A DNA stretch of 64,000 nucleotides from positions 197,540 through 261,539 of the forward strand of contig MNCI01002773.1 of NCBI GenBank assembly GCA_015680685.1, read 5' to 3'. Made by a program: the position numbers and the translations under genes. The notes below the pieces were generated by a model, which saw only the letters and a list, made by a program, of their open reading frames with translations, was not told the origin of the DNA and searched no databases. Below are positions 1 through 64,000 of the stretch, piece after piece. This DNA comes from Gnetum montanum. Taxonomy: Eukaryota; Plantae; Gnetophyta. The number at the start of each line of letters is the position of its first letter. The first letter of the stretch is position 1.

Positions 1-785
1 TATGTCCAACATACTTCGAGTAGCAAGGAGGGGTTCATCATGATTGTCTCGTCCATGGTGTCTATGATGCCTACGTTGTTCCCTACTCTCCCTTCTTCTA
101 TGTCATGACTCTCTCGAGTGCCCTCGTCCCCTTTCCTGGTTGTTTCTTCTATGAATTCCACTTTGCCTACATTTATCCCCATGATCTTTTTCCTTATGAC
201 TACATTTGGATACTAAAGGAGAGGGTGAAGGAGATGATAAAGATGAAGAAGATGGAAAACCATCACCATGATGGTGTCTGCTACCTTCTCTTCTATGGTC
301 TTCGCCCCAATTGCAATTGTAATCAGAATGTCCACCTTTATCATGAGTTTGTGTCCCGTTTTTAGACCCTTTGTGCCCATGGGTATCAGAACCTAGGTTA
401 TGAATAGTGGAATAAAGGTTCTGATACACAACCCCATGGGGACTGAATGATTAGGAGGTAACCCTATGTTACCTTCTAAGTCTCGCTAACATAGTTGTTC
501 ATCTTGATGGAGGATAAAGGTGAAGTTTGGTATATACTCATCGAGATGAATATATATCACTCGAACTTGTTGAGGAACTAGCAAATCAACATCATGTGTA
601 TTACGCTGCCGACTGGTTCCTATTTCAGACTTAGCCAATGAGGCGCTTTTGTACGAAGAAGAAGACATACTTGTCTATTCAATGTGTAATGTATTCTTGT
701 TTATTATTTTCTCAACCAATCCTAAGGGTTCATTCCAATGATGTGAATAATTTTCTATGTTCTAGTTAGTGCACAAACAACTAAG

Positions 786-803
786 TCCCTAGCAACAATG
801 TCA
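786..803 (-). promoter_or_regulatory. Primer-binding site, degenerate tRNA-Asp(GUC) type
   Basis: Minus strand TGACATTGTTGCTAGGGA 1 nt after LTR end CTCATCA; transition-mutated form of TGGCGCCGTTGCCGGGGA. Confidence 0.7.
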
Positions 804-1583
804 ATGATGAGTGGCGAGGTACCCCTACGCTCAACCATATGAATACGAGCATTTCATGCACAATCCGGTTGAATTCCAAGGACTAAGTGCTTATGCGCCC
901 TTGTGGAACAAAGATGGGTTGGTTGATCGTTGTCTTCCCAAGCTTACCTATATGTCACGATTGTATGGTTAAGTAAGCTTAAGGCATATGATTTTTATAG
1001 CTTTTATGTTTTTATGTCCTACGCTAGTAGGATAGGAGAGAGGTAACTAAGTGACTAATTTAACTTAACTACTCATTAACTAAGTTCTAACTAATCCTAA
1101 CACCAACATCCATTCCCACTTTCCGTACACATCCTGAACCAATGCAACACTGCTGGGATTACCAAATGCTAATCATTACTAGGTTACCAAGCATTACATG
1201 CATGCTCAAAGTGGTCATGCTTGTGTAATTTAATGATTTGCTTAATTGATCAAAATGAATTGATGTGCTAATAACAGAAATGTAAATTGCATAAATAAAA
1301 TAAAATAAAATAAATGCAAAAGAAAATAAAATAAAAGAAATGCGTAAGAAAACAAATCTCAAGTGCTGCAAGGATGAATCAAAGAGCTCATCTTTATTGC
1401 CATACACAAGGTGTGCTCAGGTACACAATGCTTGAATAAAGATTTGTCCACACTTAAACCTCCTACTGGGGGCACTTGGCAAATACTCTAACCTTCAAAT
1501 AGACTACAAGAGTTTCACTACTTGACTACTAAAAGACTTCCTCCCAATTGTGTGCTTGGGCACTGTATTTATAGACTTGGGAG

Positions 1584-1661
1584 NNNNNNNNNNNNNNNNN
1601 NNNNNNNNNNNNNNNNNNNNNNNNNNNNNNNNNNNNNNNNNNNNNNNNNNNNNNNNNNNNN
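1584..1661. other. Assembly gap (N run)
   Basis: 78 N bases abutting a tandem array. Confidence 0.99.
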
Positions 1662-1794
1662 AGTAACTACTCTAATAATTAGAATAATTGCTAGAGTAAC
1701 CGCTAGAGTAACCACTCTAATAATTAGAGTAACTACTAGAGTAACCACTATAGTAACCACTCTAATAATTAGAGTAATTTCTAGAGTAACTGCT
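1662..1794. repeat. Minisatellite of mixed 12-bp (AGAGTAACCACT) and 21-bp (plus CTAATAATT) units
   Basis: Units read directly; they explain the repetitive VTTLIIR ORF calls on both strands. Confidence 0.9.
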
Positions 1795-2599
1795 CTCATC
1801 AATATTGATTAAAGCACACACAAACAAATTCTTGAAAAATGGCTACCTCTCATGTGTCATGGAGCCACCACTAACCAAAAAAATACTTATGAATTGAGGG
1901 TTATTGGCATGAGCATTAAAAGGGATCAAAACAACTCCAAATCATATATGTCAATGATAATCCTTTATATTTTGAACATATATTTCTCTTGCACCAAGAT
2001 GAACACCTCTAATGGAGAGTTCCTTATGACAACATTATTTTGCATTTAAATATATCCATCTCCTCCATGCTCCAAGATGTACTAACTAGGATAAGAATTA
2101 GCCACATAGATTATCCTCTAACTAAGAAACTTATCAAGACTTATATGTATGCTGTTGCACAACACAACATAGACAAAAGAATTGACTTGTAGCATGGATA
2201 ATTAATGAACCATCAATAAGATATGTTGTGTTGACATAGCCCCCATCAATGTATCTTATGACGTGCTAACACTGCTATGTTGATGCTAATGTAGGCATTG
2301 CCTATATAAGTGTGCATACACCTCACATTTATGACACCTTTTTAGTCATAGCCTTAGCCAAATTCTTACAGTTTCTTTTTGTGAAAGTTAGAATATTTTC
2401 ACTCTAAGTGCTCACAATATGGATCTAAGTGATTGTATGACATTTTATTCTAGTGCATCTATACCAAGACACATTTGCATGGATGACAATAAAATCAAGA
2501 TTTCTTCTATCCATTACAACATTTAGACTAGCATAATTCTACCTTTTTACAATTTAATTTACATGCAATTTGCTTTCTCATTATCAAGTAATTAATCTT

Positions 2600-5050
2600 T
2601 TTGTTCATAAGCAACGTAAGTATAACCACTTTGAGCATAATATATTAATGCTTGGTAATCCCATCCATGGATACTTGGTATGCCTAGTAGAATACACTTG
2701 ATAGGACTAAAAGAACTACTGGTGAGAAACCTTAGTAGCTAAAAGTTGTTTACACATATTTGAATCCCTATGATTTTGATTTCACCTTCGTTCTCCATCA
2801 AGATGAATAATTACGCTAGAAGGACATGGAGGATAACATTTTATTACCTCCCAATTGGTTTGTTCCTACCATATGTATGGCCAATCTCATAAAGGTATGA
2901 ATTGACTCATGAGGCCTAGAGTATGAGGTAATAGACCATACCTTTAGAGACTATTAGCTTTCAAAAGTCTAGCTTAGAAAAACTCAACGTATGGAGGCAT
3001 GCCATGAAGCCTCCAAGGATAAGAGAATATTGAAACCATTATTTATACAATTATAGAAAGAGAAAGATGATTTTTTCCCAAGGCTATCTCAATATACAGA
3101 TTCTTCTACTTTTGTTGAGGATGACACACTTCACCAATAGTTGTAATCAACCTTGGATAACAACCAAGGTGAGGAGAGGATAAAGTTCAAAATCCAAAGA
3201 ACCTCAAGACAAAGATCTCCTAGTCATCAATCTAAGAAAAAAGAGAAAGAAAAAGAAAAGGAGAAAGAAAAAGAAAAGGACCATAGGAGAATGATTGGTA
3301 GGCATCACTCTCCTAGTCCTTTACCTTCACTATCCTCCTCATCATCAAACTTGGATAGGAGGAGTTGTGGCTGAGATAGAAGAAGGACCAATTAGAATTG
3401 AGATGGAGATGATTGGAAGTCCCATCATGATGATGGGAACTAGGAGCATAGGCAATTACAAGAGGAAGAGGAGCATCATTGGGAACAAAGGCACAATAGG
3501 TTTCATCATAGAAGACATGACTATGATAGGGGCCACCATGAACACAATGACTATGATGAACCATTTTTGGCTACCAGGAATATGCTTAATATTTTAGAAG
3601 CAATTTGAATTCCTAGCAGGCATTAAAGGGATAGCAAAATTAAATGGTTTGACATGAAAAATATTCCTAAATTTGAAGGAGAATATAATGCTAATCCTCA
3701 ACATCATTTATAGGTCTACCATTGATGCCTATACCTTATAGAACATTAAGAATAAGTGGCAAAAGTTCAAATTGTTCCCAATGATACCCATCAAAAAATT
3801 TGAAAGTTGGTACTAGTTCTTAGAGTTGAAATCCATTTGTAGATGAAGTACAATGTTGGGGCTATTCAATGATAAGTACCAAATATACTCCAGAGTATCT
3901 AACTTAAGGAAATAGATCTAAGGATGGAAATAGGGTAATCATAAATCCTTGGATGCATGATTACCTAAATTTGAAGGAGGATATAATGTTGATCTTCAGC
4001 ATTATCTACAAACTTACCAGGATGCCTATGCCTTATAGAACATTAAGAATGAGTGAAAAAAGCTTAAATTGTTCCCATGGACATTCATCAAAGAAGCAAA
4101 AAGTTGGTATTAGTCCTTGGAGTCAAAATCCATTCGTAGATGAAGTACAATATTAGAGCTATTTAATGATAAGTATTAAATGTACTCTAGAGTGTCCAAC
4201 TTGAGGAAACAAATCCAAGGATGTAAATAGGGTAATTATGAATTCTTGGATGCATCCTTGGGTAGGTACTACTCTCTCTTACACTAATTTCTAGGACATG
4301 GATTTTCTTAAAGGGAGTAGCTTTGCATATTATAGATGTGCTCCAAAACAAAACAAGAGAAACTCTTGGAGTCTATGCCCAAGGAAGACCTTTTGAAATG
4401 AGAGCCCATTAGATTCAAAGGTTGATTAATTAGGTGGCAAAGGAAGAAGGAGAGCTAAACAAACAAGAAAGTGTAGATTGAGAAGACAACGACTTACAAC
4501 TATATAATTAAGCATTTAGGAATATTAACAACTTAGGTAAGTAGGTCCATGGAATTTGACCAAATTGCATGTGAACACTTATTATTCATATGGTTGGACA
4601 TAAGAATATAATAGGGACCCCTCCATTCAAAAAAGGAAGGTGCATTTCTATGATTCAAAGGAGGAAGCAATGCTAGATAAAGTTATGCAAAGGAAAACCT
4701 TATTGATTCAAAAATCTATTACTAAAATATCGGTCAAGGTGAACAAAATGTGGGACTCCTTAGATGAGAAGTTTCAAACTGCTCTAAAAATTATGAAGGA
4801 GAAGATAAAGTAGGAAAGTAGAGATAGAGACAAAAGGATAAGAAAAGATACAAGTAGGGATTACTATCACTAGAAAGGTAAGGTTACAATGGTTGATGAG
4901 GTTCTAGGCTCAGAAATAGATGATGATGAATTTAACATCTATGAATATGAACATTTCAAGGAACATTGTTTGTAGTATCACATCTACAAGAATTTGGGTT
5001 ATACGCATCAAATCCAAAATTGGCAAGAAAGAAACCACCTAAATATATTG
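2600..5050 (+). mobile_element. Degenerate Athila-like gag region (same family as 51400 element), partially deleted
   Basis: Matches to U5 (accactttgagcat..ggtaatcc), leader (ttcacctt..ctccatcaagatgaata) and gag 53620-54560 (PKFEG.YN.DP..HL, KLFP..LIKEAESWY.SL); many stops. Boundaries approximate. Confidence 0.75.
3666..4256 (+). repeat. Diverged ~298-bp tandem duplication within gag
   Basis: cctaaatttgaagg...ttggatgcat occurs at 3666-3958 and 3964-4256; single copy in the 53.6-53.9 kb homolog. Confidence 0.85.
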
Positions 5051-6199
5051 CCTTGTCCACAAGGCAATTATAGGTAGTAGTTTTACCTAGCACAGTATTA
5101 CCCAAGTAAAGCACCACCTCAACCTTAGGAGTAGTATCAACAATGAAAAAATCCATAGTTGTGGAAGATGCTACCACTATGGTAAAAATATCCTTATTGA
5201 TAGTTGAACCCTTATGGATATGATTTCTAGCAACATGTATATTGTTAGGATGTGAAATAACGAACTTTTTACTTGATTCTTTAAAAGTGTTTGGATTGAG
5301 ATAGGTAGTTGTGAGCTCATACAATCCATAGTCACCTGTAGGTCATATTCATGGGACAAGAGCTAGACCTTTTATTATGAGAATGATCCTCATGAACTCT
5401 AGAAGGAAAAGTGTCTATCCTACAATCAATAGAAGTAAAATTAAGAAGGCAAAGGAGAGAGGAATAAGTCAAGTTAATTGCAAAAAGAGATGGGGCTCCA
5501 CATGAAAGTTGAATTCAAGTTTGATGATCAACTGTAAGTTCATGTGACTTGCACTAGCTCGCAATCCACAGAATTTCTACTAGTTGTGGATCATAGCCAA
5601 CCATAATTTATTTCTAAATAGAAAATAGGAATTCATTAGTGTGAGGCCCTACTACTCACACCTCTACCATAGCCCATGGTCCTCTAAGCCTAATTGGTTA
5701 CTTGATTGCTAGGATTTGAATATTCGAGTGTTGGAAATAGTTCATCAAGACTATTGATCACAATTACTAGCAGTGGTTAATTAGCTTCATAATTCTTCGT
5801 CAAACTACAAGATGCAACCTAGCTGTGATTGCTCATAGTTAGGTTACATTTGTTAACCAAATGTTATTCTAACAATTAATTGAAGTCATTTTAGTATTGA
5901 ATCAAAGTGAAATTATAAAGTATTTACCAAAATAAGAAAGGAGGACATGGAATAAGAAATGATGAGAAGATAGATAAAAGAGTTTCTTGAATAGATATAT
6001 AATTTAGAGTGAATTGGAATTATTCCATTGGATTACATTACTTTGTATTAGAGATTTTGAATAATAAGATAGTTGTTTCTTTCTTGCTTAAGAGTGAATT
6101 CATGTTGAGCATTCTTCACCATAATTTTGGCACTTAATCCCTCACAACTTGCAATCCCTCATTTGATTGACTTCCACACTTCTATATTGGAAGAACACG

Positions 6200-8350
6200 A
6201 GAAATAAACCAAAATTTTGATGTTGTTGTGATAGTTGTGGGTTACAATGATACTTTCTCAAATTTAAAATTTGTACATTTTCTATTTTTTTTTGTTCAAT
6301 TATTCTATGTATTTATCCTAATCAGTTGTTCAATTTATGTATGTTAGAATTGTTATAATTTCAAGTGACGTTGATCAATTTACAAATGTTTCTTCTTGAT
6401 TTGGAAATAATGATAATTGATAAAACACTTGTTAACACAACGATTCTTGTAGTAGATTATTATTTTGTTGTTTTTCTTTTATTTTTCTTCTTTGATGATC
6501 ATTTCACTATAGGTTTATGGTTTGGATTCATGAGAAAGGTTAAATATTGGTTTGTGATATAGTACATTCATCATACGTACCCCAGAAAATAACTAAAAAG
6601 ATTCTAATGTCATTAGAATAACCATCTTCATCAAGAAGTTCTAGAAGTCAACAAGGGAAAAGTTTATTAAGGGAAGGAGGACCATCAATTTCATAGGTAT
6701 ATCCATAAACTCCAGCAAGTATAGGCACTAGGGTCAATGTAGTAGATCAACTTAACACCCTAATTACCCTAACTACTAGTGGAACTTAGTTTTTAGTCCT
6801 ATTTTCTAAAGCTACCCAACCTAATCAAGTATCCATGATTATTGGTATGCCTATTGGATTTGGATTTAGTAAATCAATTCTAAATTCTATGAGTTAATTA
6901 GGTTCTGACCCTCCCACAAAATCCACCTTTTCTTTAACTACACAAATGGTTAGTCCATCTTCTTTTAATTAATCTACCCCCATAAGTTAGTGTTATGTAT
7001 AATTACGATACTTCCAATAATCCCTCTGACATTTTTCATTAGCAAAAATTGCATCAATAACATCTATAAGCCACTCAACAAACCTTGTTAAATGCTTTGA
7101 CTTAGGCTGCTCAAAATACATGGCCATGTTCGCCCAAGCAACTAGTCTCTCACTCTCTTCCCATACCAACACAAGTGCCTATTAAATCAACTATTTATCC
7201 TCCTATTTCTCAATTTGGGTAACCTACTATATATATGAACTATCCTAATATGGCTTAGATTCATTAACCAATAACACAGCCTACCATTCCTTTTAATTCA
7301 CAATTTGTTCCCATGTCTTGTACCACAACTGTTTTATTGCCAACACTATATAGAACCACATTTATGCAAGTGCCCCAATAACCTTATTCTAACACAAAAT
7401 CATTGATGAATATTTCCCAAAGTATATAACATATATTGAATATGGAAGCTACTCAAACACAATCTATGCTTCAATCACAAATTCCACAACAATGACTTCC
7501 ACAAATACCACATCCTTTGCCTCATCATTTAGTACCTCTAGGCAACTAGTTTAATTAATTTTTATAATTTCAAAATCAAGTTCCTTATTAGGGAATGTCT
7601 AATCAACTTTTGTTAAAAGATTTAATGGGGAGGAAATTAACTAGTGCACTTTCCCCTCTTTTGTTGCCTATTGGACAAGATGTTGAAATTAATAATTTAG
7701 TAACCTTTTCCTAATTTTATGGTACAGATGAAAAATATTCATACCATCATATACAAGATTTTGAAACATTGATAGTCAATGTTACGAAACATACTAAAGG
7801 AAGTGTCTTTCCCTTTAATTTTAGAGATTGTGCATTATCATGGTATCAATCATTAGAACATTATTCTATTCACTCCTAGGAAGAGTTTGAGGATGACTTT
7901 TTAAATAGTTTTTTATCTTCTAAAAAATTGATTAGTATAAAAAATAACTTTCATGCTTTTGACAAAAAGAAAATGAGACTTATGAATAGGCTTGGGAGCA
8001 TTTTAAGAACATAAGGGTAAGGAACCCTAATCATGACTTTTTAGAGTGTTAATTGCTAGGATTTTTTCTTAATGGTTTAACACCTACTACATAGTAAAGT
8101 ATTGATTTTTCTTATGATGGCATAATCATGTAAAAGGCACTAGAAGTAGCATTTGATGTATTAGATCAAATAGTGGATCAGAGTAAGATTTGACCTATTA
8201 ATAAAAATGCCAATATATTGGAAAATACTGTGATGATAGGTTTGGAAAAACAAATTGAAGAGGTTAATAAGAAATTGTCATCTTTATCTATGCCTTCTAA
8301 TACTATTGTGCAGGGCCAATCTTCTGAATTCCAAAAGCATCAACTAACGT
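6200..8350 (+). mobile_element. Second, heavily decayed Ty3/gypsy (Athila-like) leader plus gag relic
   Basis: Gag motif at ~7720-8090 reads YHHIQDFETL...FPFNFRDCALSWYQSLEHYSIHS*EEFEDDFLNSF...AWEHFK....PNH; preceded by a P/Q/T-rich linker; possible deaminated Asp PBS near 6218. Confidence 0.6.
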
Positions 8351-8399
8351 GACTCAATACCGTCATGCCTTTACATATGGATGGTTTACATCAAAATTA

Positions 8400-9056
8400 A
8401 ATGAATTATGAAGATGCTCAATCACTTTTGGTGTCAGTAGCATCATTATTAGCATCTCTTTTTGGTGATGTGTCTTGGGTAGTGGTTTGATGTTAATCTC
8501 CATAGAGGTAGGCAGCTGAAAAGTATCCTCCTTGCTATCGGTAATCCTGGAAAGTGAATTATATTAGTAAAGCTCTAGTGACATAGGATACCTGTGATTT
8601 TAAAAAAAATATTTAAGAATTTCATCTTTTGTCATTGTCAAGACATCTTGATACCATGCAAGTTGCCATAGAGCTTCATAGTCTAGCTATTGACCGAAGC
8701 TAGTTGTTAGGAGATATGTTGGTGACTTATCCCTGAACATGTGTCATGCCTACGATTGAAGAGAGCCAAAAAAAAAAGAAATCTCCATGTTCTTCCTTGT
8801 TAATGCGATGACATAAATTCATTAGAAAAGAAGCATCAAAATATTTTGGTTTATGTTCATAACGGGACCACCATGACCAAAACTCAGTATCAGGGTTTCT
8901 TTGAGGCATTGGGAGATTCATGGTTATGTGATATACATGGCAATTAGCAGGTTGGTAAAGTGGCCAATGAATAATACCATTTGGATATAACACATCAAAA
9001 TCTAAATTTTCCACAATTACATTGGTGAACATTGGTGAACAAAGGTAATCAAACAA
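8400..9056 (-). pseudogene. Decayed ORF of unknown identity
   Basis: ORF 8727-9056 (NPDTEFWSWWSRYEHKPKYFD) continues past stops as LDYEALWQLAWYQDVLTMTKDEILKY; protein-like composition, no recognisable family. Confidence 0.3.
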
Positions 9057-9427
9057 AGTTAACTATGGCATTTAAGGCTAGTAGCTTCAACAGTCTCCAA
9101 ACCCCCATTGAAGTGAACCCTTTGCTTCCTTAGGTACCCCATGTATACATTTCTAAGCTCTCTTTATTTTTATCATAATAAAGTTTACAGTTCTATTTGT
9201 TGTGCAAGTTAGCATAGCTTTATTTTTTATTTTGTGCATTTATTTTTTCAAATTGACGTTACATTTTATTTTATTACCTTTGTTTACACTCTCTAAGTCT
9301 GTGGGTGATCAGCAAGGCCATCCAAGATACCTTGGATCCTATTATCAAAGGTCCTTGGGATCTAGGATTAAAGCTATTCCACTTGGGATCTTTGATTTTC
9401 CAACAATTGAATTTTCTAGTCACTATA
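9057..9427 (+). repeat. 5' LTR remnant (3' ~370 bp) of element A
   Basis: agttaactatggcatttaaggct...ttttctagtcactata matches agttgactgtggcattcaaggct...ttttctagtcacgaca at 32547-32919. Confidence 0.85.
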
Positions 9428-9433
9428 GTTTTC

Positions 9434-9450
9434 TGGTGCTAAAAAGAGGA
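9434..9450 (+). promoter_or_regulatory. PBS, tRNA-Asn(GUU) type
   Basis: TGGTGCTAAAAAGAGGA, degenerate TGGCGCTAGAAGGAGGG; homologous sites at 19427-19443 and 43403-43419. Confidence 0.7.
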
Positions 9451-10209
9451 CCTTTGCCAAAGTTCTATGTCCAATCCTATTGGCCACTATGACAACGTTA
9501 TTTCCAACTGCAAAACCTTGAATTGATGGCCAAAAATTATCCAACTTTATCAACCTTTTTTTTTTGCCAAAAGTACCAATGCCACCACCCATCCCCCTAT
9601 CACCAAAACCTAGTGTGAAGATTGCAAGTGATTTGGGTTTTCAAAAACTTTTCATAGAAATTGCTAGAAATTTTAAAGCCAACATTGATGTTATGCAAAA
9701 CCTTATCCCGCTTCTCCTATGAAAATTTTCCAACAAGGCTAGTGTTAGTGATTCTATCACCCAAAACCTTATACCCCTCCGCTATGAAAATTTCACAATA
9801 AGGCCAATGTTGATGTTTCACCAAGACCAATAAAACTGTGAAAAAAAACAAAATTTTCACCTTGATTTTTGGCAACAACCATCAGTCCTACAAAGGGAGA
9901 GAGATCCCAATACTATGATATTTTTTATCTTACCCTTTATTTCCCCTAAATCTCCTCCCCCTCCTTTCACCTCTAGCATGGATACTACTACTAGGCCCAA
10001 CATGGTGGGGGTTTGACATAAAACCTTGGTTTTCTTTCTAAGTAAATGGTATTCTCCCTTTTTACTACTACCTACACTATATTTTGTAGTTGTAGTGAAT
10101 AATACTTTGATAGCCATACCCCTTTTTACATTCTAAGAATTGCATTTGCTAGATTTTTTTTATTTTGCAAGTTAATTAAACATTTATCAAACCAACTTTA
10201 ACATCATCA

Positions 10210-13200
10210 ACATGCCATTTAGCCAATCAATCATTTTACCTTTCAACTTCATTGAGACAGCATCCAACCAATAGGTTGTGAGGGTTTATGACCCTAAAGA
10301 CCTTGCTGTAGCTAAGTGTAGGCAATTACTTAGGCTCAGGGAGTGAAGCATAGCATATTTGATGATAAACAAACACCATTACCACTTCATTTGCACCAAA
10401 ATTTAGGCTGGCATGCTCATTCCCAAAATGGAGGTAGATGCAAAATGAGAGTATGAACTTATCCACCATGATGGAAAGGGATATATATCTTCTCCATTCA
10501 ATAAAATATCATTAAATGATACCTATTTGTGTATTCTTTCTCAATTAATTGAGATGGATGAAGAGGATGGGAAGGTTAGTTCAGATGAATAATAAGAGGA
10601 AGAAGATGAGTTTGGGGCTGACTTTGAACATGAGAACCTCATAGGAGGGCTCTTCCAAAAATCGATCCCCAAAGCTACCATGTCCACCTCAAGCCCCCTC
10701 ACCTATTCCATAGGATAGATTCCTTAGTTCTTGCCTTTCCACTATCCAACCATGTTTGGATCTATACTTGTTATAGTGGTACACCAAACAAAATTGGTTT
10801 CACAATCGATACCATTCTCCATCTCCATGCATGATTTGCACAGTCATCACTAATGGTTGTGACCACCACTCCCTCCTTTTCCACAAAGATGGGACCCATA
10901 GTGAAACCTCAAGTGACCCAAGGGTCACATACCCCCTTTTTCCCTTTTGTGTCCCAAATACCTACACAAACTTTTTTTTCATTGATTAGCCCCACCTGCA
11001 ACAATGGTGAGCCAACCCCTCCCTATGATGCCACAACCAATCATGAGGTCACACGCCTTTCAAATTATATCCCAACCTTTTGTGCAAATCCCACAACCTA
11101 TGAGGGCACCCCAAGAACTATATCAAGCCTTCCAAATGATCCAAGACTTAAGGGAAGAGTTATAGAGGCTCAAGGCTTCCCTATCCCATGCCATCAAAAT
11201 AATGTATTTCTATCAGGATGATCCTATTAGTCTTGTAATCCCATAACTAAATCTTCCCCTAGGTGTCCCCATTCCTTAATTTAACAAATACAATAAGGGT
11301 AACACCAACTCACACCTTATAATCTTTCACTTTGAGTGCTTATTATTACAAGCCTAGCCACACATGATAGTGCAAATTTTCCCTATGTCTCTCATGGGAA
11401 AAATCCTAGAATGGTATTGTGCCTTACTAAGAGGATCCATATCCTCATTGGAAGACCTAATTCCATAATTCATTAACCATTTCAAGTACAACTGGAAACC
11501 TGATACAACCTTTAGCTAACTAATAAGGGTCAAGTAAGAACCCCTTCAGCCAGTGCAAAAGTTCATAGAATGATGGAATGCTTTGCTCAATGAGATCTCA
11601 GAGCCAATAGCTAAGACACACCTTCTAGCTATACTCAAGTGGGTGGTTAATGACTTTATAAAGTCAAAAATATACTACTTAGATCCATAGTTACTTAGTT
11701 AGGCTTTCTCCTAAACTAAGAACACAAAGGATGCTATAGAAGCTATCCATGACCTTGCCTATGTGGCGTACAAAAACCAACACATGTGAAAGGATAAGAA
11801 GAGGGGTAGACAAAACAATGTAGTGGTGTCCATTGTGGAAAAGGAGAGCAAAACCATAACCTATGGGCCAAGAACAAACTAACCCAAGATCCTTGTTGAC
11901 AATAACCAGCCCTCAATGTCTATGGCCTCTACGTTGACTACTGTTAAGGCTAACTTTAAATGCAAAGAGTGTTTGAAGTATACCAAGTTACCATTAGGTA
12001 CGTTAGAACTCTTTGGCCAACTGTTAAAGAGTGAAAGAATACAATATAAAAAAATGATAGAAATTTCTAATAAGATACATGAGAGGCTATGTGAGATAGT
12101 CAAGGACACCACTCATGCAAGCAAAGATCACCCTCTAGTGCCTAGATACTTCAAACTTGACCACTTTTCTCACTACCATCAGCTACTAGATCATGATACT
12201 AAATTTTTCTTTATGCTAACATATGACTTGTAGAAGATGATACACAAGGGGGAGCTATTGCTTGACACCTCTAACCTAGTTAGACCACAAAATCAGTTGA
12301 TGCACATCTATAAGGACCCATTGAATGTGAAAAAAAGTGCATATACAATAGCAACATTTAATGTCAACAATGATCCAAGGCCTATGAGAAAATCATTTGT
12401 GATTTAGGTACCTCCTCAAAATGAAAGGGGTTCTTCAACGTTTAATAGTTTGAAGACCCCCTTTTTTGTAAGGATACCATAACCAATGTCCCCCAAAGGG
12501 CCTTTTTTAATCAAAGTTCCCCCTCCCATTTCAACTAAGTCAAGCTGCATAACTGAACAATGACCCCCCATGGTAGCCAATGCAATGGCTTCTTCTTCTC
12601 AAACAATCAATAATTGCAAGAAATTCCCAACCAAACAACATAAGAAGCATACATAGAAGCAAAAACATAAAGACAATAAGCAATCTAGGGCATGGAAGGA
12701 AGTGGGCCTACAAAGCCCACTCCCATCTCATCCATGTCCATGACTTCTATTACCCTAGTTACTTCAATTAGTAAACCACAAGAGAATCCATAGTCCCAAG
12801 GGAAGGGGAAAGAGGCTAAGCCACAATAATCGAAACATGAAGTTTGCATTTTGAGACACATGGAGGAAGTTAAGAGCAATATAAATGAAATGTCCACAAC
12901 TAACAACAAAGACTTCCTCAATGCAATGGAATAATCCAAATAGTCGCTAAAGGAAAAGAATACAACCCTTAGCCTATAGGACCTTCTCATGACTTCCACT
13001 ACATATCACGAAGCGCTAGTTAAGATGTTGACCTCTATTTCCATTAGCAAGGACATCCCCACTAGTGAAGAATCCATTCATGTAGTGATGGTACTTTCTT
13101 CACCTAGGGAAGAAATGAAGTTAACATCACTAACATTTCATGACAATGAAATCAAAATGATCCCCCAAGATAGCAAAGTAACCAAGGCTCCTCTTTTTAT

Positions 13201-13779
13201 AACAATAAAGATCAAACAACATAAAGTGCATGTAGATGATGGAGCAAAAATGAATACCATCGTTGAGCATTTAGGCCTAATAGAAGACATACAACACACA
13301 TCAACATTAGCTATTGAATCCTTTAACAAATTGTGGGTTACTATCAAGGGATCTATCTCTTTAGACTTTGTGGTAGGGGAACAATTCCCCAAAACAACCA
13401 ACTTCTTGGTTGTGGAGCAAACCCAAGAATTCAACCTTATCTTGGGAAGATCCTGGCTAGCTTAATTATGAGCTATGTCCTCATCCATTCACTAAGAAAT
13501 TCACCTGCCTTATGAGGAAGGTGAAATAATCATTCATGATGAGAACATAATTCCCCTAGTAGTTAACAACATAGACATAGAGTAGGGGTCCAAAATGGAG
13601 TTTCTAGAAGAAACTCCTACCCACAAAGTCAAGAATCCCAATAGAGTAAAAGAGGCCAAAACCAATGATGATGGATCTAGGGATACACAATGGGTAGAGC
13701 TCCCCTTTTAGCAAAGGTAATGAGGAATACAAGCCTGTATAAAACAAGCCTATATGTTTCCTAATCTCTTAAAGATTAG
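10210..13779 (+). pseudogene. gag: gag-protease of element A (multiple stops and frameshifts)
   Basis: Gag core FPMSLMGKILEWYCALLRGSISSLEDL..FINHFKYN (~11380-11490); YHQLLDHDT (Cys/His remnant); protease VHVDDGAKMNTI...FNLILGRSWL (ORF 12989-13465); ends AAAGATTAG, also seen in element C. Start approximate. Confidence 0.8.
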
Positions 13780-15606
13780 AAAACATTTGCACAAATGATG
13801 TTCACTACTAATCCACTTGCCTTGTGCACTATAGTCATGTAGGTATATTTATTTATAGCCTTGTATCCTAGTTTACACATTACCTATACACACCACTTTG
13901 TTTCACTTTATGATTTCAATTTGCATGTATCCTAAAGTTTACTTTTGTTTACATCTTTACTTTTAAGGCCTTTTCCTTTTTTTAGAATCTTAAATATAAA
14001 ACACCATAAAAATTTTAAAACTAAGAAAATCCATAAAAATTTTAAAACATAAAATGGACAAATAAATATGTTTTCCTTTACAGAATGTAGTGCTTGACAT
14101 GGCCTAAAACTAGAAAAAATGCAAAGCCTACCATGGCCTAAAAATGGCAACATCCTACAACTTGCTACCATCTTAAATTGGTAAACAATGTATGGCCTGC
14201 CATGCCCTAAAATTGGCATAATGTATTACTTATTTTTGTTTTAGTTTACAACCTTATTGCCTAGTCAGTTTTACCTTTTTATTACATTATAACCATGTGG
14301 ATTAGCCAATGTAGACTTATACCATAATCATAGCATAAAACTGTGTAACATGAATAAAAGCACAATGCTAGAATAATATAAACAAAATTGAAACTTAAAG
14401 ATAATAACTAAAATGTCTAAAGCATGATAACCATAGCCACATGGTGTGGAAAAATATTTAAACAATATAACCATAAAACAAATAAACCATCTAATCAACT
14501 GAACCATTGGCTAACACTAGTCATAACAACATCAAAGTTAAATGTGATTAACGAAATAACTAAAAACAGATAATTGGTAATGCTAAGAGGCATCTGGAGG
14601 AGGTTGAGGATTATTTCCACCTTTAGCTTAGGGGTTGCCAATATTGCCTGGTGCCTATAGAATAATAACACAAGACTAATTAGTAATCAACATGCTATAG
14701 AATCAAGCCAATAAATTAAACAAAATAAAATATAACAACATTATTTAGCAAACAAACCTAAGGGAACTTCAAGGGAAGATGCTAAAGGCCAACCTCCAAA
14801 CAATGGAGGATTTGGTCTTCCATCATGTTGGCCTAGTCCACATCCCCAAGATTAATACCCATGAGGATGTTACTCTCATCAACCTCTATCCATGTAGGTA
14901 GCTCCCATGACACTGTAGTAGTACATACCTCACCCATAGCAGTAGAGATCTAAGGACTAGGTGATTCATACCTAGTGAGAGTGTCTCCAAAAATTTTGAA
15001 GGTACTTTCAACTTGGATCTCCTTTACAAATAGCTCTAACTTATATCGTTTGGTAGTCTCTTCTTTTAACCACTTAAGATAAGACTCACATTTATCCTTA
15101 TACTTCTTTCTATGGTCTTTCTATGCCCAGCCCCACTCAAGGACCTAGGCATAGTACTCTTTTTACTCTTTAGTCTTGTGGGTGATTAGGTTCATCTACA
15201 ACCACTACTCCATCATCTTTCTTGCAAGGGAAACCTTGTCATGAATAAAATTCTAGTAGCAAGCCCATGTGATCTCCTTAGTTCACAAAGACTCTTATTT
15301 ATCCACTTGGACTTCCACAAAAGCCTTGTGATCCTGTAGATCATTGATTACCTAAGCCTACCTCTTAGACTCTTTCTTTAAGGCCACAACTTGTTTCCAT
15401 AGGGATTCGTTGGACTGTTGGAATTTCCTTGAGGTTTTTGTGCATGAATTTGCAATATCAATTGCAATTTCATACAACCTTCATGGAACATTTTCCACTT
15501 TAGTAGGAAGTCTAGGCAAGGAGTCTATCTTCATGTCACACTTAGAGTCCCACTGAACTTTAGGCATTGCAAACAACATAACCATGAAGTATACATGAAA
15601 GCACAA

Positions 15607-16175
15607 TGTTGCGACCAGAAACCTCAGTCACTAGAAAAACCAAAGATCCTCAGTGCAACAATTTCCAAACCTCGAATCATCAGGGCCTCCATGAAAAATG
15701 GGATTCAAGATACCTTGGCTGGTTTGGCAAATCAACCAGGGACTTATGAAATGAAAAACATGGGAATAAAAGGAAACAGAATGTGAAATTGATAATAGAT
15801 ATGAAATAATGCATAGATGATAAACAAATATATTTTGTATAAAAAACCAAAAAATTTAAACTTTATTGAGAAATAGAATAAAGAAAAAATTCAAGAAATG
15901 TGTACTAATGATGCCTAAGTGGGAAGCAAAAAAGGAGGTTTCACTAGTGTAGGAGTCCAAAGCCCGTTGAAGCCAATGGGATTTGCTCCATGATCTAGGT
16001 ACTAAGCCAATCTTGATGCTATCGAACCTTCCTCAACTACTACAACCTTAGATCTACTAGTTGGGTCACTACTAGGGATGAGAAAAGTGGAAAATTTGAA
16101 TGCCAGATTACTCCATGCTAGGGTTTGGAAATTCCAAAAGTGCAGTGTTGACATCCAAAATTTAAAAATCTCAAG
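15607..16175 (-). repeat. 3' LTR remnant of element B
   Basis: Minus strand ends TTTCTGGTCGCAACA; colinear with 19452-20001, then switches abruptly to gag-PR spacer sequence. Confidence 0.85.
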
Positions 16176-18100
16176 TGGGCTTGTCACCTTGGTTGTGCTT
16201 TACTTCCTCCATGTGTCCCAAAATGTAGACTTCAAATTTAGGCTATGGCTATTGTGGCTCTTCCTTGTTGTTTTGGTTGTGGGATTTGGTGTCCTCTTAT
16301 GGCTTGTTGATTGAAGGGGATGGGGCTAAAGAGGTCATGGGTATAGCTAAAATGGGAGTGGACTTCAATGGACCCACTTCCTTTCATGCCTCTGTATGCT
16401 TGTCTCCCATATCATTAGGGTTTTGCTTAGGCTTCTTCCTTTTTTTGGCTATAGTTTTTTGGTTGTCAGTCATTGGCTATAAGGAAGAGGAAGTAGCATT
16501 GGCCACCATAGGGGATTGTTGTGCAATTAGTTGGGCTATGACTATTTTGGTTTTATTGGGTTGGGAGACCTTAATGACAAAAGGTTCCCTTGGATGCATT
16601 CATGATGGTACTCTCACAATGAAAGCAGATCTTGAGCTATGGAAAGCTAAAGAAGCATTTTCATTGTAGAGGGGTACTTGAATCATGAATGGTTCTCTTG
16701 CAGGTCTTTGATTGTCATTGATGTTAAATGCTAAAATAACATATGAGCTATCATTAGCATTCAAATTTTTTTTGTAGGCTAGCATTGAATGGTTTTGTGG
16801 TTGAACTAGGTTAGAAGCATCTAAGACTAGTTCCCCACTATCTATCATCCTTTGCAGGTCATCCTTCAATGCAAGGTAGAAGTCTATATCATGACCAAGT
16901 AGTTGATGATAATGGTAGAAAAGGTCTAGTTTGAAGTATCTAGGTAACTAGAAATCATCCTTTATTGCTCGAGTGGGATCTTTGGCTATTTTGCATAGTC
17001 ACTCATGTTTCTTTTGAGCAAATTCAATCATTTGTTTATGTTTCATGCATCCACTTATTAATAGTTGGTCTAGCAGCTTGGATGATTTTAACGAAAACAT
17101 AGTATATTTAGATTTGTCCTTCCTTTTGAGGTTAGGTATATTTGTTATCAATGCTATGGTCCCAGAAGTTGATGGTTGGTTATTACAGTCATTGGTGGGG
17201 GCCTTGGGCATAATAACCTTTGGCCCTTGGTTTTTGATCTTTGTTTCCTTGGTTACAGTTTCTATGGTAGTGTTGTTTTGTTCACTCTTTTCTTTGTCTC
17301 TTCATGTGTGTTGGTTTTTATATGCTATATAGGCCAGATCATGAATGGCCTCCACAAAATCCTCTATATTTTTAGTTTGAAAGAACGCTTGGCTAAGAGA
17401 CCATGGATCAAGGTAGTAAAGTTTGGACTTGATGAAGCCATTAACTACTTCCTTGAATATGGCTAACAAGTAGGCTTCAGCTATGGGCTCTAGTATTTCA
17501 TTCAACAATCCATTCCACTGCTGAATGAATTTCTATACGAGTTCTAAGGGCCCCTCCTTGATCTTCATGAGTTGGTCAAGTGTTGTTTCAGGCTTCAAGT
17601 TATACTTGAAATGGTTGACAAACTAGGCTACTAAGTCCTCCAAAGAGGACATGGGCCCTCTAGGTAATGCATGATACCAATCAAGTGCTTTCCTAGTCAA
17701 AGACATAGGGAAAATCCTCATGATGATATGATGCCATGGCTGTAAGTACAAACATTTAGATCAAAAGGTAATAAGATGAGCATTAGGGCCACCTTCTCCA
17801 TTACATTTTTTAAATTAGGGAATGAGGACACTAGGAGGAAGTGTCAAGGGTGGGACTACAAGACTTATGGAATCATCCTGGTAGAAGTCCATAATCTTGA
17901 TAATTTATGTGGTAGAGGCTTTAGGGCTCTTCAACTCCTCCATTAGATCTTGGATCAATTGAAAGGCTTGATCCAAGCCTTGCAGTGGCCCCATCGGTTG
18001 CAAGATTTGTACATAAGGTTGTGGCATCTGTTGTGAGGCTTGTGGCCTCATTATGAGGTGCATGATAGAAGGAAGAGGTCTTTAATGTTCAAAGATCACC
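16176..18100 (-). pseudogene. gag: gag of element B (decayed, truncated before protease)
   Basis: ORFs LNEILEPIAEAYLLAIFKEVVNGFIKSKLYYLDP, KDDLQRMIDSGELVLDASNLVQPQN; homologous to 11.1-12.9 kb. Confidence 0.8.
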
Positions 18101-19426
18101 TACACTCAATGATGGCAAGGTCTTTGAGATCATACACCCTCATGGCTTGTTGGCTATGATCTTCACCAGTGAGAGTGAAGGGCAATTTGATGGACTTTTG
18201 GAAAGACATGGCTATAATACTAAGAATGGCTTAAAATAGGCTATAAATGGTAAAATAGGAGTAAATTCCCATAAATGGAATTAAAAAACTCTTAAAGAAA
18301 ATGGAAATGGCAAAAAATGATGTGCTTACTATAATTAATAAGTAGGGGATAAGGGGAGTTTACCCCTTTACCAAAAATGGAATGTTGAAAACATTGGTTT
18401 CAAGCCTCACCCAAGTTGGCCTTCCAACTACCTCTACGCTAGGTATGGTAGGGGGGCGGGGGGGGGGGGGAAGAAAGAAGGGGGGGGGAGATAGTGGAAA
18501 TCTCACACCTTCTTATTTCAATGTTGGAGATGTGGGAGGAGGTGGTGGGTGGGGTGGGGGTGGTGGAGTTTGAAGACCAAAATGGAAACTTGGCAGTTTT
18601 CAAAGATGGTTTTGCCATGCTGCCAACTTTTACCATAAAGGAAAAAAAAGTAGGGTTGGTTGGTATGGAAATGAATGTTAGTTTAGTGGTAAAAATATGG
18701 AAACAAAAATTAAATGGTTATTAAGGCATCCACATTGGCTTTGCTCTAATTATTCATAGTAGATGTTGTGAAATTTTAGCACCCAACCCACCTACAGCTT
18801 CCACGCTGTGGTTTTTGCTACAAGGGGGAAAGGAAGTGTTGGATTCCTTGGGAGGTTTAGCTTCCAAAAAAACTAGAAAATGAATTTTAACTTGTAATAA
18901 AAGAAAGTTTGGTCATTAAATTAGTAATAGACCTCACCAACCCTAGCCTCCCAACTACTTCCACGCTAGGTATGGCAAGAAAGAGGAGGGTTGAGATGAT
19001 GGGAATCTCATAGCTCCTACCTCAATGTTGATGAGAGAAAGGCTTAAAACCAAAGTGGAAAGTTGATATTTTTTTACTAAAACTAGTTTTACACAGCTAC
19101 CAATTTTCTCAACTTGGAAAAGTAGGGGGAAAGCCAACTCACGGAAGAGTTGAACCACCCACTCTTAGAAACTAGAGAAAAAAATTTGGTAGTAAAAAGA
19201 AAAAAATAATAAGGGAAAAATATATCAATGTTGGCTTTGGGTAGTAAAATTCATAGAAAATGCTATGAAAGGACAAAACCCAATCACATGAAACTTCCAC
19301 ACTATAGTTTTAATCAGATGGGGGAAAGACCAGCATTTATTCTTCAACGGTGTTAATTACAAAATTAAGGAAAAGCTTGCAAACATCAACAAAAAGAATA
19401 GATCTATAACAGAATTTAGGTGAAGA

Positions 19427-19443
19427 CACTACTTCTAATGCCA
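19427..19443 (-). promoter_or_regulatory. PBS, tRNA-Asn type (element B)
   Basis: Minus strand TGGCATTAGAAGTAGTG just downstream of the LTR end at 19452. Confidence 0.7.
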
Positions 19444-19451
19444 AGAAAACC

Positions 19452-20700
19452 TATTGCAATCAAAAACCTCGGTCATTGAAAAAACCAAGGATTTTTGGTG
19501 CGGCAGTTTCCCAACCCCAAATCCTTAGGGCCTCCATGAGAAAAATGGGATTCGAGGTATCCTAGCTAGTTTGGCAGATCAACAAGGGACTTATGAAATG
19601 CAAAACGTGAGAATAAAAGGAAACAAAATGCAAAACTAATAGCAAATCTTAAAAATTCATAGATGATAAATAAATATATTTCATATATAAAACCCAAAAC
19701 TTAAAACTTCACTAAGAAAGAAAATAAAGAATATGTTCAAGAAATGTGTACAAATGGTGCCTGAGTGGGTAGTAAAAAAGGGGATTCACTAGTGTAGGAG
19801 TTCAAAGCCCATTGAAGTGGATGGGATTTGCTCCACGATCTAGGTACTAAGCCACTCTTGATGCTATTGAACCTTATATCTACTAGTTTGATCACTACTA
19901 GGCGTAAGAAAAGTGAAAAATTTGGATGCCAAATTTCTTCATGCTAGGGTTTGGGAATCCCAAAAGTACAGTGTTGACACCCAAAATTCACAAATCTCAA
20001 GGCTACAATGCTTCCATGCTAGGGTTCAAGAGAATGCAAGTATGGGAACTTGCAAGAACTCTTGAGTGCTTGAAAATGCCCCAAGTATGAAATTAGTACT
20101 TGGAAGATTGCTTGTATGCTCAATGAAAAAAATTGCTCAATCCTCAAAAATTTTGGAACATGTAAATGGGGTTTGAGGTTGGCTTTTATAGGATATTTGG
20201 GCCATGAATGGGGCTGCAAATTAGCTATGATTTGGCTGTGAAAATGGCTAGAAATTGGCTATTAAGTGGCTACAAATTGGCTGTGAATGGCTACAAATTG
20301 GCTGCCAAATTCAAGTTAGATGGGTGCCCAAATTTGGGGGGTTACCATACATAGTAGGTGCTTCCCCCCATGGCCATTACATTTACTATAAATAGTAATC
20401 AAGGTACACTTTCCGTGCTGGAGATGACTCTTCTATGCTAAACTCTCCACCATGCTTGTGGAAGTAGCTAGTTAATGTTCAAGTGCATGAAGTGATGAAT
20501 TTTGGGTTTTGTGATTTCCACTTTAGGGGATGCAATTCTTCACACTAGGGGTGAAGACTCCATGCTAGGGGGAAACTTCCATGTTGAGGGAAAAATATTT
20601 CCAGGTTGTGCATATTGTCTCCATGCTAAAGGAGGAAAGTTTCCAAAACTCCCACCTTTTCATGCTAGGGGTAGGTGAGATTTAACCCCTTGCACATGAA
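19452..20700 (-). repeat. 5' LTR of element B
   Basis: Repeat of 15607-16175; minus-strand CCTATAAAAGCC near 20181-20192 aligns with CATATAAAAACC at ~32343 in LTR of A; U3 has reiterated CCC(C/T)AGCATG. Outer end uncertain. Confidence 0.7.
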
Positions 20701-21471
20701 ATATACCTTGTTAGGGACCTCTAACCATGGTTTCATGTGAAATGTAGAAGTAGAGGCATTTGCTAGGGGCTTAGTAGCTACAAAAAGTATAATAATCAAC
20801 TAATGGTTAGAATGAAAATTACATAAAACATAGAATAACCTAAACATAAAACAAAATTAGAGCATACCTATCTTTGCCCTATCTATCTAGCCAAACTTAA
20901 GTGTAAGCCACCTCTTGGAAGGTTGCTTGGTGGCTTGTGCTACATCCTCAACTATGGGCCACTTTAACTTAGCTCTAGCTGCCTCATTAGCTTCAACACA
21001 TAATTCCTTGGACATCTCAATGTTTTCCTACTCAACATGAGGCTCAACCCCCATGTTGTGGGCACAATGCCTACCACTAAGTCCCTTAGTGGTAATAGAT
21101 AGTAATTCCCCAACATCCTCTGATGGGTTCTAGGCCTACATGGTTGGATAAATGTGCTTTATCCAATGCTCAGAGAGTTGGGATGGGTCTTCACTCATTT
21201 ATCACCCATACCTCCTCATCACCAAGAACTCTACAAATCTCCTCAAATATGCCACAAAGAATGCATAGTTCATGTATCATATTTTGGTGAGATCCTCTCA
21301 AAGTTTGATGATTTCCTCCCACAGGCTAGAGCCCAAGTGAGTAGCCTAGTTAAATCGAGCATCTTCTGTTAGGACATTCATCAAGGTCCATTCCTGGGCA
21401 ATGTTGATTACCTTCCTTTGCAATAGTAGCTTTGGAAAGGTATGGGATCTAAATAAGGGATATGATTCCCT

Positions 21472-21751
21472 TACTTCTGGCACTTAGAAATCCTCCAAGG
21501 TTAACCTAGAATGGCTACGACTACCACCCAACCATGATTCCACCTCCTCTCAATGGCTTGCCTTATTTCTGGCACTTAGAAATCCTCCAAGGTTAACCCA
21601 GAATGTCTATGGCTACCACCCAACCATGATTCCACCTCCTCTCAATGGCTTGCCTTATTTCTGACACTTAGAAATCCTCCAAGGTTAACCTAGAATGGCT
21701 ACGACTACCACCCAACCATGATTCCACCTCCTCTCTATGGCTTGCCTTATT
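21472..21751. repeat. Three near-identical tandem 92-bp copies
   Basis: cacttagaaatcctccaaggttaacc at 21481, 21573 and 21665. Confidence 0.95.
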
Positions 21752-24419
21752 TGCTAGTTTGGTGGCAACTCTCATCCCTTCAATGGGAATACTAAAGAGG
21801 TCACAACCAATATCTTGATTGATGGGCAAGGTGATTAATCATTATGAACCTTGGTAATGAACTTCTTGACTCCTTCATCAAGGGATTCAATAATATTTAT
21901 CATCTCAATAGCAAGGATGGTTGGGCTAGGTGCCATGAAAAGTTCAAGAAAACCTACATGAGCAATGTTTGCTTGAACATTTCTAGGTGTCTTTTCCATC
22001 AACCAACGCTACGCTGATTCAACTTCACTATATTTTAGGATGAACATCTACTTTAGGGTATCCTGAAACAACCAAGATGATCCTAGAGGAGGTGGAAGCC
22101 CCCACAAGACAACAAAAATGGCTAGTTGGCTTAGGCAAAGGCACATAACATAAGACCAAAATATGACAAGAATAAAAAATTAAAAATATCCTAATTCAAG
22201 CAATGAAAAACACTTAAAACCAAAATAGCATAGTATCATGTAGCCATGAAAATGTTAGTATAACATAAAAAGACAAAACAAAACAAAAATTCTTCCTACC
22301 TTTCTTCTTCTTCCTACTTGATGAGGGTTGTGTGGAGGTCCTAGCAATGGTGCCCTTTTCTGGAATGCATTTAGGGGCCACCCACCAACTATGGGCTATC
22401 TCAATGGCTACACACCTATGGAATACTGGAGCAAATATCTTAGTGTATTTATAAAAAATTATCATTTAATTGATCAACCACTATGATCCTGATTATTAGG
22501 CTTTTGGTAAATACACCCACTGTGCTTTGAGCCTTTTCAAAGGTTTAATCATTCTTGATCAAACCCTGGTCTCTAATCTTGTACCTACAAGATATCGATA
22601 AAATGAATAAGATAAGGAAGAATAGGTAAACAAAATAAACCCAAAATATGACAAAAAATCACAACTATACTTACCCTTCCAAATGGCACACTATGTCAAG
22701 AGGATTCCAGAACAATGTGTGGGTTTGGTGTGCCACCATTAGAGTGTCCTTAGCATTGTACTGAGAGAATTTTGGCCTGTTTAAGATTTGGGATAGTTGG
22801 CAAGTCCTGCTAGTATTCTTACTGTCCAACACTTCCCCTTCTACATGGGTCTTAGGATCATCCATTACAAACTAGATGATCATATTAGAAGACTGAGGTA
22901 GTAGGATCTTCACAATGACATTGATCATGTAAGGAGACAAGTGTGACCACATCATTACACTGAAGTTTTGCAAGAGGTAGGCTAAGAACTCTCTTGCCCC
23001 AGCTAGAACCACAATGAACCCTACTCCAAATCTTGGTTAGTTGGTGGAGTGTTGGGTTTGGGTTGTTGGATACAGCAAAGTATTAATGTTGGTGGAATCC
23101 TACAACCAAATTCAATGATTTTATAGTCATTGGAATCCTTAAATCATAATCTAAACACCCAAGAATAGAAATCATAACAATGTTTAGTCACTATTACAAA
23201 AAATGCTGCCAAAGTGACATGAACCTAGTAGTAATGGCAAAACCCTAATTCATGCGAGTTTAGTAAATATTTTTCTAAAATTAATTACATTCCCAAATTT
23301 AGTGATTACAAGACTATTGGAATCCTTTAAAAAGACCTACAAACTTGTAACTTGAAAACATGGAAATTCAAAGGTATGTTTGTAGAAACAATTCATGAAG
23401 TGACATGAAAAACTAAAAAATAGCATGGAATTACACTTACATCAGTTAATGAAAATAGTTACCTAGCATTAACTGCAAACTAGAATTACATGATTCCACA
23501 GCCATGTAAAACCTCAAATCCTAAATTAATAACCCATAACCTCAAAAATTCAAAATTACTAGCCATTTTCTTAAGAAAAAATTTAGAAGTGGTATTGCTT
23601 TTTTAGGAAAAATAGCAAAAACATTTAAAATTAACTAAAATTTTTTTTATAACCTTACATAAACCAACTCTAACACCAAAACAACAATAAAAACACATAA
23701 AAACCACCTAGAAAAACCATAGTATTTTCTTAAAATTTGAATTTAATCAACATATTAACCTAGATATGAGAAAACACCTAGGACATAGGCAAGGAAAAAC
23801 CTCAAGAAACACAAAATCGTCCAAGAGTAGTATACCTAGGGGTGATCGTAGCAAATCCTTGCCCAATCATGAGCCTTGGCATATGGGAGAGGTCCTTGTC
23901 TATTGTGTCAGCATCTTGCATGGTAGGGTTCTTGATGATGCTTGCCTCCCTCTTCTACATGGCAGTGTACAACATAGAAAACCTTTTAAAAATTTGGAAA
24001 ATTTGAGTGGTAGGACTACTCTTGATTGGTGCTAGATGAGCAACACTAGAGGTTGAAGGGATTCAAGTAATAATGTCTATCAATGCTCTACATTGGTGTA
24101 CTATAGGTAAGAAAATGAGTTGTGCAAATGATTGTTCCAAAAAACTGCAAGTAAAAATTAAGTTTCAACCTAGGCACCCCCTTTGAAACCTCTATTACCA
24201 TATTCACGCATTGAAACTCATGGTGCACTGATAGTTCAAAGAGGGGAAAGCTTAAACAATGCTGGGATGATGGAAGTTCCAAAACAAAGTTTAAAATTTT
24301 AATTTGGGTGGGCCCCACAAGGAGCCTCCTAAGAAAAGTGGGTTTAACACTTTAAAACCTCCTCTACACTAGGTTTAATCCTTCTTAAAACCCCTAAAAA
24401 TATTTTTCAACCTCATACC

Positions 24420-25921
24420 CCCCTCACCCATGTTGGTCATCATGGAGCCAACATGGATCTTAGTACCCCATGTTCAAAACAAGAAGACCAATACACACCT
24501 TACGATATTTAGCATCTAGATGTTAACATTAGTGAACCCCAAGTTCCAAGAGGGGCTAAAAACCTTCATAACACTTACCACTTTGTGTAATAACACTAGG
24601 TAGGGATTCATCCATGCTAGCCAGCATTTCTCAAGTAGGTACAACATCCAAATGTTAGTTTGACCTTAGAATGAATCCATAAAGCCTAAAACCCCATTGG
24701 ATACCCCCAATAGCTCCAAAAGCTAGTTGAATCAAATCAAAAGTATTAAAAACCTTAAAATTTAGTGGAGCAATACTAGGGGGAACCTCATCCACACTGG
24801 CCAACATGGCACTAGCATGGTTGGATGGGGTATAACTATAAAATACCAAAATTAACTTCCCAGTTAACATATTTTAACCTTAACAACTCTCTTTAGCCTC
24901 TAGTAGTGAAAAATCAACAAAATACAAGTCAAAATTCATGTCAAACATCATCCCCACACTGAGGAACCCTCACCCATGCTAGTTAGTGTGGGTCCAATGT
25001 GGTTGCCCTGGGCATGACTCTTAAAAACCAATTAACACACTAAAATAACCTTGAATTACACCCTATGACCACAAAACTTTGCCAAAGCCTCCCAAAACCA
25101 TCAGACATAATAAAATAGACCAAAAATGGTAAAAATCTATCATCTCCACCCCATCCATGATGGAGCCATGTTATCTAGTGTGGCTCAAAGGGGGATGACT
25201 ACAAAAAATAGTAAAAGGCCTTGAAAGTGGTCGATTTTGATGCCAAACATCAGCTATTAACATTTGCCACCCTAGGAGCTTGAATGCTTAGCCAATCTAA
25301 TGTCAAAACCCACCAAACATTAATATTACAAGGTAGCCACATTAAGGGAGGCTAGAGCCACACTAGCCAGCATGACTCCAATGTGGGCAAGGTTCTTTAC
25401 CACTTTTGACAACACTTCGAAATGCAGGAAAGCTAAAAAAACCTAGTCCAACAGAGCCTAGAATTCAAAAACCATCAACTGATGGCCATTCAACCTAATT
25501 TCAACCATAAAACCCATCAGACCCCCTCACCCACACTAAAGCAACGCTAGCTCATGAGGCGAAGGGGGGTATAATCACCCCATAGTCCAAATGATCTTCA
25601 AACATGGATAGTTTTAAGTCTAAAACTCAAATATGATAGCTAGCAATCCTAAAAGCCTAAAAAATTGATCAAATTACCTTTGAAGCCATCCCAAAACCAA
25701 CAGGTATATTTATTGATACTAAGGAGTATTGGAGCCACATTGACCAGGATGCCTCAGCATGGGTGAGGTCCCAAATAAGGTTTCACTAGCAAAACATCCC
25801 TCAAATGGCCTTAAAACTTGACTGGTGAGAATTCAACTATGAAATATTTAATTCAAATGAAATTTGACCTTTTTTTGATCCTATAATCACCTACACTATC
25901 CCATCCATGCTAAGCACACAC

Positions 25922-25963
<42 letters not shown>

Positions 25964-26390
25964 NCTGGCTAGCATGGCTCAAGGGGGTATGATCTTAAAG
26001 CCAACTTTTGTTGCAATTTTTGACCTTATAGATGTTCAATTTCAAACATTATGACCTTGTGCTACCCTTGGAAGCCCATAGAGCACCAATTTTGACCCTC
26101 TAGATGTCATAAAATCAATTTTCCTTGGTAGCCACATTGAGGCCATGCTAGCTAATGTTGCTCTAGCATGGATGGTAGTTCAAAGGTTTAATGATGGCTT
26201 CTAGAGGTCCAAATAGGCACCAAAATTGACCAACCTTCTTCCCTAAAACACTACACTAACCATACAAGTCATTGGAAGTCAAAGATTGATTAAAATTAAC
26301 CTAGGAAATCACATGAGCACCCTATCCATGCTAGGGATCACCCAACCTACACTGTCCAATGTGGCTCCAGCATGGCTCTAGCATGGATGC
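24420..26390. repeat. Degenerate array of ~11 palindromic motif clusters (inferred ancestral CCACGCTGGCCAGCGTGG) at ~180-220 bp spacing
   Basis: e.g. tccatgctagccagcat (24611), tccacactggccaacatggcactagcatgg (24791), gccacactagccagcatgactccaatgtgg (25357), ggccatgctagctaatgttgctctagcatgg (26141), ccaatgtggctccagcatggctctagcatgg (26356). Confidence 0.7.
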
Positions 26391-27099
26391 ATAAAAAAAC
26401 TTATTTTTAACCCAAAATAGCCTCCAAAAGTGCCCAAACTCACTTTTCAACTTTGTAGCCCCTTAATATGGTCTACTAAGGTCTAAAATTAGCAAAATCT
26501 AAACCTTTTTAACTAGTAATTATCTTGTTCTGCCATGCATTTTTCACCTTAGCTAGTTTGACATTATTTCATGAAATTTTGACTTATTTTGATCTTGTTA
26601 TCATCACTTGACCTCACGTAGCTTCTACATAACTCCAATTTCATCACATGTACCTTGTTCTCTCTATTATGGCCTCTATTGAAATTCATGTAGCCTTTGA
26701 TTAATGTTAGGTGATGGTGTTTGACCATTCTCGACCATCATTTGACACCATGTAACTATGTCCTACCAAGGTCTTAAACTAGCAACATGGCCCACTAAGT
26801 CCTAAAAATAGCAAAATTGTAACCTTAGTTAACCACATTTGGTCTTAGTTTTCATACTTTCATTATGCTTCAACATTTTTTTACCTTGTTCAAACTTTCT
26901 TTAACCTTATGTGGCCTTTGTTTCATCTTATTTGTCTTCACCTACCTCTTATAGCTTTGGTTGACCTTATTTTCATATTATTTGACATTGAAATAGCATG
27001 TGTTTGCATAGTTATTAAGATATTTTGTGTTATTTTGGGCATTATTTACTTATTTTTACCCAAGTGCCACTTAATGTGCTTATGGTTGATATGCAAGAC

Positions 27100-30000
27100 T
27101 AGAGTATGAGTACCTGGGAGAAAATCAATTTGCCTTTGAGCCTAAGTCGGCCCCATGGTAATGTTGAGTGGTGTATTGATCCAAATTACCTAGATCTTAA
27201 GCTTTAGAGTCTCTTTGACCACATACCCTCAATAGAAAAACCTCTAGAGTGGCTAGAAAACCTAGTCAAAACCCTTGGCCTAGAGGCTAGCAACATTACT
27301 AAAGACTCTTTGGCTGAGCTTCCTATCATGATACATAGTGCTGAGGAGAAAATGCTAAAATTAAATTTTTCACTAGAACCTTAGTAGGCTCAAGACATCA
27401 CCAAGGTCCTCCAAGATAACATTAAGGTCTTTGCCTAGTCATATGAAGATTGGTTGAGTCTTAACCCATGTTTAGTCTAATACAACATCATACTTGATCC
27501 TAGCATTAGACTAGTCAAGCAAAAAGTTCGTAAGATTAGACTTGATTTGGCTCTAGCAATTCATGATGAAATCACAAAACTATACTAATCTGGTTTCATT
27601 AGAGCTATTGATTACACAAAATGGGTGTCTAACATAGTGGTTGTCCCTAAGAAAAATGGGAGTCTACACATTTGCATCAATTTTTGCCTAAATAAGGTAA
27701 CTATCAGAGAGGATTTCCCTTTGCCTAGTATTGATCAATTTATCGATACTATGACTAGACATACCTTGTTATCCTTCATGGATGGGTTCTTGAGATACAA
27801 CCAAATTAGGATTGACCTAGAGCATTAACTTAGTATAATCTTCATGACCCCTTGTTGTACATTATTCTATACTATGATGTCCTTTGGCCTAAGGAATGTA
27901 GGAGAAACCGACCAAAGAGCTATGACATATATCTTTAGTGACTATATTCTAGGTTTACTTAATGATTACATAGATGATATATCTATTAAGTCTAAAGTGG
28001 TTGATAAACATGACCTTGACCTTGTGCTTAAACGATGCTTGAAGTATGAGCTTAGGCTCAACCCTAAGAAGTGTGTCTTTGGCATTAAAACTAGTAAGAT
28101 GCTTAGCTTTGTAGTATCTAAAGTAGAAATACGTGTCGATCCTAATAAGGTTAAGGTCATATCCAAGTTGGCAATACCAAATAATCTTAAGAAGCTTTGG
28201 GGATTGCAAGGCTGATTACAGTTTATTCATAGGTTTATTACTAGGCTTACGAATAAGTTACAACCCATGCAACACTTTCTTAAGAAAGGAGTTCACTATG
28301 AGTGGATGGCTTAATGCCAAGAAGCCTTTGAAAAATTTAAGCAAGAGTTGGCACAACTACCAACATTCTATCCTCCACAAGAGGATAAACCTTTTTACAT
28401 CTACCTTGCTATCTCTAACATATCTATTGCCTCTCTACTCTATTAGAAATGAGATGATGGAGTGGAGTTACTGTATACTACTTAAGTTATGCATTAGTTG
28501 ACCATGAGACCCAATACACTAAAGTATAGAAGTATTGTCTAGCCCTAGTCTTCTCATTGAAGAAATGGAGACACTACCTCTTTAGAAGCCAAGTCAATGT
28601 CATTCGCAAAGATAATGTGCTTAGAGCCATAATGACCAACATTTAAGAAAGTAGTAGGATAGCTCATTGGAAAGCCATAATAGTAGAGTTTGACCTTGAT
28701 TACATTTCTCAAGCATCAATGAAAGATCAAGCTATAGCCACATAACTCATTGTTTCACCAATAGAAGACCATACAACCATAGACCCTAAATTTCCCAATT
28801 AATACATCAACATTGTTAGCAATGTACCTAAGGGCTATGAGGTGATCATGCACTTTGATAGAGTTTCAACTATCCATGGGGCTAGTCCTACTACCATCAT
28901 AACATTTCCATTTGGTGAAATCCACCATATCAAATTTTCTTCTACCAACAATGTATTAGTGTATGAGGATTTGATCAGGGAAATGATGGTAACTTGTGAC
29001 CTAGGAATAAAATGCTTAATGATTAAAGGTGATTCACAACTTATGGTCAACCAAGTAACTGATGTTTATGCATGCAAAGACAAACATTTGCAACCTTACT
29101 GTGACCTAGGAAAGAAACTAATGAAACAATTTACAGACATCAATATCCAACATGTGCCCTACAATAAGAACATCACAGTCGATGCCATTATGATGCTAGC
29201 CCTCAATGTGACATCAAATGTGTATAGCAAGTTATCTTCCTTAATTGTGAACTATGCTATTCCCATCATGCAAGACATTAAAAATGACTCCATAGCCATA
29301 GTTCATACTACTTCTGCAAAGGAGTAGTATGAAGACATCAAATTTTATCTTATGCATGGTGAACCTTCATAAGGTTTGATTGCTACTTACAAGAATGTTG
29401 TATGTAACTAATCAAAACAATATGTTATCATAGGCAATAAGACATTATGTTGATGGTCCTATGATGACATATTGTTATTTTACTTTGGAAAAATTGAAGC
29501 CCTCACAATCCTAGAGCAAGTTCATGATGATGTATTTAGAAGACATATAGGACCTAGAGCCATGGCTATAGAGATATGATGATTAGGCTATTATTGGCCC
29601 TATATGAAAAGAAATTTCCTCCAAAAGATAAAAACTTGTGAGACTTGCCACTAGCATAGAAACCTTATACACATGCCACCAACTAAGTTACAAACCACTC
29701 AGATAACTTATTCATTTCAATAATGGGGGTTGAATATCATTGGATCCATAACACCTAAGTCTGTCGTGGGGCATCTCTTTATCATCACTGGAATCAAATG
29801 CTACACAAAGGAGGTTGAAGCTATTCCTCTGAGGAAGAAAACATCTCAACAAGTCTGTAGATTCATATTGGAAAACATAGTAGCTTATTTTGGCATATCC
29901 ATAACCCTAGTCACAAATAATGGACCACAATTTAGTAGCCAAGAGACAAAAAAAATTTTCATGAGCTAGGCATTAAGCATTTCTTCTCATCACTATACTA

Positions 30001-30551
30001 CCCCGAAGCTAATGGGCAAGCTGAAGCAAGTAGTAAGGCCATCATAAACTTGCTCAAGAAAATGCTAAATAATAGCAAACACAAGTGGCATGAGCAGTTT
30101 GTCCATGCACTTTAGGCCTATCAAATGACTTTATGAATGGCAACTAGTGTAACTCCATATAGCCTAGGTTATGGTTCTAAAGTTGTTTTGCCTCTTGAAT
30201 TGCAGGTGGTATCACTCCAATTAGTTGTATCAAACTTCATCAATGATGAATAGAACAAATATCTACACACCATGGATGTAGACTCGGCATAAGAGTAGTG
30301 AGTGTGAATGCTTGCTCATGTCGAGTGGTACCAAAAGAGGTAGAAATGATAACAACATCATAACCTAAACAAGTTTAAGATCAAGTAAGAAGACTTGATC
30401 CTCAAAGCTTTCCATGTACATGTGAACAAATTCTTAGCCAACTAGGAAGGGCAAGGTCTATGACAATAGAGCCATTAGGATAGCAAACATGAATGGGAAC
30501 AAGTTGGCTAACCTAGTCAATCATTCCTAACTAAATCACTACTACATGTAG
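27100..30551 (+). pseudogene. pol: pol of element A: RT, RNase H, archaeal-type RNase H, integrase
   Basis: WVSNIVVVPKKNG..ICINF..LNK...DFPLPSIDQ; SFMDGF.RYNQI; YIDDI; LRLNPKKCVFG; aRH; integrase WG.NIIGSITP, TNNGPQF, YYPEANGQAEA; no chromodomain seen. Start approximate. Confidence 0.92.
28842..29327 (+). pseudogene. Additional archaeal-type RNase H domain (Tat hallmark) between RH and INT
   Basis: MHFD...STNNVLVYEDLI.....DLGIKCLMIKGDSQLMVNQV..VY.CK...L..Y...HVP..KN..VDA. Confidence 0.9.
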
Positions 30552-31597
30552 CTCATGGGAACCAATAGTTGACATTAGCAACCTTTACAACCAATGACAC
30601 GTGAGCCTACATGAGATCCTTTTGCACAAAAGATGAAATGTCAAACTTTGTAACATATGTGACCTATGGTAGCTTGGTTTGCTAATCATTTTTATATGTC
30701 CTTATGCATTGTATTATAACAACATGTTTTCTTTGTGTGGGCTTTTTTTGGAGCTATTCTTGTAGGATGAAGCCTAAAGTCATAGTAAAGGTGCAACTCA
30801 TTATGGTAGCAAGTCATCTTGTGACCTAAATTCACAAGATTTAATGAGTTTATCCCATTGTGCTAAGAGTGCTTATTCTACTTCACTTCCATTATCTCTT
30901 ATTGAGCCAAGCCCCATATCCTAATTATAACCTTGCATGCCTTAAGCAACAATGTTGACCAATGTTTGACACTCATGTATTATGGCTATATGACATCCTA
31001 TCATCATGCTCCACCTACAAGTCCATCGAATGTAATACATCTCATTCAATGGGAAAGAAGAATCAAACCTAGCTTTGGCAAAGAAACCCAATGAAGATTT
31101 TACCCCACAAAAAAAGGAGGGAAAACCAAATTGCCAAGAAGTAGAAAGGCCAATGAAGATCAAAAGAAAAATTGATGGCTCCAAACATGCCAAGGGAGGA
31201 TCCTAATGGCTAAAGAAACCTTGGAGTGAGATTTTGGTTTCTCAAACACATTGCCAAGTGACCAACACCTCAAAAAATAAAGTGCATAGACTTATTGATT
31301 GAATAACATGTTAATGCGATATTATAACCATGATGTCAACACTTAGAGCTCATTGTTAACCCTCATGACCATGTCCTTATAGGAAAATATTGTCTTTATC
31401 CTATGTCTCCTGCTCCTAACCTTATCCCACCATCATATGCACTCTTTGGAATGGTCTGACACTATTGAATCAAGCATGAAAAGGGAACATCAATGGTAGA
31501 TCTATAGTGGTGTTTTGTATTCTTTGTTAGTGTCTCTCAGGTCAATCCTCAAGACACCAACAAAGATGGGCCAATGAAAAACCATTAAGAAAATGCA

Positions 31598-32919
31598 TGT
31601 TGTAACCTTTTGACATTGTAACTTTTACCCCATGAAATCTAAGGCTAAAATCTCATTGTAAAAATGTGAAAATTGTAATCCCCAAGATGAAATTTCATGT
31701 ACTTTAACTTTTGGAGTAGAAAAAATGCATCATAAGTTATCATAGCCTTAACGCCCAAGTGAAAAAAGTCATATTGTATTCATATTTAGGCTCAAGGAGT
31801 CAAAAATGTCTTTTGGACTTCAAAATTGACATTTTCATGGGTTTTGTGGGGGGTATGACCTTTGCTACGCTAGAATTATATTTTCTTAATGTTGGGGGGT
31901 TTAACTCTTGAACCCTCAACATGGCTCATATAACCCCAATATTGCTCCTAGAGTTCAACATGCTTAGCATTGGTCTAGCAATCCCAGTGTTGCTCTAGCA
32001 ACTCCAGTGTGGCTCCAGCAACTCCAGTGTGGCTCTTGTAGCTCTAGCATGGCATCAACAACCTTAACATTAATCCTACACCCCCAATGTGAGTTTCATA
32101 CCCCTAGTGTGATTTCTATAGGCCCAACATTACTTCTAGAAGGCCAGCATGGGTAGAAGAAGACAACATGAATAAAATTATCATTTACTATTTCTGGTAA
32201 CTAGAGTGATTCTGGTACTTGGGGGCATCAAAACTTACCATACATGGAAACCATGTTGGATTTAAACGCCTGCAACACCTCCATGTAACATCAATTTTTT
32301 AGTAATTAGGTAGAAATTTATAGTAAAAGCTATTGCCATGAAACATATAAAAACCAAGCTTCAACACCATGAAAATGTTCCACCTTTCTGGCATTCATGG
32401 GCTTTGAAAACTCAGTGCAGATGCAAGGCTTTTGAAACAACCATAGTGTGGGATCTATAGTCATTGTAACAATTTTTATACCCTTGAGATTGTATAATAT
32501 TTTGTGGCAATGTTGAGCAACCTAGGTATTGAAACTCCCAGCATGGAGTTGACTGTGGCATTCAAGGCTACTAGCTTCAATAGTCTTTAAACCCCCATTG
32601 AAGTAAACCCTTTGCATCCCCAAGCACTCCTTGTACACATCTCTAAACTCTCTTTATTTTTTATCATAATAAATTTTACAGATCTATTTGTTGTGCAAGT
32701 TATTGTTGATTTATTTTTCATTCTATACATTTATTTTTTCAGATCTACATTGCATTTTATTTTGTTTTCCCTATTTACACTCTCTAAGTCCCTAGGTGAT
32801 TAGCAAGACTATCTAGGGTGCCTCAGATCCTATTTTTCGGATGTCCTTGGGATCTAGGGCCAAAGATATTCTACGTGGGATCTTTGATTTCCCAGTAATC
32901 AAATTTTCTAGTCACGACA
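31598..32919 (+). repeat. 3' LTR of element A (~1.32 kb)
   Basis: Begins TGTTGTAACC after purine-rich AAGAAAATGCA (decayed PPT), ends GTCACGACA; TATA at ~32345; ~20-bp CCAG(C/T)(G/A)TGG tandem units at 31910-32150. Start moderately certain. Confidence 0.75.
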
Positions 32920-33396
32920 ATGACAATCCTTACATGTTTTCTAAATAAATTGAAGTTCTTGTGACCAACATATTACCAAGGTTTTGTGTTTTATGTATGA
33001 ATGTATGCATTAGTTTTGAAAGTCCAATTTGGACGATTAATAATAGAAACTTTTGTAGCAAAATCTAATATACAAGGATTTTTTTCTTCTTAAATATTCT
33101 TAAGCTTAATGTAAATAAGATTATCTTGGCTTTTTAGAGGCTTTTTTGTGTTTGTGTTTAGGAGGAAATTGGAGGATTTCCCATACCAAACCCTAGTGCT
33201 GAAGCTATTTTCTACCAAGTCTTTTATGTGTGGCACCTAGAATCCATTATGATGGTTGAATATCTATATTCAACATATCTTATCAACAATCTTGGCATCA
33301 ACCCATCTCCATTTATAATTTCAATGCTATAGAGCAAGAAGTTTTAGGGTTTTCTTTCACAACATTCAACACAAAGGTTTAAGACTTTCGCCAACC

Positions 33397-36300
33397 ATGG
33401 TGAGGAAGATCAAGTCAAGTAGTAGGAATCTAGTTTTGGATGAGGTAGAGGAGGAAACTTGAATTATTTAAAGACTTAAGAATCCAATTTCAAGGAAAAG
33501 ATCTTCATCTATATCTACTAGGTACAAAGTTCTCATTATTTTTTCTAGTTTTTCAAAGTTTTATGCAAACATTTTGCACCTCTAGGCATATCTAGGTTGA
33601 AATTTTTTGATTTGCATGTGCCAAATTAAAGGTATAGGCTTTTTGATTATATTAAAATTAATATTTTGAATTTTGATATTGGATTGAGGATGATTTGGAT
33701 TTTTTCCCACACTTGTACCTAGCATTTTTACCCTATTCTTGGTCAATTTTTCCCCCAACTTTGAATTTTTTCTAGACTATATATACTATGATTTTGGAAT
33801 TCTAACTATATAGATATGTTATTATGATTCTTTGGTCACACAAGAGGTGGAATTATATTTTTAGTATTTTTTATGAATTTTTTGGATTTTTTGCCAATCT
33901 AATTTTCAACATTTTGGGCAATTTTTGTTAAAATTTTTAAGTATTCCAATGGGAAAACTAATAATGTTTGGGGTTTTGTAATCACATGTGGTCATAATTT
34001 TGGGTCTCTTAGGAGAGTGGAAATAGTATATAAGGTCTTTGTGTGAATTTTGAAATTTTTTTACAAATCTTTCTAAGAGTGTTTATTGTAGTTGATTCAC
34101 TACAAATAGAGTTTTTGATCAAAATTTTGGTTGAAAACTAGCATAATTGTGATTTTTTCTACATTTGAATTGTAGCATTGATGGTGAATTTTTATTTTTG
34201 CAAACATGTTCATTGCACCTATTACTAAAAATAATTTTTAAGGTTTTTTTATAGCCTCCAAGATCTATATTAGTCAATTTGGATTTTATTGGCATAATTT
34301 TGGTTCACATGGCATAGATTAACAACATTGAGTACTTAGGCTTGTTTGTGAATATTGTGAAACTTTCCAAGTATCATGGCAAATGTGTAGTACCTATTAG
34401 ATAAGTCATATTAACATACAAGGGGTTTTAGTGCATTTTTTGGGGAGATGTCGTAGCGTTTATGCTCCAAAAGCCAAGAAATCCTATACTTCTTATTTTC
34501 ACTTTTCCATCATCTCCAATGTTTAAGCTTGTATGACCTATTTGATCATTGGCTTATGAAAAATTCCATTACTTAGGCCCAAATATTGTCATTCTTGACC
34601 TCTAATTTTGCCAAACATTGATTTCATATCAAAAGCTTGTAAAAATGCTCGTTTCAATGTTTTACAAGCCAATTGTTTGTAAAAATGTTAAATTGTTTTT
34701 TTACTATGTCATTGGAAGTGTAAAAGCTATATTTCTGGTTTATATTGTGAAGGTAATTACATTGGTGTATTTGGTTATTTTTTAAGTTTTAAATTTAATG
34801 ATAACGTTATCATGCTAGTGGTTATTTTGGTATAAAGTTTGTGAATTTTTGTTGAAATAGTTATAAGGTTTTCTATGTTCTAATGATTATGAATTTCTGC
34901 TATATATAGGGCCTTGCTAAAACTTATTTTGATTGTGGTGGAGCTGCTTGGAATCCTATGTTGCACTGGGACAACCACACAAAAGAGTCTAAACCTAAAT
35001 TTGTGCATTGATAGGCATTTTCTGATATGGTTTAGACCTAGTGCATGAGAATTCTTAACATACTTGCTCTACCACTACAGTGTGATCATATGGTCATACT
35101 TGGTGATGGATATTGCCTCAATCATCATAGATACTCTCTTGGAAGGGTCTTCTGCCCACATCTTGAAGTTCATAATTGATGATCATGATCCTCAAAGGGA
35201 TATAGAGCATAACGAGAGCTCATTTTTAGAGGGAGTTAGATAGTTAGCCAAAATCTAGGAAATTCCTATGTATTCATAATACAATTTTGACAACACCTTG
35301 ATGGTAGACCATAGGATAAACAAACTCTTCCAAAATCCTCTAGGAATTGTCTTCTTGCTAGAACCATAAGTTTGGTTTTAAATTATCATCTTTGGTTGTT
35401 TTTTAGCTCTAAGGTTGTTTAGTTCTAATTTTTTTGATTCTTTGTTTGTTCGTAGACATAGGGTACCACCTAAAGGGTTGGTAAGGAATGACAAAACCTT
35501 AGCTATCACTAGTACAACCTTGAAAAAGTTCAAGAAAGGTGAGGTCATTAGAGTGAAGGTTCTTAGTCAGCTCAAAGTTGAGTTTAATAGATACTTCATG
35601 AGATATTCTCATGTACACAAAACAAATTTACCCACAAACCATGTACACAAATGGTTGACTTGTTTAGAATTAGGAGCTCCTACACTAGCTCATCATAAGG
35701 TTGTGGCCTTTCCTAAGCCTAGTAAGTAAAATTTGTTTATTATGGCCAACATTTTTCAGTTTTTTATTTTTTTTAAAATGTTTTTGTACTTTCAAGAGGC
35801 TAACATGTTAACTATGTTGTATTTAAGGTTCTATGCGTAAGTCTATAGTTCACGTGACTATTTTAGGACATTTTGAGGAGAAAATTCAACTAAGTGGGGT
35901 GAAGTAGACTTTGGACAAGAATGGTTGGTAGAAAAGATTCCTATGGACATCCAAAAAATGCTTACTGATGTAGGTTTGTGTGATTTGTTCATGTTGCCTA
36001 GTCCAATGATCCCACCTATTAAGATATTGAATGTGATTGACTTTTTTGATGTGGAGATTACCAAATTCATTACTTGCATTCATGGCCAACCTATTATATT
36101 GAGCATTAAGGCATCCATATTTAATAATCTCTTTGGTGTACCTTCTAGTGGTGCCAAGGTTATGACTAGAGTAAGAAAGGATACAAGTTATAGAAAGAAA
36201 ATAGAGGCTTGGCTTAACTCTTCTCTAGGTGCAACATTAAATTTTAACAATTGTATAGTTGAGAAAGCTAAAATACCTATCCAATTTTCCATGCTAATCC

Positions 36301-38550
36301 TATGTTACTATCACAAAAGAAAACTATAGGAGTTTCGCATGCTTGGATAATGAAAAAGGTGTTGACTAATGATACTATGTTTGATTAGGCTACCCACTTG
36401 GTCATTAGCTTGAGAGATGAAATCAAAAAGGTTAACAATAACCTTGACAATATGTATCATGTGCACTTTACATTCTTCTTTCAATACCTTAAGAGGTTTA
36501 TAGAGTTCTTGGTGTTGAAGAGAGATGGAGAAATGGTTGCACATGATCATTTCCAACTCTCTAGGCCTTGGAATAATCATATCACTTAGGTTATATGCCA
36601 TCAAGATCCACTAGTTGAGGAGATAGGAGAATCATTGGTCATTACCACTATGCATCTTAATGATTCACATGGTTTGCCTAGTTGTTCCCTTAGTAGCATG
36701 GGGATTGAGCCGTATTCTATGCATGGAACTACAAAGAAGGCCAAGAGGCCACACAAAGAAGAAAATGGTACTACCAAAAAGAAGATAAAGAGGCCATGTG
36801 TTAAAGACAAGGTTTAAGTTCCTAACAAGCAAGAATCCAAGAAGATGACCATCAATCTCAACATGGTAAATTAAGATGTTGGAGGTATGTAAGAATTTTG
36901 TGATATGTTTTTAGTTTTAGTTTTTAGCTTTTAGTTTATTTTTGTTGTATTTTAAGTTATATTTTTATACTTAGATGTTTGCTAATTTTTTTATCTTTTA
37001 TTATTATTTTTTGTTGTAGGGAGGAAGTAGGAGTTGCTTGCCAAGGTTACTATGAAGGAAGAGCAACAATGTAGGAAAGAGAAGGAGAGGATATCTACGG
37101 AGGCTTTCAATGTGTTGGGTTCTATCTTAGGTGATTTTATTGTAGAGAGTAATCCTCCAATATATCTTTCTCATGATTTTCTTGGTGTGCTCTAAGTCTT
37201 ATTTTATCTCTTGATTTTTATTTATCTTTGTTGCAGTTACTATATAATCTTTTATGGTGATTATAGAGTGTGGATCTTCACCAAAAGCATTTACATCGAC
37301 ATTCCATTCCAAATCATGGGTGAAAGCCCAAGAAAAGCTAGAATTCATGACAAAAATGATGAATGATATGGTAGATAGATTGTAACAAATAGCTCTTGAT
37401 GTTGGTAAGAGATGTGTTAAAGTGTTTTATTTTATATATTTTGATTTCTATATTTTTGTTTTCATGTTTTTATGATCATAGTACTCAATGTTTTCTTTAA
37501 AGGGTTTTAATTGTTTTGATATATTTTTTTTTGTGTTATTGCAGTTTCCAAAATAAAATGGAACTCCTCATGAGACTTTGAATTTGATGAGTACCCAGCC
37601 TTGCCCTTAATGTTGAGAATTTCCCACATAGGTTATATGAAGGGGCCATAGAATGTGCTACATCTTATGCAAAAACATTCTAGGAGGTCCAATGTTTAAA
37701 TGATTTCCTATGGGAGGAGATGGTGGCATTAAGAAAGCAAAACAAGGAGCTAACTAATAAAGTCAAGAGTCTCGAAGATCATAAGGAATTCATAGAGACA
37801 AATGTGACCAATAGGAACTCCTTACAAACTAAAGAGATAGAGTGTTCCTACTATTGGAGCACTATTTAATGTAAGATTTCTCTAGCCAAGAGAAATATGG
37901 AAAAAGATATGCAAATGGAGCTCTTAGTTGGAAAGTCCAAAGAATGGCACAATTATTATGCATGGGTGTTAGAGTGGGTCAAAAAACAAAAAGCTTAGAA
38001 GTAGATATATAAGGTGGGGAAGGAGAATTAAATGAAATCATGGCATGAGGAAGGCATGACACAACATATGTATTAGTTATTTATTTAGGGGATAGGTGTA
38101 GAGGACATTTACAACATGTTTGTAAGATCCATGGTTGCTACTAAGTCTCCTGCTTTTCAAATCACTACTGCATCTAGGAAGACCACCACTATTTAATTTT
38201 CCCATGCTTCACCTGAGTGGATAGGCATAAAGAGGAGAAAGGTCTTGGTAGGAGTAGATCTAGGAGACACTGATTGGACAAACTTGAGTGTAGAATAAGT
38301 TCTTCACAAGTTCGAAGCTAGTCTCCATAGATTTACAACTGAAGACATAGCTCCTGATTAAAAATATTTTAAGTTTTTATGTTATATTTTTTATTTTTTA
38401 TTGTTTAGTTTTCTATGATTTATAGTTATGCTTTGTTCATCATGATTACTAATGGATTACATGTTTTGTTGCTTATAGGCCTTAGGTGATGATGATGAGA
38501 ATGTTGAGGACGATGTTGTTGATGATCCTCCTTCTCCTTCTATAGGTTAG
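33397..38550 (+). pseudogene. Antisense multi-exon accessory gene of element C (best preserved copy): FCP1/NIF-like pseudo-phosphatase, plant-transposon/PMD-like domain, coiled coil
   Basis: Exons 33397-33521 (125 nt), 34910-35365, 35456-35721, ~35830-36884, 37020-?, 37237-37404, 37545-~38360, 38479-38550 (72 nt). Exons 1-3 join in frame. Exon 2: KLILIVVELLGIL...WFRPSA(R)EFLTYLLYHYSVIIWS...VR(Q)LAKI(W)E..YS(Q)YNFDNTLMVDH..KLFQNP; stops are mostly CGA>TGA, CAA>TAA, TGG>TAG types. Confidence 0.8.
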
Positions 38551-39269
38551 TTCTAGCATACTTGTTTAGCCTATTATGTTCTATTATTTTTTTCCACACT
38601 ATTGGTCTTGTTATTTTCTTGGCTATCATAGCCTTGGAGACTATATTATTTTTTCCTTTATGTTATCATGCTGTATAGTGCAACTATGGCTACTATTATA
38701 TTTCTTGTTGTTGTTTTCTATCACATAGTGTGATTGTGACTATTGGTATGAACATTCTAGTTATAAGTTAATTTTTTTTAATATTTTATATTTTGTAGTT
38801 TATTTTATGTTTTCTTGCATAAAAGACAAGTTTAAATAATAAGGCTATGAAGTAAAGTTTGGTGATAAAACAATAAAGGCATAAGATAAGGCATAACAAG
38901 TTATAGTATAAACATAAGAAAGATACAAAAAGGGAGGCCATAAGATTACTAGTTTTAGGCCCTTGTAGATGACTAGTTTAAGACCGTGGTAAGCTGCATT
39001 TTTACTTTGAATTTAAGTTTTTTATTTTTTATGCCATTTTATAGTGTTATGTAAACACAAAGGAAATAGGCATAAATTGTAAATTTGACATGAAAATGTA
39101 GAGCAACGTGATGTAGTAAAATAGTAAATAAGGCATAATAAAATAAAAAATTGTAAAGTAAAACAAAAATAAGTAAATAAGAGTTAAAACTAGACTAGAA
39201 AGTAAAAGGCTACATAATATGACACAAGGTTAAATGAATAAGTGATGTAGTCAATCGCACAACTATTTT

Positions 39270-42200
39270 CTAATCTTTGAAAGACTATAGAAAGTGTAAG
39301 GTCTCTATTGCACAATTCTCTACTCTCCATTCCCTTCAATCACAATGTTCAATGAAAGCTCTTTCCATGATTCATTCATGGCCTCATCATTTTTGATCTT
39401 GGATTGGTTGATGTCATTATTTTCCTTACATCATTTTCGGTGATAGGAGTTTCTTCTTGAAACTCCACCTTAGATCCCTGCTCTACGTCAACATTGTTGA
39501 TAGATAAGAAGATTGTGCTATCTACATAAATTATAATTTTACCTCCCTCATAAGGTAGGTAAATTTCTTAATGGATAAGAGAAGAGACTACTCATAATTT
39601 GGCTAACCATGGCCTTCTTAGAATTAGATTGAACCCTAATTTCTCTTCCACTACTAAAAAATTGGTAGATGTGGGAAATTATTCCCAACTGATGAAGTCT
39701 AGAGAAATAAATCTTCTCATTGATATTCGTGACCCATTAAAGGACATAAGAGTAGAAGTGGAAGTATTTTGGATATGTTCTAACAAGTTTAAATGATTCA
39801 TGATGGGGAAGGATATAACATTTTTTGTCATCCCATCATGAACATACACCTATTGTACCTTGTATTTACCAACCCTTATCATTATGAAGAAGGGGATTCT
39901 CAACATCTCACCACTTTACGTGTTGGCCTTTACCTCACCATCACAAAATGTTATGATAGTTGGCTTCATTTCTTTCCTAGGTGAAGGTGGCACCATCACT
40001 ACATGAATGAACTCCTCATTGGAAGCAATATCTTCACTGACAAGAATGGAAGTCAACATCTTAACTAAGTCTTGACAGTGAGCAAAGGATGTCATCACTA
40101 GGTTGTATAAGCTTAAAGAGGTGTTTTACTATTTAAGCGAGAGCTTAACCTACTTCATGAAAATGATGAAGTCTTTGTTATTATTCGATGTTTTTTTTAT
40201 TTCCCTTGAATTCCTCCATTCTACCTAGGATTTTCACTTCATATTTCAGTGTCTATTATTTAGGCCCCTTATCTTTCTCTTATTTTTGGCTACCCTTGCT
40301 AGGTTGGCTTGTTGAAATAGCTTGAGCATTGGTATCTATTGGTACTGCTAAAGTTAGAGTAAACTTCAGTGAGCCTACTTCATTCCACATCTTTGGTTAT
40401 TTATTATACTTAGTCTTAGGCTTTAGATTTGGCTTCTTGCATTATTTAGAAGGTGATTTATTATTATCTAGTTGCAAAGTAGCTAAAGCATTGGCTGCCA
40501 TAGGAGGGCATTGATCAACCTAGGTCACAAGTTCATCGGTAGTGGGAGGGGGTACCCTAATGACAAACAATTTCTTAGGAGGTGTAGGTGGTGATATCCT
40601 TATAACCAAAGGAGTTATTAAACTTGTGGAAGTTGAAATTCATTTTATCATGAGGAGGTATCATGATCACAGATGACTCCCTAGATGGTTTAGGATTATT
40701 GCTAATATTAAATGTAGTGATCTTATACTAGTCATTGTTAGCATTTAGTAGGTTCTTATATACTTGCATGTTCTAGTTCTAGGGCCTAATGAGATTAGAT
40801 GTGTCTAAGACTAATTTACCACTATTTATCATTTTTACAAATAATCTTTTAAGACCAAGCAAAAATCAATATCATGACTAGGCAATTGATAGTTGTGGAA
40901 AAATCAATCTAATTTTAAGTATTTAGGCATAGGTGGATCATCCTTTGTACCTATAATGGGATCTTTAGCAAACTCACATAGGCAATCATGCCTCATATGG
41001 GCATTTTTGGTTATATATTTCTATTGTATGAAACCACTTTTGAGCACATGATCAAGAAGCTTAAACAATTTCATAGGTAGCTTTGTGTACTTGGACTTGT
41101 CTTTTCTTTTGAAGTATGGCCTAGGTGAGTTGCAAATGGAAGCACATGATGTTGATAGTTAAGTGGTTGTGGTAGGCACCTTTGATTATGTTGTCTTTGG
41201 CTCCTATGTTATTTTTGTTTCTTTGTCCACAATGGCCATGGCTACATAGTTTTGTTTCCCTTTATCTCTATTCTTTCTTGTGTGCTAGTTCTTCTATGTT
41301 ACGTATGCTAGGTCATTGCTAGATTCTACAACATCTTCTATGTTTTTAATATGGAAAAAGGCTTGGCTAAGTAACTATGGGTCTAGGTAGTATAACTTGG
41401 ACTTGATGAAATCATTAACCCCCCCTTTGAAAATGACCAAAAGGTCTCTTTTAGAGATGGACTTGGAAATTTTGTCAAGGATGACATTTCATCTCTATAT
41501 GAATTTTTGAACAAGTTTAAGGGCCCCATGTTTGATTTTCATAAGCTATTCTATTGTTGTATCAAGTTTCAAATTATACTTGAAAGGTTAATGATTTATG
41601 AAAGTAAGTCATCTAGGGAGGTGGTGGAGCCTCTAAGTGGTGCATGGTACCAATCCAAGGCTTTTCCGGTTAGCAACATAGAAAAGATATGAATCACAGC
41701 ATGGGTTCAAGCTTGTGACAACAAGCTCTCTGAATGGAAGGTAATGAGATGTGAGTTAGGATCATCCTCACCATTATACTTAGTGAAATGAGAAATAGGG
41801 ATGCCTGTGGGAAGAGTTATTTTCTAGATAGTAGAACTAATAGGATCATACTAATAGAAATCCATATTTTTTCCCATCTAGGTGGTCAAGGCCTTAAGCT
41901 TCCACAACTCTTTAGTGAGGACCTAGATCATTTGAAAGGCTTAATCTAGGTCTTGAGGCATTCCTATGGGTTGGGAAGTTTGAACTAATGGCTACAAACG
42001 AGGTTGGATGGCTTGGGACCATGCAATGGACATCAGTATAGATGGAAGAGTTTGTGTGGTCATGGTAGTAGGGGGGTTAAACAAGGAGAAGGAAATTTGT
42101 GTTGGAACCTGGGAAATAAAGGGGACAAAGAAGGTGTGAGAGGCTTGTGAAGCCTAGGATTTCAAAGAGGACCTCACTTGTATGATGAAAGGAGTTGGCA

Positions 42201-42845
42201 TGGTGGACATCACTAGTGATGGGCACACTAAATGAGGTTGAATTGCAAAAGGCATAGCTGTAAATAAGGAGGTGGAGTGGAAGGCTGGGTGGAACTAGTG
42301 CACTACTATAATGGGTGCTGAGGTGAACATAGTAGGGAACAAGGGTGTAGACAAAGGAACCTAATTCACATAGGACAGAAAAGGTGTGGAGTTGGAAATG
42401 GTTTCTTGTGGAGTTGACCATTAGAAAGATTAAGTATGAATGTGTCTAGTTCATGCTCCACTTCAAACTCATCCTAGTCTTCTTGGTTTTACTCTAAGCT
42501 AATTTCCTCACTCATCTCATCAATGTTTATTAGTTGCATTAACAATCATATGTAAAATTCCATTAGTTCAATTTTATCAGAGGGTGAGGGAATATACTCT
42601 TTCTCGTTTCAATGGATGATCTCAAATTGATGTTTGAACTTTGATTCTAAGCATGGGATGAGAAGGCTAGCTTGGGTCTTAGCATAAATAAAATTGTGAT
42701 ACTCCTCATTAATGATTGTAAAATATGGTTCCTATCACCTCCACCTAAGGAGTATACCACAACTAGATCCTTGGAATCATAAATGCGAATGGCTTCTTTG
42801 TTAGTAGCCATGTGTGTTATATTGTGAGGTAAACTATGGAGCAAT
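39270..42845 (-). pseudogene. gag: gag-protease of element C
   Basis: AIRIYDSKDL N-terminal block (cf. VVRVYDPKDL at ~10275); gag core 41.3-41.8 kb; DLVKMLTSILVSEDIASNEEFIHVVMV (cf. ORF 12989); ends AAAGATTAG. Confidence 0.8.
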
Positions 42846-43402
42846 GAAAAGGCATAATAGCTGTAAGGTCAACATATAAGCTAGCTTATAAAACTTAATA
42901 AGCTAACTTGTAAAACGTAATAAGCTAGCTTAATAAGATAACTTGTAAAACGTAATATCCTGTTAAAGTGCTAACATATTTAAGGATTTCAACTTATGAA
43001 ACTCTAATGTATTAGTTGTCACTACATTGAAAAATTAAAAACAATTCACAAAATTTTCTAACATATTTAACTAATGCTAGGAAAAATACTAACACTCTTT
43101 TAACGTATATGAAAACACCAAGAAACATTTTGCAACTTGCAAGTATAGAAATACGAAAGGTAGTATGCACTACAACTATTAAGATAAATAATTAAATCAA
43201 ATTTGCAAAAAACAAGGACTATGTTAAGCACTACAACTATAAAAATTAAATGTTAAACTACCTTGACTAGGAAGTTTAGGTAGTGGCATGCATTGTAGTC
43301 TTGAGAACATCCAAAATGGATTTTAATTTCTCAAATACATTGACAAGAAATGGCAGAAATAATGCAAAGGATGGGCAAAGGAGTGAAGAATTTAGGTAGA
43401 GC

Positions 43403-43419
43403 CACTCCTTCTAGTGCTA
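43403..43419 (-). promoter_or_regulatory. PBS, tRNA-Asn type (element C)
   Basis: Minus strand TAGCACTAGAAGGAGTG after the LTR end at 43425. Confidence 0.75.
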
Positions 43420-43424
43420 GAAAC

Positions 43425-44590
43425 TATAGTAGCTAAAATATTTGGTGCTATAAAACTGAAAATTCTAGCATACTATAGTTTAATCCTAGATCCAACAAGC
43501 CTCGAAAAAGGATCTAGAGAGCCTCAAATGATTTTGCCAATCGATTAAAGACTTAGAAGTCTATTACCATATCATAAAATAAAAATGAAAAAACATATGA
43601 AATAGTCATTTGATTGCTAGATATGAGACAAAGAAATGAAAGAGATAATGTAGTAAAATAAAGAAAACTATAACTTTTTATTAAATGCAATAAGAAAAAA
43701 AAAAGGGGTTTAGGGGATATAGATTGTGGTGTGTAAAATCTCAAGAACATAGAAATATCTTTAATGTCTAATGCAGATGGTAGGGTGTGTTTTGCCACCA
43801 TATCTGTACTTGTCCTTCTCCAATCAATCTGCTCTTAAGCTTTTCTTGCGACATGTTCTCTCTACTTTGATGTTCTACAATGGTTGGGTAATGGCTATGG
43901 ACTTTTAAATTTTTGCTCTACTCCAAAATTCTCTAGTTTTGCTGAATGCATAATGATTCAAAAATCCTTAAAAGGATGCAAAATTTGGCTTAAATAGGCT
44001 ATAAATGTCAAGTTTTTTTGCTAGTTAATTTTGGCTAATTTCTGACATTTGATGCGAAGTTTCTGATATAATTGTGTGGGCAAAATCTCTAGCGTATGAT
44101 GCACCAACGTTTTTCACTTTTTTGGCTAAAATACCAATGTATTTAACACTTTCACCAACCAAAAACTATAGCATATGAACCACTAACATTTTTTTGACTT
44201 TTTGGACAATGAAATACAATGTATTTGGCACTTTCACCACCCAAAAAGTGTGGCCCATGAACTGCCAACATATGAAGCTTTCCTTGCCAAATTTGATAGC
44301 ATGTTTTGAATATTTTCATGGCCCAAAATCCAATGTATTTGTCCCTCACGTTTTTGGCATTTTGCTACCAATTTTGGTAACGTATTAGCATATTATGTCG
44401 GACACGTTGGCTTAAATGGAATTCTAGCATTGTGAGTTGTAAATTCCAATCTGACACATTGAAAAATGCTTAACACTTAGTCAAAACAAGGTCATAGGGT
44501 AGTTTGATGGAAAAATAGTTAATTATTTCTGCCTTTAAATTCCCAACAAATTACAATGCAAGTTATTGGCTATTAGGCTTTTTAGTTGTC
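43425..44590 (-). repeat. 5' LTR of element C with degenerate CCAA(C/T)GTATT-containing repeats at 44080-44400
   Basis: U5 homology to LTRs of A; repeated accaatgtattt..cactttcacca units. Outer end approximate. Confidence 0.6.
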
Positions 44591-44649
44591 ACATGAATTT
44601 TTCTTTAGGGTGCTTCAAAAAAGTCCATTGTCCCTTTTACATATCTCAA

Positions 44650-46760
44650 GATATGATTGAGAGAATTAATGTGGCTTAGTCTAGGTTCTTTCATGAACCT
44701 TAAAAAGATAAAATGTAACAAACGCAATATCAAGTCTTGAGTGATAAGAAAACCTAAAGCATTCTATCATGCTTCTATAGAGAGAAGCATCAACTATGGA
44801 ACTTTCATCTTTGACTTAAAGTTTGAGGTTTGGAAGGAGTGGATTAATGGCCATATTTTTCTATGATATTTTTAGCATATTTAGTTTCATGCATTTTCAA
44901 TGCATCCTCCTCTTGCTCTACTTGTATTCCTAGAAATTACCTTAGTACTTCTAGATCCATCATCTCAAATTCTTCTTTCATATCTTTCCTAAAGTCTAAT
45001 TTTTTTTTCAAAACTTGATATGAAGACCAAGTCATCAACATACAAAGAGATTAAAATTACATCCATACTTACATTCTTGATGTAGAGATTACACTCAAAC
45101 ATATAACTTTTGTAGCCACTTTTAAGAAGAGAATCATTGGTTCTATGAAACCAAGCTCTTGGAGCTTTTTTGAGTCCATAGAAAGCCTTTTTTAGCTTGC
45201 ATACTTTGTCTTATTGGCATTGAATTTTAAACTCCTTTGCTTGGAGAATATAGAATTATTCTTCTAGCATACCATTAAGAAAGCTAATTTGACATTCATT
45301 TGATACATCTTCACTTGAAGATGGGCTACTATAAAGATGATAAACTTAATAGTTTCAAATCAAGTACAAATATTTTTTTATAGTTAATGTGTTTCTTTTG
45401 TTTAAAGCCCCTTAATACTAACTTACCTTAGAAGAAGAGATGTTATCTTGTTCATTAAATTTTGTTTAAATACCACCTTGACACTAATGACCTTCTTTCT
45501 CTTTGATTTATGTACTAAGAATCATGTATTACTCTTTATTATTGAATCATACTTCTTTTGAATTGCATTCTTAGAGTTGTTAATTTTAAGGGCTTCATTC
45601 ATACTTGATGANACATTCTTAGAGTTGTTAATTTTAAGGGCTTCATTCATACTTGATGATTAATTAGTTAGGACTAAGTAGGAAACATTAGACTTTACTT
45701 GGCTTCCTGTATATCTTCTTTGGAAGTTAGTGTTTATGATTTAAGATGAGAAGTGATCCTTCTCCACTCATGGCCTTAGCTCATAAGTGTCTTCCTTCTT
45801 CTTCTTTTCCTCTTCTTAGCTATAGAATGAGTCAAACACTAAGGTTTTCTCATAAAAGATTATACTTATTGATACATGCCATTTATTTCATGTAGATTAA
45901 AGCATTTGTAGCCACTTTTCTTGGAATCATATCCAATAAAGATATACTTCCTACTTTTATTATCTAGCTTCCTCACTGAAATCTTCTTATAGCATACATA
46001 GTCAAAGAATTTGAGATGAGAGAAATTTGATTCCTTACCATACAACAATTAATAGAGAGTTTTCTTAGCTATGAAAGTTTTAATGAGCTATTGAGGATAT
46101 AGGTGGCTATATGGATTATCTCATTCCAATAGAAATTAACAAGGGAGACATTCTTCAACAAACATCTACATATGTTTTTGGATAACATCATTCTTCCTCT
46201 CAACCACTCCATTGCTTTCTAGCTCATACTCATATGTAGTTTATTTTGAGATGTTATGATTTTTATAAAATTCATCAAAGTGATTACCTACAAATTCACC
46301 TCCTCTATTTCTCCTTATAGAATTGATTTTTAAGCCAAGAAAAATCTCTATCAATTTCTTGAAATTTCAATATACTTTATAAACTTCATCTTTCAAATGA
46401 AGAATGTAGGTTCTTACGTATTTAGAAAAATCATAAATAACCATTAAAAAATATTTAGATCCTCCATATGAAATGGTGGGCATTGAATCCACAACATCTA
46501 TGTGAATTTGCTCCAAAATTTTGGTCCTTCTCTTACTTGTATGGGAATGTGGAAGTGCCTTTTGTTTGCTCTTTTGATATGTATCACAAATCTCTTGAGG
46601 TGCTTCTTGAAACTATTGAAAACTTCTTCTTGAATTACTTCAAAATTTATAAAATTTTTTTATTCTTATTGCTGTGTCAAGTTTGGATGATAATATTTAA
46701 TGAAATTTATGTGTGCAGGTTCACCTTGGAATGTGTATAATTTGGAATATAGATTTTAGT
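44650..46760 (-). pseudogene. pol: Ty1/copia pol relic (integrase then RT)
   Basis: Minus-strand motifs EQIHIDV, IRRNRGGEF, SNGVVERKN, KLDNKSRKYIFIGYD..KSGYKCF, MYQMNVKLAFLNGMLEE, VCKLKKAFYGLKKAPRAWF, ISLYVDDL; INT-before-RT order. Confidence 0.9.
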
Positions 46761-47406
46761 GTTTCTTTCTTGATATTAAATGGAACTTATAGTATATTTT
46801 TGAGTTTCTAAACTAGATGAGCTAGATGACAAATGCTTGAAATAAATAAGTTTGAATTATTAATAAAAGAACTTGATGACTTAAATAATTTGTTGAAATT
46901 GAATGATGAATGGAGGAAATATCCAAGCTTAAAGAAGAAATAATATTACAAACAACTTTGATGATAATATAGATTGTTAGTGATATGAAAACAAGATTTT
47001 GATGAAATATGAATAGTTGGGAGAGCTAAGATTTTTTAGAGAAAATTCATTAAAAAAATTACTTCTTAAAAGAAGGTCATTTCATTTAAGTATGGCCTTA
47101 CAATTTATAGAAAATGCTTAGGTCCATAGTTGGCAAACTTGAGAAGTAATTCCTTATAGTGAAAATAAAGAAATTTAGGTAAAATAAAGGTGAGTTGGGA
47201 TAAAAATAACTTACGTTCATCCATAAAGTTAAAAATAAATAAAAATACTTTAACTTTGTATACATTTTTCTTCATGTGGGTAGAGAATTGGACACTACCT
47301 ATTAACATTTTCTCTAGTGTGAAATAACTTCTTTATCTTTCTTTCTTATTATCATCTTGATGCCTATATTATTATAAAGGTGCTCATGCCTATAATAAAG
47401 AAGAGG

Positions 47407-48725
47407 TGTTAGAGTATATTTCTAAGTTGAAGTATAATCATTAGTTTCTTAACTTAATCTATTAGTATTTATGAATAGTCATGATGGTTTAGTGAAGATT
47501 CACAACTTTTTACGAAGAAGCCCACAAGCTCTCACTTCATAACATAAGGTGATAAGAAGAAAGAAAAAGATAAGAAAATCAAACGGAATAAAGTGAAGAA
47601 ATATCTAACAATAAGGAATAATAATGGTTCAATAGTCATAACAATGTTCATAATACATAAGTGATTATGAAGTATAATGAATTATAAAATTATGAAGAAC
47701 CAAATAAGAGTATGTAGTAGTAAAGAAAGATGTTACAAAGCTCAAGAGTCATAACAAGATCCCAAACTCTAGAAACCAAAAGGTAAAACAATGGACTTGA
47801 ATTTAAGAAGATAATAAAAATTCAAGTTATTAAATAGGTCAAGAAGATCAAACAATGATTCATTCATAATTTGGTCTAGTTTCCTAAAGAGGGAGAGAAT
47901 ATCATCCAAAAGATTACAGCCGAATCATAGAAGAAAGACTACAAAGAAGAGATAGGCTACGATTAAAGTAGTAGCCTATAACAAGTTAAGCAATGGATTT
48001 CTAAGGAACCCAAGAAGGCCTAGCCCAAGTAAGATAGAGCAACTAGAAAAATTCTCATCATACCTATTACAAGTAATAAGAAAATGTATACATCCTAAGG
48101 ATGTAGCCAAGAAGAAGAAGAAAGACTTACAAAGAAGTATTTCATAAAGTCTAATGAAGTTAAGTCAATAATAATTAATGAAGTATGAGAGAAGTTTATG
48201 AAGTTAAGTTTAGGAGGAACTTAACAAAGTATAGTAAACCAAGTCCAAATACAATAGTTCATAATACAATAAAAATTTTGAACAACAGTCATAAGTATAT
48301 TATATCTTATGATGGAGAAGTCAAGATGGACCAAAAGAAGATGCATCGCAAGGAAGAGCAACATCACCGAAACACAAGAATTTCTTAGCAAGACATAACC
48401 TTGAGATACAACAACCCCAAATATGATGTTATGAATTCCCCAAATAAGAAATGAATATCAAGTTATGGAATTAGTACAATGCAATTTTGTTCATCATAAG
48501 AGGATTTGTAAGTAATCAAGTCAATAAGACTTATGATACTTAGAACTATAAAGAATGACAAAGAGCAATCATCATCACGAAGAGAGCTATGATCTTACAT
48601 CTCCATAATATTGATATTACTACTAGTTATGGGAAGTGAATCTCCTTGTAAAAGATCTTGAGACAACAATGTTGTGTTACGAATGTTAACAAACTCTAAC
48701 ATGGTAGTACATCTAAAATATAACA
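47407..48725 (+). repeat. 5' LTR of copia-type element
   Basis: Direct repeat with 50490-51399; TG...CA ends. Confidence 0.88.
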
Positions 48726-48737
48726 TGGTATCAAAGA
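48726..48737 (+). promoter_or_regulatory. PBS, tRNA-iMet type
   Basis: TGGTATCAAAGA vs canonical TGGTATCAGAGC, directly after the LTR. Confidence 0.8.
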
Positions 48738-50480
48738 CAAGGTTGAAGACAAGGAAGGAGAAGCTAGCATACATGATATAAATAAATTAAAACATATGAA
48801 TGATGCTAAATATTTTAGAGCACAACAAGGAGAGATTATTAGAGCCATCAGGAGAGATTATTAAAGTAGTATCAAGAGAGATCACAACCAAGTATGAAAT
48901 GCAAGGGATTTTACAATGGATAATAAAAGAAGTAAGATGATTGGACACTATAAAGCTTTAGTCAAGAATGATAAGTTCATAAGAAAGTTATGAAGGAAAT
49001 AAAATGAGAAGAAATTGAACAAAGATATGGGGAAGATGACTTTTGGTAAGAGTGCTGAAGCTTTGTGATGATCCACAAAACTAAGAAGATCTATATCAAC
49101 AAGCAAAATCTGAAGTAGTGCCTATAAATTAAGGGAAAAAAGGATATATCAAGACACATAATACATTAGAATAAGTAAAAATGAAAACTCCCATGAGGAC
49201 CATAATTATCCTAAGAGAAAACTAAACACAACTAAAATAAAAGAATTTTATAATTAGTCAACAAAGTAGTTGAAGAATAACCAAAAGTACTATTTTAAAT
49301 GTACAAAATCATAGACTAAAACCTACAATCATAGACATCAATCTATATCATTTTCCTACTTGATGAGGCATGCATCATGAAAGGAGTCATAGTCATCCAA
49401 GCTCTAGGAAGGAGTATCTATTATAGTAAGAACATCAAAATGGAGGAATCTATCAACTAGTAGCTTCTTTCTAAAAACAAGAAATTGATATCACATGTTA
49501 GATGGAATATAATGAGAAGAATAATAAAAAGTGATTGAGTTTATATTAGTCACTAAGATGAGAATAAGATTTGAAGTAAACTTATCTTGAGGTTTCTACG
49601 GCTAATCTTGGAACTTCAAGTCATAAGTACTAATCATGGTCCCATTTCAAATCAATTTTTTTTATGATTTCAAAGAAAAAAGATTTATTTAAAATTATGT
49701 GAAAAAAATAATAAAAGAAGAATTCAACTTCAAGAATATAAAGAATGATGTAAAAAGAAGTCCGCATCATAAAGCATAAGCACTAATCCACATGTTAAAT
49801 AAGAAGAGAATAGAATAGATGATAGAGAAATTATCCCATATTGTACCGAAAATAGAAATAAGAAGATCATATAACAAGGTTCCAAGATAGCAAAAGAAAA
49901 ATGTGAAATAACATGATTATACATGAATGAGAATTCTTGTACTCCAATGTTGGGTCAATTTTGAATTGAAAGGATTTGAGAAGGCCCTCACTAGAAGTGT
50001 AGAGACTTGTATCAAGGTTGTGTAGACCCTTATGAGGGTTTTAAAACTAAAATTAAAAGTCCTATAAATGGAGTTCAATTGTGTGCATCACATAGAACTC
50101 ATTTCATGAATATTATTAGCTTAAATTTCAAGACAAATAGTAAATACCAAGAAGGCATCACAATAATTAGTTCTAAAACTTCATAAGGTTAAATTATAAG
50201 ATAAAGAAAAGCACAATCAAATATTATGAATAAAAGTATATGATGAAGAAAGTCACTTTATTAAGATTAAAGTGGAGAAAATGAAATCATGAATAAGAGT
50301 ATAAGCCAAGGATAAAGGAAAACAATTGAAGAAGTCCTAAAGCAACAAAGGTTAAGTTTCATGTTTCTAAATTCATGAGTGAAGGGAAGAAAAGAAACTT
50401 ACTATTTAGAGATAGAAGGAAAATTTATGACCACTCAAAAATTTGTAAATATGAAAGATTAAGTCAAAAAACTAATTCTT

Positions 50481-50489
50481 GAAGGGGAG
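50481..50489 (+). promoter_or_regulatory. Polypurine tract
   Basis: GAAGGGGAG immediately before TGTTAGAG. Confidence 0.8.
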
Positions 50490-51399
50490 TGTTAGAGTAT
50501 AAGTATAACCATTAGTTTCTTAACTTAAAGCTATTAGCAGTTATGAATAGTCATTATGGTTCAATGAAGATTCATAGCTCCTTATGAAGGATAAAAGACT
50601 ACAAGCTCTCACTTCATAACATAAGGTGAGAAGAAGAAATAATAAGATAAGAAGATCAAGTGGAATAAACTAAAGCAATAAGGAATAATAATGGCAAAAT
50701 AGTCACAAAAATATTTATAATACATAAGTGATTACAAACTACAATAATTTGTAAAATTACAAAGAATCAAACAGAGTATGTAGCAGTAAAGAAAGATGTT
50801 ACAAAGCTCAGAAGTCGTAACAAGATTCCAAACTTTAGAAACCAAAAGTTCAAAGAAAGAACTTGAATGGAAGAAGGGATGAAGAATCCAATTTTCTAAA
50901 TAGGATAAGAAGATCAAAAAGTAAGCCATTCATAATCTAGTCTAGTTTACTAAAGAGAAAGAGAAGACCATCCAGAAGGTTACAATGGAATCATAAAATA
51001 AGGAATATGGAGAAGAAACAAGATATGATTAAGTAGTTCATAGAGATGTAGCTAAGAAGAAAAGACTTATGAAAAAGTATTTTGTAAAGTCCATTGAAGT
51101 TAAGTCAATAATAACTTAATGAAGTATGAGAGAAGTTTGTGAAGTTAAGTTTAGGAGAAACTTAATGAAGTATAGTGATCCAATTCCAAATACAAGAGTT
51201 CATAATACAATACAAGTTATGAACAATAGATGTAAGTATATTCTATCTTACAATGGAGAAGTGGAGATGAGCTAAAAGAAGAGGCATCACCATGATGAAC
51301 AACATCATTGAAAGATAAGAATTTCTTAGCAGGAAAGAACCTAGAGATACAAAAAGATCAAAAATGATGTTACAAATTACTAGAATAAGAAAGGAATAT
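50490..51399 (+). repeat. 3' LTR of copia-type element (interrupted)
   Basis: Colinear with 47407-~48458 up to GAATAT, then switches to TGATGAG. Confidence 0.88.
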
Positions 51400-52262
51400 T
51401 GATGAGTCACCAAATAAGCGACTATCAAACCCACAATATTAGACCCTTGATATCGGATACTTGATATCGGATGGGCCAAGCGACATTGGACACGTGATGT
51501 CAAAGCCTATCTCATTGGCTATAAATAAGAGATAGGGGCGCTTGGTCTTGGTGGGAAATTTTTCAGTCCTTTAGCCAAATTCTTGTAGTTTTTCCCTTCC
51601 AAAGTTAGAATTATTTTTGAGTGCCCGTAGTAGGAGTCATAGAGTGAACAGATCTTTATTCGAGCATTGTACACTTGAGCACACCTTATGTTTGGCAATA
51701 AAGATGAACTTTGTGATAAACCTTGCAACATTCAGAATAGCTTAATTATTGCATTCAATGTTATTTACTATTATTTGATGCTTTTAGTAGTTAATTAATG
51801 TTATTTCCATAGAATTATTAATTATCAATTATCAATGAATTAGCACACTCAGCACGACCACTTTGAGCATATGTGGAACACTTGGTAGCCCAATAACGAC
51901 TAGCATTTGGTAATCCTAGCAGTGTTACACTGGTTCAAGATGTGTCCAGAGAGTGGGAACGAATGCTGGTGTTAGGATTCAATTAACATTAGAGTTACAA
52001 AAACCCATTAGTTAACTAAATATTTTCATTTCATGCACTTAGGAGACCAAGATAGAAAATATAAAAAACATGAAAATCATATACCTTGAGTTTACTTAAC
52101 CATACAATTGTGCCTTACAAGTAAGCTTGGGAAGACAATGAGTACATAACTCATCTTTGTTTTGTGTAGGTGCATAAGCACTTAATCCTCTGAGTTTGAC
52201 CGAATCGTGTGTGAACGCTTGTATTCGTATGGTTGGGTGTAGGGGTACCTTGCTGCTCATCG
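51400..52262 (+). repeat. 5' LTR of Athila-like element
   Basis: TGATGAG...CTCATCG; TATAAATA at ~51520; U5 matches 805-1230 (reverse complement). Confidence 0.8.
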
Positions 52263-52263
52263 T

Positions 52264-52281
52264 TGGCACCATTGTTGGAGA
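52264..52281 (+). promoter_or_regulatory. PBS, tRNA-Asp type
   Basis: TGGCACCATTGTTGGAGA vs TGGCGCCGTTGCCGGGGA. Confidence 0.75.
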
Positions 52282-52399
52282 TTTTTTTGTTTGTGCACTA
52301 ATTAGAACTTAGGAAATACTTCCATCATTAGAATGAACCCTTAGAGTTAACTATCCTACAGTCACTGGAAAGGAGTACCACACACTAAGTAATCAATCA

Positions 52400-55200
52400 T
52401 GTCTCCTTCTTCTTATGAGAGTGCTTCACCGACTAGGTCTGATACCATGAACAATCGGAGGTGAGGTGTACATGATGATCTGCTAGTGCCCTAATAGTTT
52501 TGCATGGTATATGCTCATCCTAATGAGTGTGTACCAGATTTTACCTTTATCCTCCACTAGGATGAATAGCTACGATGGCATGATTTAGAAGGTAACATAG
52601 TGCTACCTCCTGATAACTTAATCCCAAGCATGCTTCTTCATGCTCTCACACGAATTGGTATGCAACACTTATAGTCAGAGTACATTGTGCATGAACAAGA
52701 CTCGAGAGAGTATCAACCCACGGAGGCACAACACTAGAGGGATCTACAACAAAAGAGATATTATGAATCCATGAAGGGAAAGTAGTCTCAAGATGTCCTA
52801 TGTGTCCTAAGTGAAAATGATGGTGGTGAACCTATCTTGGGAGGTTTTCCACAAAATGACTTTCCTCTCTTTGACTTTGGTCAAGGATATGGGTATCAAA
52901 ATCTTCACTCAACTATTCATAATCCAGGTTTTGGTACCAACGAACAAAAAAGGCTTGAGAAAGGAACATGAATGCATGATAATGACAGACATCATGATCG
53001 TAACCACGACCAAGGCTGTGACCACCAAAGAGAGGGTGGCAGGCGCCGACATGGTGCTAGTACTCCTTCCTCTTCACCTTCATCATCTTCTTCCTCATCT
53101 CCTTCAAGATCTGAACGTAGTCGTAGAGGGCGAGACCATGAGGACAATGGTAGGAAAAATTGAAATCACCAAAAAAATAGTAGAGAAAGGGGATGATGGC
53201 ATTCTAGAGAGACACAACACGAAAGAAGGGAGAGTAGGGAACGACATAGGCATCATAGACACCATAGGCAGCATGATCATGATGAACCCCTACTCACCAC
53301 CCAAAGTATGTTAAATATAATAGAGGTTGTTAGGATCCCAACAAGGCACAAGAAAGATAGTAGGATCAAAAGGGAGAGTAGGGAACAATGATAGGCAAAA
53401 TTGAAATCACCGACAAAATAGTAGAGAAAGGGGACGATGGCATTCTAGAGAGACACAAAACGAAAGAAGGGATAGTAGGTAACAACATAGGCATCATAGA
53501 CACCATAGGTAGCATGATCATGACGAACCCCTACTCACCACCCAAAGTATGTTAAATATAATAGAGGCTATTAGGATCCCAAAAAGGCACCAAAAAGATA
53601 GTAGGATCAAAAGACTAGACATGAATAACATCTCACGATTTGAAGGGGGATACAATGCTGATCCTTAAAACCATTTACAAGCATTCCATGACGCATGTAC
53701 CTTGTAGAATATAGAAAATGAATGGAAAAAGATAAAGTTGTTTCCACAGATACTAATCAAGGAAGCAGAAAGTTGGTACCAGTCCTTAGAACTAGAATCC
53801 ATTCATCGATGGAGTACCATGTTGGAGTTATTCAATGATAAGTATCAAACATACTCCCGAGTGTCCAACCTGCATAAGCAAATCCAAGGATGGAAACAAG
53901 GAGGCCATGAACCCTTGGATGCTACCATGGGCTGATATTATTCATTATTACATCGTTGCCCTAGCCATGGTTACTCACAAAAGGAACAACTACATCACCT
54001 TATAGATGGGCTTAGATACAAAAAGTGAAGAAACCTTGGGACTTATGCCCAAGGAAGGCTATCTAAGCTCAGAGCCCATCAAATACAAAGATTGTTGGAG
54101 AAAGTTGCCAAGGATGAAGGCAAGTTGAGGAAAAGAGAATGTGTAGAGGAGTACAACAGAGATCCTTCCCTCCAAAAGAAGGAAATTAGATTTTTCAAAG
54201 ATAAAGAAGAGTCACCACTTGAAGAGATGGTGAATAGAAAGACTTTTCCCATTCAAAAATTTGTGTTAGAAGTATCGACAAAGGTGGATCAAATGTGGAA
54301 CTCCCTAAATGACAAATTTCAAATTATCCTAAAAATATATTTGAGGAGTATAAAGAACAAAGTAGTGACTAAGAGAGAAGAAAAAAAAGAAGTTGAGTAT
54401 GTACGTAACAAGGGTAAGGGTAAGGTTACCATCATTGAAGAGGTTGTGGATTCAGAAACAAACAATGATGATGGATGTGAGATATGCCAATATGACCATC
54501 CTAAAGGATGTTGCCTAGTAGTGTCACATCTGCAAGAGTATGGGGTGTATGCACTAAATCGATGATTAAACAGATGACAAACACCCATAAGGTTACCTTA
54601 TCCTTAAGGTAATCCAATGCAGTTCTACCAACCCTTGACATATTATCCAAGTGGAGCTCCACCACAACCGAATGAATAGTATCAACAATGGCAACATCCA
54701 CAGTCATGGGGAATGCCACCACCATGTCAATAGTATCCTTACAGTCAACTTGATCCATATGGGTATTACATTCAGCAGCCGATCTCTCCACATGAGTCTA
54801 CTAGTCATGATGCTCTCCAACCTCACTACCAGACCCCCAAGTACTATAGAACTTCTTCTTCTAGGGGTGATGCTCCACATACACACTACCATTCTCATCT
54901 GTCTACATCTCTTCCACCCTCAGCTCCATTACCACCTACTCCAACTATGTAGGGTGAGCTTCCTACCTAGCTGTAGCAACGTAATGCTACAAGGGCTATC
55001 AATCTTTAATTTATTGTTGGTTTGAACAACCAATCAAATAAGAGATCTTTCTTTAGAACCAATAGTCCAACCAAGTCCTTACAACCACAAGCAGCTAATT
55101 ATTCAAACATTTCATCATCATTTGAATCTTCAAAGCTTCCTTCAAATCAAAAATTGCACTCAATGCACATTGTCATGTTAACCCATGCCATCACTAATTG
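52400..55200 (+). pseudogene. gag: gag with long His/Arg/Ser-rich N-terminal region (decayed)
   Basis: LFPQILIKEAESWYQSLELESIHRWSTMLELFNDKY...GWKQGGHEPL; CPSHG; CEICQYDHPKGCC. Boundaries approximate. Confidence 0.75.
53151..53610 (+). repeat. 220-bp tandem duplication with 20-bp templated filler
   Basis: 53151-53370 repeated at 53391-53610; spacer agggagagtagggaacaatga copies ~53227-53245. Confidence 0.85.
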
Positions 55201-55239
55201 GATTAACGCTAGCCATCTTCTTGGAAGTTCCCTTATTTA

Positions 55240-58200
55240 TTTGCAAATCATGAGAAAAAAGCCTTGTAAAGCTCTTTGGGATTTAGGTTCTGGTGTTAAT
55301 TTGATTTCCTAAGAAATGTATAAAGCTTGGAACCTACCTTCGCTAAAGAAGAGTAACATTTGCTTAGAGTTGGCCGATTGGTCTATCACTGTTCCATTAG
55401 GACTAGTGGAGGACATTGTCACTCTATTTGTGGGTGGTTGTATCCAGTCCATTTCCTAGTGATCCAAGTCAACAGCTGCAAGGAGGACTTCCTAATCATA
55501 ATGGGAAGAGCATGGCTAAGTACGATTGATGCATGCCTAGAAATACATGATCTTTCCCTAGAAATATCAAAAGAAACTGCATTCGAGAGGATCAAAAAGA
55601 AGAAAGTTCCATGCATTGCATACAGTGACACAAAGTGCAATTGCGTGCAAAAGTCTTAGTTTGTACAATGCTTAACATTGCCTACATGCAACTAGTGTGG
55701 AAAACTAACATACAAAGATGCCTATATGCAGCAGCCACAAGACAGGAAGGCACCCATTGGCTGACAACTGACCTAGAGAGCAATTCAACTTTATGCATGG
55801 AACTAACTAAGAGCTTGACTTGTGCCTATATCGATAGCATCGATGCATTAGAGCAAGTCCATTGCCAGCTTCCAAGTACTGACATCAAAAATATCAATTG
55901 GGGGAAGTTGGAAATCCCTGATGAGTTTAAGTAAGAGCCCCTTGAATTAAAATTGTTGCCCACCAATATGGAGTATGCATTTCTCAAGAATGGAAAATCG
56001 GTAATCATTAATGCTAAGCTTGCCCCTCAACAAAAAGAAAGACTACTAAAGATGGTAAATAAATAGTAAAAATCCTTTGCTGGGTCATATCCCAAATTAA
56101 CTTGAATAGATCCTAGGATATGCCAACATAGAATTTACACTAACCCCTCTATGAAGCCTCGATGACAACCGCAAAGATGATTGAACCCAAAGCTTAAGCA
56201 AGTAGTTAAGGAAGAAGTTGAACAACTTCTAAAGGCCAGGTTCATCTACCCCATTGCTAATAGTGAATGGGTTAGTCCATTAGTCATTGTGACTAAAAAA
56301 GGTGGTAAATGGAGGATGGGTATAGGCCTTAGGCTACTGAACATGCCAACATTTAAAGATCATTTCCCATTGCTATTCATTAACCAAGTCTTAGATACCA
56401 TTATAGGGCATTGTTATTATAGTTTTCTAGATGGTTACAGTGGGTATAATCAAATCCAAATAGCACTAGAAGACCAAGCCAAAACAACATTCACGAGTCC
56501 TTAGGGTACATTTGCATACAAGCAGATGCCATTTGGCTTGTGCAATGCTCCAGCAACATTTCAAAATTTGGTTCTCAATATATTTCAACAACAAATAGGG
56601 AATAGTGTAGAGGTTTTTATGGATGATTTCTCCACCTACGAAGTGGACTTTGAACAAGCATTGGATCGATTAGAGAGTAAGTGCTGAAACGATGTGTGGA
56701 AACCAACCTAAGGCTCATTTGGCAGAAAAGCCACTTAATGGTCCAAGAGGGCATTATATTAGGGCATAAAATTTCACAAATAGGGATAGAGGTAGATCCT
56801 GAAAAAATTAAAGTCATCCAAGGAATCACTTGTCAACCTAAAACTATAAAACATGTTCAATCATTCCTTGGACATACTAGATATTATAGACGCTTCATTG
56901 AGAACTTTTCGAAGGTTGCAAAACCATTGGTAGAATTAATGAAAAAGGATGTATCCTTTGAATGGACCAAGGAATGTGAGCTAGCATTCCCAACCTTGAA
57001 GCAGAAGCTCGTAAAAACACCCATTCTACAAGCTCCTGATTGGTCTAGACCATTCCATATAATGATTGATGCATCCAATTTTGCTTTAGGAGCCATACTT
57101 ACATAGTTGGATGAGCACAAATGTCCCTATTACATTCATTGTGCAAGTCAAAGTATTGTTGGTGCACAACTCAACTATACCACAACAGAAAAAGAGTTAA
57201 TGGCTATGGTGTTTGCACTAGAGAAATTTAGGCACTATGTATTAGGCTATAAGGTATTTATACACATAGATCATAGTGCAACTTGGTTCCTTATGAATAA
57301 ACCAATAGTGAGCCTTTGCATGATATGATGGCTTATGATATTGCAAGAGTTTGATTTCATGATAGTAGATCATAGAGGCACCAAGAATGTTGTTGTTGAT
57401 CATTTATCTGGGTTGCAATGGGATAACAAAGAGGATGAATACCCAATTTCTAATCACTTCCTTGATGAACTCCTCTTTGCAAGTGTAATAAATAATCAAT
57501 CACCCACAAATACAAATTGGGATAGTAGCATTCTTACTTATCTTCTCACAAAAAAAACACCACAAGGGTTGGACATTAAAAAGAAACAATAGTTTCTCCA
57601 CTTAGTCAAACATTTCATGGAAATCAATGGATAGCTTTATAAGGTATGTTCCGATGGCTTGGTTCGATAGTGTGTCCCCAATGTAGAGCAATTGCAAGTT
57701 CTCCAAGATGCTTATGAGGACCCTTGTGGGGAACCATTAAAATTTGGCTTGTAGGATATTATTGGCCTACATTATTTTAGGACGTCAATCATTTTGTCCA
57801 ATCTTGTGAGCACTGCCAACGTGATGGGGGAATTACTACTAGAATGGAGGATCCACAACAATGGATTCAGCCCCTAAAACCCTTCGACATATGGGGTATT
57901 GATTTTATGGATCCTATTACACTAATGTTCAAAGGAAAAGCATACATTTTTGTTGTTGTTGACTATTTTACAAAATGGGCAGAAGCAACCATCATTATTG
58001 ACTGTACATCATCTACCACTGCACGGTTCGTTCAACAAAAAATTGTAAATACGTTTGGTGTGCCTCATGCACTTATTTCCAATAATGGTACACATTTTAC
58101 AAGTGCAACTTTTTGGAAGTTGATGCAACATTTAGGAGTTGAGCATAAGTTGACTACACCATATCATCCTCAAGAGAATGGCCAAACCAAAGTCACCAAT

Positions 58201-58750
58201 AGGGAGATCACAAAAATATTGATACAAATCATTAGTAAATATAGGTGAGACTAGAGCACCAAATTGAACAATGATCTTTGGGCATATTGCTCCACATGGA
58301 AACTCCCTATAGGCTAATCTCCCTATGAGTTAGTGTACAGTAAACTTCCAATTCTTCCTATCTAAGCTGAGCTCTGTACACTATCTACAGCATGTAACCT
58401 CAACCTTGACCTCAATCTAGCACAAAAAGAATGGTTAATGAACCTTAACTTGCTAGATGAAAATCGATTAGCCACCCTGTCATCCAATAAACTACACAAG
58501 GCCTTTAACAAACAACGTCATGACCTAAAGATTAGGAAAGTCAAATACCAACTACGAGATAAGGTTCTGTACTGGAATCCCACACATGTGCCACAATGAA
58601 CTAAATTTCAAACATTGTGGGAAGGACCTTATATCATTCATGAAACTTTTCCTTCAGGGGCCATGATGATTTATAAACTTGAAAGCTAGGATAGAAAATT
58701 ATTAGTCAACATCTAGCAAACCAAACCTTTCCATGAGCCTAAAATAGCTA
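55240..58750 (+). pseudogene. pol: pol (PR-RT-RH-INT) of Athila-like element
   Basis: ALWDLGSGVNLI; LNPKLKQVVKEEVEQLLKA.FIYPI.NSEWVSP; KDHFPL.FINQVL; FLDGYSGYNQI; FMDDF; IDASNFALGAIL; NYTTTEKEL; WGIDFM; VDYFTKWAEA; TPYHPQ.NGQ. Confidence 0.93.
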
Positions 58751-61049
58751 GTACTAACACTACCTCTGTTGATGGATAGCCCTGCTCATTATTTCAGATC
58801 TCCTCCTTCCAACTTAGTCATGGGGGAGATGGCCACCAATGCTAATTATTCTAAGCCCTCAGTTTCTTTTATCTTTTTTGTTTTACACCTTTTTGTTTTA
58901 CACATTTTTCATATTTACTTATTTTTGTTTTACACCATCATTAAAATTTTTACTATTTCTTTCTTTGTTACGTTTTGTTTGATTTATTCTCACTTGTCAC
59001 ATAATAAGTGCTCATGATGGTGGGTTGTACTATAATGGTGTTGACTGTTAATGTTTGGTTTTTACCTTTGGCTTTTAATGTTGATGCTAAGATATGGTTT
59101 CTTTTGATAAAATAGTCAATGAGTCTATGTCATCCATTCAACTCTATGGTCTCCCTTTTTTTTGGAAATGTACTTTCCCTTTTTCTACCCAAATCTATTA
59201 ATGAATTTGTGGCTTGGTATTCTTCAAACCAAGGAAAGATTCAAATTGATTGAAAAGAGTGTGACTTCAAGGGGATTCGATGCGTTTGTGCTGAGTATTC
59301 TCTTGGGTACTTGGCTGTTTTTCATAGGTTTTTTGGCATTCCATTGTCGACTAATATCAAGAAGTTGAATGAATCAAATAAGTCTTTGAATCATCTATTA
59401 TTTATGTGGAGAGTATTCATAAATTGTTTAACATACTGATCTTTCACTAAAAAAATGTACATGAGTTCTACCTTTGGGTAAATTTGCTATTTCTATAGTT
59501 TTGGCATTTTTGCAGTATGCACTTCTTTACCATGTCAATTTTATCATTGTTATCTTACCTTTGTCATCATCGTCATAGCTTTGTCATAATGAAATTATGA
59601 GCTCTCTAGTTTTGGCATTTCAATAATTTATAGTTAGACTTTTTTTTCTTCTATTTTCATACTAATAGCAATAGATAACATCCCTCTTTTTTTTTTCTTT
59701 TTTCCCCCCATACTAATGACATAGGTAATAACATCCCTACTTGTGATTTTTGAAGTTTATGCTTCAATGTCTAGGCAAGATCATGTTCATAAACTTAGTA
59801 CAATAATAATAATTTTTTTATATAGACATGATGAACATTAGGACAAGTGCATACATGGAAGGCTCATTAACCATGGAGCTCATCTTTAGCACAATGCTTT
59901 GGGCATGAATGAGACTTAAAATTGGGGGGAGCAAAAATGGAATAACTGAATAATGATCCAATGAATGAATGTAATCAATTTTAGGTAGAAGCTAATAGAA
60001 TAATAAATATATAAAATATAAGTATATGCAAGAAAAAAATTAAGTAATTAGTCAATAATAATTAGGCCTTAATCCAATGGGGGCCATTAGCAAGGCTCTT
60101 GATGAACAAGGTATAGCCTATGAAAACCTTACCACATGCACCCTTAGCTCACATGCGCAAAACACAGCTTTGTGATCTAGGTCCTTAACACTAATATAGC
60201 TTAAAAACATAGTTTGGCCATGAAACCAAACACATATGTGCTAAGGTAAAAAGCACTTAAAAACCTAAAATAGCTTTACGATGAAAATTGCATATGCACT
60301 AAGGCAAAAAATGGGAGGAAAAAGCCATAAAACTTTTGAAAAAGAAAAACGTGGGTTTGCGGATTGTGATTTGGCAGCTTTATGCGATTTAGGGTATGAT
60401 GCATATGAAATGTGATGATGAATAGTGCATATTGATCAACGGATAAGCATTGCCCAATGATCATTGAAGTATTAGAGAGCATGGTACTAAAACACATGTT
60501 AGTTAAAAAAATGGCAACACACTAATACCCCAATAGAACTGTTACAAAGCATGGAACTAACGACATGTTGGTTATAACAGTGGCATCAAATTAATAACCC
60601 AATCGGAACCAAAAAGGGGGACCGTTGCTATTGTGGAAATGCTTGTCTATGGGGTGGGACTAACTGTGGCTTGTCGATATTGTGGTTGCCAGAATTGGCT
60701 TGTTGGTATCATGGCTGCGGTGATGATTTACTCTTCTATAGGTGGGCTGATTATTCCAAGTGGTGTAGCTATATTGAGTGTGCATTATGCTATTGAGGAG
60801 TGGGGCCATGCTTGAGCACTGAAATGGGGGACTTTCTTCCATCAATGGCTAAGATTGGTGAGGATTTCTGGGTGAGCAGTGTGGTGCCTGTGCTTGCCTC
60901 TTGCCTTCCAATGAACAAGCTTCTCGGTGAGTCTATTCCTTTTTTTTCTTCACTCTCTGCTTTGATTCCTTGAAGTGCTTGGGATGGGCCCCAACGAGTC
61001 TACATGACCTAAACTATCTCTTCTTTTTCTAATGTTGGAGGGAAAAAAT

Positions 61050-62184
61050 GGAAAATAATGGACTCCTCCAATAGTGAGTCGCAAATCATTGAGAATACCA
61101 CTAATATGGATGATAATGACAACATCTTATGTTTCGACTTTCCTGAAAACATCTTTCATCAAACCAGTTAAACCTTCACTCAACTTTATGCAATTGGCTT
61201 TTTTACTAACAAGATTCCTTCTACCTCAATTTTCCACTAGTGGGTTAAAAAGTCTTGGAAACCATGAAACCCTATATTAACCCTAGCTTCTAATCTTATG
61301 AGAGGGGTTTTTCTTTTACTTTTGAAATCAAGGCTATGGAAGACTCCATGAAACAAAAATCTATTTGGGACATTTATCTATCCTTTTAGTGCTTCAACCT
61401 TGGAAGGAGGATTTTGACCTAGAAAAAGAAAGAAAAAGTATTTTTCTAGTATGGATAGAATTTTCAAGACTCCCATCACACTTTACTTCACATGTTGACA
61501 TTCTTGCTGCTCAAGGAGGTTATTGGTATAGAGTCCTTTTTAGGTTTTCATTCGAGACCAACTTGACACGTTTGTGTTAAAATTGATATGCAAAAGCAAC
61601 AACTAGACTCATTGGAGTTTAATGTTAAAGGAAAGACTTTTGTGCAAAAGATTTCATATCTTATACTCCCAAATCGTTGTTATTATTATCTTGAGCCTAA
61701 TCATCGAAAATCTCAATGTCCCAAGCTATTGGCCAAAATTGAAGCTAAGAGAATTTTAGCTGAACAGGTTAGTAAAGAATTAAAAGATAAAAATATATCT
61801 AAGGATATAGGTAATGATGCTATTGAGGTGCACCCCTCAAATAATTTGTCTCCTTCAGACCCTAAGATGATAGATGCAGAAAATATGAATATTGAGGTTA
61901 TTAATGCTGCTAAGAATCCTCTTAACCAAAAAGGGGCTCCTAAAGATGCTATTGGTAGTTGGGAGCAAATTACCCAGAAATCTTATGCCTCAGTCATACG
62001 TGATAATCCTATATTTAGTGATTTCCCAAAAGGGTACCAATCCTCAGTTGTTGCTAATGCTAATCATTTTGCTAACAGAAGAACAAGTGCTCGTCATCCT
62101 TTAGTGAATAGCTTTGAGTCCATGAATTCTTTTAAGACTTTAGTAGTTGAGGAAGATCCTCCTTCATCTTCACATTCACAATGA
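61050..62184 (+). pseudogene. LINE ORF1 (RRM/DUF4283-like region plus CCHC knuckle remnant)
   Basis: ORF pieces 61365-61580 and 61588-62184. Confidence 0.75.
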
Positions 62185-63601
62185 AGTATCTTTCATGGAA
62201 TGTTAGGTGACTCTCGGATCCCCGTAGAAGATATATAGTCCAAGATTATATTCTTAGGCATAACCTCAATGTTGCCTTTATTCAAGAAGTTAAAATCCAA
62301 GGATTCTATCTTCAAACTTGTTGTAGGAGTATTTTTTCCAAGTTATTATGTCTCTTCTCACCATGAGCATGGTAAAGGGGGAGCTATAATTATTCTTCAC
62401 AGTAAGTGGTAGGAGTTTGTTATTGATCATGGTTATGATAATTTAGGGTATTTTTGTTGGGTTCAATTACACTACGCTAACGAAATCCTGGGTTTCATTT
62501 CCATTGACACTCCTTGTAGTCGAAATGACCAAAAGCTTTCTTGGGATTGGCTTGGGCACAACTTGCCTAAAGCTAATTGGGTCATTGTAGGAGACTTTAA
62601 TATGATTGAGAATCCAAAGGATAAATTTGGAGGACATAGAGGTGGTTTAGACAACAGTGAGCTTTCCTTTTGGCTTCCATTGAAAAGAAAATTGAATTTG
62701 TAGGAAACTAATGGAAATTACCCCTCTTCTAGTACTTCTAATTAGTTTACTTGGATCAATGCTAGATAAGGAGACTCCTACATTTCTTCTAGGTTGGATA
62801 AGGCTTACATGTCTAGAAATTCTTTTATTAAATATACTACCATCAATGATGCTCTTGTTTTGGTAGATTATACCCAGGTTATGTTTGATCATTATCCTAT
62901 TCATTGGTCTCTTTCCCTTTCTGGCTACTCCTGCTTTTCCAATGATCTTTATATTTTTAACACTACCTTTATTTATAGCAACTCCTTGTTCTCTTTATTG
63001 ATGCAAATATGGAATCTTCATCTTAAACCCCTTGGAGAAGATGGTTGGATTGATGGTGGACTAATGCTTGTACTCACCTACAAGAGTTTTCCAAACATGT
63101 AAGTAAACTGGTGGCATCTCATCTTAATTCTCATAAGTCCAACCTTCTTAAGGAAATCTCCTTATTACAAAATGCTATTAATAAAGGCAAAGCTATTGAG
63201 GCTCAATTTTGTCATTTGAAAATAGCCAAGGAGAACATGTGTATTATGGATCACCATGAAGCTAGAGGTGCTCGCCTTTGTGCCTATCTTTCTTGGCTTT
63301 ATATGGATGACTAGGCTACTAAAGATTTTTTTTGTCTCCTTAAAGGGAAACTCCCCTTCCCTAAAATCCTAGCTATTCAAGTTAATGATAATATCTTTAC
63401 CTCCAAGATTGACATCTTACAGTCTTTCTTTGATTTTTATTCTATTAATTTTCATAAAGAAGATATTGATCCCATTGCTGTGAATACCTGCTTAGGAGTT
63501 ATTGCTTCTTTTAATCAATCAATCTTTGGTGATGCTACTCTTCTTTCTAAATAGAATCTTGGTAAGGCTCTTCAACAACTTCACAATGGCAAAGCCCCTA
63601 A
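62181..63601 (+). pseudogene. LINE ORF2 N-terminal part (APE endonuclease, linker)
   Basis: APE motifs as above; ATG overlaps the ORF1 stop (ATGA). Confidence 0.85.
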
Positions 63602-64000
63602 NAAGCTTCCTTATACATACTATAGGTAGTATCGTGAAGAGTGGGCTAGAATTTCTTGAAAAATTCTGGAGGAAGACCATCCATATTAGGGGCTCCATAT
63701 TAGGGGCTTTGCCATTGTGAAGTTGTTGAAGAGCCTTACCAAGATTCTATTTAGAAAGAAGAGTAGCATCACCAAAGATTGATTGATTAAAAGAAGCAAT
63801 AACTCCTAAGCAGGTATTCACAGCAATGGGATCAATATCTTCTTTATGAAAATTAATAGAATAAAAATCAAAGAAAGACTGTAAGATGTCAATCTTGGAG
63901 GTAAAGATATTATCATTAACTTGAATAGCTAGGATTTTAGGGAAGGGGAGTTTCCCTTTAAGGAGACAAAAAAAATCTTTAGTAGCCTAGTCATCCATAT
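63301..64000. repeat. Perfect inverted duplication around the N at 63602 (arms 63301-63601 and 63700-64000), probably an assembly artefact
   Basis: 63700-64000 is the reverse complement of 63301-63601 with no mismatch seen. Confidence 0.85.

Follow-up and report, generated by a model that had tools for sequence, protein, structure and literature searches.

The window analysed here, a stretch of 64,000 nucleotides, contains two diverged copies (c1 and c2) of a multi-exonic gene that runs antisense to the own genes of the LTR retrotransposons carrying it and adjoins the end of their gag-protease region. The gene comprises an exon with a NIF-like domain, a region of unassigned fold and a coiled-coil-like tail. 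Three retrotransposons, designated A, B and N, contribute the following features:

9045..9430, no strand: candidate 5' LTR of element A, left copy of a direct repeat of about 380 bp, 81% identical to 32547-32915
10919..13715, + strand: gag-protease of element A; protease at about 13100-13480; conserved AAGG(T)AATG context at the ORF end
15609..20001, - strand: nested small LTR element N, inside c2; LTRs 15609-16185 and 19454-20001 with 80% identity (blastn); gag-like block 16198-18054
27100..30217, + strand: reverse transcriptase (RT), degenerate RNase H, added RNase H and integrase of element A
32547..32920, no strand: candidate 3' LTR of element A, right repeat copy, about 500 bp upstream of 33397-33521
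39444..42147, - strand: gag-protease block of element B, convergent to c1; 64% nucleotide identity to 10919-13619

In element A, Pfam detects RVT_1 at 27844-28212 (E 3.5e-6), RVT_3 at 28842-29324 (37.3 bits at a cut-off of 21.6) and rve at 29724-29966 (31.1 bits), all on the + strand. The order RT, RNase H, added RNase H (RVT_3) and integrase defines Tat elements of the Ogre/Retand type (PMC6317226), and this is the order found in element A. Element A, which carries c2, is the one gene-bearing element seen whole: here c2 occupies the 13.4 kb (about 9 kb once element N is subtracted) that separate the gag-protease, ending at 13715, from the RT at about 27100. After the protease ORF of element A a donor-like AAG/GTAATG is present, the context of which is conserved in element B. 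The protease C-terminal motifs of element B were read by eye; neither Pfam, for the protease type of the gag-protease ORF, nor a word-indexed protein search with the protease ORF gave a match. c1 and c2 are each convergent to a gag-protease block with the same spacing of about 1.1 kb; the gene is thus antisense to gag-protease in two diverged elements, in support of the original prediction of an antisense gene encoded by LTR retrotransposons.

The gene could alternatively belong to a shorter, non-autonomous element consisting of LTR, gag-protease, antisense gene and LTR, with the RT-integrase region at 27-30 kb stemming from a different element. Element B, which shows gag-protease and the gene with no RT in the window and no trace of one to the left of element A, would agree with this, as would element N, which is related to the gene-bearing family, has LTRs of similar size and demonstrates that gag-only derivatives of the family exist. 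The borders of element A are also weakly defined, no primer binding site (PBS), polypurine tract (PPT) or target-site duplication being recognised at the repeats. However, the sole repeat pair encloses gag-protease, c2 and RT-added RNase H-integrase together with nothing LTR-like between c2 and the RT, and the RT-side ORF, traced upstream to about 27.1 kb, begins without a gag or protease of its own, so that we consider a shorter element unlikely. In such an element the gene would precede the 3' LTR as an antisense ORF of the usual kind, known from Retand, Grande and Tat lineage V, and would not lie inside the polyprotein.

The two copies of the antisense gene, together with the first exon originally assigned to it, are arranged as follows:

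33397..33521, + strand: exon 1 of the original prediction, unsupported; ATG in good context, GT after 33521; two stops; no c2 counterpart
34911..35366, + strand: c1 NIF/FCP1-like HAD-domain exon; translation with four in-frame stops; NIF profile match
35367..35456, + strand: c1 intron-like gap 1; 90 nt, 57% T; begins AT, ends AG
35457..35726, + strand: c1 exon 3; 90 open codons; conserved with 22583-22455 (-)
35877..36583, + strand: c1 middle region of unassigned fold; 150 open codons at 35877-36326; conserved block at 36290-36583, in a different frame
36695..37403, + strand: c1 blocks of weak conservation at 36695-36888 and 37287-37403, separated by a T-rich gap
37404..37543, + strand: c1 intron-like gap with canonical ends; 56% T; start G/GTAAGA, end TTGCAG/
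37544..38325, + strand: c1 C-terminal conserved blocks; 45% and 31% amino acid identity to 15519-15133 (-) and 15102-14785 (-)
22671..23036, - strand: c2 NIF-like exon; profile match of 13.4 bits; 44% amino acid identity to c1; followed by a GTAAGT donor
14785..22583, - strand: rest of c2; colinear tblastx blocks, interrupted by element N

The strings quoted for exon 2 in the original prediction are present in 34911-35366 (+), with the four in-frame stops at the places that had been bracketed. Its three joins into one frame are arithmetically correct, because 34910, directly preceded by AG, completes a codon begun in the preceding exon; when the exons were checked singly, however, exon 1 turned out to contain two in-frame stops, and the c1 donor at 35365/35366 is a non-canonical AT where c2 has GT. 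Since it also lacks a counterpart upstream of c2, exon 1 is unsupported as part of the gene. The LVLDEV within it was rejected as motif I: relaxed matching finds seven such strings in the window, and this one is unfitting in its spacing.

For the detection of NIF-like sequences a profile was built from ten viral ORFs, each scored as PF03031 by Pfam at 86-126 bits, and the six-frame translation of the whole window was scanned with every stop replaced by X. Scores above 0 bits were obtained only at the c1 exon (35013-35339, + strand, 28.3 bits) and at its c2 twin (22704-22994, - strand, 13.4 bits), compared to a maximum of 5.2 bits in shuffled windows (n=300) and -2.2 bits in the reversed window. 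The NIF/FCP1-type motif order proposed for exon 2 is thus beyond chance. A second profile made from 120 other NIF proteins pointed to the same two places (18.9 bits in c1, 6.0 bits in c2), and pairwise phmmer comparisons with NIF proteins reached up to 28.6 bits. In the ESM Atlas, a protein-language-model search, 29 of the 30 nearest clusters of a 64-residue c1 piece (35049-35240) were NIF (score 0.92, 188 shared features); a c2 piece gave no match there. Pfam's own NIF model, compared with the stop-free pieces of both copies, matched none of them, and none reached its gathering score. The PDB sequences returned nothing relevant, whether searched with single pieces or with an alignment of two rows, and a word-indexed protein search with the 64-residue NIF piece gave no match. 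The same type of search with the viral NIF alignment retrieved close viral and metagenomic NIF proteins only and no plant ones; among viral contigs searched for related loci no relative was found.

If the motif order were a mere chance resemblance in decayed AT-rich sequence, empty Pfam and PDB searches of the pieces would be just what one expects. Two independent profiles, the shuffled control, the match at the homologous place in c2 and the language-model search argue against this, and we regard a coincidence as extremely improbable. Judged by these profile comparisons, the first conserved exon of the gene is derived from a NIF/FCP1/SCP-type HAD phosphatase domain. Within the NIF family it may stand nearest to the UBLCP1-like or the plant 'DLNGLL' branch.

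With the phosphatases of the NIF/FCP1/SCP/Dullard/UBLCP1 group (PF03031, HAD superfamily) both copies share, besides significant scores against verified members, an aligned core in which the RP...EFL helix is followed by a hydrophobic strand ending in W-S (motif II) and by the strand before motif IV. The Ser of motif II is retained as IIWS in c1 and MMWS in c2, aligned to WT(A/S) of verified members. The Lys column of motif III holds Arg in c1 and Cys in c2, and motif IV, which is DD or DN in the family, reads DH in c1 and AH in c2, with the His common to both. For motif I, DxDx(T/V), no nucleophile Asp is found in c1, where the best-placed stretch reads VVELLGIL, and the homologous stretch of c2 is frameshifted and likewise devoid of Asp; at both Asp positions the residue is thus missing in both copies, which differ from each other there. 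The local profile alignment stops short of motif I, and a motif-I-only profile and regular expressions yielded nothing convincing.

As no Asp occupies HAD motif I in either copy, the protein represented by c1 and c2 is likely a non-catalytic pseudo-phosphatase. For these two copies at least, activity as a CTD phosphatase is unlikely, because the Asp of motif I is missing and motifs III and IV are off the family pattern. Both copies are riddled with stops and frameshifts, so that the loss of catalytic residues could reflect decay and not the ancestral state. Intact copies would then encode an active NIF-type phosphatase that lost these residues after insertion, and c1 indeed keeps Ser in motif II and, in motif IV, the first Asp, while the N-terminal stretch aligns so poorly between the copies that its ancestral state is not readable. 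Nevertheless, the complete absence of Asp from motif I in two copies that differ there, the shared His in motif IV, a motif III without Lys in both, and purifying selection on the rest of an exon whose motif I stretch is the least conserved part make activity in intact copies doubtful, and we favor the pseudo-phosphatase.

Downstream of the NIF exon, the gaps between the conserved blocks are T-rich (46-57% T, as compared to 27-34% in the coding blocks) and cannot be aligned between the copies. Gap 1 has a twin of 87 nt (56% T, GTAAGT...AG) in c2, at the same place and of the same length as in c1. The prediction of an intron-containing gene is supported by these T-rich gaps and by the GT..AG ends in c2, but a splice joint in RNA was not seen. 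Pfam assigned no family to exon 3 of c1 and gave no match, PMD included, for the middle region, whose tblastx blocks show 42-44% amino acid identity to 22035-21844 (-) and 21444-21151 (-). A PDB search with the middle region returned four Anoctamin-1 chains only, at E 0.7-0.9 and thus not meaningful; with the 150-residue open stretch as query, two spurious repeat proteins were the only matches among 1.84 billion representative proteins, and an AF2 model of this stretch, computed without an alignment, was unusable (pLDDT 42). PMD (PF10536) gave no Pfam match at E up to 10 in the stop-free, decayed pieces of at most 150 residues from both copies. The block at 37684-37866 is the best conserved between the copies and appears coiled-coil-like, with weak Pfam matches to coiled-coil families only (E 0.006-0.04).

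Altogether, c1 and c2 share eight colinear coding blocks with 26-50% amino acid identity (tblastx). In the 552 codons of these blocks that were measured, identity at the three codon positions is 0.59/0.70/0.41, pN is 0.35 and pS 0.73, corresponding to a dN/dS of about 0.2. By this measure purifying selection is shown to have acted on the gene during the divergence of two subfamilies, in line with the claim of a maintained module; after insertion both copies decayed, and to judge from their reading frames both are dead.

Poly(A) RNA reads that are 85-95% alike fall on the most conserved coding stretches with their loose ends in frame, and partial reads from diverged relatives were found at 37735-37796 and 38013-38051 in the C-terminal blocks of c1. 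On c1 itself, reads of at least 95% likeness were absent outside low-complexity runs, and the NIF exon was not covered by any read; the libraries are not strand-informative. A read pile of run X10 at 38256-38432 was discarded as a T-run artefact and not expression. c1 is thus silent in the RNA data examined, and diverged relatives are expressed.

These relatives could be host genes, and the two copies are inverted relative to each other and only 10 kb apart. Furthermore, no homologue was obtained from another species. All of this would suit a NIF-family gene or pseudogene of the host that lies beside retrotransposon debris and was copied by an old inverted segmental duplication. Such a duplication, however, would not leave c2, gag-protease and RT-integrase within one repeat pair, and the order, orientation and spacing of gag-protease and gene are kept at about 36-43% nucleotide divergence. 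A duplicated host gene or pseudogene is accordingly rated as very unlikely.

We therefore favor the reading that an accessory gene from an Ogre-like Ty3/gypsy family of the Tat lineage is present as a dead copy at 34911-38325 (+), which we hold to be the best explanation with a probability of roughly 0.7, including the following steps of expression, splicing and pseudo-phosphatase function. The gene would be driven by a promoter of its own on the antisense strand; in the sense genomic RNA its introns would not act as introns, and they would thus survive retrotransposition. The sense transcript may splice out everything between protease and RT, as an Ogre-type intron of enlarged size, and thereby give rise to Gag-Pol; this is proposed because of the one conserved donor-like context and the analogy with Ogre. 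The putative pseudo-phosphatase might bind a phosphoprotein or act as a scaffold, dimerising via its coiled coil, and could serve the expression of the element or its escape from silencing. The originally suggested action on the Pol II CTD is purely conjectural. A more far-reaching idea, which we ourselves find improbable, is that the protease-RT intron of this abundant Ogre-like family forms a compartment of about 9 kb housing the complete antisense gene with its own introns, and that NIF-derived pseudo-phosphatase, transposon-type middle domain and coiled coil together engage host factors in their phosphorylated state as a decoy or an adaptor, for instance the CTD of Pol II, IV or V or the silencing module of PMD protein and phosphatase (MAIN/MAIL1-PP7L), and in this way favour transcription of the element or blunt silencing.

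Among known systems, Ogre elements (Tat lineage IV) have gag-protease and RT-RH-INT ORFs separated by a spliced intron, and an extra ORF with PMD and coiled coil (PMC6317226, PMC4408406). The elements described here resemble them in the protease fused to gag, the non-coding sequence before the RT, the added RNase H between RNase H and integrase, and an accessory protein with a coiled-coil-like end. In Ogre, however, the gap measures 274 bp on average and contains no gene, whereas that of element A spans 13.4 kb (some 50 times the Ogre mean; about 9 kb without element N) and harbors an antisense multi-exon gene. The extra ORF of Ogre is in sense orientation, upstream of gag and equipped with PMD; in the present gene PMD is absent from the Pfam matches, and what can be recognised is a NIF-like domain. 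Ogre elements have a tRNA-Arg PBS and long LTRs; the candidate LTRs of element A are about 380 bp long and 81% alike, and no PBS was recognised beside them.

The antisense extra ORFs of Retand, Grande, RIRE2 and Tat lineages III/V are located between pol and the 3' LTR and encode TRP28/Transposase_28 or PMD; according to a 2020 review, none of them had a described clear similarity to other proteins (PMC7264820, PMC11963269, PMC4408406). Like the present gene they are antisense to gag-pol, conserved within lineages and presumably driven by their own promoter; the present gene differs by its position between protease and RT, its several introns and its NIF-like domain. Orchid Ogre-like elements have acquired a 2-ODD (m6A demethylase) domain, and in the same work, a screen of 121 angiosperm genomes, no NIF domain is named in the text (PMC9289625). 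There, too, an element of the Tat/Ogre type took up an enzyme domain from its host and retained it as it amplified, but the domain is another one and belongs to an additional ORF, with the polyprotein left in one piece.

Among Tat, Ogre and Retand elements extra ORFs are common, yet what they do has been obscure for two decades. A domain derived from an enzyme offers a concrete handle on their function, via phosphopeptide binding or activity and via interaction partners. Since the copies in the window are dead, it is the family that is of value in this respect, not the locus. An antisense gene within an Ogre-type spliced interval would be a new placement for LTR retrotransposons, and, if true, one splicing decision would tie together the expression of Gag-Pol, genomic RNA and accessory gene. 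Neither a NIF-type accessory domain nor a placement between protease and RT is described in the plant-transposon papers that were searchable. Overall, we regard the gene as a variation on the known theme of Tat/Ogre accessory ORFs, in which the NIF-like domain and the placement between protease and RT would be new.

The window consists of AT-rich plant-type DNA (GC 31-41%) densely packed with decayed LTR retrotransposons. The original prediction had placed in it an antisense gene with exons at 33397-33521, 34910-35365 and 35456-35721, the second of them encoding an FCP1/CTD-phosphatase-type HAD domain (NIF, Pfam PF03031). The exons were examined singly, and frame continuity was assessed by the arithmetic of the coordinates. 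Positions 34910 and 35456 each supply the third base of a codon divided between two exons, so that the single frame claimed across the junctions is arithmetically kept. All peptide strings quoted for exon 2 are present in the translation of its frame, 34911-35366 (+), which contains four in-frame stops where residues had been bracketed. Exon 3 (35457-35726) is open over 90 codons. Exon 1 is unsupported as part of the gene, which we take from 34911 to 38325 (+) and call c1: the exon has two stops and no counterpart upstream of the second copy of the gene (c2).

Pfam searches with stop-free pieces gave no match, the NIF pieces being at most 64 residues long, and a PDB sequence search with these NIF pieces gave none either. 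For the piece 35049-35240, 29 of the 30 clusters that an ESM Atlas search returned were NIF (score 0.92; 188 features shared; recognition 3335); with the corresponding piece of c2 nothing was found. Furthermore, a test profile was built. To this end, 38 viral loci matching the canonical HAD motif I, written as a degenerate DNA pattern, were fetched, ORFs were extracted, and ten viral ORFs confirmed by Pfam as PF03031 (86-126 bits) were used as members. The whole window was translated in six frames, each stop being replaced by X, and scanned with all filters off. The ten-member profile scored 28.3 bits at 35013-35339 (+) and 13.4 bits at 22704-22994 (-), with all remaining scores in the window below 0 bits. 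As controls, 300 shuffled windows reached at most 5.2 bits and the reversed window -2.2. A second profile, made from 120 other NIF proteins obtained by protein search, found the same two places (18.9 and 6.0 bits), and phmmer comparison of the X-masked exon with single verified NIF members gave up to 28.6 bits. The two profiles, the shuffled and reversed controls, phmmer and the ESM Atlas thus agree with the assignment of exon 2 to the NIF/FCP1 type, and the homology is genuine.

The claim that all FCP1 motifs appear in order holds in part. In the profile alignment both copies keep motif II, the strand that ends in W-S, as well as the RP...EFL helix. At motif III the Lys of the family gives way to Arg in c1 and to Cys in c2, and the DD of motif IV is replaced by DH in c1 and AH in c2, the His being common to both. 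Motif I is beyond the reach of the local alignment; by spacing it corresponds to VVELLGIL of c1, about 32 residues ahead of RP, so that its Asp is missing, and its homologue in c2, which carries a frameshift, likewise lacks Asp. Conservation within the NIF exon is lowest in this N-terminal stretch. The string LVLDEV, followed by EEET, at 33430-33447 in exon 1 was considered as motif I and rejected: the window contains seven such relaxed matches, the distance to the RP motif is too great, and the string lacks conservation in c2. Judging from these two dead copies, the ancestor was probably non-catalytic, as suggested by the motif IV His that they share and by the lack of Asp in each.

Comparison of 33000-39500 with the window by tblastx showed that c2 runs as colinear blocks on the minus strand from 22991 to 14785, with 26-50% amino-acid identity. 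Over 552 aligned codons, identity at the three codon positions is 0.59/0.70/0.41. pN is 0.35 and pS 0.73, with saturation at synonymous sites; dN/dS is about 0.2, a rough value because the blocks were picked by protein similarity. Eight colinear blocks and the codon periodicity nevertheless show that the accessory gene was formerly protein-coding and under purifying selection while two lineages diverged. Today, both copies are interrupted by many stops, and each has at least one frameshift. Within c2, between two coding blocks, a tandem triplication (21466-21752, unit about 92 bp, 94-96% identity) explains some of the difference in length between the copies.

Four gaps between the blocks of c1 (35367-35456, 35727-35876, 36889-37286 and 37404-37543) contain 46-57% T as compared to 20-34% in the blocks and are unalignable between c1 and c2. 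The first occupies an equal place and has near-equal length in the copies (90 nt in c1, 87 nt in c2); its ends read GTAAGT...AG in c2, and in c1 it begins with AT. The gap 37404-37543 has canonical ends. The gene is therefore predicted to have at least four introns, the exact exon model being provisional. Coding sequence of low conservation probably makes up three further gaps (36084-36289, 36584-36694 and 37978-38007), which resemble exons in composition. For the middle region, stop-free pieces matched no Pfam family, the plant mobile domain (PMD) included, PDB gave no meaningful match, no relative was found among 1.84 billion proteins, and a single-sequence AlphaFold model was unusable (pLDDT 42). 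The best conserved block, 37591-37977, has weak coiled-coil-family matches in Pfam.

The retroelement features of the window are as follows.

10919-13715, +, gag-protease of element A, which holds c2; protease motifs read by eye, outside Pfam coverage
About 27.1 to 30.2 kb, +, RVT_1, RVT_3 (added RNase H) and rve of element A, in this order
15609-20001, element N, a small LTR element nested in c2; LTRs of about 570 bp, 80% identity (blastn)
42147-39444, -, gag-protease of element B, beside c1 and convergent with it; 64% like that of A
52600-62200, +, third, different Ty3/gypsy element, with RVT_1 (56181-56501), RT_RNaseH_2 (56681-57103) and rve (57781-58245)

Element A is bounded by direct repeats of about 380 bp (9045-9430 and 32547-32920, 81% identity), and its internal order is gag-protease (+), c2 (-), RVT_1-RVT_3-rve (+). 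Element N, with only a gag-like block 66% like the gag of A, is a non-autonomous relative of its host element, and its LTRs make short LTRs plausible in this group. In element B no RT is present within the window. Each copy of the gene is convergent to a gag-protease at a spacing of about 1.1 kb, in A and B alike, which bears out the proposed tie of the antisense gene to retroelement gag in two subfamilies. Two traits, the location of the added RNase H and a protease fused to gag, group the family with the angiosperm Tat clades (PMC6317226, PMC4408406), and the split between protease and RT is a hallmark of Ogre (PMC6317226, PMC4408406). A donor-like AAG/GTAATG directly follows the protease ORF of A (13700-13725), in a context that B shares (39330-39350, minus strand). 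This conserved AAGG(T)AATG context is a candidate donor for splicing an Ogre-type intron out of the sense transcript.

Upstream of the third Ty3/gypsy element lie tandem repeats (53144-53613), and its upstream region recurs at 3581-5196 and in inverted orientation at 8-1476. In the AT-richest part of the window, a pair of direct repeats, each about 1 kb long (47430-48458 and 50501-51399; 80-82% alike, 3 kb apart), may represent either the two LTRs of a small element or a tandem duplication of old date.

Expression was assessed in four RNA runs of the same species, three of them oligo-dT, all from libraries without strand information. In these four runs, no reads at least 95% alike were found on c1 except low-complexity T-runs, and none covered the NIF exon or splice joints. 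Reads 85-95% alike partly cover the most conserved coding stretches (35892-35928, 36298-36330, 37735-37796 at a depth of about 14, and 38013-38051), and their loose ends are homologous, diverged and in frame. Thus, c1 is silent in the sampled RNA, and diverged relatives are expressed as poly(A) RNA, either from elements or from domesticated host genes.

Overall, in two subfamilies an antisense multi-exon gene with a NIF-derived domain, once under selection, is physically linked to gag-protease; in A it lies between protease and RT. Such a gene would be transcribed from its own antisense promoter, and its introns, being antisense in the genomic RNA, would be retained through retrotransposition. 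Splicing of the sense transcript may remove the protease-RT interval in the manner of an enlarged Ogre intron. The protein could act as a pseudo-phosphatase adaptor dimerising via its coiled coil; any link of this adaptor with phospho-CTD or with the MAIN/MAIL1-PP7L silencing module is speculative.

For 121 angiosperm genomes, a published screen for non-canonical domains names PMD, G-patch, AIR1, DUF1409, YgdH, L26, B3, ArgoL2 and 2-ODD, NIF being unnamed in its text (PMC9289625), and our full-text literature search returned no paper linking a NIF/FCP1 domain to an LTR retrotransposon. Antisense extra ORFs, encoding TRP28 or PMD, are known from Retand, Grande, RIRE2 and Tat lineages III/V (PMC7264820, PMC11963269, PMC4408406). 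These lie between pol and the 3' LTR, whereas the gene in element A is located between protease and RT. Ogre has a 274-bp spliced gap at the latter place and a PMD-coiled-coil ORF in sense orientation (PMC6317226, PMC4408406); the accessory gene described here is, in contrast, antisense and NIF-derived.
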